Below, piece after piece: positions 1-18,978 of a DNA stretch of 18,978 bases. Location: the IMG/VR virus record IMGVR_UViG_2657245081_000003. The stretch is one strand, 5' to 3'. The DNA is from a virus. Its lineage: Duplodnaviria; Heunggongvirae; Uroviricota; Caudoviricetes. Every line of letters begins with the position of its first letter. Positions within the stretch are counted from its first letter, which is position 1. The notes beneath the pieces are model-generated. The model was given only the letters and a program-made list of their open reading frames with translations, did not search any database and was not told the DNA's origin. A program made the position numbers and the translations under genes.

Positions 1-1
1 A

Positions 2-346
2 CCGGTAGGCGATCTGGTCGTTGATTTGAGTCTGGATGCGGCCAGATTTGACGAGCAGATGGCCAGAGTCAGGCGTCATTTTTCCGGTACGGAAAGTGAT
101 GCGAAAAAAACAGCGGCAGTCGTTGAACAGTCGCTGAGCCGACAGGCGCTGGCTGCACAGAAAGCGGGGATTTCCGTCGGGCAGTATAAAGCCGCCATGC
201 GTATGCTGCCTGCACAGTTCACCGACGTGGCCACGCAGCTTGCAGGCGGGCAAAGTCCGTGGCTGATCCTGCTGCAACAGGGGGGGCAGGTGAAGGACTC
301 CTTCGGCGGGATGATCCCCATGTTCAGGGGGCTTGCCGGTGCGATC
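2..346 (+). CDS. H: Tail tape-measure protein H, N-terminal fragment (5' end outside window, 3' end cut by N gap)
   Basis: Translation PVGDLVVDLSLDAARFDEQMARVRRHFSGTESDAKKTAAVVEQSLSRQALAAQKAGISVGQYKAAMRMLPAQFTDVATQLAGGQSPWLILLQQGGQVKDSFGGMIPMFRGLAGAI is recognised from memory as the N-terminus of lambda gpH; the frame is open from position 2 and runs into the Ns. Confidence 0.85.
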
Positions 347-356
347 NNNNNNNNNN
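347..356. other. Assembly gap (10 N)
   Basis: Run of 10 n characters; the sequence context changes abruptly across it (H on + to the left, Rz on - to the right). Confidence 0.99.
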
Positions 357-803
357 AATGTATTCCTGAAGCGTTCTCAGTGCTGTTTGGTCGCGGATAA
401 TTCCGTCCCGGATATCGAGAACGTTTCGTCCAGCAACTGGAGAGAGTTCGACGGTGGCATCATTGCCCATGCCGGAGGCGCTGGAGGTTTCGGCAGAGGA
501 TGGCACAGGGCATTTTCCTTTGACGAGCACCCTGCCACCATTATCAAGCTTCCGCAGAAGAGCATCATTTTCAGCTTTCGCATCAGCTAACTCCTTCGTG
601 TATTTTGCATCGAGCGCAGCAACATCACGCTGACGCATCTGCATGTCAGTAATTGCCGCGTTCGCCAGCTTCAGTTCTCTGACATTTTTGTCGCGCTGGG
701 CTTTGTAGGTAATGGCGTTATCACGGTAATGATTAACAGCCCATGACAGGCAGACGATGATGCAGATAACCAGAGCGGAGATAATCGCGGTTACTCTGTT
801 CAT
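357..803 (-). CDS. Rz: Rz i-spanin (C-terminal end lost in gap)
   Basis: Translation [40 protein letters not shown]... has an N-terminal TM anchor and a coiled-coil-rich periplasmic part, matching lambda Rz at the N-terminus and diverging after AENDAL. Its ATG (803-801) overlaps the endolysin TGA (802-800) in an ATGA arrangement. The ORF runs into the Ns at about the expected Rz length (~153 codons). Confidence 0.8.
377..583 (-). CDS. Rz1: Rz1 o-spanin lipoprotein, embedded in the +1 frame of Rz
   Basis: Translation [21 protein letters not shown]...[16 protein letters not shown] has a signal peptide with lipobox VAGC and a proline-rich mature part, nested inside Rz as in lambda and phage 21. 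Confidence 0.75.
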
Positions 804-1297
804 TGCTGACCCCACAAACAGATTTCACGCTCAATCTCACGACGAGTCATGAGACCTTTCCATTGCTTACCGCCAGCATATGTCCAGCGACGTAGCTGAT
901 CACATGCGTCTTTGATATCGCCCTTGTTTATTTTGCGAAGAAGCGTCGATGTTCTGAAATTGCCAGCACCCACGTTGTAAACGAATGAGTAAAGAGCGCC
1001 GCGCATTGTTTCCGGTATATCGACTTTGATGTACGGGTTAATTTGTCTGGCGACCGTGGCAAGGTCTTTATTCAGGAGGGCTTTGCATTCTGCTTTGGTA
1101 TACGTTTTACCGAGCATGATGTCTTTTCCTGTATGCCCGTGACATACAGTCCATACACCAACAATATCTTTGTATGGTATGTAGCTGACACCTTCCAGAC
1201 CATCGTTACCACTTGGGCCAGTAATTAACACTGATGCTATAGCAATTGCTCCGCCACCAATAGCAGCAGCAACGGCTTTTCGTAATGATGGAGGCAT
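800..1297 (-). CDS. R: SAR endolysin (phage-21 R-type lysozyme, GH24 muramidase with N-terminal signal-anchor-release domain)
   Basis: Translation [44 protein letters not shown]...[18 protein letters not shown] matches phage 21 R / DLP12 RrrD from memory. The glycine/alanine-rich weakly hydrophobic N-terminus is a typical SAR domain. Its ATG overlaps the holin stop (TAATG). Confidence 0.9.
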
Positions 1298-1512
1298 TAT
1301 TCACCTCTCGCAGCCTTGCGCTTATCTTCTTTAATCTTGAAATAAAGGTTTGTCAGGTACGTCAGCAGGCCAAATACCAGGCTACCCAGCACACCTATTG
1401 CTGCCCACTGTGAGGGCGTGACTTTATCGAGCAGCTGTAAAAACCAGTAACCGGCACTACCTGCTGAGGTGCCATAGGCGACACCCGTTGTTAACTTATC
1501 CATGGATTTCAT
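1297..1512 (-). CDS. S: Pinholin (S21-type class II holin) with dual-start motif
   Basis: Translation [71 protein letters not shown] has two TM segments and a charged C-terminus. The two in-frame starts Met1-Lys-Ser-Met4 are the S21-71/S21-68 antiholin/holin arrangement. SD GAGGTGG lies immediately upstream. The longer track ORF begins at a TTG. Confidence 0.85.
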
Positions 1513-2099
1513 AACCCCACCTCGCAGACAAAGCGGGTGTAAATTGAGGGAATACAACGTATCGCAAAAAAGCAGAAACGTAACAGACTCGGAGTCAGTG
1601 AATAACTCAGGTATTGGGTTATCAGCTAATATCGAGACTCAAAAAATGGAAAAATCCGCTCGACGGCGGGTTTAAGCTGTGTGACGAAGTAACCACTCTT
1701 AACAGCATAACCAATTTTTTACGTACGTAAACCACTAAATGATATTTGCGAGAATGCTACCGAGTATTGAAAACACCACTACAAATACATAAGCAAATCT
1801 CAACAAATAACCAACAAATAATTTCCAGCGTTATTTTTAGCTGGTTTAAATTGAATCTTCAAATTATAGAGCACTTATAAATAACAGCCATTAATATAAA
1901 TTGGCTAATAGATTTATTTTTATTCAGCCAAGAGCCATGAATAGGATTCGATAGAAAAAGTTCAGATAAAAATAGAGATCTACTTCACAAATCAAATGAG
2001 AAACCAAAACTTACATCTTGAAATAATCACATTGATTAGATGAATATTTATCGCGCAGTGACATCATTTTTTAATAATAGTTCAAAAAAAGGGCTCACG

Positions 2100-3182
2100 A
2101 TGAAAAAATTAACAGTGGCAATTTCTGCTGTAGCTGCATCAGTACTGATGGCGATGTCTGCTCAGGCAGCTGAAATTTATAATAAAGACAGTAACAAGCT
2201 GGATCTGTACGGGAAAGTTAATGCTAAGCACTACTTCTCCTCTAATGATGCAGATGATGGTGATACTACTTATGCCCGTCTTGGCTTCAAAGGTGAAACC
2301 CAAATCAACGATCAACTGACTGGTTTCGGTCAGTGGGAATATGAATTCAAAGGCAACCGCGCTGAATCTCAAGGTTCCTCCAAAGATAAAACCCGTCTTG
2401 CCTTCGCTGGCCTGAAATTCGGTGACTACGGCTCCATCGATTATGGCCGTAACTACGGTGTAGCATACGATATTGGTGCATGGACCGACGTTCTGCCAGA
2501 ATTCGGTGGCGATACCTGGACCCAAACAGATGTATTCATGACTGGTCGCACCACAGGTGTTGCAACTTATCGTAACAATGACTTCTTTGGTCTGGTTGAT
2601 GGTCTGAACTTTGCTGCTCAGTATCAGGGTAAAAATGACCGCACTGACGTAACTGAAGCTAATGGTGATGGTTTCGGTTTCTCCACTACTTATGAGTATG
2701 AAGGATTCGGTGTAGGTGCAACCTATGCTAAATCTGACCGCACTAATAATCAGGTTATCTACGGTAACAACAGCCTGAATGCATCTGGTCAAAATGCTGA
2801 AGTATGGGCAGCTGGTCTGAAATATGATGCGAACAACATCTATCTGGCTACCACCTATTCTGAAACCCAGAACATGACTGTTTTTGGTAATAACCATATT
2901 GCCAACAAAGCACAAAACTTCGAAGTAGTTGCACAATATCAGTTCGACTTCGGTCTGCGTCCGTCCGTTGCTTACCTGCAATCTAAAGGAAAAGACTTGG
3001 GTGCGTGGGGTGATCAGGACTTGGTTGAATATATTGATGTAGGTGCAACCTATTACTTCAACAAAAATATGTCCACTTTTGTTGATTACAAAATCAACCT
3101 GATTGATAAGAGCGATTTCACGAAAGCATCTGGCGTTGCTACCGATGATATCGTTGCTGTAGGTATGGTTTACCAGTTCTAA
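2100..3182 (+). CDS. nmpC: Outer-membrane general porin, phage-encoded Lc/NmpC type (OmpC/OmpF/PhoE family)
   Basis: Translation [47 protein letters not shown]... ...VGMVYQF has a signal peptide ending AQA, a porin-family body and a C-terminal aromatic residue (F) typical of beta-barrel OMPs. It sits between Q and S on the opposite strand, as nmpC does in DLP12. Start chosen at ATG 2100 (AGGG SD) rather than the track's 2040. Confidence 0.9.
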
Positions 3183-3197
3183 TTTGATTACTAAAAG

Positions 3198-3231
3198 ATA
3201 TGTTGCGGGAGGCTTTGCCTCCCCAACATAT
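3198..3231. terminator. Long imperfect hairpin (15-bp stem, one bulge, 3-nt loop) downstream of porin gene; on the - strand it is followed by CUUUU and is a candidate tR'-like terminator of a short Q-side transcript
   Basis: ATATGTTGCGGGAGGC-TTT-GCCTCCCCAACATAT read directly; the reverse complement of the right arm equals the left arm minus one C. Confidence 0.45.
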
Positions 3232-3318
3232 AAGTGGCTCCCTCAAGCCACTTCCTTTAGGAGCACAACCTTGCTTCTAACTATATAAACCTTCTGTTAT
3301 ATATTACCCTTTATTTTT

Positions 3319-3343
3319 GGGGGCGTCTCAACGCCCCATTTTT
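3319..3343 (+). terminator. Rho-independent terminator (GGGGCG-tctcaa-CGCCCC followed by ATTTTT) for + strand transcription (porin gene)
   Basis: Perfect 6-bp GC-rich stem plus T-tract read directly; lies between the convergent porin and Q genes. Confidence 0.55.
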
Positions 3344-3370
3344 AATAACTTTTAGTAAATAATTGGCGTA

Positions 3371-3754
3371 TTAATTAGAGTTATTAACAACGATATCCAT
3401 CTCTAACCGGATATCTAATGCCATTAACATCCCTTCAATTATGCCCTCAGCCTTCTGTAACCTTTTCCCGATATAACCATCAGAGCAGCAATGCTTACCT
3501 GCCAGTGACATGAATGTCATACCGACTACATAATAATCTACTAATAAATCGTGCAAATCGCTGTTGTTCTTTTTCAGACGGGCCATGCACCCGCAAATGA
3601 TCATCGCGTCATCGTCACAACATTGCGGGCGAGATTTTACTTTTGAAGTAATTAATCCCTTAAAACCGGCGGCAATGGACGACCAGGTCACATCTTCATG
3701 ATTATTAGCCGCCCACGCTCCCCAACGCTCAAGAACCATCTGAATATCACGCAT
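3371..3754 (-). CDS. Q: Late-gene antiterminator Q (phage 21/82 - DLP12 QuuD type)
   Basis: Translation [64 protein letters not shown]... matches DLP12 QuuD from memory, with cysteine-rich zinc-binding motifs. The ATG at 3754 is preferred over the upstream TTG at 3769. Confidence 0.85.
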
Positions 3755-3839
3755 CAACTTACTCCACAAAAATCAGACCAGAACGCCAATTACAAGCAAA
3801 AATCAACAAAACAGTATTAGTTGATTGTTATCTCTGACT

Positions 3840-3962
3840 TCATACTCCTGCTCCTGTCAGGGTTTTGGCGTAATTCTTCAGTATTCGGTAATCGGTCAAA
3901 ACAGAACCGGGGAAACGATATAAGCGCAGACGCCCCCAGCGGTGGCGAAGACGTTCTGCCAT
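3840..3962 (-). CDS. Small basic protein, YlcG-like (40 aa), between rusA and Q
   Basis: Hand translation MAERLRHRWGRLRLYRFPGSVLTDYRILKNYAKTLTGAGV. The position corresponds to ylcG of DLP12. No clear SD; below the track's length cutoff. Confidence 0.35.
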   Translation of the reverse strand: MAERLRHRWGRLRLYRFPGSVLTDYRILKNYAKTLTGAGV

Positions 3963-3976
3963 ATAAAACTCAAACA

Positions 3977-4339
3977 TCATTCATTCCCCATTTCGGTGAT
4001 GGTCAGTTCCAGCCTCCCACCTTTGGTAACAGGCATCTTCACAACGCGGTAATCAACGACCTGAGCATCATCCAGCCAGAAACCTGCTTTAGTGAGTGCG
4101 TCAAAAGCGGCTTTTTGCAGATTATCCAGGTCACGGCGACGGCGATCCGGCATGTGGCACTCAATGCGGATTTTCACAGGCATAGCCAGGCCGATATCCA
4201 GCATTGCGTTTTTAATGATTCGGGCGACGTTATCGCGGTATGCCTGCCCCTCTGCGCTGACGTGCGTGCGCCCGCGATTATGGCGGTAATAGCGATTATT
4301 GCTCGGAGGCCAGGGTAATGTGATGCTGTAGGTATTCAC
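3977..4339 (-). CDS. rusA: Holliday-junction resolvase RusA
   Basis: Translation [120 protein letters not shown] matches DLP12 RusA from memory. GTG start. Confidence 0.9.
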
Positions 4340-4626
4340 GCCTTAATAACCCCCTCTTTCAGCCAGATAACCTGTGTTCTCGCCATACCTTCCAGCGCGC
4401 ATTCTTTTGCATATGCAGCATCGACAAAATGTGTGCGGCGGTCGATTTCGTCGTGGCAGGCAGAACATGCAATGGTGGCAATCAGGTCTGGCGGTTTGGT
4501 ACCGGTGCCGCACAATCCAGTCAGCCGGATATGTGCCAGTACAGACGTTTCAGGGTTGCCATTACATACGCCAGGGATTCTTACCTGGCATTCCCGACTA
4601 CGCGCTGCTTTTCTCAAATCAGCCAT
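4336..4626 (-). CDS. ybcO: YbcO-family protein (DUF1364, putative nuclease; cysteine-cluster)
   Basis: Translation [64 protein letters not shown]... matches DLP12 YbcO from memory. The ATG at 4626 overlaps the ninE stop. Confidence 0.8.
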
Positions 4627-4789
4627 GATTCCTCCTTGCTGCCAGTCGCAACCATTTTTTATCAACCAGGCTGGCGGTATATCCGAGCAGTGTTGGTATT
4701 TCGGAAGGCTTCAGCTCCGGTTTACGCTTACGACGATCTGGTACTCTGTAGATGTGTCCGTTCATGACACGAATAAGCGGTGTAGCCAT
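4619..4789 (-). CDS. ninE: NinE-family small protein (56 aa)
   Basis: Hand translation [56 protein letters not shown]. Its start overlaps the ybcN stop (TAATG) and its stop overlaps the ybcO start. Not in the ORF track because it is under 60 aa. Confidence 0.75.
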   Translation of the reverse strand: MATPLIRVMNGHIYRVPDRRKRKPELKPSEIPTLLGYTASLVDKKWLRLAARRNHG

Positions 4790-5244
4790 TACGCCTCCTG
4801 CTTGTCGCGGAGCAGCTGGAACTCGCAGCTCTGCGGAATAGTCAGGTGGCAGCCAATATTCACCGCCCAGGCTTCAACCTTACACAGGAAGACATACATC
4901 TCTCCGGTATCAAGATCGGAGGTATGGCGTAACGACTGGATAGTGGTGATATCACCGGTTACGACATCAACCAGGTCTTTGGTTTCATAACCGAGATATG
5001 TGTGTTTGAGAGCATCTTTTACCCAAGCTGGAGTGGCGAACGTTTTACCCTTGCTGATGAGGTATTCACTGATTTCGCTGTACCACATGTGGCTGAGTGC
5101 ATTCTGGGAAAGACTGCGTCTCTCGCGCCACGGTTTAAGCACCATGCGAAAGCATTTGCCGTCCTCCAGATAAGGCTGGATCTGCCGACCGATAGCGGTG
5201 AAGTTACCGCGATGCAATTTGATACCATCTTGTGGGAGGTTCAC
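4789..5244 (-). CDS. ybcN: NinB/YbcN-family protein (recombination-associated, DNA-binding)
   Basis: Translation [62 protein letters not shown]... matches DLP12 YbcN from memory; the RSLSQN..LW motif is shared with lambda NinB. Confidence 0.8.
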
Positions 5245-5409
5245 GCTTCACCTCCGCAGAGGTCAAACGTTGGATGCAAGATATCGCAGGTGCATTTCTG
5301 CATCTGTGACTGGTTGAAAGGTGTTCTGATTGTCGTTTGCACTTTGAGTCCCCTCAAAGCGCAGAAGTCACCGGAGTTGTTCAGGCTCCGATGACATGAT
5401 TATGGCGAG

Positions 5410-5427
5410 TTGATTATGATGAATCAA
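5410..5427. promoter_or_regulatory. Perfect 18-bp palindrome TTGATT-atgatg-AATCAA about 95 bp upstream of the 472-aa gene; candidate operator/promoter element (TTGATT could double as a -35)
   Basis: Read directly; the 6-bp arms are exact reverse complements. No binding protein is known. Confidence 0.3.
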
Positions 5428-5519
5428 TAGGTTCTTATGTCAAATGAACACTAGATCCAAAGGAGGGTAACAATTATCATAGCCAATGAGATTAATCTCA
5501 TTTTTAATAAGGAAATTTC

Positions 5520-6938
5520 ATGAAATATTTCTCAACTGGTTTTTATGTTTCAAACTCCACATCTCTAGCTGAGATCTTTAATGAATGTTTTTCTTGGGTA
5601 AACGACTCACCACATACAACTTTTATTCCAGCACAATTAGTATGTGATTATAAAAGCGAGGAGTACTTCATAGAGTCTAAAAATGAAAGAATTGATATAA
5701 TAACTTATAAAAACAAAGATACTAGTTTAGGCTGTTTTAGGTATTCGAAAATATCTGAGCCACACAAATGGGTAACAGATATTTCAATTAATAAAAATCT
5801 CAAAACTGATACCATGTGGATTCAGGTGGAATCTAGCGTTGTAAGCCAAGATGCAGCTTATCTAGCCCCGCAACCTAAGAAACCATTAGTTGTTATGAGA
5901 TTGATTGATAAATTTTCTGGTGGTCTTGATGATATTTTCAAGGTGTCAGTCGAACCTCATTCCTTAGATGATACTGATGAACATTTAAATATAGCAGCTA
6001 AAGTTATAAATGGTGAAACTGACAACAGACTACCAATAATATACGTTAGCTCCAAGTATTTTTTTAATGAACATGCTCACAATATCATCCCAGAACGCCT
6101 TGCAAGAAAGGTATGCGGATTAGCACATGTATTAATTGAGCCTAGCAATAGACTATTTTCTATTAAGCTAAAAAATGAGACAAATGCTAAAAATGCCTAT
6201 GCTGGTGCTGTTGGTATCTATTGGCCACGGGGTCAAAATATCAGTTTTTATCGCCGTGGTGAGAAAACCGCAAAAGAATTTGAAGATGAGTTATTTGATG
6301 ATGTTGTAAGAGCTACGACTACAATGGCTCCTGTCTCAGATAGTGGATGGAGTGAGATACAAACCAGAAAAACGAAAGACTCTATTAACTCACTCAAAGA
6401 AAGAGGAGAATACACACGCGAACTGATGGCGCTTTACGAAGCCGATAATGTTGCGAAAGATGACCAAATAGAAGATCTTAAGCATAAGATCTCCTCTTTA
6501 GAGCACAGAGTACGCACTCTTCAATCACAAGCTTCAGCCCAAGGAAGCATTGTGCTTAATGCTGGTGAAGAGACTGATTTTTTTGATGGAGAAATCAAAA
6601 ATATAATTATTGACGCACTAAAAACTGCCATAAAAAATAAAAATGAATTTGGTAGAAGCTACCATATCTTATCATCCCTAATTGCCAATAATGAATACAA
6701 TAAAGAAACCGAGAGTCGCCGCCAATTACTTAAAAGGACTTTAACAGGTTACAGAAGCATGGATAGCGCAACACAAAGAAATTTAAAGGACTTAGGTTTC
6801 AGTGCGTCAAGCGATGGAAAACACTGGAAGTTAACATATAATGAAGACCCTCGATATTCCTATATTTTACCTAAAACAGGAAGTGACCACAGAGGTTCTT
6901 TAAATGCTATCTCGGATATAGCAAACATTATTTTCTAA
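5520..6938 (+). CDS. Hypothetical protein, 472 aa, no recognisable family; AT-rich accessory gene (moron), candidate phage-defence or exclusion function
   Basis: Long uninterrupted ORF with SD AAGGA 7 nt upstream of the ATG and strongly AT-biased codons unlike the neighbours. It is on the strand opposite to the surrounding operon and is followed by a perfect hairpin. A predicted coiled-coil segment is present (ELMALYEADNVAKDDQIEDLKHKISSLEHRVRTLQSQ). No Walker A or other motif recognised by eye. Confidence 0.75.
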   Translation: MKYFSTGFYVSNSTSLAEIFNECFSWVNDSPHTTFIPAQLVCDYKSEEYFIESKNERIDIITYKNKDTSLGCFRYSKISEPHKWVTDISINKNLKTDTMWIQVESSVVSQDAAYLAPQPKKPLVVMRLIDKFSGGLDDIFKVSVEPHSLDDTDEHLNIAAKVINGETDNRLPIIYVSSKYFFNEHAHNIIPERLARKVCGLAHVLIEPSNRLFSIKLKNETNAKNAYAGAVGIYWPRGQNISFYRRGEKTAKEFEDELFDDVVRATTTMAPVSDSGWSEIQTRKTKDSINSLKERGEYTRELMALYEADNVAKDDQIEDLKHKISSLEHRVRTLQSQASAQGSIVLNAGEETDFFDGEIKNIIIDALKTAIKNKNEFGRSYHILSSLIANNEYNKETESRRQLLKRTLTGYRSMDSATQRNLKDLGFSASSDGKHWKLTYNEDPRYSYILPKTGSDHRGSLNAISDIANIIF

Positions 6939-6946
6939 TAAATTTC

Positions 6947-6972
6947 AATAGCACTCACAAATGAGTGCTATT
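6947..6972. terminator. Perfect hairpin (11-bp stem AATAGCACTCA / TGAGTGCTATT, 4-nt loop) between convergent ORFs; likely bidirectional terminator
   Basis: Read directly; lies 9 nt after the stop of the 472-aa gene and 18 nt after the stop of the opposing small ORF. Confidence 0.6.
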
Positions 6973-6989
6973 GTTGCCACTGAATTACT

Positions 6990-7244
6990 CTATTTAAATT
7001 CAACTTTTATCCCTTTGTTTAGCAGGGCATCAGAAACTGCCTTTTTTGTAACATTTATCCCTGCAAGCAATGCTTTATGCATTGGTCCCTTAAAAATTTC
7101 TACTTCTTCTTCAGTGAGTTTAGGCAATGTAATATAAATAACATCTTTCATCTGCTTGTTTTTATAGCATGAGCTTCTTGTGTGCTTACAATCGATATTT
7201 TCTTTATTTCCCAAAACATCATCCCCTTTATAATTCAGTTCCAC
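6990..7244 (-). CDS. Hypothetical small lysine-rich protein (84 aa from GTG; 53 aa if started at the internal ATG at 7151)
   Basis: AT-rich ORF convergent with the 472-aa gene. No convincing SD at either start; C-terminal half MKDVIYITLPKLTEEEVEIFKGPMHKALLAGINVTKKAVSDALLNKGIKVEFK looks protein-like. May not be a real gene. Confidence 0.3.
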   Translation of the reverse strand: MELNYKGDDVLGNKENIDCKHTRSSCYKNKQMKDVIYITLPKLTEEEVEIFKGPMHKALLAGINVTKKAVSDALLNKGIKVEFK

Positions 7245-7308
7245 ACATCAATTATTTAGTTATCACGAATGTCGTAAAACTAAAATTAGTAACAATAATT
7301 GCTCATAC

Positions 7309-7596
7309 CTACTCTCTTCCATATAAAGCCAACACCCGCTTCATCGCGGCACTTTGACGACACTCCTTAAAAATCAGATTCGTGCTCACCTTTCCTTCCC
7401 GTTCTTCTCTGGTAGCGAACCGGTAATACACCGTTCGCCAGACCTTACCATCAACGACCAGGATTCCTGACCGCGCCATTTTAGCCGCAGCCTGATTTAT
7501 GCTGGTTACGGTTGCGCCTGTTACCGCGGCAACGTCCTGCGCACAGAAGTTCTTATGAGTCCCCAGGTAATGAATAATTGCCTCTTTGCCCGTCAT
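7309..7596 (-). CDS. ren: Ren protein (lambda ren-like; Rex exclusion resistance)
   Basis: Translation MTGKEAIIHYLGTHKNFCAQDVAAVTGATVTSINQAAAKMARSGILVVDGKVWRTVYYRFATREEREGK... matches lambda Ren from memory. Overlaps the P stop as in lambda. Confidence 0.85.
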   Translation of the reverse strand: MTGKEAIIHYLGTHKNFCAQDVAAVTGATVTSINQAAAKMARSGILVVDGKVWRTVYYRFATREEREGKVSTNLIFKECRQSAAMKRVLALYGRE

Positions 7597-8294
7597 ACAC
7601 TTGCTCCTTTCAGCCCAAACTTCGCTTTGATTTCTGCGATCTTCGCCAGAGCCTGAACACGATTAAGCGGTCTCCCGCCCATGACAGGAAGTTGTTTTAC
7701 TGGTTCAGGTATCGCCTCACCACGGTTAATTCGCGCTGTCATACAGGCCAGTTCATCGGCAGCCTTGCGCCGTAATTCCGCATCAGTCAGCGCATTGGCC
7801 CGCATGTTCTGATACAGGTTGGTAACCAGCCAGTAGTGCGCGTTTGATTTCCACGGATAAGACTCTGCATCTGGATACAGGCCACGTTTCCGGCAATACT
7901 CGTAAACCATATCAACCAGCTCGCTGGCGTTTGGCAGCCCGGCGGTAACGGATGCTTCTTCCCGGCACCAGGCAACAAACTGCCCGGGTGATGGCAGGAA
8001 TGGTCGATTCTGCCGACGGGCTACGCGCATTCCTGCGTTAACCTGTTCCATCGTGGTGATCCCGTTTTCCCGGAAAGCCAGAACCCACTGGCGGCGGATT
8101 TCGTTCAGTTCGTTCTGGTCCCGGTTAGCCAGGCTCGCCGGGAAAGTTGCCAGTAACTGGCTGAACACACCATTGATGATCTGCGCTACCTGTTGTACCT
8201 GCGGCTTTTCGTCGTACTGTTCCGGCATGTTGTTGGCGATCCGGCGCATCTGCTCACGGTCAAAGTTAACCATCTGTGCGGCGATGTTTTTCAT
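7593..8294 (-). CDS. P: Replication protein P (DnaB helicase loader)
   Basis: Translation MKNIAAQMVNFDREQMRRIANNMPEQYDEKPQVQQVAQIINGVFSQLLATFPASLANRDQNELNEIRRQWVLAFRENGITTMEQVNAGMRVARRQNRPF... ...AKFGLKGASV is near-identical to lambda P from memory (233 aa). Confidence 0.95.
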   Translation of the reverse strand: MKNIAAQMVNFDREQMRRIANNMPEQYDEKPQVQQVAQIINGVFSQLLATFPASLANRDQNELNEIRRQWVLAFRENGITTMEQVNAGMRVARRQNRPFLPSPGQFVAWCREEASVTAGLPNASELVDMVYEYCRKRGLYPDAESYPWKSNAHYWLVTNLYQNMRANALTDAELRRKAADELACMTARINRGEAIPEPVKQLPVMGGRPLNRVQALAKIAEIKAKFGLKGASV

Positions 8295-9220
8295 AAATCC
8301 ACCCCGTAAATCCAGTCAGTGTTTGTCAGGTCGAGTTTTGATTTTCCGGCTATCACGCCAGCCTGTTGCTTGTTACGGTTGATTTCGAGTTGGGTCCACT
8401 TGTCGCGGAGTTTGGCCGGACTTAGCACGTTACCGGACCAGAAGTTGTCCTGGCATGCCCAGCGGAACAGCACGCACATGTCGCGGTGGTTACGGCCGTC
8501 ACGTTCACGCATCAGGCGGATATCGTTAGCCCACCCTGCAAAATTCGGTTTTCTGGCTGATGGCGCGATGGTCTTCACCATGTCAAACATCCACTCTGCG
8601 GCGGTCAGGTCTTCTGCTGTCCCCCACCTGCTGCCGCTCTGAATTGCAGCATCTGGTTTCTCCACAGGAAGATCGTTTTCTGGTTGGTCAGAGGATTCGC
8701 CAGAATTCTCGGACGAAAAAGGTTTTATATTGTCTTTTGTTAGTTTGTATTTTGTGTTTACCTGATTCGGGTAAGTGCCTTTACCTGATTTGGGTAAACT
8801 TTTCTTACCTGATTCAGGTAAATTTACCTCTTTCAGGTAAACTTTATTTTTCTTACCTGATTCGGGTAATGTTGACCATTCACTGACCACATTATTAATG
8901 CCGATATTCCGCCCGCTCTGAATAAAAATCCCACGCTTTACCAGAACACTTTTTGCAGCAGAACACTTGTGCGGCAATATCCCGGTCAACTCGGAAAGTT
9001 GCTCGTTGCTCACCCAATCCAGTTTTTTATTAAAGCCATATGTTTTGCGCATGACAGCCAGGAAGACCAGAAGCTGGTGCTGTGTTAATCCGGCCAGCAT
9101 CACAGCTTCCAGCAACTCATTTGCAATGCGCGTATAACCATCATCGAGATCTGCCACGCGCGGCTCCTTTTGTGCCGCATCCGGCACTGGAAAATTGAAT
9201 ATCTCAGCAGTGTTTGCCAT
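8291..9220 (-). CDS. O: Replication initiator O (origin-binding protein); the gene contains the origin iterons
   Basis: Start chosen at MANTAEIFNFPVPD... (ATG 9220, SD GGGAGG upstream) rather than the longer track ORF. The C-terminal half ...AAEWMFDMVKTIAPSARKPNFAGWANDIRLMRERDGRNHRDMCVLFRWACQDNFWSGNVLSPAKLRDKWTQLEINRNKQQ... is lambda-O-like from memory. The repeated LPESGKK peptide is encoded by the iterons. Confidence 0.9.
   Translation of the reverse strand: MANTAEIFNFPVPDAAQKEPRVADLDDGYTRIANELLEAVMLAGLTQHQLLVFLAVMRKTYGFNKKLDWVSNEQLSELTGILPHKCSAAKSVLVKRGIFIQSGRNIGINNVVSEWSTLPESGKKNKVYLKEVNLPESGKKSLPKSGKGTYPNQVNTKYKLTKDNIKPFSSENSGESSDQPENDLPVEKPDAAIQSGSRWGTAEDLTAAEWMFDMVKTIAPSARKPNFAGWANDIRLMRERDGRNHRDMCVLFRWACQDNFWSGNVLSPAKLRDKWTQLEINRNKQQAGVIAGKSKLDLTNTDWIYGVDL
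8748..8859. repeat. Origin of replication iterons: five ~17-bp dyad-symmetric repeats (consensus TTACCTGATTCGGGTAA) inside the O gene, flanked by an AT-rich tract (8700-8747)
   Basis: Copies start at 8748, 8771, 8795, 8814 and 8843 (TTACCTGATTCGGGTAA, TTACCTGATTTGGGTAA, TTACCTGATTCAGGTAA, TTACCTCTTTCAGGTAA, TTACCTGATTCGGGTAA). Relative to O transcription the AT-rich region is downstream of the iterons, as in ori-lambda. Confidence 0.8.
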
Positions 9221-9306
9221 AATTCCTCCCGCAATGAGTGTGTTACGATTTGCACCTGAAAGTCGGTTCTGTTCCCGCAGACCGACTTTCGCCATTTCTG
9301 AACCTG

Positions 9307-9846
9307 TCATATTGCCCCCAGCATGGTGGTCACCATCGCCATTAATGGACCAGCCAGATCCGGGTCCACACGAAACATCGACACAATACCTTCACTCATT
9401 TCCTTCAGTTTCTGGTGGCGTGGTGCGTTGAGAATGACAGCCTGTTTTGCCTCACTGAGTTCCTTTTCCATTTCAGCCAACCGAGTCATGAAGCTATCCT
9501 GCTCAACCAGGTAACCGCGATATTCCAGCGGTAGTACCGCCAGAATTGCCGGGGTCAGTTCACGCACGTTATTTCGGTATTTTTCAGAATCGAATTTGTT
9601 ATCGAGGAAGCGGAACAGCTTCTGGCGTGCACGGCTGACATCATCAGGGAAATCGATGGTGCCGTCGCCCTGCTCCCGATACTCATTCACAATGAGTGCG
9701 GCAACGACATCCTGATTATCTACAGCCGACCAGGCGCGGACGGCATCACGGATTTTTTCGTGGCCTGGAGCTTGTTTTGTTTGAGAACGATTTATCACCG
9801 CAGTCGGAATAAATCCGCTAGTCTGTTGGTATGTAAGTGGTTGCAT
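9307..9846 (-). CDS. Regulator at the cII position (179 aa); possibly a YdaT-like functional analogue of CII
   Basis: Strong SD AAGGAG 7 nt upstream of the ATG. Located between cro and O where lambda has cII, but about twice cII's size and not lambda-CII-like in sequence. The YdaT assignment is inferred from the YdaS-like cro upstream and is not verified. Confidence 0.55.
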   Translation of the reverse strand: MQPLTYQQTSGFIPTAVINRSQTKQAPGHEKIRDAVRAWSAVDNQDVVAALIVNEYREQGDGTIDFPDDVSRARQKLFRFLDNKFDSEKYRNNVRELTPAILAVLPLEYRGYLVEQDSFMTRLAEMEKELSEAKQAVILNAPRHQKLKEMSEGIVSMFRVDPDLAGPLMAMVTTMLGAI

Positions 9847-9915
9847 AATTGACTCCTTTAGTTTGAATTGACTGTTAAGTTGATTGCTTATTGTTAAAGA
9901 GCGTGAAATGGAAAT

Positions 9916-10146
9916 TTAAGCTGCGTTCTTTTCGGTGTGTGGAAACAACTTCGGAAGATCCGGGCGAATCTGGTATGCCTTCACAACTCCACCAGTAGCC
10001 GTAACAATGCTGCCGACATGTTCAGGGGATACCTTTGCTTTGTTGTGAAGCCACTTATAGACGGCCTGCTGTGAAACTTCGCAGGCATCGCCTAGTTTCT
10101 TTTGTGAACCAACGATATTGATCGCTGTTTTGATTGCTGGGTTCAT
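9916..10146 (-). CDS. cro: Cro-like repressor (YdaS/DUF1019-type HTH)
   Basis: Translation MNPAIKTAINIVGSQKKLGDACEVSQQAVYKWLHNKAKVSPEHVGSIVTATGGVVKAYQIRPDLPKLF... has the HTH core GSQKKLGDACEVSQQAVYKW. Divergent from cI across the operator region; SD GGAGG. Confidence 0.8.
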   Translation of the reverse strand: MNPAIKTAINIVGSQKKLGDACEVSQQAVYKWLHNKAKVSPEHVGSIVTATGGVVKAYQIRPDLPKLFPHTEKNAA

Positions 10147-10250
10147 AACAACCTCCGTGGTTAATCCGAATAAAGATTAAAACTATGGTTGTTTTTAGTC
10201 AACAACCATTTTCGTTTGATGAAATAAAACCTTGGTTGTACATTTGATCT
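10147..10250. promoter_or_regulatory. Immunity control region (OR): divergent pR/pRM candidates and operator palindromes
   Basis: Palindrome ATGGTTGTT-N7-AACAACCAT at 10185-10209, with further GGTTGT/ACAACC half-sites at 10147-10160 and 10233-10240. Candidate pR on the - strand: -35 TTGACT (10197-10202), 17-bp spacer, -10 TAATCT (10174-10179). Candidate pRM on the + strand: -35 TTGATG (10216-10221), -10 TACATT (10239-10244), which would give a leaderless cI mRNA starting at the ATG, as for lambda pRM. Confidence 0.55.
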
Positions 10251-10940
10251 ATGAAAACAACACTCTCAGAAAGACTTAAAGAAGCCAGATTAGCGCGAGG
10301 CCTTACACAAAAGGCGCTTGGGGATTTGGTCGGGGTTAGCCAGGCTGCTATTCAGAAAATCGAAACAGGGAAAGCTAACCAAACAACTAAAATCGTGGAG
10401 ATCGCGAACGCTTTGGGTGTGCGCGCAGAATGGTTATCTTCTGGCGTTGGAAATATGTCAGACAGTACAGTGCAACCAATACAATCAACTGTCAGCCATT
10501 CCAAATACTTCAAAATTGACGTTCTTGATATAGAAGTCAGTGCCGGGCCAGGTGTAATCAACCGTGAGTTTGTAGAAGTTCTACGCTCGGTTGAGTACTC
10601 GTTTGACGATGCTCGTCACATGTTCGATGGCAGGAAGGCGGAAAATATCCGCATCATTAACGTGCGAGGTGACAGCATGTCAGGGACGATCGAACCAGGT
10701 GACCTGCTGTTCGTTGATATCACTGTTAAATCTTTCGACGGTGATGGCATCTATGCGTTTCTGTACGACGACACTGCCCATGTAAAACGTCTTCAAATGA
10801 TGAAGGATAAGCTGCTGGTTATCTCTGATAACAAGAGCTACTCGCCGTGGGACCCGATCGAGAAAGACGAGATGAACCGGGTGTTCATATTCGGTAAGGT
10901 CATTGGAAGCATGCCGCAGACGTACAGGAAGCATGGTTAA
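10251..10940 (+). CDS. cI: CI prophage repressor (N-terminal HTH, C-terminal LexA-like S24 autopeptidase domain)
   Basis: Translation MKTTLSERLKEARLARGLTQKALGDLVGVSQAAIQKIETGKANQ... has an HTH, then a linker, then the S24 motifs RGDSMSGTIEPGDLLFVD and HVKRL (Ser/Lys dyad). Confidence 0.9.
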   Translation: MKTTLSERLKEARLARGLTQKALGDLVGVSQAAIQKIETGKANQTTKIVEIANALGVRAEWLSSGVGNMSDSTVQPIQSTVSHSKYFKIDVLDIEVSAGPGVINREFVEVLRSVEYSFDDARHMFDGRKAENIRIINVRGDSMSGTIEPGDLLFVDITVKSFDGDGIYAFLYDDTAHVKRLQMMKDKLLVISDNKSYSPWDPIEKDEMNRVFIFGKVIGSMPQTYRKHG

Positions 10941-11148
10941 TTTATCTACGACTTAAGGGAGCGAAGGTTAAGGTTTATACCACTCGGATTAGATATTGCA
11001 CTAAATTCTCTATAAGAACGCCAAATCTGTTTGCATATTTCAGTAAATATTCTCGTTGTTAGCTGAGATTTGTTGCTACTGTCAGCAAAATGTCCCCCTA
11101 TCTCGTAGCGGTTTTTATTTCGAATCATTATGTTAAGATGTTTCTGAT

Positions 11149-11154
11149 TATAAT
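11149..11154 (+). promoter_or_regulatory. Perfect -10 hexamer TATAAT 16 bp upstream of the lipoprotein ATG (candidate independent promoter; -35 weak)
   Basis: Read directly. No good -35 at 17 bp, so activity is uncertain; the gene could instead be co-transcribed with cI. Confidence 0.3.
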
Positions 11155-11169
11155 GAATGGAAACATAAA

Positions 11170-11550
11170 ATGAGAAAAATCCTAATCGCTGCCATGATGG
11201 CATCTGTATTGGCTGGGTGTGCTTCTTCAGGCAACCAGCAACTCAAAAATGAAACTGAAATTAGTGTCCAGTCTAAACTTCAGGAAGGTAAAACAACCAA
11301 GAATGAGGTTAAATCTTACTTTGGTTCTCCTGATGCTGTTTCATATACTGACAGTGGAAACGAGATCTGGAAGTACGCCTTTGCAAAAGTAAAAGTTAAT
11401 GGCACCACTTTTATTCCATTCTATGGATTATTCCATAATGGAACGAACGGTACGAAAAAAGAACTTACTATTCTTTTTAACGATGACACGATTAAGAAAT
11501 ACACAATGTCAGAAACCCAAATAAACTCGAAATCAGGTTGGGCTGACTGA
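11170..11550 (+). CDS. Lipoprotein (126 aa), AT-rich moron at the rexAB position downstream of cI; possible BamE/SmpA-OmlA-like fold; candidate superinfection-exclusion factor
   Basis: Translation MRKILIAAMMASVLAGCASSGNQQ... has a signal peptide with lipobox LAGC; the mature part is hydrophilic. Followed directly by a rho-independent terminator. Confidence 0.75.
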   Translation: MRKILIAAMMASVLAGCASSGNQQLKNETEISVQSKLQEGKTTKNEVKSYFGSPDAVSYTDSGNEIWKYAFAKVKVNGTTFIPFYGLFHNGTNGTKKELTILFNDDTIKKYTMSETQINSKSGWAD

Positions 11551-11557
11551 TAATCAT

Positions 11558-11584
11558 ACCCGGCAACCGCGCCGGGTTTTCTTT
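11558..11584 (+). terminator. Rho-independent terminator (CCCGGC-aaccgc-GCCGGG + TTTTCTTTTCC)
   Basis: Read directly, 8 nt after the lipoprotein stop. Confidence 0.75.
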
Positions 11585-11710
11585 TCCTCCCCCTCATAAC
11601 TCATACCGTCCAAAAAACCACCACACCTCACTTCAGTTATCGCTATGCGATGCAAGTCACAAAATAAATCCATCCTAAATACAACCAGTTATATTTAAAA
11701 CAACCGACAA

Positions 11711-11753
11711 AACAACTTTTGTTGTTGACGATAAAACAACTATAGTTTTAAAT
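11711..11753 (+). promoter_or_regulatory. Candidate pL/OL: palindrome AACAAC-tttt-GTTGTT overlapping -35 TTGACG (11724-11729), 17-bp spacer, -10 TTAAAT (11748-11753)
   Basis: Read directly; it shares the AACAAC/GTTGTT half-site with the OR region, as expected for CI operators. Confidence 0.45.
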
Positions 11754-11860
11754 TAAATTCATCGCAACGACACAACGATACGGTAACCACCTGTTTCACC
11801 GTTGCGATGACCGCTTAGATCCGCAGTTTGAATTTCAGCAGGCTTCGGGGAGTGCGAGGG

Positions 11861-12238
11861 GTGAAACGGACGCGTGAACGTCGGTGTGACCAGCTGAAAT
11901 CAACACAACACTTTATACCTCAGTCGCTTCAACGAGGCGGCTTAGTTATGACAACCGGCGGCCATCCACCGCCTGAATACGCGCAGAAGTCTCTATATGT
12001 TCAGCAGCCCAGCTTACGGGCAGGAGTTTTTATGGTTCATCAACATTACGGAACGCAGACCGTTAATCGCGGTGCGGTCATGCCAGGAATGCTGGTCAAA
12101 CACAAAGATGGTACCTGGACTGCATCAGCTAATTTACGCGGACGGCTTTATCTGCATCGCGGCATCGAGCGCACTTATACCCGTGATTTGCTCGTAGAAG
12201 TTTTTCTCGACGGACGCGGTAACGGCCTGAATCACTAA
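11861..12238 (+). CDS. N-position early protein, putative N-like antiterminator (GTG start; alternative ATG start at 11948 gives 96 aa)
   Basis: First gene downstream of candidate pL. From GTG 11861 (SD GGGGAG 9 nt upstream) the N-terminus is [13 protein letters not shown], an arginine-rich stretch resembling the N-protein ARM (lambda TRRRERR). The rest is not recognisably N-like. Confidence 0.4.
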
Positions 12239-12313
12239 TCCCCTTTCCTGTTTTCCTAATCAGCCTGGCATTTCGCGGGCGATATTTTCACAGCCATTTT
12301 CAGGAGTTCAGCC

Positions 12314-12610
12314 ATGAACGCTTATTACATTCAGGATCGTCTTGAGGCTCAGAGCTGGGCGCGTCACTACCAGCAGATCGCCCGTGAAGAGAAAGAGGCA
12401 GAACTGGCAGACGACATGGAAAAAGGCCTGCCCCAGCACCTGTTTGAATCGCTATGCATCGATCATTTGCAACGCCACGGGGTCAGCAAAAAAGCCATTA
12501 CCCGTGCGTTTGATGACGATGTTGAGTTTCAGGAGCGCATGGCAGAACACATCCGGTACATGGTTGAAACCATTGCTCACCACCAGGTTGATATTGATTC
12601 AGAGGTATAA
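12314..12610 (+). CDS. gam: Gam (RecBCD inhibitor), short GamS-length form
   Basis: Translation [56 protein letters not shown]... ...[10 protein letters not shown] matches lambda Gam from memory. The upstream in-frame region is closed by a TAA at 12257-12259. Confidence 0.9.
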
Positions 12611-12615
12611 AACGG

Positions 12616-13401
12616 ATGAGTACAGCACTCGCAACGCTGGCTGGGAAGCTGGCTGAACGAGTCGGCATGGATTCTGTCGACCCACAGGAACTGATCACCA
12701 CTCTTCGCCAGACGGCATTTAAAGGTGATGCCAGCGATGCGCAGTTCATCGCATTGCTGATCGTCGCCAACCAGTACGGTCTTAATCCGTGGACGAAAGA
12801 AATTTACGCCTTCCCTGATAAGCAGAACGGCATCGTTCCGGTGGTGGGCGTTGATGGCTGGTCCCGCATCATCAACGAAAACCAGCAGTTTGACGGCATG
12901 GACTTTGAACAGGACAACGAATCCTGCACATGCCGGATTTACCGCAAAGACCGCAATCATCCGATCTGCGTTACCGAGTGGATGGATGAATGCCGCCGCG
13001 AACCATTCAAAACCCGCGAAGGCAGAGAAATCACGGGGCCGTGGCAGTCGCATCCCAAACGGATGTTACGGCATAAAGCCATGATTCAGTGTGCCCGTCT
13101 GGCCTTCGGATTTGCTGGTATCTATGACAAGGATGAAGCCGAGCGCATTGTCGAAAATACTGCATACACTGCAGAACGTCAGCCGGAACGCGACATCACT
13201 CCGGTTAACGATGAAACCATGCAGGAGATTAACACTCTGCTGATCGCCCTGGATAAAACATGGGATGACGACTTATTGCCGCTCTGTTCCCAGATATTTC
13301 GCCGCGACATTCGCGCATCGTCAGAACTGACACAGGCCGAAGCAGTGAAAGCTCTTGGATTCCTTAAACAGAAAGCCACTGAGCAGAAGGTGGCAGCATG
13401 A
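12616..13401 (+). CDS. bet: Bet (Red-beta single-strand annealing protein)
   Basis: The 261-aa translation [82 protein letters not shown]... is essentially identical to lambda Bet from memory. Confidence 0.95.
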
Positions 13402-14078
13402 CACCGGACATTATCCTGCAGCGTACCGGGATCGACGTGAGAGTTGTCGAACAGGGGGATGATGCATGGCACAAATTACGGCTCGGCGTCATCACCGCTT
13501 CAGAAGTTCACAACGTGATAGCAAAGCCCCGCTCAGGAAAGAAGTGGCCTGACATGAAAATGTCCTACTTCCACACCCTGCTGGCTGAGGTTTGCACCGG
13601 TGTGGCTCCGGAAGTTAATGCTAAGGCGCTGGCCTGGGGAAAACAGTACGAGAACGACGCCAGAACCCTGTTTGAATTCACTTCCGGCGTGAATATTACT
13701 GAATCCCCGATCATCTATCGCGACGAAAATATGCGCACCGCCTGCTCTCCCGATGGTTTATGCAGTGACGGCAACGGCCTTGAACTGAAATGCCCGTTTA
13801 CCTCCCGGGATTTCATGAAATTCCGGCTCGGTGGTTTCGAGGCAATAAAATCGGCTTACATGGCCCAGGTGCAGTACAGCATGTGGGTGACGCGAAAAGA
13901 TGCCTGGTACTTTGCCAACTATGACCCGCGCATGAAGCGTGAAGGCCTGCATTACGTCGTGGTTGAGCGGAATGAAAAGTACATGGCGAGTTTTGACGAG
14001 ATGGTGCCGGAGTTCATCGAAAAAATGGACGAGGCACTGGCTGAAATTGGTTTTGTATATGGGGAGCAATGGCAATGA
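13398..14078 (+). CDS. exo: Exo (Red-alpha 5'-3' exonuclease)
   Basis: The 226-aa translation [65 protein letters not shown]... matches lambda Exo; overlaps the bet stop as in lambda. Confidence 0.95.
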
Positions 14079-14257
14079 AGCATCCTCACGATAATATCCG
14101 GGTAGGCGCGATCACTTTCGTCTACTCCGTTACAAAGCGAGGCTGGGTATTTCCCGGCCTTTCTGTTATCCGAAATCCGCTGAAAGCCCAGCGGCTGGCT
14201 GAGGAGATAAATAATAAACGGGGAGCTGTATGCACAAAGCATCTCCCGTTGAATTAA
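14075..14257 (+). CDS. Lambda orf60a-like small protein
   Basis: Translation [60 protein letters not shown]. The ATG overlaps the exo TGA (ATGA), as orf60a does with exo in lambda. Confidence 0.6.
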
Positions 14258-14421
14258 GAACGAGTATCGAGATGGCACATAGCCTCGCTCAAATTGGAGT
14301 CAGGTTTGTGCCAATACCAGTAGAAACAGACGAAGAATTTCATACGTTAGCCGCATCCCTTTCACAAAAGCTGGAAATGATGGTGGCGAAAGCAGAAGCA
14401 GATGAGAGAGACCAGGTATGA
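14230..14421 (+). CDS. Lambda orf63-like small protein
   Basis: Translation [63 protein letters not shown]; position and size match lambda orf63. Confidence 0.6.
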   Translation: MHKASPVELRTSIEMAHSLAQIGVRFVPIPVETDEEFHTLAASLSQKLEMMVAKAEADERDQV

Positions 14422-14497
14422 CAACCACTGAATGCATTTTTCTGGCAGCGGGCTTCATATTCTGTGTGCTTATGCTTGCCGACATGGGGCTTGTTCA

Positions 14498-14713
14498 ATG
14501 ACACCTCAGCAAGAAAACGCCCTTCGCAGCATTGCCCGTCAGGCTAATTCTGAAATCAAAAAAGCCAGACAGCAGTTTCCGGATAAAAACGTCGATGACA
14601 TTTGCCGTAGCGTACTAAAGAAGCACCGCGAAACGGTAACGCTGATGGGATTCACACCGACTCATTTAAGCCTGGCGATCGGCATGTTGAACGGCGTCTT
14701 TAAGGAACGGTGA
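14498..14713 (+). CDS. Lambda orf61-like small protein
   Basis: Translation MTPQQENALRSIARQANSEIKKARQQFPDKNVDDICRSVLKKHRETVTLMGFTPTHLSLAIGMLNGVFKER. Start taken at the internal ATG; the longer track ORF begins at 14432. Confidence 0.55.
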   Translation: MTPQQENALRSIARQANSEIKKARQQFPDKNVDDICRSVLKKHRETVTLMGFTPTHLSLAIGMLNGVFKER

Positions 14714-14811
14714 ACATGAAAAGCAAAATCATCAGGGAGCTACAGGCTCCTTTTTTATTATTCGCATTCACCCTCAAGCGTATTAACCAACAATTCAGGG
14801 ATTAATGAAAG

Positions 14812-15033
14812 ATGGCAGACATAATTGATTCAGCATCAGAAATTGAAGAATTACAGCGCAACACAGCAATAAAAATGCGCCGCCTGAACCACCAGGCTAT
14901 ATCTGCCACTCATTGTTGTGAGTGTGGCGATCCGATAGATGAACGAAGACGACTGGCCGTTCAGGGTTGTCGGACTTGTGCCAGTTGCCAGCAAGATCTG
15001 GAGCTTATCAGTAAACAGAGAGGTTCGAAGTGA
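14812..15033 (+). CDS. TraR/DksA-family C4 zinc-finger protein (lambda orf73-like)
   Basis: 73 aa with a C-x2-C-x17-C-x2-C motif (CCECGDPIDERRRLAVQGCRTCASC), characteristic of the TraR/DksA RNA-polymerase-binding family. Confidence 0.8.
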   Translation: MADIIDSASEIEELQRNTAIKMRRLNHQAISATHCCECGDPIDERRRLAVQGCRTCASCQQDLELISKQRGSK

Positions 15034-15185
15034 GCGAAATTAACTAGAAGCCAAAGATAAAATCATCGCTGAGCAGGAGAAAATCGCTAACGGAGAAAAG
15101 ACAGTAAGTCAGTATATGAAAACCGCATGATATCATCAGATAAAAATCGGTCGTAAAGCGAAATATTAATACCAGAACAAACGAG

Positions 15186-15209
15186 TCGAGGTAAATTATA
15201 TTACCTCGA
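15186..15209. other. Hairpin (9-bp stem TCGAGGTAA / TTACCTCGA, 6-nt loop) between the convergent orf73-like and membrane-protein genes; no U-tract
   Basis: Read directly; it could be a factor-dependent terminator or a protein-binding dyad. Confidence 0.3.
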
Positions 15210-15243
15210 TAAATTAACTAAAACTTGCCCGCTATATACTATA

Positions 15244-15846
15244 TCATTCAGTATCATCACGCGCGGTCTGTGCATATGTCACTACCGCACCTAATATATT
15301 AATTTTCTTTTCAACATAGATAATATTATCGTACTCATAATTGCCATACGGATAGCAAATGCGAATATTCTCATGTAGATCGGGGTCATCCACCTCAGCT
15401 CCAGAACAACTTTTTGAACTACCGGAAGTATACCGATACGGTGCAACGTAAGACGATGTCTCTCCAGGCAAAAAATAAGTTAGTGTCGTAAGGGGTATAA
15501 TCAGAAAAAATCCAGCAAATATGCACATCCCTGCATAAACCTTAAGGTATGCTGACAGACTCTTCCAGCCGCTTTGTTTTACTATCCCCTTCTTAACCCA
15601 AAACAGAGATAACAGAAAAGCTATTCCCATGCTAAACAGAATGTAATAGTGGGATATACTCTGATTAAGAAACGTGACCCTGTAGATATCTGCCCGCCAC
15701 CAGAAGAAAAGGAAAATAAAGATCAGCCCTGAAACTGTCATGCAAATCAAATAAGGATACGAATCTTTTTTCATGTTTAGCGCCCATAAAATTTTTCCTG
15801 ACCCGGACAAATTTACCATCCATTTTTTGCGCAGAAAATAGCTCAT
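15244..15846 (-). CDS. Hypothetical membrane protein (about 3 TM helices plus a C-terminal soluble domain), AT-rich, opposite strand to the early-left operon; candidate exclusion/accessory gene
   Basis: Hydrophobic segments PYLICMTVSGLIFIFLFFWW, YYILFSMGIAFLLSLFWV and YAGMCIFAGFFLIIPLTTLTYFL. The exact start is uncertain (three in-frame ATGs, none with a strong SD). It occupies the place where lambda has ea22/ea8.5. Confidence 0.6.
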   Translation of the reverse strand: MSYFLRKKWMVNLSGSGKILWALNMKKDSYPYLICMTVSGLIFIFLFFWWRADIYRVTFLNQSISHYYILFSMGIAFLLSLFWVKKGIVKQSGWKSLSAYLKVYAGMCIFAGFFLIIPLTTLTYFLPGETSSYVAPYRYTSGSSKSCSGAEVDDPDLHENIRICYPYGNYEYDNIIYVEKKINILGAVVTYAQTARDDTE

Positions 15847-16051
15847 TACTTACTGCACAATAATACACAAAATTGCGTAAATTTTTTGCATGGATTTTAG
15901 CTCTTTCAGCCGACATTTAAGGGGTAAATAGCATTTCCTAAAAGCAACTGCACCAACCCAACAGAATGGGCTACCGCTTACGTTGAGAGCAAAAAAGTGT
16001 ATAGCAGCAATGAACAGCATCCTCGCACTGACGAGGATTTCTTTTATCTGA

Positions 16052-16073
16052 ACTCGCTACGGCGAGTTTTTTT
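16052..16073 (+). terminator. Rho-independent terminator-like hairpin (ACTCGC-tacg-GCGAGT + TTTTTTT)
   Basis: Read directly, in the non-coding remnant region between the membrane-protein gene and xis. Confidence 0.45.
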
Positions 16074-16245
16074 ATGGAGATGATAAATGCACTTCCGAGT
16101 CACAGGTGAATAGAATGGAGAACCATTCAACAGAGTTATCGAAGCCGAGAACATCAGCGACTGCTATGACCACTGGATGCTGTGGGCGCAGATAGCACAT
16201 GCAGACGTAACCAATATTCGAATTGAAGAACTGAAAGAACACCAA

Positions 16246-16267
16246 GCCGCCTGATGGCGGTTTTTTC
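16246..16267 (+). terminator. Rho-independent terminator-like hairpin (GCCGCC-tgat-GGCGGT + TTTTTTC) immediately upstream of xis
   Basis: Read directly; 6-bp stem including one G-U pair, followed by a T-tract. Confidence 0.5.
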
Positions 16268-16293
16268 TTGCGTGTAATTGCGGAGACTTTGCG

Positions 16294-16512
16294 ATGTACT
16301 TGACACTTCAGGAGTGGAACGCTCGCCAGCGACGCCCAAGAAGCCTTGAAACAGTTCGTCGATGGGTGCGCGAATGCAGGATATTCCCTCCTCCGGTTAA
16401 GGATGGAAGAGAATATCTGTTCCACGAATCAGCGGTAAAGGTTGACTTAAATCGACCAGTAACAGGTAGCCTTTTGAAGAGGATCAGAAATGGGAAGAAG
16501 GCGAAGTCATGA
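16294..16512 (+). CDS. xis: Excisionase Xis (lambda-type)
   Basis: Translation MYLTLQEWNARQRRPRSLETVRRWVRECRIFPPPVKDGREYLFHESAVKVDLNRPVTGSLLKRIRNGKKAKS is near-identical to lambda Xis from memory; overlaps the int start by 23 nt as in lambda. Confidence 0.95.
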   Translation: MYLTLQEWNARQRRPRSLETVRRWVRECRIFPPPVKDGREYLFHESAVKVDLNRPVTGSLLKRIRNGKKAKS

Positions 16513-17560
16513 GCGCCGGGATTTACCCCCTAACCTTTATATAAGAAACAATGGATATTACTGCTACAGGGACCCAAGGACGGGTAAAGAGTTTGGATTA
16601 GGCCGAGACAGGCGAATCGCAATCACTGAAGCTATACAGGCCAACATTGAGTTATTTTCAGGACACAAACACAAGCCTCTGACAGCGAGAATCAACAGTG
16701 ATAATTCCGTTACGTTACATTCATGGCTTGATCGCTACGAAAAAATCCTGGCCAGCAGAGGAATCAAGCAGAAGACACTCATAAATTACATGAGCAAAAT
16801 TAAAGCAATAAGGAGGGGTCTGCCTGATGCTCCACTTGAAGACATCACCACAAAAGAAATTGCGGCAATGCTCAATGGATACATAGACGAGGGCAAGGCG
16901 GCGTCAGCCAAGTTAATCAGATCAACACTGAGCGATGCATTCCGAGAGGCAATAGCTGAAGGCCATATAACAACAAACCCTGTCGCTGCCACTCGCGCAG
17001 CAAAATCAGAGGTAAGGAGATCAAGACTTACGGCTGACGAATACCTGAAAATTTATCAAGCAGCAGAATCATCACCATGTTGGCTCAGACTTGCAATGGA
17101 ACTGGCTGTTGTTACCGGGCAACGAGTTGGTGATTTATGCGAAATGAAGTGGTCTGATATCGTAGATGGATATCTTTATGTCGAGCAAAGCAAAACAGGC
17201 GTAAAAATTGCCATCCCAACAACATTGCATGTTGATGCTCTCGGGATATCAATGAAGGAAACACTTGATAAATGCAAAGAGATTCTTGGCGGAGAAACCA
17301 TAATTGCATCTACTCGTCGCGAACCGCTTTCATCCGGCACAGTATCAAGGTATTTTATGCGCGCACGAAAAGCATCAGGTCTTTCCTTCGAAGGGGATCC
17401 GCCTACCTTTCACGAGTTGCGCAGTTTGTCTGCAAGACTCTATGAGAAGCAGATAAGCGATAAGTTTGCTCAACATCTTCTCGGGCATAAGTCGGACACC
17501 ATGGCATCACAGTATCGTGATGACAGAGGCAGGGAGTGGGACAAAATTGAAATCAAATAA
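16490..17560 (+). CDS. int: Integrase Int (lambda-type tyrosine recombinase), intact
   Basis: The 356-aa translation MGRRRSHERRDLPPNLYIRNNGYYCYRDPRTGKEFGLGRDRRIAITEAIQANIELFSGHKHKPL... ...HLLGHKSDTMASQYRDDRGREWDKIEIK is essentially lambda Int. Confidence 0.97.
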   Translation: MGRRRSHERRDLPPNLYIRNNGYYCYRDPRTGKEFGLGRDRRIAITEAIQANIELFSGHKHKPLTARINSDNSVTLHSWLDRYEKILASRGIKQKTLINYMSKIKAIRRGLPDAPLEDITTKEIAAMLNGYIDEGKAASAKLIRSTLSDAFREAIAEGHITTNPVAATRAAKSEVRRSRLTADEYLKIYQAAESSPCWLRLAMELAVVTGQRVGDLCEMKWSDIVDGYLYVEQSKTGVKIAIPTTLHVDALGISMKETLDKCKEILGGETIIASTRREPLSSGTVSRYFMRARKASGLSFEGDPPTFHELRSLSARLYEKQISDKFAQHLLGHKSDTMASQYRDDRGREWDKIEIK

Positions 17561-17660
17561 TGATTTTATTTTGACTGATAGTGACCTGTTCGTTGCAACA
17601 AATTGATAAGCAATGCTTTTTTATAATGCCAACTTAGTATAAAAAAGCAGGCTTCAACGG
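17561..17660. other. attL: attL (B-O-P'): lambda P' arm and 15-bp core in reverse orientation, then host B arm
   Basis: Core TTAGTATAAAAAAGC at 17634-17648 is the reverse complement of the lambda core GCTTTTTTATACTAA. The preceding ~70 bp reverse-complement to the lambda P' arm (...GTTGGCATTATAAAAAAGCATTGCTTATCAATTTGTTGCAACGAACAGGTCACTATCAGTCAAAATAAAATCA) as recalled from memory. Confidence 0.85.
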
Positions 17661-17694
17661 ATTCATTTTTCTATTTCATAGCCCGGAGCAACCT

Positions 17695-18978
17695 GTGAAC
17701 ACATTTTCAGTTTCCCGTCTGGCGCTGGCATTGGCTTTTGGCGTGACGCTGACCGCCTGTAGCTCAACCCCGCCCGATCAACGTCCTTCTGATCAAACCG
17801 CGCCTGGTACCTCTTCTCGCCCGATTCTGTCGGCAAAAGAAGCGCAGAATTTCGATGCTCAACACTATTTTGCATCCCTGACACCAGGTGCTGCAGCGTG
17901 GAATCCTTCCCCGATTACCCTGCCTGCGCAACCTGACTTTGTTGTCGGCCCGGCGGGCACTCAAGGTGTAACGCATACCACGATTCAGGCGGCGGTAGAT
18001 GCGGCAATTATCAAGCGTACCAACAAGCGCCAGTATATTGCCGTGATGCCTGGTGAGTATCAGGGAACGGTATATGTCCCTGCCGCTCCGGGTGGAATTA
18101 CTCTGTACGGTACAGGTGAAAAACCGATTGATGTGAAGATTGGGCTTTCCCTTGATGGTGGCATGAGCCCTGCCGACTGGCGTCACGACGTCAACCCGCG
18201 CGGCAAATATATGCCAGGTAAACCAGCGTGGTATATGTACGATAGCTGCCAGAGCAAACGCAGCGACAGTATCGGTGTTCTCTGCTCTGCGGTCTTCTGG
18301 TCACAAAACAATGGCCTGCAACTGCAAAATCTGACCATCGAAAACACGCTGGGCGATAGCGTAGATGCAGGTAACCATCCGGCGGTGGCACTGCGTACTG
18401 ATGGTGACCAGGTACAGATTAACAACGTTAACATTCTCGGTCGTCAGAACACCTTCTTTGTCACCAACAGCGGTGTGCAGAACCGTCTGGAAACGAATCG
18501 TCAGCCGCGTACGCTGGTGACCAACAGCTACATTGAAGGGGATGTGGATATCGTTTCTGGTCGCGGCGCAGTGGTGTTCGATAACACCGAATTCCGCGTG
18601 GTGAACTCACGTACTCAGCAAGAAGCGTATGTGTTTGCACCGGCTACGCTGTCCAACATTTACTACGGTTTCCTCGCCGTAAACAGCCGTTTCAATGCTT
18701 TCGGTGATGGTGTGGCGCAACTGGGCCGCTCGCTGGATGTTGATGCCAATACCAACGGTCAGGTGGTGATCCGTGATAGCGCCATCAACGAAGGTTTTAA
18801 CACGGCTAAACCGTGGGCCGATGCGGTGATCTCTAATCGTCCGTTTGCGGGTAATACCGGCAGCGTAGATGATAACGACGAAATACAGCGCAATCTGAAT
18901 GACACTAACTACAACCGCATGTGGGAATACAATAACCGCGGCGTGGGTAGTAAAGTGGTTGCAGAGGCGAAGAAGTAA
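17695..18978 (+). CDS. ybhC: Host lipoprotein YbhC (pectinesterase-family acyl-CoA thioesterase), flanking lambda attB
   Basis: GTG start; translation MNTFSVSRLALALAFGVTLTACSSTPPDQ... has a lipobox LTAC; 427 aa; GC-rich host-like codon usage; recognised from memory as E. coli YbhC, the gene next to attB-lambda. Confidence 0.93.
   Translation: MNTFSVSRLALALAFGVTLTACSSTPPDQRPSDQTAPGTSSRPILSAKEAQNFDAQHYFASLTPGAAAWNPSPITLPAQPDFVVGPAGTQGVTHTTIQAAVDAAIIKRTNKRQYIAVMPGEYQGTVYVPAAPGGITLYGTGEKPIDVKIGLSLDGGMSPADWRHDVNPRGKYMPGKPAWYMYDSCQSKRSDSIGVLCSAVFWSQNNGLQLQNLTIENTLGDSVDAGNHPAVALRTDGDQVQINNVNILGRQNTFFVTNSGVQNRLETNRQPRTLVTNSYIEGDVDIVSGRGAVVFDNTEFRVVNSRTQQEAYVFAPATLSNIYYGFLAVNSRFNAFGDGVAQLGRSLDVDANTNGQVVIRDSAINEGFNTAKPWADAVISNRPFAGNTGSVDDNDEIQRNLNDTNYNRMWEYNNRGVGSKVVAEAKK

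Follow-up and report, generated by a model that had tools for sequence, protein, structure and literature searches.

The junction at the left end of this stretch of DNA, where a piece of the tape-measure gene H on the plus strand faces the lysis gene Rz on the minus strand across a short run of N, is almost certainly an artefact of draft assembly that is absent from the chromosome, a reading to which we give a probability of about 96%. This is because: (i), there are no determined bases between H and Rz but only N, (ii), the contig ends coincide with repeat boundaries, (iii), sibling assemblies break in the same region and continue with differing partners and, (iv), the lineage has an independent assembly that runs on without interruption past the break point, with the standard neighbour next to Rz. 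An earlier interpretation made from the letters alone (the sequence-only reading) had hesitated between such a scaffolding artefact and a prophage made defective by a large deletion or inversion. The first possibility is borne out by the read-through in the parent and by the differing partners in the siblings, while the second finds no support, the parental sequence continuing to cosN and Nu1.

The whole stretch that was analysed, called the window below, measures 18,978 nucleotides and is contained in JRRM01000063.1, a record of 1,863,341 bp from assembly GCA_001413415.1 of E. coli RU1 MA4. Positions 117313-137810 of this record, reversed (locus L027), match window 1-11297 at 100%, the N run included. 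The first base of the window is the one that follows the gene T stop codon, and its last base coincides with the end of the ybhC stop codon. A published strain table assigns GCA_001413415.1 to RU1 MA4 and GCA_001413005.1 to the parent RU1 (PMC9638481). RU1 is a human stool isolate that was read by 454 and assembled with Newbler; MA1-12 are single clones obtained after 200 single-colony transfers, about 5,900 (5,888) generations; LB and BHI are evolved populations, and for all evolved lines the data consist of paired-end Illumina reads of 100 bp (PMC4263409). The main text and supplements of that study contain nothing on structural changes in MA4, on prophage deletions, or on the construction and contig ordering of the deposited assemblies (PMC4263409). 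The MA, LB and BHI draft series was deposited in October 2015 as megabase-size 'contig' records with N spacers.

The plus-strand piece at window 1-346 is the N-terminal H fragment that the sequence-only reading had recognized. It is open in frame 2 without stops (PVGDLVVDLSLDAARFDEQMARV...FRGLAGAI), shows 99.7% nucleotide identity to lambda J02459 10550-10895, inside the gene for the 853-aa H protein, and is 100% identical to phage 2H10. Its match to Pfam TMP_2 (1e-28, 100.6 bits for a cutoff of 30.2) identifies the product as a gpH tape-measure protein. Because T overlaps H by 8 nt in the prophage of strain JS01, the window starts at H nucleotide 9 and spans H codons 4-118 of 853. We rejected the idea that this piece is a 346-bp contig beginning at window base 1: the window was cut from a larger record, in which the H piece is the right end (346 bp) of a contig of 1,039 bp (L027 10952-11990) carrying partial G, T and H to codon 118, its leftward remainder falling outside the window. 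This contig has a 10-N run on either side. The second run (L027 11991-12000) lies 1,039 bp from the first, and beyond it stand gmhB, metNIQ, rcsF and proS, none of them prophage genes. The JS01 prophage, which occupies the same attachment site, has an H-T-G region with 97% identity to this contig. In LB12 (L024), the H contig extends beyond the equivalent of window 346, deeper into the gene, and H is thus not truncated in that line.

The 10-N run itself occupies 347-356 (NNNNNNNNNN), directly after the H fragment as had been described, and the window has no other run of N. Across the 14 RU1-project loci examined, each N run is exactly 10 N long and joins non-neighbouring DNA; the spacer at 347-356 carries no information on adjacency. 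When window 1-815 was searched against E. coli genomes and PLSDB, each half returned thousands of separate matches, but not one of the 5,426 complete E. coli genomes, and no PLSDB plasmid record, had the two halves in one place. A lambda cloning vector, a transducing phage and inter-prophage recombination were considered as origins of the join and rejected, as there is no determined junction sequence and the join is absent from these complete genomes and plasmids. Homologous exchange between prophages would moreover pair like with like, H with H and Rz with Rz.

A first alternative is a truly defective prophage. In this scenario, an inversion and/or a deletion in MA4 placed the inverted 5' part of H at the 3' end of Rz, with loss of cos and the head genes. 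The record as written does set the two pieces 10 N apart, and in a mutation-accumulation line such as MA4, drift over ~5,900 generations could fix rearrangements. We nevertheless find this scenario very improbable, for its junction consists only of N, no complete genome of the set searched displays it, and the H piece belongs to a contig of 1,039 bp bordered on its other side by the second 10-N run and the gmhB region, whereas an inversion or a deletion would have kept H contiguous with the tail genes. The related proposal that a rearrangement between lambdoid prophages in MA4 set an inverted G'-T-H' segment beside the Rz end, at a junction that the assembler then left unsequenced, strikes us as equally hard to credit.

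On the other side of the spacer, the minus-strand gene at 357-803 is Rz, of which 149 of 155 codons are present. Its match to Pfam Phage_lysis (5e-28, 98.3 bits for a cutoff of 25.4) covers profile positions 1-121 of 126 and, with the gene order S-R-Rz, identifies an i-spanin. The gap does cut the gene, as had been noted, but not in mid-Rz: only 21 nt (six codons and the stop) are lost at the contig end. The full protein in parent RU1 has 155 aa (...LQEYIRTQCLR*) and its shared part is identical to the window Rz.

The parental assembly reveals what follows Rz on the chromosome of this lineage and argues against a rearranged prophage. The parental contig (L031; JRRI01000036.1, 45.6 kb) is 100% identical to window 357-11297 (10,941 bp, 0 mismatches). 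Within a 13.4-kb stretch that was read without N, it runs past the position equivalent to 357 into the 3' end of Rz, a 50-aa ORF, Rha, DUF1398 and DUF3950, then reaches cosN (GGGCGGCGACCT), located at L031 13032, before Nu1 begins at L031 13221. LB7 (L033) is likewise contiguous through the break, and the read-through was therefore seen both in parent RU1 and in a sibling. Unrelated strains that encode an exact match to the 380-aa porin of this prophage also have standard layouts from Rz to Nu1. Head and packaging genes are present in the lineage, with Nu1, A, W and the portal gene in BHI7, and capsid E, H and pieces of J/I/K/L in the LB12 and MA1 assemblies. The RU1 lineage thus keeps cos, Nu1, A, W, portal, capsid and tail genes, owned by this prophage or its relatives, and does not display the lack of cos, packaging and head genes that marks a cryptic prophage.

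The layout beyond Nu1 can be read from JS01 and strain 120899, which are the nearest of the complete genomes that have a prophage at this site. In both, H and Rz are on the same strand, the 5' end of H is ~11.9 kb off, and cos, Nu1, A and the head genes lie in between. This agrees with the expectation of the sequence-only reading that lambda-rightward genes should be on the minus strand, with cos, Nu1, A and the head genes separating H from Rz, an expectation in keeping with int, the att core and ybhC at the right end of the window. The check that it had proposed, namely Rz followed by cos and Nu1 with H distant on the minus strand, gave a positive result for the first half in the RU1 454 assembly; for the second half, it did so only in the closest complete genomes. 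Indeed, a distant H on the minus strand was seen in no RU1-line assembly, and no contig was found that connects the H of this prophage with its other genes. We infer that MA4 itself shares the parental arrangement and that the H gene of this prophage would lie ~12 kb from Rz on the minus strand, as in the related complete genomes.

Why the contigs stop where they do may be understood from the sibling assemblies. Seven assemblies break within window 357-495, an interval of ~140 bp, and the DNA placed after the 10 N is different in each. The MA12 contig breaks at 357 and is followed by IS3/AraC genes, MA5 breaks at 433 (yfeA and nupC), MA7 at 429 (aceK), LB5 at 433 (IS66), LB12 at 431 (an IS element and nfrBA) and MA1 at 495, where the lysis genes of another prophage follow in inverted orientation. 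Position 357, the contig end in the window, is the last base that distinguishes two near-identical copies, after which 89 bp are identical: between the parent and the copy in BHI7, differences fall at the equivalents of window positions 415, 399, 395, 393, 387, 360 and 357, and the next one is found at 267. The window contig stops at 357 because this is the last base that tells the two copies apart, as a k-mer graph assembler behaves at repeats. That the Rz-side end falls on a repeat boundary, and that MA12 ends at the same base as MA4 with a different partner, further speaks against a chromosomal rearrangement. The BHI7 copy itself (L029 9782-15507, from lysis to packaging genes) shows 13 differences from the parent in ~800 bp and is without Rha. 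These differences are too many for 765 generations, and the copy must therefore represent a paralogous prophage or a chimeric population consensus.

A second boundary is formed by a 62-bp exact repeat at 433-494, which this Rz shares with its counterpart in another lambdoid prophage of the genome, and at the edges of which the contigs of five siblings end. The MA1 assembly (L030) has a contig that stops at 495 and a following one that begins at 433, the two overlapping by exactly 62 identical bases. In MA5, the segment 433-1528, which comprises S, R and the 5' part of Rz, is present at 100% identity over 1,096 bp in a second lambdoid prophage (L025 1-10865), whose upstream genes differ from those of the window and which carries DUF968, a 123-aa Q and an N6/N4 DNA methylase. 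The identity of 433-1528 in two co-resident prophages suggests a recent exchange of the lysis module. Further breaks occur inside Q: the BHI4, LB9, LB10 and LB5 assemblies, which are 100.000% identical to the window over >13 kb, all break within 65 bp (window 3708-3772), and after the 10 N each continues with a partner of its own, the asnB/tRNA cluster, yhdP, nanR or gltP. The far sides of these gaps end in a tRNA gene or a REP sequence. Four breaks within 65 bp of Q imply another repeat boundary common to a co-resident prophage. The strain thus carries at least two, and probably three, lambdoid prophages with identical stretches, and the short-read contigs stop at repeat edges because the co-resident prophages share these stretches.

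We thus propose that the short-read contigs of MA4 ended at the edges of repeats common to its lambdoid prophages, and that they would then have been chained one after the other, with a constant 10 N in between, into records of megabase size that do not follow the order of the chromosome. The 1,039-bp H contig would have fallen, in arbitrary orientation, between the gmhB-side contig and a contig of 18.6 kb or more that begins 21 nt before the end of Rz. On the chromosome, Rz would be complete and followed by Rha, DUF1398, DUF3950, cos and Nu1. One could imagine instead that the join records a true but distorted scaffold link, in which read pairs did connect nearby contigs and the scaffolder erred on orientation and gap size. 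Both pieces are lambdoid prophage DNA, the likeness of the H contig to the H-T-G region of a prophage at the same attachment site is consistent with such a link, and short contigs are readily flipped by scaffolders. However, the distance between Rz and the 5' end of H in the related complete genomes is outside the reach of a 100-bp paired-end library, the other neighbour of the H contig is the non-prophage gmhB region, and the 10-N joins of the siblings link clear non-neighbours, adjacent prophage pieces being even 2.1 Mb apart in one record in LB5. We therefore give this possibility very little weight and retain the arbitrary placement of unlinked contigs as the explanation of the join. The join resembles a rearranged phage because both contigs happen to be lambdoid prophage DNA.

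The remainder of the window is a lambda-like prophage that runs from right to left. Upstream of Rz on the minus strand are R (800-1297), encoding a 165-aa endolysin, and S (1297-1512), encoding a 71-aa holin of the Pfam family Phage_holin_2_1 (gene call L027 9786-10001), annotated as essD in relatives. The exact R protein occurs on 17 contigs, and the 10 that were listed are all from RU1-project assemblies. A porin gene of the OmpC/NmpC type (2040-3182, plus strand) is inserted between Q and S, against the direction of the late operon. It is annotated as OmpC or OmpD in relatives and measures 380 aa from the first ATG against 360 aa in the source gene call. After the porin come Q, with its break interval at 3708-3772, and the nin region, in which a 472-aa ORF (5520-6938) lies on the opposite strand, the plus strand. 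This ORF has no match to a Pfam family and a weak PADLOC match to the candidate defence family HEC-07 (1e-9), and 888 blocks of the collection contain its exact protein, which is thus carried by several different lambdoid prophages. It may be an anti-phage 'moron' gene.

Next in window order are ren, P, O and the YdaT-like and Cro/YdaS-like genes, and then the repressor. The repressor, a 229-aa S24-peptidase protein (10251-10940, plus strand), faces the 76-aa YdaS-type Cro-like gene. The immunity region (9307-10940) is not that of lambda, as the places of cro and cII are taken by the YdaS-type gene (76 aa) and by a gene with a YdaT domain (179 aa). A 126-aa ORF next to the repressor (11170-11550, plus strand) has a BamE-like match (1.6e-4) below the Pfam cutoff, and an ORF at 11828-12238 (plus strand) has no family assignment. 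After the repressor, kil, gam, bet, exo and further genes lead to xis. A 200-aa ORF without a family (15244-15846) is found on the opposite, minus strand between a TraR-like gene and xis. The lambda-type integrase (16490-17560, plus strand, 356 aa) matches Phage_integrase (2e-40) and Arm-DNA-bind_1 (7e-33). The attL core (GCTTTTTTATACTAA, 17634-17648, minus strand) is identical to the lambda att core, with one exact match in the window and none in 200 shuffles. It is followed by ybhC (17695-18978, plus strand), the host gene that flanks the lambda attachment site and is so annotated in the closest genomes, to which window 16035-18978 (int, attL and ybhC) is 99.4% identical.

The practical lesson is that N spacers in megabase-size draft records of this kind do not imply adjacency, and that truncations, inversions or 'defective prophages' deduced across such spacers are unreliable. 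Prophage surveys should enter it under the lambda-like prophages at attB-lambda, with a late region that runs off the end of a contig, and not under the cryptic elements. The junction is a caution on drafts only and has no bearing on phage biology.

Compared with known systems, the junction is an ordinary draft gap, neither a real feature nor a novel one. It has all the properties of a fixed-length N-spacer gap in a short-read draft: a 10-N run, contiguity in an independent parental assembly, varying partners, and ends on repeats such as tRNA genes, REP sequences, rRNA-operon flanks, IS elements or shared prophage segments. No difference from such gaps was found, the sole oddity being that both of the joined contigs are lambdoid prophage. 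The second possibility raised by the sequence-only reading implied an element of the kind of DLP12, Rac and Qin, the cryptic prophages of K-12, in which morphogenetic genes have been lost. Late-region names of the DLP12 type (essD, rrrD, quuD, ybcN, ybcO, rusA and ninE) do appear in the annotations of relatives. However, there is no deletion junction here: the RU1 parent runs into cos and Nu1, and A, W, portal, capsid and tail genes are found among the siblings.

The element itself compares with the lambda prophage, whose attB lies between ybhC and ybhB/bioA. The two share a lambda-type int, xis and the att core beside ybhC, the cosN and Nu1 sequences downstream in the parent, and a nearly identical H fragment (99.7%). 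The gene order is kept as well, from int through exo-bet-gam-kil to the repressor and the cro-like gene, then O-P-ren, nin, Q and S-R-Rz. The window differs from lambda in its immunity genes (the 229-aa S24 repressor and the YdaS/YdaT-type genes), in the porin between Q and S, in the 472-aa opposite-strand ORF of the nin region and in the 3' half of Rz, and a Rha gene is found between Rz and cos in the RU1 parent. The lambda attachment site is thus occupied here by a lambda-like prophage of an ordinary kind.

Follow-up and report, generated by a model that had tools for sequence, protein, structure and literature searches.

What is a solitary, AT-rich gene doing on the plus strand of a lambdoid prophage, inside an early-right operon whose other genes lie on the minus strand, and could it defend the lysogen against other phages? 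The gene is located in an 18,978-nucleotide stretch of Caudoviricetes DNA (IMG/VR record IMGVR_UViG_2657245081_000003), referred to here in its entirety as the window, and a first-pass annotation made from the letters of the sequence had put forward its 472-amino acid (aa) product as a candidate for an undescribed defense function. The same annotation described the gene as interrupting the minus-strand operon between ren and the NinB-like block, and this arrangement is confirmed: the gene is the sole plus-strand gene amid minus-strand neighbors of the lambdoid early-right operon. The genes and the limits of the variable segment are as follows.

3371-3769, minus strand: Q antiterminator (Pfam Phage_antitermQ)
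3977-4339, minus strand: rusA
4336-4665, minus strand: ybcO
4619-4789, minus strand: ninE
4789-5244, minus strand: ybcN, NinB-like
5444-7329, no strand assigned: AT-rich variable segment of about 1.9 kb (the cassette), with the ybcN/orf33 backbone on one side and ren on the other
5520-6938, plus strand: 472-aa open reading frame (ORF), the DS-10 gene (see below), from the ORF list and its translation, with an ATG start
6990-7244, minus strand: orphan ORF of 84 aa, AT-rich, convergent with the DS-10 gene and co-directional with the phage early operon
7309-7596, minus strand: ren
7593-8294, minus strand: P
8291-9310, minus strand: O

Beyond O lie a YdaT-like gene, cro and a cI-like S24 repressor gene (10251-10940). 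GC content is 0.30-0.41 over approximately 5400-7400 compared with 0.51-0.56 on either flank, bearing out the earlier statement that the insert is more AT-rich than the phage genes around it. When the window was compared by blastn with five related prophages and phage 82, backbone homology ended at 5415-5443 and restarted at 7330. The deviant GC content, a Shine-Dalgarno sequence of its own and the break in backbone homology all support the view that the gene is a horizontally acquired moron. The cassette had originally been drawn at 5245-6989, a span that does contain the plus-strand gene but cuts off the 84-aa ORF, which is part of the same AT-rich segment.

Whether the gene is variable cargo at this position was checked by comparing its neighborhood across prophages. 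The cassette is present in 24 of 5426 complete E. coli genomes, in copies that are 98.4-100% identical and in which the ORF is open, whereas the flanking ybcN segment is found in about 3000 complete E. coli genomes. Neither the cassette nor, by tblastn, the protein has a match among 50,697 phage records. Public assemblies contain the intact 472-aa protein, unchanged in sequence, in 888 blocks, and gene order was ybcN-(orf33)-[472]-[84]-ren in all eight places that were read. Elsewhere the carrier prophages are mosaic, with two unrelated Q types, differing lysis-side cargo and, in some, deletion of O and P (L018 and L023). At the same ren/ybcN junction, other prophages carry different genes, namely IS3 with P22AR-C and ybcK, ybcK with emrE, an alpha/beta hydrolase gene adjoining an inverse autotransporter gene, or a NADAR and phosphoribosyltransferase-like pair. 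The gene is a self-contained lambdoid prophage moron and variable cargo at the ren/ybcN junction.

Homologues with 30-77% identity occur as single genes in other mobile settings. They are found between a P4-type integrase gene and the chromosome in islands of E. coli and Salmonella, in a Pseudomonas chromosomal island together with Fic, HipA and BrnA, on the opposite strand within a Dickeya ICE beside IS110, and on ColE1-type Klebsiella plasmids of 5.9 kb, where they are the principal cargo and adjoin a RelE/ParE pair. No conserved neighbor gene was found at the homologue loci. The family comprises 1038 clusters at 50% identity (E<=1e-30) and is uniform in length.

The first-pass annotation had also given the gene its own upstream signals and a terminator. 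The elements found around the gene are listed here.

5391-5420, plus strand: candidate promoter ATGACA-18-TATGAT, 10/12, the best sigma-70-like consensus match upstream of the gene
5399-5427, minus strand: backbone promoter-like element TTGATT-17-CATAAT, reading towards orf33/ybcN
5485-5502, no strand assigned: perfect 18-bp palindrome (AATGAGATTAATCTCATT; AATGAGATT/AATCTCATT), 17 nt 5' of the ATG and just upstream of the Shine-Dalgarno sequence
5509-5513, plus strand: Shine-Dalgarno sequence AAGGA, ending 6 nt ahead of the ATG
6946-6973, no strand assigned: hairpin with a 12-bp perfect stem and a 4-nt loop, between the two convergent ORFs and beginning 8 nt after the stop codon

The Shine-Dalgarno sequence is present as reported. 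In contrast, the sequence taken for an 18-bp palindrome at 5410-5427 (TTGATTATGATGAATCAA) has only 6-bp arms with a 6-nt spacer, is not among the matches of a palindrome scan, and is contained within the minus-strand promoter-like element. It is not cassette DNA, because it belongs to the conserved lambdoid backbone, with matches in phage 82, HK639 and thousands of E. coli prophages, and overlaps an annotated putative minus-strand promoter of phage 82. The -10 of the 5399-5427 element, at 5399-5404, falls on the putative -10 that record X92588 gives for phage 82, and its -35 meets the annotated -35 only if the ungapped offset is extrapolated a few bases past the alignment. The candidate plus-strand promoter also falls in backbone sequence; the promoter evidence consists of this consensus match, and expression in this lysogen is putative. 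The perfect palindrome at 5485-5502 is a possible operator or 5'-UTR hairpin. By blastn, DNA homology to the loci of the 77%-identical homologue begins only at 5509, and the palindrome is therefore not common to them. Downstream, the hairpin (dG -17 kcal/mol, z = -5) is folded equally well by none of 200 shuffled sequences. Its perfect stem is real, but its role as a terminator of the gene was not confirmed: it has no T-run on the plus strand, and a terminator scan scores it as a terminator for the minus strand only.

One question was whether the adjacent 84-aa ORF is an antitoxin or partner of the 472-aa protein. Its DNA and the full cassette are each present in 24 complete E. coli genomes, and the ORF adjoins the 472-aa gene in all eight contexts read. 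It has no match in Pfam, PADLOC, PHROG or NCBIfam, and among 5.8 billion proteins it has just four close clusters; it was not found beside homologues of the 472-aa gene elsewhere, nor in phage records. A partner role was rejected on these grounds, and a "phospholipase D-like" label given to the ORF in one genome is supported by no family search. We treat the ORF as local baggage of the cassette and not as a conserved partner.

The defense function that had been guessed for the 472-aa protein has experimental support from a published screen. Over the first 399 of the 472 residues, the window protein is identical to WP_087897267.1 at 395 positions (99.0%), the four substitutions within this stretch being T62N, V124I, S133P and I215T. 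WP_087897267.1 (working ID ZAPB) is DS-10, from E. coli GCF_003334705.1, a one-gene transcription unit labeled "predicted novel defense gene" (DeWeirdt, Mahoney & Laub, DefensePredictor, Science 2026, PMC13092281). Both proteins are 472 aa long, form a single-gene unit and have a HicA-like domain at residues 416-471, the region that HHpred in that study assigned to HicA (6HPB_C, probability 0.91). Units were cloned with their native promoter into the low-copy vector pCV1 in MG1655 and challenged with 24 phages (PMC13092281). In the DS-10 entries of Table S7 that were covered, DS-10 reduced Bas1 from 3x10^6 to 30 PFU (-log(EOP) 5), and Bas3 and lambda gave smaller plaques with little change in titer. 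Strong protection in these entries is limited to Bas1, one of the 24 phages, and entries for the same screen show Bas1 to be affected by many other systems as well. DS-10 is marked as replicated, and "HicA mRNA interferase" is counted in the main text among newly validated defense domains (PMC13092281). Judged by its sequence, then, the 472-aa gene is a copy, carried by a prophage, of the single-gene defense system DS-10, and it is very probably a functional defense gene of the DS-10 type. The description of its function as undescribed is superseded, the gene having been validated and named already. What PMC13092281 provides for DS-10 is a plating phenotype and a domain label, DS-10 being outside the systems dissected with mutants; its strain table contains no DS-10 mutants. 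A literature search by accession and name found no later mechanistic paper or biochemical data on DS-10.

Given this phenotype, we examined the anatomy of the protein. Whole-protein searches of Pfam, NCBIfam and PDB sequences returned coiled-coil noise only. An AlphaFold2 (AF2) model was built from 42 homologues (mean pLDDT 83), and Foldseek of the whole model against the PDB gave no match at E<=0.001. The model is divided as follows, all on the plus strand.

5520-5849, plus strand: beta-sheet/helix domain, aa 1-110, weakly SRPBCC/Bet v 1-like
5877-6269, plus strand: thioredoxin-like alpha/beta domain, aa 120-250, without CxxC
6348-6530, plus strand: coiled-coil helices, aa 277-337, from AF2 secondary structure, with Tropomyosin/Taxilin-type noise in searches
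6591-6743, plus strand: helical bundle, aa 358-408, from AF2, following a linker
6765-6932, plus strand: HicA-like domain, aa 416-471, alpha-beta-beta-beta-alpha, with G433-K434-H435 (His435 codon at 6822-6824)

The central coiled coil noticed at the outset is thus borne out by helices 277-337, which form part of the long helices spanning residues 251-337 of the model. On the other hand, the opinion that the protein has no assignable motif has not survived the profile and structure searches, which point to a thioredoxin-like fold, a HicA-like C-terminus and a match to the PADLOC profile HEC-07. Residues G200, A202, H203, E207, G229 and P236 are invariant in the thioredoxin-like domain, and the low-confidence, disordered linker that follows the coiled coil carries the invariant E351 and E358. 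The invariant His203 and Glu207 could mark a different active site, a point against the mechanism favored below.

At the C-terminus, the window protein falls below the threshold of Pfam HicA_toxin and is not matched by it. Among homologous C-termini the same model is nevertheless the commonest match, though a weak one (6 of 24, best E 0.0048), and the PADLOC "HicA-like" model matches 2 of the 42 homologues. Alignment by hhalign with a sequence taken to be E. coli HicA gave E 5e-5 and placed H435 of G433-K434-H435 onto the GSNH His of HicA. H435 is invariant in the 42 sequences, whose identity extends down to 23%. There is no adjacent HicB antitoxin gene, the neighbors being ybcN/orf33 and the orphan 84-aa ORF.

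The N-terminal part of the protein leads to a second defense protein. The PADLOC HEC-07 profile matches the window protein at aa 83-334 (E 1e-9, 35.8 bits), covering only positions 107-366 of the 553 in the profile, and it matches 39 of the 42 homologues. HEC-07 is a single P. aeruginosa protein of 549 aa (WP_039244286.1) with an AdoMetDC-like domain, a thioredoxin-like domain without CxxC and a RelE-like C-terminus, and is one of seven candidates that lowered plating in E. coli (Payne et al., bioRxiv 10.1101/2024.01.29.577857). We recovered the tested HEC-07 protein at full length (P0228, 549 aa) together with its family, and compared family with family by hhalign. The two align with 97.7% probability (E 2.4e-12) over 339 columns, window aa 8-367 against HEC-07 aa 30-423, and the alignment stops ahead of both C-terminal domains; the "AHV" of the thioredoxin-like domain is kept in HEC-07 too. 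Strict membership of HEC-07 was rejected, the window protein being without a C-terminal RelE domain. A search of PDB sequences with the HEC-07 family profile did not recover RelE, and the RelE label of HEC-07 therefore rests on Payne et al. From these alignments, DS-10 looks like a HEC-07 scaffold into which a HicA-type domain has been swapped. DeWeirdt et al. (PMC13092281) cite Payne et al. for validation of the PIN domain; in their supplementary files no mention of HEC-07 was found, and the homology over residues 8-367, seen neither there nor in Payne et al., is a point added here.

How might such a protein act? As a whole, the data are best explained by a prophage-borne DS-10 moron with an autoinhibited RNase mechanism, a reading that we favor by a modest margin over doubt, while for the RNase/abortive-infection mechanism of DS-10, taken as a part and which we infer, the balance is close to even and tips slightly to the cautious side. 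In this model, the first ~360 residues (SRPBCC-like domain, thioredoxin-like domain without CxxC and dimerizing coiled coil) would form a sensor and an autoinhibitory scaffold that holds the HicA-type mRNA interferase domain at the C-terminus in check. Infection by a phage such as Bas1 would supply a cue that lifts the inhibition, and the freed HicA-like domain would cleave RNA by means of a catalytic His435; translation would then halt and the infection would be aborted or stalled ahead of progeny. The exchange of RelE-type and HicA-type domains on one scaffold fits a role of the C-terminus as effector. Weighing against the model are the sub-threshold Pfam HicA result for the window protein, the strong protection against just one phage of the 24, and the His203/Glu207 pair. 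More speculatively, the antisense position of the gene in the delayed-early operon means that antiterminated pR transcription at induction would run against it, and this opposing transcription could damp DS-10 expression when the resident phage turns lytic.

A bolder extension of the autoinhibited RNase reading, which we hold only tentatively, places DS-10 and HEC-07 as two branches within one large superfamily of single-chain immune proteins. Their conserved ~360-residue module would serve as a common phage sensor, possibly with a phage protein or a small molecule as its ligand, and the C-terminal mRNA interferase domain would be freely exchangeable. The module would consist of an SRPBCC-like pocket domain, a thioredoxin-like domain that is redox-dead and has an invariant His/Glu site, and the coiled coil. 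If true, the scaffold would represent a new and general means of sensing for toxin domains that as a rule depend on a separate antitoxin.

The main alternative assigns the HicA-like domain another task, that of a dsRBD-type sensor or anchor that binds double-stranded RNA and has no nuclease activity. The effector would then be elsewhere in the protein, for example in a thioredoxin-like pocket (His203/Glu207 with the GxxGIYWP loop) or in the form of sequestration of phage RNA or protein. Such an arrangement would suit the dsRBD-like fold of HicA (Gerdes, mBio 2024; bioRxiv 10.1101/2023.12.08.570793), the sub-threshold Pfam HicA matches, and the fact that the strongest invariant cluster outside the C-terminus is in the thioredoxin-like domain, with "AHV" shared by HEC-07. 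However, the catalytic-type Gly-x-His of HicA toxins is kept, with its His invariant across all 42 sequences, and the sister family HEC-07 has a RelE mRNA interferase in the same place, a pattern of an exchangeable effector and not of a sensor. We regard this alternative as unlikely.

Less probable still is that the protein is mainly a fused toxin-antitoxin addiction module that stabilizes its carrier elements, with defense a side effect observed with a plasmid-borne copy. In favor of it, bioinformatics has identified fused HicA-antitoxin proteins (Gerdes, bioRxiv 10.1101/2023.12.08.570793), and homologues are carried by an ICE, by islands bounded by integrases and by very small ColE1 plasmids, where a RelE/ParE pair adjoins them. 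Yet a single polypeptide lacks a differential-stability mechanism for post-segregational killing, the gene is also found in the chromosomal Fic/HipA/BrnA island of Pseudomonas, and with its native promoter DS-10 lowers Bas1 plating 10^5-fold, a direct defense phenotype. That the gene is silent or irrelevant cargo in this prophage, embedded between conserved recombining modules, we consider highly improbable: several carrier prophages are degraded, as in L018 and L023, and the promoter is a consensus match only, but the exact protein is intact in 888 assembly blocks across mosaics with both Q types, the near-identical cassette copies keep the ORF open, and DS-10 is active from its own upstream region (PMC13092281).

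As a defense gene, the locus is a re-discovery, DS-10 being already known. It confirms that a reading of raw sequence for AT-rich, opposite-strand morons of the nin region can find real immune genes. The present analysis corrects the anatomy of the locus, demonstrates that the ren/ybcN junction is occupied by cargo genes, and adds the homology to HEC-07, in which the toxin domain is swapped; this link points to a modular design of sensor plus mRNA interferase, one scaffold carrying a RelE-type domain in one family and a HicA-type domain in the other. Three things make the question of the DS-10 mechanism more tractable: the HEC-07 link, the size of the family, with more than 1000 clusters at 50% identity, and the constant location of this allele at a variable lambdoid junction, a natural setting in which to ask how an induced prophage avoids its own putative RNase.

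Set against known systems, the window protein shares with HEC-07 the N-terminal domain, the thioredoxin-like domain without CxxC, the coiled coil and the segment right after it, as well as its standing as a single-gene defense. The two differ in that identity is ~17% and the C-termini do not align, HEC-07 ending in a RelE-family domain with His543 and the window protein in a helical bundle followed by a HicA-like domain. With HicA toxins (PF07927; PDB 5YRZ, 6G26, 6HPB) that domain has in common the dsRBD-like alpha-beta-beta-beta-alpha fold and a Gly-x-His with an invariant His. Unlike them, it forms the last 57 residues of a 472-aa protein, has no HicB, falls below Pfam thresholds and carries the additional invariant residues D443, R445 and Y446, which are not typical of HicA. 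Among the fused HicA classes of Gerdes, class 13 (340-440 aa, mostly helical N-terminus) and class 14 (SMC fusions) were set apart by their descriptions, which do not fit because the N-terminus of the window protein is beta-rich SRPBCC-like and thioredoxin-like. Like the fused HicA classes 11-14 and CapRel(SJ46), the window protein has a monocistronic toxin domain fused to a larger regulatory part, and the logic proposed for it is the same, with autoinhibition lifted by a phage cue. By this analogy, the mechanism of DS-10 would resemble that of other toxin-based defenses such as the CapRel-type fused systems (Gerdes, bioRxiv 10.1101/2023.12.08.570793).

Three stretches within or beside the DS-10 gene, which encodes a published one-gene anti-phage defence system of 472 aa, were considered:

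5485-5502: perfect 18-bp palindrome, AATGAGATTAATCTCATT, 17 nt ahead of the DS-10 start codon
6570-6593 (aa 351-358): acidic-aromatic stretch of DS-10, immediately C-terminal to the coiled coil
6990-7244, - strand: AT-rich orphan ORF of 84 aa, convergent with the DS-10 gene

The 84-aa ORF is inherited together with DS-10 in E. coli, and close clusters of its product number only 4 among 5.8 billion proteins. Searches of Pfam, PADLOC, PHROG and NCBIfam returned no family match for this product. In one RefSeq genome (MB20) it is annotated as "phospholipase D-like domain-containing", a designation that finds no support in the family searches. The palindrome may act as an operator or form a hairpin in the 5' UTR; the loci of the 77%-identical homologue lack it, and their DNA similarity to the window starts at 5509.

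In DS-10 the acidic-aromatic stretch reads E-E-T-D-F-F-D-G-E, with E351 and E358 invariant, and its counterpart in HEC-07, a homologous P. aeruginosa defence protein validated in E. coli, is L-D-x-F-E-x-W-C at aa ~405-416, there too just past the coiled coil. The stretch is retained in both families and makes a candidate for a regulatory or docking segment, located in a region (E351-E358) that the predicted model of DS-10 places with low confidence.

A DS-10 homologue, 49% identical, is located at 641-2062 of the Klebsiella plasmid NZ_CP028803.2, where, as the longest gene of a mobilizable ColE1-type replicon of 5.9 kb, it directly follows a RelE/ParE toxin gene. Plasmids of this type were found again in several clinical K. 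pneumoniae isolates.

At the ren/ybcN junction, the variable position that holds the DS-10 cassette, the prophage of E. coli E94 (L017, 4606-6238) instead has an operon with a NADAR-family and a phosphoribosyltransferase-like gene; these two may represent another defence or counter-defence pair. An MT-A70 methyltransferase pseudogene occupies the expected place of ren in that prophage.

Elsewhere in the window, the following were annotated:

2040-3182, + strand: gene encoding a full-length Gram-negative porin (Porin_1, E 4e-153)
11170-11550, + strand: 126-aa ORF just right of the repressor, weak BamE-like match
15244-15846, - strand: 200-aa ORF between the recombination genes and int, no Pfam match
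16490-17560, + strand: lambda-type integrase (Arm-DNA-bind_1 and Phage_integrase)
17695-18978, + strand: pectinesterase-family gene after the integrase, resembling host ybhC

Both the 126-aa and the 200-aa ORFs lie at frequent accessory-gene positions of lambdoid phages. The porin gene runs in the opposite orientation between Q and the lysis genes, a second cargo site that in related prophages contains a lipocalin and YbgA pair, or a DUF3800 gene, in place of the porin.

The integrase followed by a ybhC-like gene suggests that the prophage occupies the classical lambda attachment site, or a position close to it, and not the DLP12 site. Despite this apparent location, the nin/Q region resembles those of DLP12 and phage 82, and DLP12 likewise carries an nmpC/ompC-type moron, the type to which the porin gene of the window belongs.

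Follow-up and report, generated by a model that had tools for sequence, protein, structure and literature searches.

What kind of lysis/lysogeny switch does a lambda-like prophage carry when its immunity region is not that of lambda? The question is raised by the window analysed here (the whole stretch of 18,978 nucleotides of IMG/VR record IMGVR_UViG_2657245081_000003, a member of the Caudoviricetes), which is a lambda-backbone prophage at attLambda. BLAST against the lambda genome (J02459) aligns three parts of it: 7318-8757 at 93% identity, covering ren, P and the C-terminal half of O; 12232-15045 at 97%, covering gam, bet and exo; and 16019-17648 at 98%, covering xis and int and stopping at the attP core. 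Seven of the genes had been called essentially lambda in the initial annotation, and their products bear this out (int 99.2%, xis 98.6%, exo 96.0%, bet 99.6%, gam 96.9%, P 97.9% and ren 88% identity). Its second claim, that the immunity region differs from lambda, holds as well: in the same search CI, Cro and a 179-aa protein at the cII position lack a significant lambda match (E > 0.3). The open reading frames are where that annotation had placed them, but the non-lambda module is larger than its 9307-10250, a 3.5-kb block at 8758-12231 in which the 179-aa protein is encoded together with an S24, 434-like CI and a Cro of the YdaS family. The lambda pI site for CII, TTGCGTGTAATTGC, is kept at 16268-81 although CII is not of the lambda type. 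Scans of the window with Rfam and for tRNA genes returned no matches. We propose, with a probability of roughly 85%, that this region serves a functional lambdoid prophage as its immunity module, block-swapped into a lambda backbone and built around a phi80-type CII switch.

Sequence comparison places the 179-aa protein (9307..9846, minus strand, with a stop that overlaps the O-like gene's start) in the YdaT family, as a CII of the phi80 type. A homology search against YdaT and CII, the check that the initial annotation had proposed, matched Pfam YdaT (PF06254; E = 4.3e-30, 104.5 bits with the cut-off at 21) and not Pfam CII; the best tblastn hit in the lambda early region (E 0.33) lies elsewhere than cII, so the view that this is not lambda CII was correct. 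The protein also matches PHROG 163, "CII-like transcriptional activator", over its full length (E = 1.4e-66), and its closest named relative is phi80 CII, with 66% identity across all 179 residues. At greater distance come sequence matches to 8bt1 and 3c4r, structures of YdaT (about 27% identity, E = 5e-4), and in the recognition helix, alpha3, the protein's QKLFRFLD aligns with QKIFRWLD of 8bt1. The arginine is conserved: R79 hardly varies among 35 homologues, and its counterparts are Arg60 in CP-933P YdaT and Arg57 in Rac YdaT. An AF2 model of moderate quality (pLDDT 70, pTM 0.44) places helices at 29-40, 45-58, 70-82, 88-104 and 119-138, plus more, and the best six PDB matches found for it by Foldseek are all YdaT chains of 8bt1 or 3c4r (probability 1.0, TM normalized to the target 0.63-0.66). 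The predicted fold is thus a POU-like all-alpha HTH domain with a long C-terminal helix. Compared with the YdaTs that have been studied, the protein has an extra 26-residue N-terminus (residues 1-26 are predicted to be disordered) and two extra C-terminal helices. In the literature reached, we found neither binding or expression data nor a DNA target for a phi80-type CII.

The genes around it have the order of a lambdoid switch. The cro analogue (9916..10146, minus strand), first gene of the pR operon, encodes 76 aa with a YdaS-family HTH; it matches Pfam YdaS (PF15943; E = 6.6e-17, 61.5 bits with the cut-off at 30), more weakly P22_Cro, and also PHROG 35 and the PDB Cro 3bd1 (E = 0.006). It had been labelled YdaS/DUF1019-type, of which only the first half is right, DUF1019 being an old name of PF06254, that is, of YdaT (PMC8630535). 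Among 54 diverse Enterobacteriaceae loci, every YdaT-type gene has a small same-strand ORF upstream, and 38 of 55 such ORFs (the window's Cro counted) belong to the YdaS family; of the divergent upstream ORFs scored (n=48), 46 contain HTH_3 and 33 contain S24; and an ORF of at least 120 aa follows downstream in 48 of the 54 loci, where the window has its O-like gene. The window's 179-aa gene likewise stands directly after the cro-like gene, before the replication genes and opposite the repressor gene. That YdaS and YdaT are Cro and CII analogues, offered earlier as a suggestion, is confirmed in print (Jobling 2018, PMC5917428; Jurenas 2021, PMC8630535; Prolic-Kalinsek 2023, PMC9986795; Wons 2025, PMC11879457).

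The repressor gene (10251..10940, plus strand) encodes a CI of 229 aa in which a 434-repressor-like N-terminal domain is joined to an S24 autopeptidase C-terminal domain (HTH_3, 5e-13; Peptidase_S24, 1.2e-18; E = 4.5e-9 to 434 repressor and 1e-4 to UmuD'). An Ala98-Gly99 cleavage site, Ser142 within GDSM and Lys179 are all present. The identification as an S24-peptidase CI is sound, and with this site and Ser/Lys dyad the protein has the features of a LexA/CI-type autocleaving repressor, for which cleavage is predicted.

Where might the YdaT-family CII act? Experiments on the YdaTs of CP-933P and Rac have established the box, the tetramer and the activation of a promoter that runs in reverse, towards the repressor gene (PMC8630535, PMC9986795, PMC11879457). 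The sole perfect YdaT-box of the window, TTGATT-ATGATG-AATCAA (5410-5427, minus strand), is found away from the switch, in the nin region, where it overlaps both the -35 and the spacer of a conserved promoter (-35 TTGATT, 5427..5422; -10 CATAAT, 5404..5399; minus strand) that lies upstream of a ybcN/NinB-like gene (4789-5244) and reads towards ybcN-ninE-rusA-Q. The phage 82 record annotates the identical -35 and -10. Among the phages read, the box is present in all nine that combine a phi80-type CII with that nin block; with the spacer left free it occurs in phage 82, HK639, CobraSix, 4A7, PhiR26_1, KO-TP1, HK225 and phi80, the phi80 form being TTGATA-N6-TATCAA. It was not found in the Rac-type phage Rac-SA53, where the only box present is the one already known at the ydaT start. 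A search of the literature for YdaT together with ninB, or for the PhiR phages, returned nothing relevant. The leader RNA that follows the nin-region promoter, upstream of ybcN-ninE-rusA-Q, is structured and covarying.

A second candidate lies in the cII gene itself, where codons 17-22 contain a YdaT-box-like element, TTGAGAACGATTTATCAC (9781..9798, plus strand), which could be a pRE-like site for CII. Third-position conservation is higher there than anywhere else in the gene: a rare ATA codon is kept in 23 of 25 versions, and the third base of codon 21 is T in 100% of them, whatever the amino acid. The window's own copy differs from the canonical box at 4 of 12 positions, which for a single sequence is no better than chance, and the assignment is for that reason tentative. 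No good -10 or -35 of a leftward promoter is evident beside it. Taken together, the two boxes hint that the phi80-type CII controls a small conserved regulon of at least two targets, the element in cII codons 17-22 and the nin promoter, where previously one site alone had been described, a suggestion that we hold at somewhat below even odds.

Further sites were sought around the start of cII. The cro-cII spacer (9847..9915, minus strand) has an rrn-type boxA-like motif, CGCTCTTTAACAA, at 9891-9903 in the nutR position, and a perfect YdaT half-site, TTGATT (9880-9885, plus strand), inside TTGATTGCTTATTGTTAA; its RNA appears unstructured, the fold being not significant. A Rac-style YdaT-box at the cII start codon is absent, and homology with phage 4A7 breaks exactly at the ATG. 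Direct TTGAYT repeats in the spacer, considered as a lambda-CII-like site, are missing from the 4A7-type spacer, which serves the same CII allele, and are therefore unsupported.

The position of the perfect box allows another role for the 179-aa protein, namely that it mainly represses the rightward nin promoter, from the box at 5410-5427, and so delays Q and the late genes, instead of or besides activating cI. In its favour are the box itself, the window's only perfect one, which overlaps both -35 and spacer of a conserved promoter directed at ybcN-ninE-rusA-Q, and the want of convincing pRE hexamers beside the intragenic element; Rac YdaT, moreover, binds over PydaST too (PMC11879457). For both characterised YdaTs, however, the promoter that is activated runs in reverse, towards the repressor gene, and the conserved element within cII points to a pRE-type site. 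Binding over a -35 is also what lambda CII does, yet it activates. We consider a mainly repressing role unlikely, and the two roles are in any case compatible.

On the main reading, an immunity module with a phi80-type CII, CI and Cro would share operators at pR and pL. The half-site GGTTGT/ACAACC had been described as common to OR and OL, and its clustering at both supports that description. Over the whole window GGTTGT is not enriched (12 copies against 9.2 expected), whereas four copies fall in the 104-bp cI-cro gap that forms the OR region (10147..10250; Poisson 7e-7), and two, with three more GTTGT, in the OL region at 11681-11749 (1e-5). The promoter/operator segments of pR and pL, moreover, match at 82% over 28 nt. 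The pL promoter (-35 TTGACG, 11725-30; -10 TAAATT, 11749-54; plus strand) was found by a promoter scan; for pR (-35 TTGACT, 10202..10197; -10 TAATCT, 10179..10174; minus strand) and pRM (-35 TTGATG, 10216-21; -10 TACATT, 10239-44; plus strand) we infer positions that agree with the consensus at 8 of 12 bases, neither of which the scanner picked. This placement of pRM predicts a leaderless cI mRNA that starts at the ATG at 10251.

A single operator had earlier been seen in the palindrome at 10185-10209, the 25 bp of which would be occupied by one dimer of CI (or Cro). The palindrome exists (ATGGTTGT-N9-ACAACCAT, with perfect 8-bp arms) and is kept in an Enterobacter relative (L090) with CI and Cro about 80% identical, in which the OR motifs as a whole are almost wholly conserved, as they also are across loci. 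As one operator, however, it is improbable. The repressor of phage 434 binds 14-bp ACAA-N6-TTGT sites, and the DNA-binding domain of CI is 434-like; at OL, moreover, the facing half-sites (11721-25 and 11736-40) are 10 bp apart and not 9. The operators are better read as 434-like 14-bp sites of the form A[A/C]AAC-N4-GTTGT with the same layout at pR and pL, the palindrome then consisting of the strong halves, turned towards each other, of two neighbouring sites. This would give OR three sites at spacings of 23 and 24 bp (OR1 10179-10192, OR2 10202-15, OR3 10226-39) and, in the OL/pL region (11681..11754, plus strand), OL1 at 11736-49, OL2 at 11712-25 and a third site at 11681-94 or 11700-13. 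Operator-promoter geometry is then identical at pR and pL, and OL2, ACAACTTTTGTTGT, is a perfect ACAA-N6-TTGT.

A switch assembled from these parts would work as follows. CI, a 434-like HTH protein with an S24 autopeptidase stimulated by RecA, would bind three OR and two or three OL 14-bp operators, repress pR and pL, and probably autoregulate its own leaderless transcript from pRM, while the YdaS-family Cro, made first from pR, would compete for the same operators. After infection the 179-aa CII would be made from pR and, probably as a tetramer, bind inverted repeats resembling TTGATT-N6-AATCAA, activating an establishment promoter whose leftward transcript would extend across cro and into cI. 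Since the YdaT tetramer has two DNA-binding faces, bridging of the cII and nin boxes is conceivable.

Other genes flank the switch. A lipoprotein moron (11170..11550, plus strand; signal peptide and Cys, PHROG 3135, weak Pfam match to BamE) lies between cI and OL/pL, where lambda has rex, with an intrinsic terminator behind it at 11558-11577. The O-like replication initiator (8291..9310, minus strand; Phage_rep_O) has a non-lambda N-terminal and a lambda-like C-terminal half, with 65% protein identity to lambda O, DNA homology only up to 8757, and its own iterons (TACCTGATTCGGGTAA repeats, about 8760-8870). No N gene was found in the window. The Arg-rich N-terminus of ORF 11828-12238 was considered as an N-like protein and rejected: only the C-terminal 77 residues match, to Kil (PHROG 294), Pfam gives no match, and the upstream part is treated as a probable over-extension of the ORF. 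As N is missing, an HK022-type put RNA was also sought, but there is no sequence similarity to HK022 and the stem-loop at 11760-11809 after pL is not significant (z = -1.6).

Could the module be the decaying remnant of a cryptic prophage, devoid of current regulatory function? Many E. coli prophages are defective, and DLP12, a close relative of this backbone, no longer has an immunity region. We regard decay as very improbable, given that the ORFs are all intact, that the catalytic residues of CI are present, and that the module recurs at 99.9% identity in PhiR26_1 (a deposited phage genome, recorded host K-12, annotated cI/cro/cII), is 95-99% conserved in about 2000 genomes and has a match in 2228 of the 5426 complete E. 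coli genomes. Least credible of all is that YdaS and YdaT form a toxin-antitoxin pair and not lysogeny regulators, since over-expressed lambda CII is toxic as well, both YdaS and YdaT are HTH DNA-binding proteins, and their genes take exactly the places of cro and cII in a viable phage, within a long pR operon. The Pfam names "YdaS_toxin" and "YdaT_toxin", the PGAP name "toxin YdaT domain-containing protein" and the toxicity of ectopically expressed Rac ydaS/ydaT (PMC5700377) speak for such a pair, but CP-933P YdaT showed no toxicity and the hypothesis has been tested and rejected (PMC8630535, PMC5917428).

With the YdaS/YdaT analogy published, PhiR26_1 annotated and matches in so many genomes, the module is already known: the lysis/lysogeny switch of this lambda-like E. 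coli prophage is an ordinary one that has been catalogued before, and most of what we describe is textbook lambdoid mosaicism without new biology. It does correct misleading "toxin" annotations in about 2000 E. coli genomes. The new lead is that such phages carry a likely CII target at each of two conserved positions, a side result that offers specialists in phage regulation two concrete candidate sites for a phi80-type CII. If the two-box regulon is real, it would tie the lysogeny decision directly to Q and the late genes as a functional stand-in for lambda paQ, and the conserved boxes may suggest how lambdoid phages that are N-less or have a non-lambda CII achieve this coupling.

Among known systems, the phi80 immunity region (cI, cro/gene 30 and cII; JX871397, X13065) has the orthologous CII (66%), the same gene order (CI <- -> Cro -> CII -> O-like) and the same nin-region block and box. 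The two CI proteins, by contrast, are only 24% identical, likeness between the Cro proteins is not detectable, and the phi80 operators are 19 bp long and of different sequence; an N gene, nut sites and, in the interval from cII to gene 15, an oop-like M3 RNA are further features of phi80, whereas in the window cII overlaps O. The YdaS/YdaT pairs of CP-933P and Rac (8bt1, 3c4r) belong to the same Pfam families and occupy the same cro and cII positions, and YdaT shares with the window's protein the predicted fold and the conserved recognition-helix Arg, its canonical box being present in the window; the differences are in length (179 against 141 aa, at about 27% identity), in the repressor, an SOS-cleavable S24 CI unlike PaaR2 or RacR, and in the Rac box at the ydaT start codon. 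With 434 the window shares the best likeness of the CI N-terminal domain (E = 4.5e-9) and operators that fit ACAA-N6-TTGT, although most sites have one imperfect half and the recognition helices read SQAAIQK in the window's CI and TQQSIEQ in 434; hetero-immunity with 434 is expected. The lambda switch has the same overall logic and gene order: divergent pR and pRM enclose three operators at intervals of about 23-24 bp, the cI mRNA is probably leaderless, and a moron separates cI from pL. The likeness may extend to a candidate CII site within the 5' end of cII, where the box in codons 17-22 would parallel the lambda CII site inside cII. The window has no homologue of N, cIII or oop, and lambda CII is unrelated to the window's CII in sequence and fold, its site being a direct repeat where the window's likely site is an inverted one.

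With a probability of roughly 0.85, the immunity region is a switch of the CI/Cro/CII type whose CII belongs to the YdaT family. CI (10251-10940, (+) strand) contains the Pfam domains HTH_3 and Peptidase_S24, in agreement with the S24-peptidase repressor recognized in the initial annotation; it has Ala98-Gly99, Ser142 and Lys179, and its nearest solved structures are the N-terminal domain of the phage 434 repressor (E = 4.5e-9) and UmuD'. Cro (9916-10146, (-) strand) is a YdaS family member (PF15943, E = 6.6e-17); of its earlier label, "YdaS/DUF1019-type", the first half holds, and the second is a former name of the YdaT family. The 179-aa product at the cII position (9307-9846, (-) strand), which had been judged not to be lambda CII and proposed for comparison with YdaT and CII, matches YdaT (PF06254, E = 4.3e-30) and, over its full length, PHROG 163, "CII-like transcriptional activator" (E = 1.4e-66), and shows no similarity to lambda CII in a search against J02459. 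It is 66% identical to the phi80 cII product across all 179 residues, and 52-66% identical to CII of mEp237, HK639 and HK225. YdaT crystal structures match its sequence weakly (8bt1, E = 5.5e-4; 3c4r, E = 1e-3); the best six PDB matches of its AlphaFold model (35 homologues as input, pLDDT 70, residues 1-26 disordered) are YdaT chains only (probability 1.0, TM 0.63-0.66).

The module lies among the early genes of a lambdoid prophage, the window as a whole being reversed relative to the lambda map. BLAST against lambda (J02459) found three segments: 7318-8757 (lambda 40558-39119, 93% DNA identity; ren, P and the C-terminal half of O), 12232-15045 (lambda 33193-30380, 97%; gam, bet and exo) and 16019-17648 (lambda 29355-27724, 98%; xis and int). 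Protein identities of 99.2% for int, 98.6% for xis, 99.6% for bet, 96.9% for gam, 96.0% for exo, 97.9% for P and 88% for ren bear out the initial description of these genes as essentially lambda. The segment limits therefore define a non-lambda block at 8758-12231, so that the immunity region indeed differs from that of lambda; the block contains the N-terminal half of O, which has iterons of its own, together with the 179-aa gene, cro, the operators, cI, a lipoprotein gene and its terminator, OL/pL, and a kil variant. By ORF reading, cro and cII are followed on the (-) strand by the O-like gene (8291-9310), P (7593-8294) and ren (7309-7596), and cI on the (+) strand by the lipoprotein gene, kil, gam, bet, exo, xis and int; ORF reading and family searches found no N gene in the window. 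Lambda homology in the int segment ends with the attP core (17648), and a pectinesterase-family host gene lies within the remaining stretch (17648-18978), consistent with a prophage integrated at attLambda.

Several other features accompany this backbone. The lipoprotein gene (126 aa, 11170-11550, (+) strand; weak BamE/SmpA-like match, PHROG 3135), probably a moron expressed in the lysogen, has its own strong terminator (to 11577) and sits between cI and OL/pL, where lambda carries rexAB. Just past pL (region 11756-11870) is a hairpin with a 10-bp stem (11760-11809, (+) strand), statistically not unusual, and the long Kil ORF (11828-12238, (+) strand) has an Arg-rich N-terminal extension (KRTRERR), its family match being limited to the last 77 residues. 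In the nin region, a 472-aa gene (5520-6938, (+) strand) runs antisense to the pR operon, with no Pfam match and a weak PADLOC HEC-07 match (1e-9) as its sole family match; at the equivalent relative position (offset by ~25-100 bp) phage PhiR26_1 has a gene annotated as defence protein PD-lambda-1. Downstream of the Q region is an OmpD/NmpC-like porin gene (2040-3182, (+) strand), an arrangement shared with DLP12. Finally, TTGCGTGTAATTGC (16268-16281, (+) strand), 13 bp upstream of xis and presumably at the location of lambda pI, matches the lambda CII consensus TTGC-N6-TTGC; since this phage has no lambda-type CII, it would be an orphan site left over from mosaic exchange.

The module is widespread. 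A 1.8-kb stretch is 99.9% identical in PhiR26_1 (recorded host K-12 MG1655), where its genes are annotated cI/cII/Cro, and 2228 of 5426 complete E. coli genomes have a match, in which the middle gene bears the PGAP name "toxin YdaT domain-containing protein". Some 700 homologues are found across the Enterobacteriaceae. In a sample of 54 diverse genome loci, a small same-strand ORF lies immediately upstream in all 54 (38/55 YdaS family and three lambda-Cro family, the window's Cro counted), and an ORF of at least 120 aa lies downstream in 48, where the window carries its O-like gene; among 48 divergent upstream ORFs scored, the window's included, 46 have HTH_3 and 33 S24. YdaS and YdaT have been described as Cro and CII analogues and no toxin-antitoxin pair (PMC5917428, PMC8630535), and CP-933P YdaT as homologous to phi80 CII (PMC8630535); this bears out the resemblance to the YdaS/YdaT arrangement, with YdaT as a CII analogue, that the initial annotation had pointed to. 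The immunity module is thus already known, its observation confirmed and its interpretation supported.

At OR and OL, where every promoter and operator assignment is one that we infer, a half-site common to both regions had been proposed, and clustering agrees: GGTTGT occurs four times within the 104 bp that separate cI from cro (Poisson 7e-7) and GTTGT five times in the OL region (1e-5), with no GGTTGT enrichment across the whole window. A 28-nt pR segment (10168-10195) is 82% complementary to a pL segment (11733-11760), and pR and pL would therefore be of one common design. Reading the operators as 14-mers with a GTTGT end gives putative OR1 (AAAACTATGGTTGT, 10179-92), OR2 (ACGAAAATGGTTGT, 10202-15), OR3 (AAAACCTTGGTTGT, 10226-39), OL1 (AAAACTATAGTTGT, 11736-49) and OL2 (ACAACTTTTGTTGT, 11712-25), 23-24 bp apart centre to centre; at pR and pL alike the first proposed site lies in the spacer, touching the -10, and the second touches the -35. 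The 25-bp palindrome is better taken as the strong halves of OR1 and OR2 that point towards each other: these halves are 9 bp apart at OR and their counterparts 10 bp apart at OL, which favours two adjacent sites over one rigid site. A predicted pRM (TTGATG-17-TACATT, 10216-10244) would put its transcript start on the ATG of cI, which lacks a Shine-Dalgarno sequence. In an Enterobacter relative (CI N-domain 83% and Cro 79% identical), the entire OR is better conserved than the flanking genes, with GGTTGT intact at 4/4.

In the 80 closest viral contigs, one and the same cII allele stands behind two types of cro, operator and cI N-terminus, that of the window and that of phage 4A7, which are about equally frequent. 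Homology between the two types breaks off precisely at the start codon of cII, so that any cis site required by this CII has to be located either in the part common to both or in each of the two spacers. In the window's cro-cII spacer, exactly at the nutR position, CGCTCTTTAACAA (9891-9903, (-) strand) differs by one mismatch from the rrn boxA consensus; no boxB hairpin was found in the window. Three variant loci (L029, L075, L086) have an 11-nt insertion creating a GACTG-ATTAA-CAGTC hairpin. Many phi80-type loci (among L087-L142, e.g. L090:2440-2500 in the Enterobacter relative; also L006:3470-3500), whatever cro is upstream, have directly 5' of cII a conserved GC hairpin (GCCGCTTAACGGCGGC) accompanied by CCTAACCACGAAAGGGAAAGCA, which might be nutR, tR1 or something else; the window type lacks it.

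YdaT is a POU-like HTH tetramer that binds TTGATT-N6-AATCAA (PMC9986795). From family membership and the conserved boxes described below, we consider it reasonably probable that this CII binds similar sites. Scanning the published box over -350 to +150 around cII in 59 loci revealed a positional cluster at +45 to +48 (e.g. ATGATAAATCGCAATCAA, TTGATTTTTGAAAATCAG), that is, at cII codons 17-22, within the predicted disordered N-terminus. Codon tables reveal DNA-level constraint: of 25 distinct cII versions, 23 use the rare ATA for Ile18 and none uses ATC; codon 21 ends in T in 100% of sequences, although its residue varies among A, S, N, F, Y and D; and Gln22 is CAA in 18/25. Codons 16-22 form the gene's highest window of third-position conservation (0.81 vs a mean of 0.59), codons 1-6 ranking second. 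The conserved letters, xTGATA-N6-xxTCAA, have YdaT-box geometry; the window's own copy (TTGAGAACGATTTATCAC on the (+) strand, 9781-9798) has four mismatches and is not significant by itself. Synonymous conservation is unusual at codons 1-10 and 16-22 (window 9781-9846; genome loci L087-L147, homologues 39-75% identical), with CTT/TCA at codons 3-4 as a further example, and points to a DNA or RNA element embedded in the 5' end of cII. That the intragenic element serves a pRE-like promoter is a proposal we rate as less likely than not.

The window has one perfect YdaT-box, TTGATTATGATGAATCAA (5410-5427; ~0.001 expected by chance), at the end of a block (5245-5433) that BLAST found in 48 phage records; among the matches listed, 26 records have a match that reaches the box start, and 25 of these encode a phi80-type CII, the remaining one being a partial phage 82 record. 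The box stands at the same place in all nine phages examined that combine this block with a phi80-type CII (L148-L153, L001:3148, L006:6548, the window included), directly past which inter-phage homology ends, and its half-sites are kept and its spacer free: TTGATT-ATGATG-AATCAA in the window, TTGATT-TCCCAA-AATCAA in phage 82, TTGATT-CCAGAA-AATCAA in HK639 and CobraSix, TTGATT-ATTCAT-AATCAA in 4A7, TTGATT-ATTGGA-AATCAA in PhiR26_1, TTGATA-AAGGAA-AATCAA in KO-TP1, and TTGATA-N6-TATCAA in HK225 and phi80. Phage mEp237 lacks the block and has a two-mismatch box 43 bp upstream of ninB and another in cII codons 17-22. No box with one mismatch or fewer occurs in the lambda early region or the whole HK022 genome, and Rac-SA53 has no nin-region box, its sole box being the known one at the ydaT start. 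A conserved nin-region promoter is predicted here on the (-) strand (TTGATT-17-CATAAT, 5399-5427), upstream of a ybcN/NinB-like gene: the distal half-site forms its -35, and the box overlies both this -35 and the spacer; identical hexamers are annotated as a putative promoter in the phage 82 record. Between promoter and gene is a conserved leader of ~160 nt (5245-5398, (-) strand) with three predicted hairpins and no Rfam match, in which 7/30 predicted pairs still pair after change on both sides (e.g. GTCATCGGAG...CTCCGGTGAC vs CTGCCAGCGG...CCCTGGCAG). CII might act on this box to modulate, in either direction, transcription running towards Q, a possibility we rate at somewhat below even. The YdaT literature examined does not mention it; the intragenic and nin-region boxes as CII sites are a lead of the present analysis, outside the original finding, and the conserved boxes are the sole item that deserves a bench test.

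These features have parallels in known systems. In Rac, YdaT recognizes ATGATT-N6-AATCAA at a site over the start codon of its own gene and switches on a reverse promoter directed at racR (PMC11879457). The operators proposed here fit the phage 434 form ACAA-N6-TTGT, in agreement with the 434-like domain of CI, and the predicted start of the pRM transcript at the cI ATG matches the leaderless cI of lambda and the leaderless paaR2 of CP-933P (PMC8630535).

Follow-up and report, generated by a model that had tools for sequence, protein, structure and literature searches.

A mobile BamE-like lipoprotein gene at the rexAB position of a prophage immunity region, with a possible role in superinfection exclusion

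Described systems of the cI-N slot and of the cell envelope

RexAB, BstA and GevTA/PDC-M11 are intracellular systems of the abortive-infection or toxin-antitoxin type. The region between cI and N, in which lambda carries rexAB, is a known hotspot for genes expressed in lysogeny, and an intracellular, abortive-infection-type action is described for both RexAB and BstA (PMC8585504). The gene reported here lies in a window of 18,978 nucleotides (the whole stretch of DNA analysed, IMG/VR record IMGVR_UViG_2657245081_000003, Caudoviricetes) and shares with these three systems the slot, the strand of cI and, presumably, expression in lysogeny. The slot of PhiR47_2 holds GevT/GevA, matching PADLOC PDC-M11A/B (E 2e-133 and 7e-52), while that of Salmonella phage S107 holds BstA (E 9e-100) directly upstream of the lipoprotein gene. 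In contrast to these intracellular systems, the present cargo is one lipoprotein predicted to be exported, the sole gene among the open reading frames of the cassette, and it departs from the two-gene arrangement of RexAB, in which a cytoplasmic sensor is combined with an inner-membrane effector. The PADLOC defence models give no match to the lipoprotein.

Phage lipoproteins potentially acting at the outer membrane are also exemplified by Cor (phi80, N15, HK022 and mEp167) and by Llp of T5, and superinfection exclusion or receptor blocking of their kind is what the preliminary description suggested for the present protein. The cor and llp genes adjoin receptor-binding tail genes whose receptor they match, whereas the present gene crosses unrelated tail modules and plasmids, and among 80 viral loci its close relatives recur at two classic moron sites, after cI (54 loci) and just before the tape-measure gene (18 loci), instead of being linked to a receptor-binding gene. 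The Cor profile (phrog_1119) aligns no further than the signal-peptide end of the protein (residues 1-29, E 0.066), and no Llp chain occurs among the PDB fold matches listed. A tape-measure-adjacent site is also that of gene 15 of HK97, an exclusion moron (PMC3594210), and in the two tape-measure-site loci read in detail the lipoprotein gene follows the gene at the chaperone position, which is the gene 15 site. A further likeness to gp15 is the existence of chromosomal homologues outside prophages, but gp15, the first moron to be named, is a small YebO-family protein residing in the inner membrane, and the present protein is a predicted outer-membrane lipoprotein of BamE fold. Similarly, Bor of lambda is a small outer-membrane lipoprotein encoded by an accessory gene of a lambdoid prophage and plays no part in phage growth (PMC3594210), although its gene lies in the late region beside the lysis genes, its family and fold are others and the effect reported for it is serum resistance. 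A bor gene is also carried by PhiR26_1. For the tape-measure-adjacent copies a possible parallel is provided by Ltp of Streptococcus phage TP-J34, a prophage lipoprotein that reportedly blocks DNA injection by targeting the incoming tape-measure protein, in a Gram-positive host and with a different fold.

Limits, composition and mobility of the cassette

The cI-type repressor gene is annotated as cI in PhiR26_1, which is 99.8% identical, and is named 'S24 family peptidase' in E. coli genomes (Table 1). The lipoprotein gene lies on the same strand, 229 nt past the cI stop codon, between the mirrored operator regions OR (10168-10217) and OL, which corresponds to the rexAB position of lambda. OL consists of 19-nt direct repeats (11705-11723 and 11729-11747) with inverted matches to OR, and the promoter scan reports a promoter-like TTGACG-18-TAAATT at 11725-11754. 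An HK022-like antitermination RNA downstream of pL (11756-11905) was considered and rejected, its fold (z -1.0) not standing above shuffles and Rfam giving no match. Rfam searches of the whole window, and of 10800-12300 at a relaxed threshold, gave nothing meaningful.

Table 1 Features of the immunity region around the lipoprotein gene (positions in the window)
Feature	Position	Strand	Basis or remark
cI-type repressor gene, HTH and S24 peptidase	10251-10940	+	ORF; annotation in PhiR26_1
Variable cassette (moron)	10937-11558	+	blastn breakpoints, GC shift, occurrence in E. coli genomes
Allele-specific spacer	10941-11116	+	without stable terminator
Conserved leader, travels with the gene between phages	11117-11169	+	nucleotide homology; 60 distinct leaders compared
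Best promoter candidate, extended -10 TG-t-TAAGAT (TGTTAAGAT)	11131-11139	+	predicted from conservation
TATAAT of the preliminary description	11149-11154	+	this allele only; 16 nt from ATG
Weak Shine-Dalgarno GGA	11159-11161	+	8 nt before ATG
126-aa lipoprotein gene, PHROG 3135 / 'SEN1984 family'	11170-11550	+	ORF, profile match, fold
Intrinsic terminator, lambda tIMM analogue	11558-11585	+	7-pair stem (6 GC) and T-run; hairpin 11558-11577
OL/pL region, closes the immunity region	11705-11760	+	repeats and promoter-like match

In blastn comparisons with PhiR34_1, Turner, PhiR47_2 and 4A7 the conserved flanks stop at 10936 and restart at 11559, delimiting between cI and the immunity-operon terminator a cassette of 622 bp that nearly coincides with the segment 10941-11584 singled out in the preliminary description. 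PhiR34_1, Turner and PhiR47_2 match the flanks at about 95-96% identity and have a 125-bp filler or other cargo in place of the cassette. The absence of the gene from phages with such similar flanks bears out the earlier proposal of an extra, horizontally acquired gene at the rexAB position, and its reported AT-richness is equally confirmed, with a GC content of 0.335-0.40 in 200-nt windows of the cassette and of 0.46-0.54 on either side. Of 5426 complete E. coli genomes, 69 (1.3%) carry the cassette at an identity of at least 99%. A moron in the Juhala/Hendrix sense is extra DNA of deviant composition with a terminator and with its own promoter, from which it can be expressed in the repressed prophage (PMC3594210). 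The element is a moron, a mobile accessory gene, by its extra DNA, which close relatives lack, and by its deviating base composition; its own promoter is a candidate one, and a terminator follows it, though here one of the backbone.

The terminator hairpin begins 8 nt after the lipoprotein stop codon (-14 kcal/mol, z -3.8). Thus, the strong terminator noted previously is real, but it does not belong to the cassette: it is read as a backbone element of the immunity operon because relatives whose site is empty or occupied by other cargo retain it as well. A hairpin with T-run visibly follows the stop codon in all 19 relatives listed, and a strict scan for perfect stems retrieves a terminator in 27 of 50 distinct IMG/VR loci.

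The mobility of the gene is apparent from its surroundings. Loci collected with a single lipoprotein sequence as query combine it with tape-measure and tail modules of three or more unrelated types, and the gene moves between unrelated phage backbones together with a leader of about 40-50 nt. The family is widespread in prophages of Enterobacteriaceae, the hosts comprising E. coli, Salmonella, Citrobacter, Enterobacter, Raoultella and Serratia, and more distant copies of 46-48% identity occur in Klebsiella phages. A member is also present on the excisable island ROD21. Distant relatives reside on Burkholderia conjugative plasmids, and the deeper ones are genes in ordinary chromosomal contexts. 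The reading frame is intact at each locus whose sequence was read. The gene is clearly self-contained and mobile between phages and plasmids.

Upstream of the gene, the spacer finds its sole match in the phage collection in PhiR26_1 and has no homologue at the loci of other genera; those of Salmonella, Citrobacter and Enterobacter become homologous at nucleotide level from 11117-11130 onward. The terminator scan of the window places no terminator between cI and the lipoprotein gene (fold of 11060-11122, z -0.6). Within the leader, TA[AG]GAT keeps a constant spacing to the ATG in 15 of the 16 cI-site leaders that are not fused and in 14 of 14 tape-measure-site leaders; an extended -10 of the form TGnTA[AG]GAT is present in 29 of these 30 non-fused leaders. 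It is missing from all 12 leaders of the cI-fused arrangement, with the gene 48 nt behind cI, and in relatives often has an intrinsic terminator directly upstream. We infer that the extended -10 TGTTAAGAT, with a predicted start near 11146, is the gene's own portable promoter; the leader would then be a clean example of a portable promoter retained in a late operon and missing where the gene is fused to cI. The TATAAT previously put forward as a possible -10 is present, but the conserved element is TGTTAAGAT. Relatives have TTGCAAT, TTGTAAT or CGAACAAT at the TATAAT position, the promoter scan reports the hexamer on the - strand only with no usable + strand -35, and as a promoter it is improbable because it lies too near the ATG for a leader that has to hold the ribosome-binding site. 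It was discarded as a conserved promoter element. Pairing of the weak Shine-Dalgarno GGA with GUUUCU (11140-11145) would give a small hairpin (-4.5 kcal/mol, z about -1.6), and such a hairpin hiding the ribosome-binding site is predicted in most leaders of this type (79% of cells pair), with covariation not above shuffles (110-269 of 500 shuffles at least equal).

The placement of the gene agrees with the expectation that it is expressed in the lysogen, as it is carried on the cI strand behind a conserved promoter-like leader element. Transcription in a lysogen would proceed by read-through from the repressor promoter, which is expected since no terminator intervenes, and additionally from the gene's own extended -10, ending at the backbone terminator.

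A lipoprotein of BamE-type fold

The N-terminus of the protein, MRKILIAAMMASVLAGC, comprises a signal peptide (residues 1-16) in which MRK and a hydrophobic core precede the lipobox L14-A15-G16-C17, and Ala and Ser come directly after Cys17; one domain makes up the mature part. Cys17 (codon 11218-11220) is invariant in 67 of 67 relatives, upholding the original recognition of a 126-aa lipoprotein with lipobox LAGC. From these sequence features the precursor is expected to be exported by Sec and to be lipidated at Cys17. The lipobox conforms to [LVI][ASTVI][GAS]C with no Asp at position +2, as in outer-membrane lipoproteins, and with Ala at that position the Lol system would be expected to sort the protein to the outer membrane, localisation and facing side being predictions alike. 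The protein is under strong purifying selection, with dN/dS of 0.03-0.07 (about 0.05) against homologues whose synonymous sites are saturated, close relatives being at least 67% identical, and these ratios argue that the gene is real.

The mature domain displays the alpha-alpha-beta-beta-beta arrangement of the BamE/BLIP type. The structure prediction called for in the preliminary description supports the BamE-like fold: the AlphaFold2 model (mean pLDDT 78.8) has BamE chains as its best Foldseek matches, at a target TM-score of about 0.62, and hhalign aligns the protein with E. coli BamE over 89 columns (probability 87.6%, E 3.5e-6). Pfam BamE is matched at E 0.01 or better by 58 of 67 relatives, while the protein itself scores 21.8 bits against PF04355, below the cut-off of 23.2, and its identity to E. 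coli BamE is about 22-24%. Between strands one and two the family has a conserved loop of its own, the 'FIP' insertion of about 14 residues, which BamE lacks. A conserved N-terminal 'GN', aligned with 'QGN' of BamE in pairwise BLAST, was not reproduced by hhalign and was set aside. BamE (SmpA/OmlA), a subunit of the BAM complex, is the product of a housekeeping gene, whereas the present gene is prophage cargo in 69 of 5426 E. coli genomes with 24% identity to it; the lipoprotein is accordingly classed, from sequence and fold comparison, as a distinct subfamily carried as mobile cargo and as a remote homologue of BamE. Residues 1-124 match phrog_3135 (E 2.9e-48), which indicates full-length family membership. 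In one RefSeq E. coli genome with a 100% DNA match the gene is named 'SEN1984 family lipoprotein', SEN1984 being described in the literature as an uncharacterised BamE-like lipoprotein of island ROD21. The NCBIfam search gave matches at signal-peptide level only, in a release without a SEN1984 model. The label 'BamE' in most genome annotations overstates what is known.

Possible functions of the lipoprotein

Prophage genes expressed in the lysogen decide which phages, and perhaps toxins, attack a strain, which matters for phage therapy and for competition among mobile elements. The safest reading of the present gene is a lysogen-expressed lipoprotein binding a conserved host envelope protein. 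The domain would be a protein-binding module docking on such a host protein, as suggested by a sequence nearly constant across phage backbone, tail type and host genus. We tentatively propose, as a possibility of somewhat less than even odds, that the element is a mobile lysogenic-conversion moron whose lipoprotein blocks superinfecting phages at the outer membrane or in the periplasm. If it bars this route to superinfecting phages, and perhaps to further agents that cross the envelope, the protein would follow the logic of Cor, Llp or HK97 gp15 through an unrelated protein family; superinfection exclusion is plausible. In its favour are the defence genes sharing the cI-N slot and the HK97 gene 15 precedent at the tape-measure-adjacent site, and against it stand the lack of a PADLOC match, of similarity to Cor beyond the signal peptide, of an Llp chain among the listed fold matches and of linkage to receptor-binding genes. 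Remote homology to BamE does not speak against exclusion, since the lipoprotein is a distinct subfamily carried as mobile cargo. Copies on Burkholderia conjugative plasmids and on ROD21, and deeper relatives that are ordinary chromosomal genes, indicate an ancestral role other than defence against phages, and the function of the mobile copies could be any in the envelope. The literature searched contains no experiment on the SEN1984-type lipoprotein family and nothing relevant on PhiR phages, GevT/GevA, prophage BamE-like lipoproteins or OmlA in lysogens. Natural controls are at hand in PhiR26_1, which has the gene, and in PhiR34_1 and Turner, which have an empty site between flanks of about 96% identity, making a phenotype readily testable. 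Should exclusion of phages be its role, the few outer-membrane exclusion lipoproteins would gain a new family with a new fold.

A small prophage lipoprotein could also be a fitness or virulence factor of the lysogen unrelated to phages, acting in stress tolerance, serum resistance or host interaction, in the manner of Bor and Lom of lambda or of a stress-induced lipoprotein of BamE fold such as OsmE. This is rather unlikely, as the gene favours the cI-N defence hotspot and the tape-measure-adjacent site of the HK97 exclusion moron, and the literature found holds no virulence phenotype for SEN1984. The BLIP/BamE fold of the domain would likewise accommodate a periplasmic inhibitor or immunity protein that binds and neutralises an incoming or resident enzyme or toxin of the periplasm, be it a colicin, a type VI effector, a peptidoglycan hydrolase or a protease, and so protects carriers of the mobile element; with no cognate toxin gene beside the lipoprotein gene at the sites examined, and with a fold resemblance generic to the superfamily, such a function is decidedly improbable.

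The remote homology over 89 columns, the first rank of BamE in Foldseek and the match of most relatives to Pfam BamE could instead point to a BamE mimic, which would dock on BAM (BamA/BamD) in place of or beside BamE and alter outer-membrane protein assembly or the conformation of BamA, thereby changing receptor display or barring agents that depend on BamA. A target of this kind, itself conserved among hosts, would agree with the strong conservation of the protein from one host genus to another, but the low identity, the score below the Pfam threshold and the 14-residue insertion that BamE lacks leave this model with a small probability. A wider version, in which a viral mimic on BAM or on another essential outer-membrane machine changes its conformation or receptor output and protects the lysogen from phages, contact-dependent toxins or bacteriocins relying on that machine, as a mobile modulator of outer-membrane biogenesis carried by phages and plasmids, has a smaller probability still. 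Action on the BAM machine would represent a new kind of host manipulation. A silent passenger, that is a decaying or unexpressed remnant without current function, might be read from the unique spacer (10941-11116) and the weak ribosome-binding site, yet its likelihood is close to negligible given the dN/dS values, the intact reading frames at the loci read and the conserved leader.

Immunity-region setting of the lipoprotein cassette

The window holds a lambda-like prophage in the orientation opposite to the usual lambda map, with the replication genes, cII and cro on the minus strand and gam, bet and exo on the plus strand further downstream of cI. Positions 10200-12300 are 99.8% identical to Escherichia phage PhiR26_1 (PV340555.1), which is propagated on E. 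coli K-12. Mirrored OR-side and OL-side regions enclose cI and the lipoprotein gene, exactly the arrangement that OR and OL have around cI-rexA-rexB in lambda, and the rexAB position assigned to the gene in the preliminary description is correct. Downstream, no N-like antiterminator is present in the PhiR26_1 annotation between pL (~11725-11754) and the 'Kil' ORF (window ~11860-12238), and the GC-rich segment 11756-11905 shows no folding beyond that of shuffles (z -1.0) and gives no Rfam hit.

Phages PhiR34_1, Turner and PhiR47_2 display ~95-96% identity to the window as far as 10936 and then from 11559 onward, and 4A7 displays ~92% over the same two breakpoints. Because the similarity of these relatives stops and restarts at these positions, the segment 10937-11558 is a discrete inserted cassette. 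Between the breakpoints PhiR34_1 and Turner carry 125 bp of unrelated filler, PhiR47_2 a 1.5-kb two-gene module annotated GevT/GevA, and 4A7 a 1.5-kb module encoding a hypothetical protein and an ASCH-domain protein. The AT-richness noted previously extends over the cassette, where 200-nt windows have a GC content of 0.335-0.40, compared with 0.46-0.54 for the flanks. The strong terminator attributed to the gene is real but is not brought by the cassette, since it is also found in phages lacking the lipoprotein gene; it is the backbone terminator of the immunity operon, an analogue of lambda tIMM. Of 5426 complete E. coli genomes, 69 contain the 622-bp cassette at 99% identity or higher, always on the chromosome, and a repressor-type gene adjoins it in 25 of 25 copies among the matches listed out of these 69. 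In E. coli NZ_CP100994.1 an IS1 insertion splits the cassette match into two pieces, which may represent a natural knockout or polar disruption.

The neighbourhood of the lipoprotein gene points to defence. The same slot is occupied by rexAB in lambda and by BstA in BTP1 (PMC8585504). In Salmonella phage S107 a BstA homologue (locus L017, 2989-3753; PADLOC E 9e-100) lies directly between cI and the lipoprotein gene, and GevT/GevA of PhiR47_2 match the PADLOC candidates PDC-M11A/B (E 2e-133 and 7e-52). The S107 terminator that follows the BstA homologue is 88% identical to window 11559-11584, and terminator-like hairpins flank the S107 lipoprotein unit on both sides; such hairpins may be joints at which recombination exchanges cassettes.

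Coordinates of the immunity-region features (window positions) and of a small gene at homologue loci (L-numbered, locus positions)
Feature	Position	Strand	Remark
OR-side and OL-side mirrored operator/promoter regions	10168-10217 and 11705-11760		
cI-type repressor gene	10251-10940	+	ORF
Conserved leader element	11131-11139		TGTTAAGAT
126-residue lipoprotein ORF	11170-11550	+	begins MRKILIAAMMASVLAGC
Terminator hairpin	11558-11577 plus T-run		-14 kcal/mol, z -3.8
Small opposite-strand gene	L029 6423-6665; L030 6420-6662; L006-L015 ~8410-8722; L017 4423-4650	-	

Leader and candidate promoter

Terminator scanning and folding detected no terminator between cI and the lipoprotein gene in the window, so read-through from the repressor promoter should include the lipoprotein gene, as for rexAB. 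In addition, ~40-50 nt upstream of the ATG move along with the gene. The most conserved element among 60 distinct leaders is TG-n-TA[A/G]GAT, located 31-39 nt before the ATG, and its window copy has the form of a putative extended -10 promoter, a class that does not require a good -35. When the gene stands apart from cI, 15 of the 16 distinct cI-site leaders contain the element, as do all 14 tape-measure-site leaders; none of the 12 leaders of genes fused 48-49 nt behind the cI stop contains it, a pattern that a portable promoter would predict. The conserved leader block comes directly after an intrinsic terminator in Salmonella S107, Citrobacter and Enterobacter prophages, such that an internal promoter would be needed. 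The TATAAT proposed as -10 in the preliminary description does occur at 11149-11154, but it is confined to the E. coli allele, relatives carrying TTGCAAT and similar, and a start from it would leave a leader of only ~9 nt. This corrected anatomy, a backbone terminator and a candidate portable extended -10, is modestly new.

A small leader hairpin (11140-11165) would pair GUUUCY, GUUUCU in the window, with the GGAAA/GGAAAC ribosome-binding site, somewhat like a fourU-type thermosensor. Most leaders of this type are predicted to form it, with energies of -4 to -9 kcal/mol, and its covariation is not above shuffles.

Sequence and predicted fold of the lipoprotein

The ORF encodes the 126-residue lipoprotein described previously, with a standard lipoprotein signal and lipobox LAGC followed by Ala and Ser. 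In E. coli the residues after the lipidated cysteine determine outer-membrane transfer, and those found here predict that the protein is transferred. Comparison with Salmonella, Citrobacter and Enterobacter prophage homologues reveals saturated synonymous sites (pS 0.67-0.80) and a non-synonymous divergence of only 0.05-0.14 (dN/dS 0.03-0.07), located mostly within the signal peptide, the mature domain being far better conserved. These substitution patterns indicate a real and constrained gene.

The protein belongs to PHROG 3135, of unknown function (E 2.9e-48, profile search). Its Pfam BamE score of 21.8 bits lies just below the threshold of 23.2, and 58 of 67 relatives match that model. Searches with the lipoprotein gave no match in PADLOC and signal-peptide-level matches only in NCBIfam. 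Most RefSeq genomes name the gene 'outer membrane protein assembly factor BamE' and one newer annotation 'SEN1984 family lipoprotein'; SEN1984, encoded on the excisable Salmonella Enteritidis island ROD21, is itself an uncharacterised lipoprotein, noted only as BamE-like by Phyre2 (PMC10655114; PMC3198454).

The BamE-like fold raised in the preliminary description is confirmed by structure prediction and profile comparison. The AlphaFold2 model (67 relatives, mean pLDDT 78.8) comprises two helices followed by three long strands, BamE chains rank first in Foldseek against the PDB (target TM-score ~0.62), and profile comparison with E. coli BamE extends over 89 columns with a probability of 87.6% (E 3.5e-6). 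A conserved insertion of ~14 residues relative to BamE contains the near-invariant Pro83 of a 'FIP' motif, and the lipoprotein is a separate subfamily, distinct from housekeeping BamE. Where its function is known, the BamE/BLIP-type fold acts through binding another protein, as in BamE and BLIP; from their entry titles we infer the same for TpgA and BtiO. Membership of the BamE/BLIP superfamily without being BamE is modestly new.

Genomic sites and proposed function

The homologue search gave 1332 cluster representatives with E values of 0.001 or lower. Family members at 38-55% identity are common lipoproteins whose genes have ordinary chromosomal surroundings in diverse Proteobacteria (Gilliamella, Vannielia and Robiginitomaculum, for example), and roughly a hundred conjugative plasmids of Burkholderia carry a 46% identical relative. 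Homologues of at least 67% identity, the close subfamily, are mobile-element cargo. For two homologue clusters, all 10 places returned are lambdoid prophages in which the gene follows an S24 or HTH repressor gene on the same strand. Among 80 IMG/VR viral loci the gene follows a cI-like gene in 54 and lies 65-1172 bp upstream of the tape-measure gene in 18 (8 unclassified). The tape-measure position recurs in Klebsiella phage RAH1 and in Phytobacter, Raoultella and Serratia genomes, and in a 48-kb circular E. coli phage-like replicon the gene lies in the tail module, shortly before the gene for a lytic-transglycosylase-domain protein. In two tape-measure-site phages that were examined closely the order is DUF6246 protein (chaperone position), lipoprotein gene, tape measure, with nothing or a KilA-N gene between the first two. 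HK97 gene 15, a superinfection-exclusion gene and the first to be named a moron, occupies this site as well (PMC3594210). The alternation between two classic moron sites is a modestly new finding.

At the tail-module site (homologue loci L088 4052-4579, L122 3913-4668, L016 2397-2894 and L039 4296-5886) a KilA-N or antirepressor-like gene regularly lies just upstream, and in L088 a second small secreted protein (5486-5812) is encoded between the lipoprotein and tape-measure genes; the site looks like a multi-gene moron cluster. In other genera a 68-80-aa gene on the opposite strand lies directly 3' of the lipoprotein gene; it has no Pfam match and is missing from the window.

The gene is mobile and strongly conserved, encodes an outer-membrane-type lipoprotein with a protein-binding fold, and sits where prophages keep lysogeny-expressed genes. 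The best reading, a tentative one, is that the protein excludes superinfecting phages at the outer membrane or periplasm. Its sequence varies very little across different phage backbones, tail types and host genera, and a conserved host envelope component would thus be a likelier target than a fast-evolving phage protein. The proposed exclusion logic resembles that of Cor, Llp and gp15, to which the family is unrelated. Cor/Llp-type masking of the phage's own receptor is disfavoured, the gene being unlinked to receptor-binding genes and the family occurring also on plasmids and an integrative island; moreover, a profile search detected no similarity to Cor beyond the signal peptide, and no Llp chain appears among the fold matches listed. 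A Bor-like fitness or virulence lipoprotein is unlikely. With its protein-binding fold the product might inhibit a periplasmic toxin or enzyme in a BLIP- or immunity-like manner, which is less likely again, and a BamE mimic working on the BAM machine has a slightly smaller chance still. A silent passenger is very improbable, as the selection data count against it. The uncharacterised family already has catalogue entries (PHROG 3135, SEN1984 family), and morons that encode prophage lipoproteins are a known kind; natural isogenic-like controls make the function of this one directly testable.

Elsewhere in the window, collinearity with PhiR26_1 is broken (1-346 and 559-5417). Bases 1-346 match the 5' start of the PhiR26_1 tape-measure gene H (98%) and, ~210 bp further, the lysis-Q-nin region (559-5417) follows in inverted order (94.8%), the head and tail genes between being missing; the prophage is either rearranged or defective, or the layout comes from an assembly join. 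A full-length general porin gene (2040-3179, plus strand; Pfam Porin_1, E 4e-153) falls inside the stretch matching the PhiR26_1 Q-to-lysis region and is a further envelope moron of this lineage; PhiR26_1 additionally encodes Bor, Lom and omptin. Between ren and the nin region, at the cargo site that holds PD-lambda-1 in PhiR26_1, lies a 472-aa ORF (5520-6935, plus strand), possibly a defence gene; it matches the PADLOC candidate HEC-07 weakly (E 1e-9) and has no domain in a Pfam search. The integration module is unlike that of PhiR26_1: a lambda-type integrase gene (16490-17557) is followed by a pectinesterase-like gene (17695-18978), both on the plus strand. As the latter presumably resembles ybhC, neighbour of the lambda attachment site, integration at attB-lambda is suggested.

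Follow-up and report, generated by a model that had tools for sequence, protein, structure and literature searches.

Two solutions to early antitermination are known from lambdoid phages, N/nut and put. In lambda, N and nutL lie between OL/pL and gam-bet-exo; in HK022, a phage without N, put RNAs bind the β′ zinc-binding domain and suppress pausing and termination in cis. A 5′-terminal stem-loop may also act on the stability of a message, and the hairpin type of the ompA 5′-UTR is reportedly such an mRNA stabilizer. The putL RNA begins at +1 and has adjacent stem-loops (PMC9378689). In the Rac prophage, the leftward operon carries kilR, which encodes a 73-aa inhibitor of FtsZ and cell elongation (NCBIfam NF008465; PMC12482147), and the structured kilR 5′-UTR yields the sRNA KilS (PMC8175672).

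The locus described here comes from a window of 18,978 nucleotides (the whole stretch of DNA that was analyzed). It belongs to an N-less lambdoid prophage of the Bievrevirus / PhiR26_1 type, whose leftward early (pL) operon begins here. Most of the region has the ordinary lambda-like early-left layout, and the prophage type is common in E. coli. The locus occupies the same place in the genome as N and nutL do in lambda; in contrast to lambda, there is no N homolog and neither a boxA nor a boxB in the pL leader. The following features frame the operon:

11558..11587, + strand: intrinsic terminator at the end of the cI-lipoprotein (rex-slot moron) transcript, a 7-bp G+C-rich stem and then TTTCTTTTCC
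11710–11726 (AAACAACTTTTGTTGTT) and 11734–11750 (AAACAACTATAGTTTTA), no strand assigned: OL, two 17-bp operators of the same family as the cI-cro operators
11725..11753, + strand: pL promoter from a promoter scan, with −35 TTGACG (11725–11730), a 17-nt spacer and −10 TTAAAT (11748–11753)
12032..12238, + strand: kil, encoding a KilR-family cell-division (FtsZ) inhibitor of 68 aa, assigned by homology
12314..12610, + strand: gam (Pfam Gam, E = 1.4e-64), the next gene after kil, followed by bet and exo

The OL operator AAACAACTATAGTTTTA is nearly identical to AAACAACCATAGTTTTA at 10178–10194 in the cI-cro interval, and the operator 17-mer family clusters only at OL and in that interval (10146–10240), with 28 matches against 7.8 expected. 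The pL promoter, proposed as a candidate by the first-pass annotation, is well supported because both operators overlap its TTGACG-17-TTAAAT sequence. The spacing from the −10 hexamer predicts a transcription start at about A11761, and at nearly the same place (~11760) immunity-specific sequence gives way to conserved sequence at a mosaic boundary. These features suggest an operon in which the cI repressor would sit on the two operators overlapping pL; on induction, transcription would begin at about A11761 and produce a 271-nt untranslated leader followed by kil, gam, bet and exo. The terminator of the cI-lipoprotein transcript lies immediately 5′ of OL/pL.

Only one plausible open reading frame is found between pL and gam, in agreement with the first-pass annotation. 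That annotation listed kil among the missing genes and described the frame as an unusual gene in the N position; both statements were mistaken, as the lone ORF is itself an ordinary KilR-type kil and encodes no N-like protein. It matches phrog_294 (E = 1.8e-38, profile positions 4–80 of 83) and, from Met 12032 onward, NCBIfam NF008465 (positions 1–70 of 73, E = 1.8e-17). The latter match scores 63 bits, below the 92-bit family cut-off, which places kil in a sister subfamily of Rac KilR rather than in the family itself. Homology to the loci of Citrobacter, Kluyvera, Enterobacter and Silvania sets in precisely at ATG 12032, which follows a Shine-Dalgarno sequence. A 68-aa CDS is annotated in RefSeq (as 'phage encoded cell division inhibitor protein') and in Lambda_4C10, while GenBank phage records give the length of the gene as 125, 96 or 68 aa. 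By homology, then, kil is a 68-aa KilR-family gene starting at ATG 12032, and its product, judged by family membership, is probably an inhibitor of FtsZ and cell division, which would block formation of the FtsZ ring and lead to filamentation. This corrects the 125-, 96- and 68-aa variants to 68 aa and makes the "missing" kil the only gene present.

The resemblance to Rac kilR extends beyond the protein. Both products are small, basic and of the same length class, and they can be aligned from residue 1 (BLASTP, 36% identity, E = 9e-13). Both genes lie early in a repressor-controlled leftward operon upstream of recombination genes, both have a cro/cII pair of the YdaS/YdaT type as neighbors, and both follow a long structured 5′-UTR. 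Here kil adjoins gam-bet-exo on the upstream side, an arrangement shared by 80+ related loci. In contrast to Rac, kil is the very first gene after pL, and by inspection the leader has no apparent sequence similarity to the Rac 5′-UTR, which contains KilS and a terminator of its own.

The earlier description of a minimal pL operon, without N, nutL, cIII, ral or sieB, is borne out. Searches with tblastn for homologs of lambda N, CIII, Ral, Ea10, SieB and lambda-type Kil found none anywhere in the window, which upholds the reported absence of cIII, ral and sieB; queries with first-gene products, among them lambda N and phi80 N, likewise gave no match, and the ORF contains no N-like Pfam domain at E ≤ 1. 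Within the leader (11757–12031) there is no boxA (YGCTCTTTAACAA) at three or fewer mismatches and no boxB, in line with the earlier failure to find a canonical nut site. The boxA-like string that had been pointed out instead does not hold up, since only CGCT matches. This operon therefore has no N protein and no nutL. A better boxA is present on the other side of the immunity region:

11812..11820, + strand: boxA-like string CGCTTAGAT, unsupported as a boxA
9891..9903, − strand: perfect rrn-type boxA CGCUCUUUAACAA on the pR transcript, 13 nt past the cro stop codon, in the nutR position

The pR-side sequence is the sole match without mismatches in the window, and no G+C boxB hairpin follows it. 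It is shared with relatives that have this cro module and is missing from immunity regions of the Lambda_4C10 type. A boxA without a boxB is closer to rrn-type antitermination, which depends on Nus factors only.

The 271-nt leader consists of two parts, a 5′ module and a downstream two-hairpin element:

11761..11911, + strand: 5′ leader module with predicted stem-loops SL1, SL2 (11810–11863) and SL3 (11866–11885), then an A/C-rich tail
11759..11810, + strand: inverted repeat, as RNA the stem-loop SL1, in which 11761–11769 pairs with 11800–11808 around a 30-nt C-rich loop
11914..11993, + strand: conserved two-hairpin RNA element, in the order UAUACCU, H1, UUAGUUAUGACAACC, H2, GCGCAGAAGUCU (11981–11992)

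In the downstream element, H1 is formed by 11922–11930 and 11934–11942, and H2 by 11957–11961 and 11969–11973 with the loop CCAUCCA. A covariance model of the element (R2) scores 90.6 bits at 11914–11993 and has 32 more matches among the lambdoid loci that were searched. Across 29 distinct sequences, 98% of cells are paired, compared with 80% in shuffles and 38–54% when partners are slid. Seven of the nine H1 pairs are altered on both sides, while H2 is nearly invariant (phi80 has one substitution, in the 3′ arm). The covariation score, calculated on an alignment that had been fitted to the model, is 0.524 versus 0.173, and none of 500 shuffles reached it. It is thus well supported that the base pairs of this element are maintained by compensatory substitutions across diverged phages. 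The element follows the terminator of the first pL gene in phi80, HK225, HK639, P22-like phages and phages of Klebsiella and Enterobacter; the tL1 region of phi80 (annotation of GenBank M11919) and the annotated 'terminator' of HK639 (HM208537) are both homologous to 11914–11993. In phi80 and HK639, a canonical intrinsic terminator precedes the element, whereas in this phage that terminator is missing. Because H2 also lacks a U-run after it, the element cannot be a simple intrinsic terminator here.

The 5′ module has a narrower distribution. It is present in 2210 of 5426 complete E. coli genomes (~41%), at an identity of ~94% or more, and in 16 phages, and it is confined to the prophages and phages of E. 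coli; no homolog was found in non-E. coli phages or in the kil loci of other species that were examined. In the covariance analysis, which the first-pass annotation had proposed for the repeat, RNAalifold found compensatory change in 0 of 30 pairs. Copies of this uniformity do not allow a covariation test, and in all 2210 genomic copies recent descent cannot be separated from selection. More diverged copies, which were sought for this purpose, were found neither in phages nor in the 5426 E. coli genomes. Phage D2 keeps the whole leader while the gene behind it has been swapped, which suggests that the leader is a unit retained for its own sake. Rfam gave no match at gathering thresholds in the whole window and noise only at E ≤ 10 in the leader, and a literature search on the genus, on kil leaders and on prophage sRNAs (AgvB, Pas, EcOnc) returned nothing about this leader. 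Two other proposals were tried and rejected: a Rho-utilization (rut) attenuator found no particular support, with a G-rich central part of the leader and a maximal C/G ratio of 1.73, a value near the window's 90th percentile, and a decayed N or first-gene ORF was set aside after tblastn with nine first-gene products of relatives gave no match.

At the beginning of the 5′ module is the inverted repeat that first drew attention to this leader. As reported, its arms (TCATCGCAACG at 11759–11769 and CGTTGCGATGA at 11800–11810) match perfectly over 11 bp with 30 nt separating them, and the 19-kb window has just three other perfect inverted repeats of at least 10 bp with arms no more than 60 nt apart. 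The 11-bp arm is a property of this DNA; position 11769 is A in 63 of 69 distinct relatives, so the DNA arm is 10 bp in those. The repeat lies inside the transcribed leader and, by folding, can form an RNA hairpin, as had been suggested. Counted from the predicted start at A11761, the RNA stem is 8–9 bp; SL1 folds with −14.7 kcal/mol in this variant (z = −2.4) and with −8.6 kcal/mol in the common variant (z = −0.6), the latter no more stable than shuffles. Retention of the repeat in relatives, which the first-pass annotation had made a test of its idea, was found for most, while the left arm is missing from ~8% of genomes and from O157-type prophages, and the plaque-forming phage PhiR26_1 has a mismatch in the stem (T11803G).

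The position of this hairpin suggests how it may act. The conserved leader starts at ~11760 behind two different promoter/operator types, and in both the base 7 nt past the −10 hexamer is an A or G that opens the stem (AUCGCAAC / GUUGCGAU). A third promoter type has a replaced left arm; in its minimum-energy fold the 3′ arm remains paired, now with AUUGCA, the 5′-end predicted for that type. In these three types the stem starts 0–2 nt from the predicted +1, with +1 inferred from −10 spacing alone. Common polymorphisms fall outside paired positions or are compatible with wobble pairing; at a paired position, A11761G occurs in 17 of 69 distinct relatives. We think that SL1 most likely works as RNA, in the form of a 5′-terminal stem-loop. 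The reading that we favor, tentatively and with somewhat less than even confidence, is that of a 5′-terminal stem-loop on the regulatory kil/pL leader of an N-less lambdoid pL operon. In this reading, transcription and pairing would start at one and the same base, and the stem-loop formed by the inverted repeat would protect the pL transcript, as a cap, from the 5′-end-dependent decay that RppH and RNase E bring about; it would also serve as the opening domain of a long, regulatory 5′-UTR. Such a hairpin resembles stabilizers of the ompA type in its place at, or 1–2 nt from, the 5′-end predicted for a long 5′-UTR; in contrast to these, its loop is unusually large (30 nt), and the common variant has a stem of just 8 bp at about −8.6 kcal/mol. 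The argument that related pL leaders generally start with a 5′ hairpin was dropped, because HK639 has such a hairpin and its close relative L130 does not.

The first-pass annotation had also compared the leader with the cis-acting antiterminators of HK022. As Rfam has no family that detects HK022 put, we built a separate covariance model (R1) from 18 put sequences, with a consensus of two stems and a conserved CGAACGGC…GUCGGG.GC.CGGCG…CAAUG core. This model recovers HK022 putL (97 bits), HK022 putR (78 bits) and the diverged putL-like RNA of HK639 (68 bits). With filters off, it finds nothing in the leader (11757–12031) at E ≤ 10; its best match in the window (12.4 bits) is inside gene O, and PhiR26_1, a near-identical phage, has no match anywhere in its genome. 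A second copy of the leader downstream of pR, as expected of a putR-like site, was sought with blastn-short in the rest of the window, and only chance 9–11-mers were found. The leader is therefore not a member of the put family, and that part of the earlier comparison falls; the functional analogy has gained an argument from position. In three loci (L130, L153 and L142), the two-hairpin element comes directly after putL, the two being joined at the same point as here (…ACUUU|CAUACCU); the order is pL-putL-element-kil without a first gene, so the 5′ module fills the slot that putL has in these loci. In phi80, HK225, HK639 and others, the slot holds the first gene and its intrinsic terminator, downstream of nutL or putL. 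A terminator also lies far downstream in the pL operon studied here:

14734..14758, + strand: strong intrinsic terminator in the pL operon, an 8-bp stem and T7, between orf61-like and traR-like genes

This terminator is 100% identical to lambda 30667–30691 and is present in PhiR26_1 with one mismatch.

The shared putL slot and the lambda-identical terminator downstream raise the possibility that the 5′ module (11761–11911), including the hairpin, is a new cis-acting processive antiterminator RNA, put-like in action and unrelated to put. RNA polymerase would be modified on leaving pL and would read through terminators, with the module standing in for N and nutL. We consider this possible although on balance unlikely. 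As with HK022 putL, the module lies directly after pL at the predicted 5′-end of the transcript and has adjacent stem-loops, in a phage without N; no other device is found in this N-less and put-less phage, and strong intrinsic terminators, one of them lambda-identical, are kept in the pL operon before xis and int. The weak folding energy is no objection, because genuine putL itself has a z-score of only −0.68, which makes folding z-scores uninformative as a test of function. However, the module, known here from its sequence alone, is about twice as long as put, does not match the put model and is not found again downstream of pR, where the problem is the same; its pairs do not covary, and the mismatch in PhiR26_1 and the missing left arm in O157-type prophages count against it as well. 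In other prophages that lack N and start with kil (Kluyvera and Citrobacter types), the leaders are short and unrelated, and read-through may be just partial or xis and int may have a promoter of their own. The wider proposal, a third solution to early antitermination after N/nut and put in which a put-unrelated 5′ module serves pL and pR relies on a bare rrn-type boxA, appears unlikely. The 5′-terminal stem-loop that we prefer leaves read-through of the lambda-identical terminator unexplained in a phage without N or put; it also leans on a predicted transcription start, and the lack of compensatory covariation (0/30 pairs in hairpin and 5′ module), the shuffle-like stability of the common variant, the T11803G mismatch and the ~8% of genomes without a left arm weigh against it too.

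Those last observations would equally be expected if the repeat had no function of its own, being due to chance or hitch-hiking in a leader that is young, almost clonal and passed between E. coli prophages by recombination, together with kil-gam-bet-exo. Conservation among copies ~94% identical or more carries little information, and the left arm overlaps a start of CATCG plus A/C-rich sequence that recurs in many unrelated pL leaders, whether or not these have a partner arm. We nevertheless regard this as quite doubtful: in two promoter types the first base of the stem is the predicted +1 itself and in the third the 5′-end re-pairs, common polymorphisms avoid paired positions or preserve wobble pairing, and D2 keeps the whole leader in front of a different gene. 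A role of the repeat as DNA, namely as a site for a dimeric protein just past the pL start, is very improbable. The candidates would be a second operator, a Cro/YdaS-like or CII/YdaT-like regulator or a host factor, and both the perfect dyad symmetry spanning +1 and a weak leftward promoter-like match (TTGCGA-17-TATAGT) overlapping the left arm are compatible with such a site. However, the arms are unrelated to the cI operators, a distance of 41 bp between their centers is unusual for one dimer site, the window has no further copy, and the promoter match is not kept in the second promoter type; moreover, A11761G and C11760T retain RNA pairing as G-U and would break the symmetry of the DNA. Least credible of all is an ORF starting at GTG 11861 or TTG 11828 that would fuse an arginine-rich, N-like RNA-binding antiterminator to Kil. 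The frame is open from 11828 into kil, its KRTRERR resembles an arginine-rich motif, and versions of 125 or 96 aa are annotated in some GenBank records. Yet the arginine-rich start that had been proposed at GTG 11861 falls in untranslated leader: the family models align from Met 12032 only, Pfam gives no match at E ≤ 1, the extension is absent in other species, and 5 of 69 distinct relatives have 5 nt inserted after 11899, which would disrupt the frame. In addition, GAGGG directly abuts the GTG, which is poor spacing, and there is no boxB partner.

These alternatives bear on how lambdoid phages manage their early operons. An N-less, put-less lambdoid family found in about two fifths of sequenced E. 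coli keeps a lambda-identical terminator in its early-left operon, and our literature search found no paper on how such a phage passes it. If the 5′ module does perform antitermination, it would be a new RNA-polymerase-modifying RNA, carried by prophages in ~41% of complete E. coli genomes; if it does not, partial read-through and a bare boxA are enough for a lambda-like life cycle.

Closer to kil, two smaller features are present in the leader:

11948..11950, + strand: AUG within the conserved two-hairpin element, in frame with kil here, a possible start of a 96-aa isoform
12007..12026, + strand: small hairpin GCCC-AGCUUAC-GGGC, read from the sequence, abutting the kil Shine-Dalgarno AGGAG (12022–12026)

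In HK225, phi80 and HK639, the AUG of the element opens a mini-ORF of 20–21 codons. A conserved leader peptide, MTTGGHPPP, acting by polyproline stalling, was considered and rejected: indels that are not multiples of three lie between the AUG and H2, the downstream motif is read in three frames, and AUC replaces AUG in one homolog. A hairpin and Shine-Dalgarno sequence analogous to those at 12007–12026 precede kil in HK225, HK639 and loci of the Klebsiella and Kluyvera types. Together, the two-hairpin element and the hairpin next to the Shine-Dalgarno sequence plausibly set the amount of toxic Kil. The two-hairpin element is a well-supported and widespread candidate RNA motif, without an Rfam family, that lies just ahead of a toxic gene.

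The window covers the early region of a lambda-like prophage, oriented with pL reading rightward. The minus strand carries, in this order, Rz, endolysin, holin, Q, rusA, an HNH gene, ninB, ren, P, O, a YdaT-like cII and a YdaS-like cro, and downstream of the kil region lie, in order, gam, bet, exo, homologues of orf60a/63/61, a TraR-like gene, a small leftward-reading insert, xis and int. The landmarks around pL are:

3371-3769, minus strand: Q
9916-10146, minus strand: YdaS-like cro
10251-10940, plus strand: cI
11170-11550, plus strand: BamE-like lipoprotein gene, in the rex slot between cI and OL
11558-11587, plus strand: terminator of the BamE-like lipoprotein gene
11710-11726: OL operator, 17 bp, of the same family as four sites between cI and cro
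11734-11750: second OL operator, 17 bp, of that family

The candidate pL of the first-pass annotation gains good support from these two operators, which overlap TTGACG-17-TTAAAT; one OL site differs from one OR site by a single base. The promoter hexamers put the predicted start of transcription near A11761, base 3 in the left arm of an inverted repeat in the leader. The cargo of the rex slot differs among relatives; in O157:H7, for example, it is a SIR2-family gene.

The first-pass annotation described an unusual gene in the N position, with an Arg-rich N-terminus (KRTRERR) only if read from GTG 11861, and reported that kil was absent. In the open frame 11828-12238, only the last 77 residues match PHROG 294 ('Kil protein for bacterial septation inhibition'; E 1.8e-38); profile positions 1-70 of NCBIfam NF008465 (Rac KilR family) align to residues starting at Met 12032, and K-12 Rac KilR is 36% identical to the window Kil from residue 1 of both (BLASTP, E 9e-13). 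Kil genes 79-87% identical are present in Citrobacter, Kluyvera, Enterobacter, Silvania and Pseudocitrobacter, and nucleotide homology with these loci starts exactly at ATG 12032; a Shine-Dalgarno sequence of its own precedes each of these genes, and the sequence upstream is unrelated. In the window, AGGAG lies 5 nt ahead of this ATG, while a 5-nt insertion after 11899 in 5 of 69 distinct E. coli relatives would put GTG 11861 out of frame, and a 207-nt kil CDS is annotated both in RefSeq and in the Lambda_4C10 record. Together, the homology boundary, the AGGAG, the insertion and the annotated CDS place the kil start at ATG 12032; therefore the KRTRERR stretch is untranslated leader, kil is not absent, and an N-like ORF from GTG 11861 is rejected. 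We hold it very probable that this is an ordinary KilR-type kil and that the operon is correctly identified. The remainder of the minimal-operon claim stands, as cIII, ral and sieB are absent: tblastn detected Gam and orf61 in the window and gave no match there for lambda N, Ral, Ea10, CIII, lambda-type Kil or SieB, and the interval holds no other credible ORF of at least 20 aa. PhiR26_1, a phage that forms plaques, carries lambda-type structural genes and is 99.5% identical in this region, has no N gene in its entire 48 kb.

Phage D2 (L096, 3130-3480) keeps the whole leader through the ATG with a different gene behind it (lambda-type kil region), which indicates a recombination joint exactly at the start codon. 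In E. coli K-12, the 5′ UTR of Rac kilR contains KilS (L083, 4406-4503), an annotated sRNA of 98 nt that has a terminator of its own; on inspection KilS has no apparent sequence similarity to the window leader, and the shared theme is a structured RNA ahead of kil. Other N-less, kil-first prophages of Enterobacteriaceae (L088, L089, L091, L226-L305) have a different short conserved leader upstream of kil, comprising a 5′ CAUCG… hairpin, then GUUCCGCCAGCCUGGCGACAAGG, then the kil Shine-Dalgarno sequence. A CATCG plus A/C-rich start is common to many unrelated pL leaders.

The window leader spans 271 nt from +1 to kil; 2239 of 5426 complete E. coli genomes and 16 sequenced phages carry it. Its conservation begins abruptly at ~11760, and upstream of that point the leader adjoins three or more operator/promoter types that are unrelated to one another. 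The 5′ module (11761-11911) is confined to E. coli elements, with 2210 genomic copies that are all ~94% identical or more; sensitive blastn of 50,697 phage records found none outside the 16 phages. The second part (11914-11993) has a far broader distribution. We propose a KilR-type kil behind a two-part regulatory leader, the 5′ end of which would be capped by a hairpin.

The second part, a two-hairpin RNA that we call the H1-H2 element, is the best-supported structured RNA of the interval, rather than the inverted repeat. It starts with CAUACCU, followed by H1, a 9-bp hairpin whose apex is conserved and whose base varies, then UUAGUUAUGACAACC, the nearly invariant H2 (GGCGG-CCAUCCA-CCGCC) and GCGCAGAAGUCU. 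Homologues occur in phi80, HK225, HK639, phages of Klebsiella and Enterobacter and a P22-like Salmonella phage, in each case directly 3′ of the canonical intrinsic terminator at the end of the first pL gene and ahead of kil or some other small gene; the element lies inside the 't-L1 regulatory signal' of phi80 and is annotated as 'terminator' in HK639. It has no Rfam family. A covariance model built on it and searched in the related loci collected for comparison gave 33 instances, in N-type, put-type and N-less lambdoid phages:

window 11914-11993
L220:2483-2572
L221:1368-1459
L222:2503-2595
L223:1503-1585
L224:1487-1564
L225:1500-1577
26 further IMG/VR loci

Across 29 distinct sequences, standard pairs fill 98% of cells, compared with 80% in shuffles and 38-54% with slid partners; both-sided changes affect 7 of 9 H1 pairs, and none of 500 shuffles reached the observed covariation. 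This alignment was fitted to the model, which biases it toward structure, but compensatory changes are already present in a plain MAFFT alignment. Nearly all homologues have an AUG within the element. We rejected a conserved peptide from it, as the frame is not kept from one homologue to the next and the downstream motif occurs in three frames. The window's AUG 11948 is in frame with kil and, judging from the reading frame, may yield a 96-aa Kil isoform.

The inverted repeat is as first reported, perfect, with 11-bp arms (11759-11769 and 11800-11810) and 30 nt between them; as RNA its stem is AUCGCAAC(G) / (C)GUUGCGAU, opening at the predicted +1. Counting 7 nt past the -10 hexamer leads, in both common promoter types, to the first stem base (A, or G giving G-U), and in a third, O157-type promoter, where the left arm is replaced, the minimum-energy fold still pairs the predicted 5′ end AUUGCA with that 3′ arm. 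Frequent polymorphisms of the 5′ module fall at unpaired positions or are wobble-compatible, which likewise favors a real stem. Against it, compensatory double changes occur at none of the 30 pairs predicted in the module, 63 of 69 distinct relatives have an A-C mismatch at the eleventh pair, PhiR26_1 has one mismatch in the stem, and ~8% of genomes are missing the left arm. Folding energy sets only the variant of the window apart (-14.7 kcal/mol, z -2.4); the common variant (-8.6 kcal/mol, z -0.6) gains nothing over shuffled sequence. Sequences this uniform can neither prove nor dismiss the structure. A stabilizing or regulatory role for the hairpin is plausible though somewhat doubtful.

A cis-acting antiterminator of the HK022 put type had been suggested as one possibility for the repeat. 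We located HK022 putL and putR using published primer and residue numbering (PMC9378689), gathered 68 distinct put sequences from viral contigs and aligned 18 of them to build a covariance model, which scores putL at 97 bits, putR at 78 bits and the diverged HK639 putL-like RNA at 68 bits. The model finds no put match in the window leader, the related loci or the complete PhiR26_1 genome, and no second leader copy was found on the pR side; on these two results we reject membership in the put family. A functional analogy fares better, as putL is fused to H1-H2 elsewhere. In three viral contigs (L130, 4160-4400, minus strand; L153; L142) putL is joined straight to H1-H2 at the window's own junction, in the layout pL-putL-element-kil without nun or another first gene and without a terminator. 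By their layout, these appear to be minimal put-driven pL operons paralleling the window architecture. The slot upstream of H1-H2 thus holds, depending on the phage, nutL-N-terminator, putL together with a first gene and its terminator, putL on its own, or the 5′ module.

Strong intrinsic terminators lie in the pL operon ahead of xis and int:

14734-14758, plus strand: intrinsic terminator, 100% identical to lambda 30667-30691
16050-16069, plus strand: intrinsic terminator
16244-16263, plus strand: intrinsic terminator

The rho-independent tL3 reportedly maps to this lambda segment, and PhiR26_1 keeps the 14734-14758 terminator with one mismatch. Some means of getting past the terminators is needed, unless partial read-through or separate promoters are enough. 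That the 5′ module is itself a new put-like antiterminator is a live alternative, favored by its occupying the slot held by putL in the three contigs and by the retention of these terminators, but we consider it unlikely. The first-pass annotation was partly right in its observation and, in its interpretation, partly right on architecture, wrong on the gene and unsupported on put membership. The arrangement itself is common, has been sequenced before and carries partial annotation. New here are clean borders for the leader modules, the covarying H1-H2 motif and, put explicitly, the question how an N-less, put-less family handles its terminators.

On the pR side, a perfect rrn-type boxA (CGCUCUUUAACAA / CGCTCTTTAACAA) lies at 9891-9903 on the minus strand, 13 nt past the cro stop codon. 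It is the sole zero-mismatch match in the window (an estimated ~0.001 expected by chance), is followed by no boxB-like hairpin and is kept in relatives with the same cro module; Lambda_4C10-type immunity regions are without it and have a G+C hairpin in its place. This boxA may provide Nus-factor-only protection of the pR transcript against Rho.

Two rightward inserts interrupt the leftward pR/late region. The first, at 5520-6938 (plus strand), encodes a 472-aa protein almost without family match, in the slot that holds the defence gene PD-lambda-1 in PhiR26_1; the second, at 2040-3182 (plus strand) between Q and holin, encodes a 380-aa PHROG 410 protein where PhiR26_1 carries an OmpD-like porin. 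Within gene O, TTTACCTGATT(C/T)GGGTAA repeats are clustered in both orientations at 8757-8841 and are presumably replication-origin iterons. Directly past int, a perfect 12-bp inverted repeat (TGCTTTTTTATA / TATAAAAAAGCA) at 17614-17649 probably lies at the attachment site or at the end of the prophage.

Follow-up and report, generated by a model that had tools for sequence, protein, structure and literature searches.

An opposite-strand membrane-protein gene in the ea22/ea8.5 slot of a lambdoid early-left operon, a candidate host-protecting moron

The early-left slot and its surroundings

The DNA analysed here, referred to as the window, is a stretch of 18,978 nucleotides from a virus of the class Caudoviricetes (IMG/VR record IMGVR_UViG_2657245081_000003). 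Table 1 presents an overview of the features found between the early-left genes and xis. Homology to bacteriophage λ ends at about position 15045 and restarts at about 16019, with sharp junctions in blastn at both sides. The λ counterpart of the intervening cassette is a 1025-bp segment that holds ea22 and ea8.5. The GC content of the cassette is 38.3%, versus 49.2% in the region from exo to orf73 and 45.9% in xis-int. An earlier note on this DNA had described an AT-rich membrane-protein gene that takes the place of ea22 and ea8.5 on the opposite strand and converges with the early-left operon, and this description of what is a foreign gene holds. Neither λ protein is detectable by tblastn (best E = 0.94 for Ea8.5 and 5.1 for Ea22), the base composition stands against 46-49% GC in the flanks, and the gene faces the plus-strand genes from exo to orf73. 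While the present gene shares its slot between orf73 and orf55/xis with ea22 and ea8.5, the λ genes lie on the plus strand, belong to the pL operon and code for soluble proteins, in contrast to a membrane protein encoded on the minus strand.

Table 1. Features of the early-left region and the replacement segment, in window coordinates
Feature	Position	Strand	Remarks
exo	13398-14078	+	early-left gene
TraR/DksA-like orf73	14812-15033	+	early-left gene, left of slot
Replacement segment (cassette)	15046-16018		973 bp; 38.3% GC; delimited by blastn junctions with λ and GC content
Hairpin 3' of the cassette gene	15186-15209	-	35 nt 3' of stop; 9-bp stem, 6-nt loop, then CUCGUUUGUU
Membrane-protein CDS	15244-15774	-	176 aa; ATG 15774-15772, stop 15244-15246
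Longest ORF	15244-15846	-	200 aa
24-codon in-frame extension	15775-15846	-	makes longest ORF 200 aa
Conserved upstream region	15810-15881	-	DNA homology with Salmonella P2-like loci
Candidate sigma-70 promoter	15838-15833, 15818-15810	-	weak -35 TTTTCT (15838-15833); 17-nt spacer; extended -10 TGgTAAATT (15818-15810)
Three 10-bp direct repeats	15881-15852	-	TTTACGCAAT / TTTGTGTATT / ATTGTGCAGT
56-codon ORF	15850-16020	-	'putative membrane protein' in 434, 'hypothetical protein' in mEp332
Conserved λ segment	16019-16293	+	between ea8.5 and xis; 94.7% identity over 284 nt
Tandem terminator-like hairpins	16019-16038, 16050-16069	+	T-run after each; both conserved in λ
117-codon ORF	16072-16425	-	overlaps xis on opposite strand
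orf55 homologue (λ lambdap35, 55 codons)	16087-16254	+	amber at codon 9
Third terminator-like hairpin	16244-16263	+	followed by T-run; from terminator scan
pI CII box TTGC-GTGTAA-TTGC	16268-16281	+	directly after third hairpin, upstream of xis

With phages mEp332, 434 and 2B8 the cassette shares 98-99.5% identity, and the arrangement is the same in all three. At the protein level, the copies in 434 (CPT_434_36, 'putative membrane protein'), mEp332 and 2B8 and the RefSeq entry WP_000120065.1 are 99.4-100% identical with identical flanks. Phage 434 differs by a further ORF of 345 nt that lies between orf55 and xis, and the window by its amber allele of orf55. The window thus carries a further copy of an already known prophage module, and a common one: of 5426 complete E. 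coli genomes, 905 (about 17%) contain at least 80% of 15034-16293. The interval itself proved to be a cargo slot with many alternative occupants. Among 112 lambdoid loci in IMG/VR in which the orf55 segment is present and preceded by 1.5 kb or more of sequence, the present gene occupies the slot in 28, ea22 and/or ea8.5 in 51 and other genes in 33, so that 84 of these related loci carry different cargo in the same place. Pfam searches on the alternative cargo were uninformative, returning DUF2513, DUF4752 or nothing, and no known RNA families were found in 14800-16600.

To the right of the gene, the earlier note had seen a decayed ancestral segment (15847-16293) with two plus-strand terminator hairpins and no intact ORF. 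The comparison with λ leads to a different picture. The left part, 15847-16018, is the cassette's own upstream DNA, and the right part is well-conserved λ DNA from downstream of ea8.5, in which the match begins 19 nt past the ea8.5 stop codon. No residual nucleotide or protein similarity to ea8.5 or ea22 was found in 15847-16293, and a remnant of either gene is rejected on the tblastn values given above. There are three hairpins rather than two, all within the λ-homologous part, and the pI promoter and its CII site are annotated at the homologous position in the 434 record. The same part encodes a homologue of orf55 (tblastn, 94.5% over 55 aa) in which codon 9 (16111-16113) has changed from TGG to TAG, replacing Trp9 with an amber codon; the gene is intact in λ, 434 and mEp332, and the IMG/VR contigs divide into 10 TAG and at least 120 TGG alleles.

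Two minus-strand ORFs in this region are in fact intact, neither of them gene-like. The 117-codon ORF is annotated in none of the records inspected and does not look like a gene. The 56-codon ORF, the 'membrane protein' of 434, is not annotated by PGAP, has no match in PHROG, Pfam, NCBIfam or PADLOC, lies outside the DNA shared with P2-like cassettes, and shows 0 synonymous and 3 nonsynonymous polymorphisms; it is probably not a gene. As an operon partner of the membrane-protein gene it was rejected because its conservation is limited to the lambdoid copies and all of its changes are nonsynonymous.

Coding sequence, control signals and predicted protein

The earlier note had read the gene as a 200-aa protein. 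The ORF does have that length; the protein is probably shorter, since homologues begin at Met25. Those from other genera are all 169-180 aa long, and each starts at the methionine that corresponds to the ATG at 15774. Across 32 lambdoid copies, the 176-aa CDS holds 10 synonymous and 8 nonsynonymous polymorphisms, and the protein sequence is under purifying selection and conserved across genera. The 24-codon extension, with 0 synonymous and 2 nonsynonymous polymorphisms, is missing from all homologues outside the lambdoid copies and overlaps a candidate promoter conserved with a Salmonella cassette. Most probably it belongs to the promoter or to a leader that is not translated, and not to the protein. 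The annotation is thereby corrected to 176 aa from the 188 aa given in 434 and the 200 aa given in mEp332 and RefSeq.

DNA homology to the Salmonella P2-like loci reaches 95-130 nt upstream of the ATG, meaning that this stretch and the ORF have been inherited as a unit across lambdoid and P2-like phages. The alignment with the Salmonella cassette conserves TG[G/A]TAAATT, TTTTCTG and the ATTGTGCA repeats, the first two of which correspond to a putative sigma-70 promoter. Since a consensus scan called no site here, and an alternative placement is also possible, we infer this promoter from its conservation. Within the direct repeats, TTGT-N6-TTGT at 15870-15857 fits the CII-box pattern, and TTGY-N6-TTGY is annotated in the 434 record. 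Regulation of the cassette by CII is nevertheless unlikely as a conserved logic because these repeats also go with the gene in P2-like prophages, and those are not known to have a CII.

Beyond the 3' end of the gene, the 9-bp-stem hairpin that had been noticed earlier was called by the terminator scan, with a weak U-tract. The surrounding 86 nt of the minus strand (15165-15250) fold at -20.1 kcal/mol (z = -2.6), and the hairpin is likely the intrinsic terminator of the cassette, albeit a rather weak one. Several traits of a moron in the Juhala/Hendrix sense, as summarised in PMC3594210, are present together. The cassette is extra DNA, missing from λ at the same map position; its base composition deviates; and its own terminator can be pointed to in the called hairpin (z = -2.6) with its U-rich stretch, weak as the U-tract is. 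The cassette is therefore very probably a classical moron, namely a mobile, AT-rich and self-contained unit set backwards into a λ/434-type pL operon, with a functional accessory membrane-protein gene as its content.

From hydropathy and the positive-inside rule, the 176-aa protein is predicted to have a cytoplasmic N-terminus and three transmembrane (TM) helices at residues 5-29, 38-61 and 70-101 (approximate limits), with loop 2 averaging 4.3 K+R versus 0.7 D+E. The C-terminal 75 residues or so make up an acidic domain with exactly two cysteines, and residues 105-171 are predicted to form a periplasmic five-strand beta-barrel (AF2 models, pLDDT 86-87). Thirty positions are invariant across homologues, Cys123 and Cys140 among them. 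We infer that a disulfide between these two residues probably stabilises the barrel. It is this predicted periplasmic domain with its cysteine pair, and not the helices, that is the best-conserved part of the protein.

Searches against known families placed the protein in none with an assigned function. For the 200-aa ORF, the PADLOC-DB 2.0 HMMs yielded 0 families at E ≤ 10, the best Pfam match had E = 0.24, and NCBIfam gave nothing. The sole PHROG match was phrog_1416, a family of unknown function, over residues 113-200, which correspond to the C-domain. No HMM in PHROGs, Pfam or NCBIfam linked the protein to a holin, a lysis protein or another annotated phage family. A profile search of PDB sequences returned nothing below E = 0.4, fold comparison gave no informative match, similarity to known exclusion proteins was found in neither sequence nor fold, and the literature searched gave no functional study of this gene.

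Relatives and their genomic habitats

Homologues that are 42-78% identical were found in E. coli, Salmonella, Klebsiella, Enterobacter, Citrobacter, Cedecea and Pseudescherichia. In a profile search of 1.8 billion representatives, only the family itself was recovered, as 62 representatives that are all about 170-190 aa long or fragments; two matches to large proteins (3074 and 706 aa) were discarded as low-complexity or repeat artefacts. The family is tiny and apparently restricted to Enterobacteriaceae as judged from these searches.

Its members live in three habitats: the lambdoid slot, the gpQ-gpA hotspot of P2-like prophages, and a syntenic chromosomal locus in Enterobacter. In the second of these, five variants (78, 71, 59, 55 and 52% identical to the present protein) all lie between gpQ and gpA, in P2-like prophages of E. 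coli, Salmonella and Klebsiella. The gpQ-gpA locus of P2 is known to carry old, tin and several validated defence systems (PMC9122126). Such a location is suggestive and not diagnostic because the hotspot also holds non-defence cargo, including partition systems and a cytolethal distending toxin. The gene travels singly; its neighbours vary and include no conserved sensor partner, and at one P2-like locus of Klebsiella an AAA_16 protein of 790 aa is encoded nearby.

The chromosomal form is present as a syntenic orthologue in at least seven Enterobacter (E. mori, E. cloacae, E. quasihormaechei, E. intestinihominis, E. quasiroggenkampii, E. vonholyi and RIT637). These orthologues are 68-97% identical among themselves and share the same HAMP-GGDEF and oxidoreductase/LysR neighbours, and the gene is apparently vertically inherited there. 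Chromosomal singletons among metabolic genes are found in Klebsiella, Citrobacter and Pseudescherichia.

The family has been catalogued before in the P2 setting. System 4 of Rousset 2022 (Cell Host Microbe, PMC9122126, Table S5B), described there as a single protein with no Pfam, 3 TM helices and 470 occurrences, belongs to the same family (BLASTP, 52% identity over 168 aa, E = 5e-57). The two proteins agree in length, in their three TM helices and in the C-terminal motifs SCSGAxVDDPDL...ICYPxGxY, and both are encoded by a stand-alone gene in a variable slot of a prophage. They differ in the slot, which for system 4 is gpQ-gpA of P2-like (Peduovirus-type) prophages and for the present gene the lambdoid early-left operon, and as sequence variants. 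System 4 appears as a catalogue line only, and the family motifs are not in the table of tested systems of Rousset et al. An unannotated lambdoid gene is thus linked to 'system 4' of the P2 hotspot.

Possible roles in the lysogen

Taken together, these data make the gene a good candidate for a host-protecting and probably phage-blocking factor. The most likely reading, though a tentative one, is superinfection exclusion at the level of the envelope. The gene's own promoter would be active in the lysogen, where pL is repressed, an expectation that follows from the orientation of the gene against pL. During lytic growth, the gene would be silenced by converging, N-antiterminated transcription. 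In the lysogen, the protein would modify the envelope in such a way that superinfecting phages fail after adsorption. Anchored at the inner membrane, its periplasmic domain could disturb the genome-delivery conduit of the incoming phage or an inner-membrane factor used by that conduit. The earlier note had offered the gene as a candidate for either exclusion or abortive infection; the accessory or exclusion part gains circumstantial support from the gpQ-gpA homologues, and abortive infection becomes the weaker option.

The logic of such exclusion would be that of P22 SieA and HK97 gp15, with homology to neither. SieA (162/164 aa) is likewise a prophage-encoded, stand-alone protein of the inner membrane, and three TM helices are predicted for both. 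Its gene, too, is oriented opposite to its neighbours, and it has its own promoter, of which the present gene has a candidate. Homology was rejected (hhalign probability 0.1%). The SieA motif FxRYPxEAxxFNK, predicted to be cytoplasmic, is not in the 176-aa sequence, and the conserved domain here is instead predicted to be periplasmic and beta-rich. SieA is therefore proposed as a functional analogue, in which genome delivery would be blocked at the inner membrane. HK97 gp15 is an inner-membrane exclusion protein that the prophage expresses from a moron; this moron brings a promoter and a terminator of its own, and its GC content deviates. The YebO relatives of gp15 are found only in Enterobacteriaceae, mostly as chromosomal genes (PMC3594210). 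The evolutionary pattern of the present family, a moron with chromosomal enterobacterial relatives, matches that of gp15. The HK97 protein differs in its 62 aa, its one TM helix and its place in the tail operon, and homology to gp15/YebO was rejected as well (hhalign probability 0.9%).

Nearly as likely as exclusion is an envelope or fitness factor unrelated to phages. Prophages would then have taken over a gene of enterobacterial chromosomes to the advantage of the lysogen, in the manner of bor and lom of λ, and the protein could act in stress tolerance, in shielding the cell from colicins, bacteriocins or contact-dependent/T6SS toxins, or in modulating an inner-membrane transporter. The synteny of the chromosomal orthologues in at least seven Enterobacter argues for a general envelope role of this kind, to which the singletons in Klebsiella, Citrobacter and Pseudescherichia and the non-defence cargo of both the P2 hotspot and the lambdoid slots can be added. 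Chromosomal relatives are, however, compatible with defence as well, because the YebO family yielded an exclusion protein carried by a phage, HK97 gp15 (PMC3594210). The gene has moreover been captured repeatedly and independently in two unrelated kinds of prophage slot and in three genera, one of these slots being enriched in anti-phage genes, and nothing positive points to any particular non-phage function.

An abortive-infection effector is unlikely. Such a protein, RexB-like, would stay inactive until infection and then, by depolarising or permeabilising the inner membrane, kill the cell before any phage is released. A small protein with several TM helices in defence-rich prophage slots would suit this role, TM proteins being common suicide effectors of known systems (PMC9122126), and so would the AAA_16 protein close by in one Klebsiella P2-like locus. 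Yet the gene stands alone among changing neighbours with no conserved sensor partner, is stably kept as a lone chromosomal gene in Enterobacter and has no PADLOC match, and its conservation peaks in a folded periplasmic domain with a cysteine pair and not in the helices. Highly improbable is a lytic-cycle function (holin, antiholin, spanin-like or DNA-entry helper) or an antisense unit that limits pL read-through into xis/int with the protein incidental: the orientation convergent to pL and an upstream TTGY-N6-TTGY repeat that recalls paQ, the CII-dependent antisense promoter of λ, would fit, but the gene lies far from the lysis cassette, its transcript heads away from xis/int, its only PHROG match is the unknown-function phrog_1416, and the protein is under purifying selection and conserved in P2-like prophages and chromosomes that have no pL operon or CII.

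Returning to exclusion, it is plausible, if speculative, that the protein founds a new and very widespread family of single-gene exclusion systems, in which a disulfide-bonded barrel stops phage genomes from being delivered, either at the inner membrane or in the periplasm. By frequency this family would rank fourth among the cargo of the P2 hotspot, and it would have been recruited from a conserved envelope gene of the Enterobacter chromosome, in parallel to gp15/YebO but with another fold and target. If the role is instead a general envelope one, the cassette would be one more ordinary moron. If exclusion is true, the gene would rank among the commonest blocks to phage entry that prophages of E. 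coli and Salmonella encode, with a bearing on the prediction of phage host range and on failures of phage therapy, and it would give access to a poorly understood stage of genome injection, the one in the periplasm and at the inner membrane.

Replacement of ea22 and ea8.5 in a lambdoid prophage

The early-left (pL) operon of the lambdoid prophage in the window reads on the + strand, and since ybhC stands next to int, the prophage occupies the lambda attachment site. Over 14700-16600 the DNA shares 99.5% identity with phage mEp332 and 98% with phages 434 and 2B8, and lambda matches only 49% of this stretch. Homology to lambda stops at ~15045, 15 nt inside ea22, and restarts at ~16019, 19 nt past the ea8.5 stop codon, so that 973 bp of the window stand for 1025 bp of lambda. 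The earlier note had reported ea22 and ea8.5 as absent, and a tblastn search of the window with the lambda products bears this out, returning nothing better than E = 0.9. The AT-richness that it described is also evident, with a GC content of 38.3% in 15046-16018 versus 49.2% from exo to orf73 and 45.9% from xis to int. On the - strand, the proposed ORF is present at 15244-15846, as is the hairpin at 15186-15209, whose 9-bp stem and 6-nt loop are followed by CUCGUUUGUU. The scan classes this hairpin as terminator-like and its local fold z-score is -2.6.

Features of the prophage around the replaced segment
Feature	Coordinates	Strand	Basis or remark
exo	13398-14078	+	early-left operon gene
orf60a/orf63-like ORFs	between exo and orf73	+	early-left operon
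orf73, TraR/DksA-type zinc finger	14812-15033	+	phrog_54 match
candidate extended -10, TG[G/A]TAAATT	15818-15810	-	alignment with Salmonella loci
56-codon ORF	15850-16020	-	'putative membrane protein' in 434, 'hypothetical protein' in mEp332
terminator-like hairpin 1	16019-38	+	terminator scan
terminator-like hairpin 2	16050-69	+	terminator scan
orf55 (lambdap35), 55 codons	16087-16254	+	GeneMark prediction in lambda RefSeq record; function unknown
terminator-like hairpin 3	16244-63	+	terminator scan
pI promoter CII box, TTGC-N6-TTGC	16268-16281	+	sequence and 434 record annotation
xis	16294-16512	+	right of replaced region
int	16490-17560	+	beyond xis
ybhC, bacterial gene	from 17695		flanks prophage

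The stretch from 15847 to 16293 had been read as a decayed ea8.5 remnant, which it is not. Its left part, 15847-16018, is part of the inserted cassette, and 16019-16293 is the spacer conserved between ea8.5 and xis, 94.7% identical to lambda. The + strand terminator hairpins described there exist, although the scan finds three instead of two. The sole decay is one base in orf55, where codon 9 (16111-16113) is TAG in the window and TGG in lambda, 434 and mEp332. This amber allele, a lineage variant in the minority (10 IMG/VR contigs versus at least 120 with TGG), is found beside ea22/ea8.5 as well as beside the membrane gene and is therefore unrelated to the replacement of cargo. Either it spreads by recombination or the protein encoded by orf55 is little constrained. 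The 56-codon ORF on the - strand is probably not a gene, since it is absent from the PGAP calls, has no family match in PHROG, PADLOC or NCBIfam scans, lies outside the DNA that the window shares with P2-like cassette copies, and has three polymorphisms among 19 haplotypes, all nonsynonymous. Phage 434 carries an additional 345-nt ORF with its own terminator, CPT_434_33 (3086-3430 of its locus, L001), between orf55 and the pI/xis region. It is missing from the window (16255-16293), mEp332 and lambda, and its site marks a second, smaller variable point adjoining the first.

Gene model and predicted architecture of the membrane protein

The membrane protein had been given a length of 200 aa, which is probably wrong, judging by its relatives. 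A search of 5.8 billion proteins retrieved 74 of them; all those other than the near-identical lambdoid copies of E. coli have a length of 169-180 aa and start at Met25 of the 200-aa ORF. This methionine is invariant, the 24-codon extension before it has no counterpart beyond the lambdoid copies, and a good Shine-Dalgarno sequence precedes the equivalent Met in Salmonella and Klebsiella. Differences among 32 lambdoid copies are 10 synonymous and 8 nonsynonymous in the 176-codon core, a ratio that indicates purifying selection, and 0 and 2, respectively, in the extension.

Hydropathy and an AlphaFold2 model (pLDDT 86, pTM 0.71) give the 176-aa protein three long helices (residues 5-29, 38-61 and 70-101) and a five-stranded beta domain (105-171). 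A short strand is predicted in loop 1 (34-36), and the C-domain keeps its fold when modelled by itself (pLDDT 87). The charge distribution predicts a cytoplasmic N-terminus and loop 2 and a periplasmic C-domain: across 21 family members, loop 2 has K+R 4.3 versus D+E 0.7, and the C-domain is net acidic with exactly two cysteines. The invariant Cys123 and Cys140 stand either side of a beta-hairpin and could plausibly form a disulfide. Conservation is highest in this domain (SCSGAxVxDPxL...IRICYPxGxY...EKRSNxLGxVV), which is also covered by the sole PHROGs match, phrog_1416, of unknown function. Pfam, NCBIfam and PADLOC scans gave no match, a PDB sequence profile search found nothing, and Foldseek against viral models returned nothing at E <= 0.001.

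A mobile cassette and its three habitats

What moves is a cassette consisting of the ORF plus upstream DNA. Similarity between the window and Salmonella P2-like loci (~71% over 15276 to 15870/15907) spans the ORF from Met25 and 95-130 nt upstream, a region in which both have TTTTCTG, TG[G/A]TAAATT 17 nt downstream of it, and 10-bp direct repeats. TG[G/A]TAAATT is plausibly an extended -10 element of a candidate promoter for the membrane gene. A generic promoter scan made no call at this site, and in one Salmonella variant it favours another pairing of hexamers. Transcripts from the candidate promoter would start near 15803, downstream of the ATG of the 200-aa ORF, which again favours the 176-aa product. 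Further upstream are the repeats, three in number, TTTACGCAAT/TTTGTGTATT/ATTGTGCAGT in the window (15881-15852, - strand) and ATTGTGCAAA/ATTGTGCAGT/ATTGTGCAGC in Salmonella. The repeat consensus is ATTGTGCA-NN, with near-perfect copies in a Salmonella P2-like prophage (L005, ~5905-5935). The last two repeats form TTGY-N6-TTGY, which the 434 record labels as a match to the CII-box consensus. This pattern and the one-helical-turn spacing suggest that a regulator may bind here.

When 1.8 billion cluster representatives were searched exhaustively with a profile, only 62 family proteins emerged. Every member with a named organism or inspected locus comes from Enterobacteriaceae, with the exception of a 3.6-kb contig (JARKOR010000073.1) in a 'Candidatus Nanosynbacter' MAG. 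The membrane gene and exo of that contig are 96-100% identical at the protein level to those of the window's E. coli prophage; it is plainly E. coli prophage DNA and a binning contaminant.

The first habitat is the lambdoid slot, with at least 80% of 15034-16293 present in 905 of 5426 complete E. coli genomes. Among 112 IMG/VR loci holding the orf55 segment and sufficient DNA upstream of it, the occupant is the membrane gene in 28, ea22 and/or ea8.5 in 51, and other cargo in 33, DUF2513 and DUF4752 proteins included. Many alternative + strand cargos stand between orf73 and orf55 in IMG/VR loci L039-L158 (0-3.5 kb from orf55 on its upstream side): Ea22-like proteins of varied length, Ea8.5-like, DUF2513 (142 aa) and DUF4752 (107 aa) proteins, an ORF of 137 aa and a signal-peptide protein of 204 aa. 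On the - strand there, no recurrent ORF other than the membrane gene looks like a real gene.

The second habitat is the gpQ-gpA locus of P2-like prophages, defined as a hotspot in which old, tin and several anti-phage systems that have been validated share the site with partition systems and a toxin (Rousset et al. 2022, PMC9122126). Identity to the window protein is 78% for the E. coli variant at this locus, 71% and 59% for variants from Salmonella and 55% for one from Klebsiella michiganensis; the genes nearby encode, among others, a YafO toxin, a partition system and a large AAA_16 protein. In Table S5B of that survey, system 4 (470 of 18,150 loci) consists of one 181-aa protein, listed with '3 TM' and without a Pfam domain (PMC9122126), which shares 52% identity with the window protein (E = 5e-57). 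Since the family motifs are missing from the survey's table of cloned and tested systems, the family appears never to have been tested.

The third habitat is chromosomal. In at least seven Enterobacter species, the gene occupies one syntenic locus beside the same HAMP-GGDEF gene, and these orthologues, 68-97% identical to one another, look vertically inherited. In several species (L010/L019/L026/L027, 6001-6510 region) the orthologue starts 16 nt downstream of a same-strand LysR gene, which is missing in others; co-transcription with that gene, or control by its product, may offer a clue to the native function. Chromosomal singletons lie amid metabolic genes in Klebsiella sp., Citrobacter portucalensis and Pseudescherichia.

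Possible functions of the cassette

The anatomy of the segment fits the published definition of a moron (PMC3594210), because it is extra DNA relative to related phages, deviates in GC content, has its own promoter-like and terminator-like elements, and is oriented against the host operon. Since the gene opposes pL, it would be well expressed only while pL is silent, and expression in the lysogen is predicted. An inner-membrane anchor displaying a small folded periplasmic domain is the form expected of a protein that encounters what comes in from outside. By analogy, its closest functional precedents are P22 SieA, an inner-membrane protein of 162/164 aa with three TM helices that blocks the ejection-protein conduit, and HK97 gp15, an inner-membrane protein that a moron encodes and whose relatives are found mostly on enterobacterial chromosomes (PMC3594210). 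The window protein is homologous to neither (hhalign probability 0.1% and 0.9%, respectively). Superinfection exclusion at the envelope is therefore tentatively ranked first among its possible functions. An envelope or fitness role unrelated to phage is nearly as likely, mainly on account of the Enterobacter orthologues and their apparently vertical inheritance. Abortive infection is unlikely, as there is no sensor partner and the conserved part of the protein is periplasmic, and lytic or antisense-regulatory roles are very improbable.

Elsewhere in the prophage, a 472-aa ORF (5520-6938, +), on the opposite strand to the replication and nin genes, corresponds in site to the annotated defence gene PD-lambda-1 of the related phage PhiR26_1; it has no Pfam match and only a weak PADLOC match (candidate HEC-07, E = 1e-9), and is possibly another defence moron. 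An OmpD/NmpC-type porin gene (2040-3182, +; Pfam Porin_1, E = 4e-153), a known lambdoid moron, separates the Q antiterminator region from the lysis genes. A 126-aa ORF (11170-11550, +) follows cI (10251-10940) and shares its strand, at the place where lambda has rexAB. Its BamE-domain match (E = 1.6e-4) is sub-threshold, and PhiR26_1 annotates it as a 'putative lipoprotein'; it is a candidate lysogen-expressed envelope protein.

The DNA of the cassette is already known from GenBank as part of the classic phage 434, where it is annotated as encoding a hypothetical or putative membrane protein, and the family is known as an unnamed catalogue entry of the P2 hotspot survey. What is new is the tie between the 434-type lambdoid gene and system 4, together with the corrected gene model, the recognition of a chromosomal clade in Enterobacter, the predictions of topology and fold, and the demonstration that the supposed remnant is conserved lambda DNA. 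Nothing surprising has emerged so far; the element is an uncharacterised moron encoding a small inner-membrane protein, and its prevalence makes the gene a reasonable experimental target.
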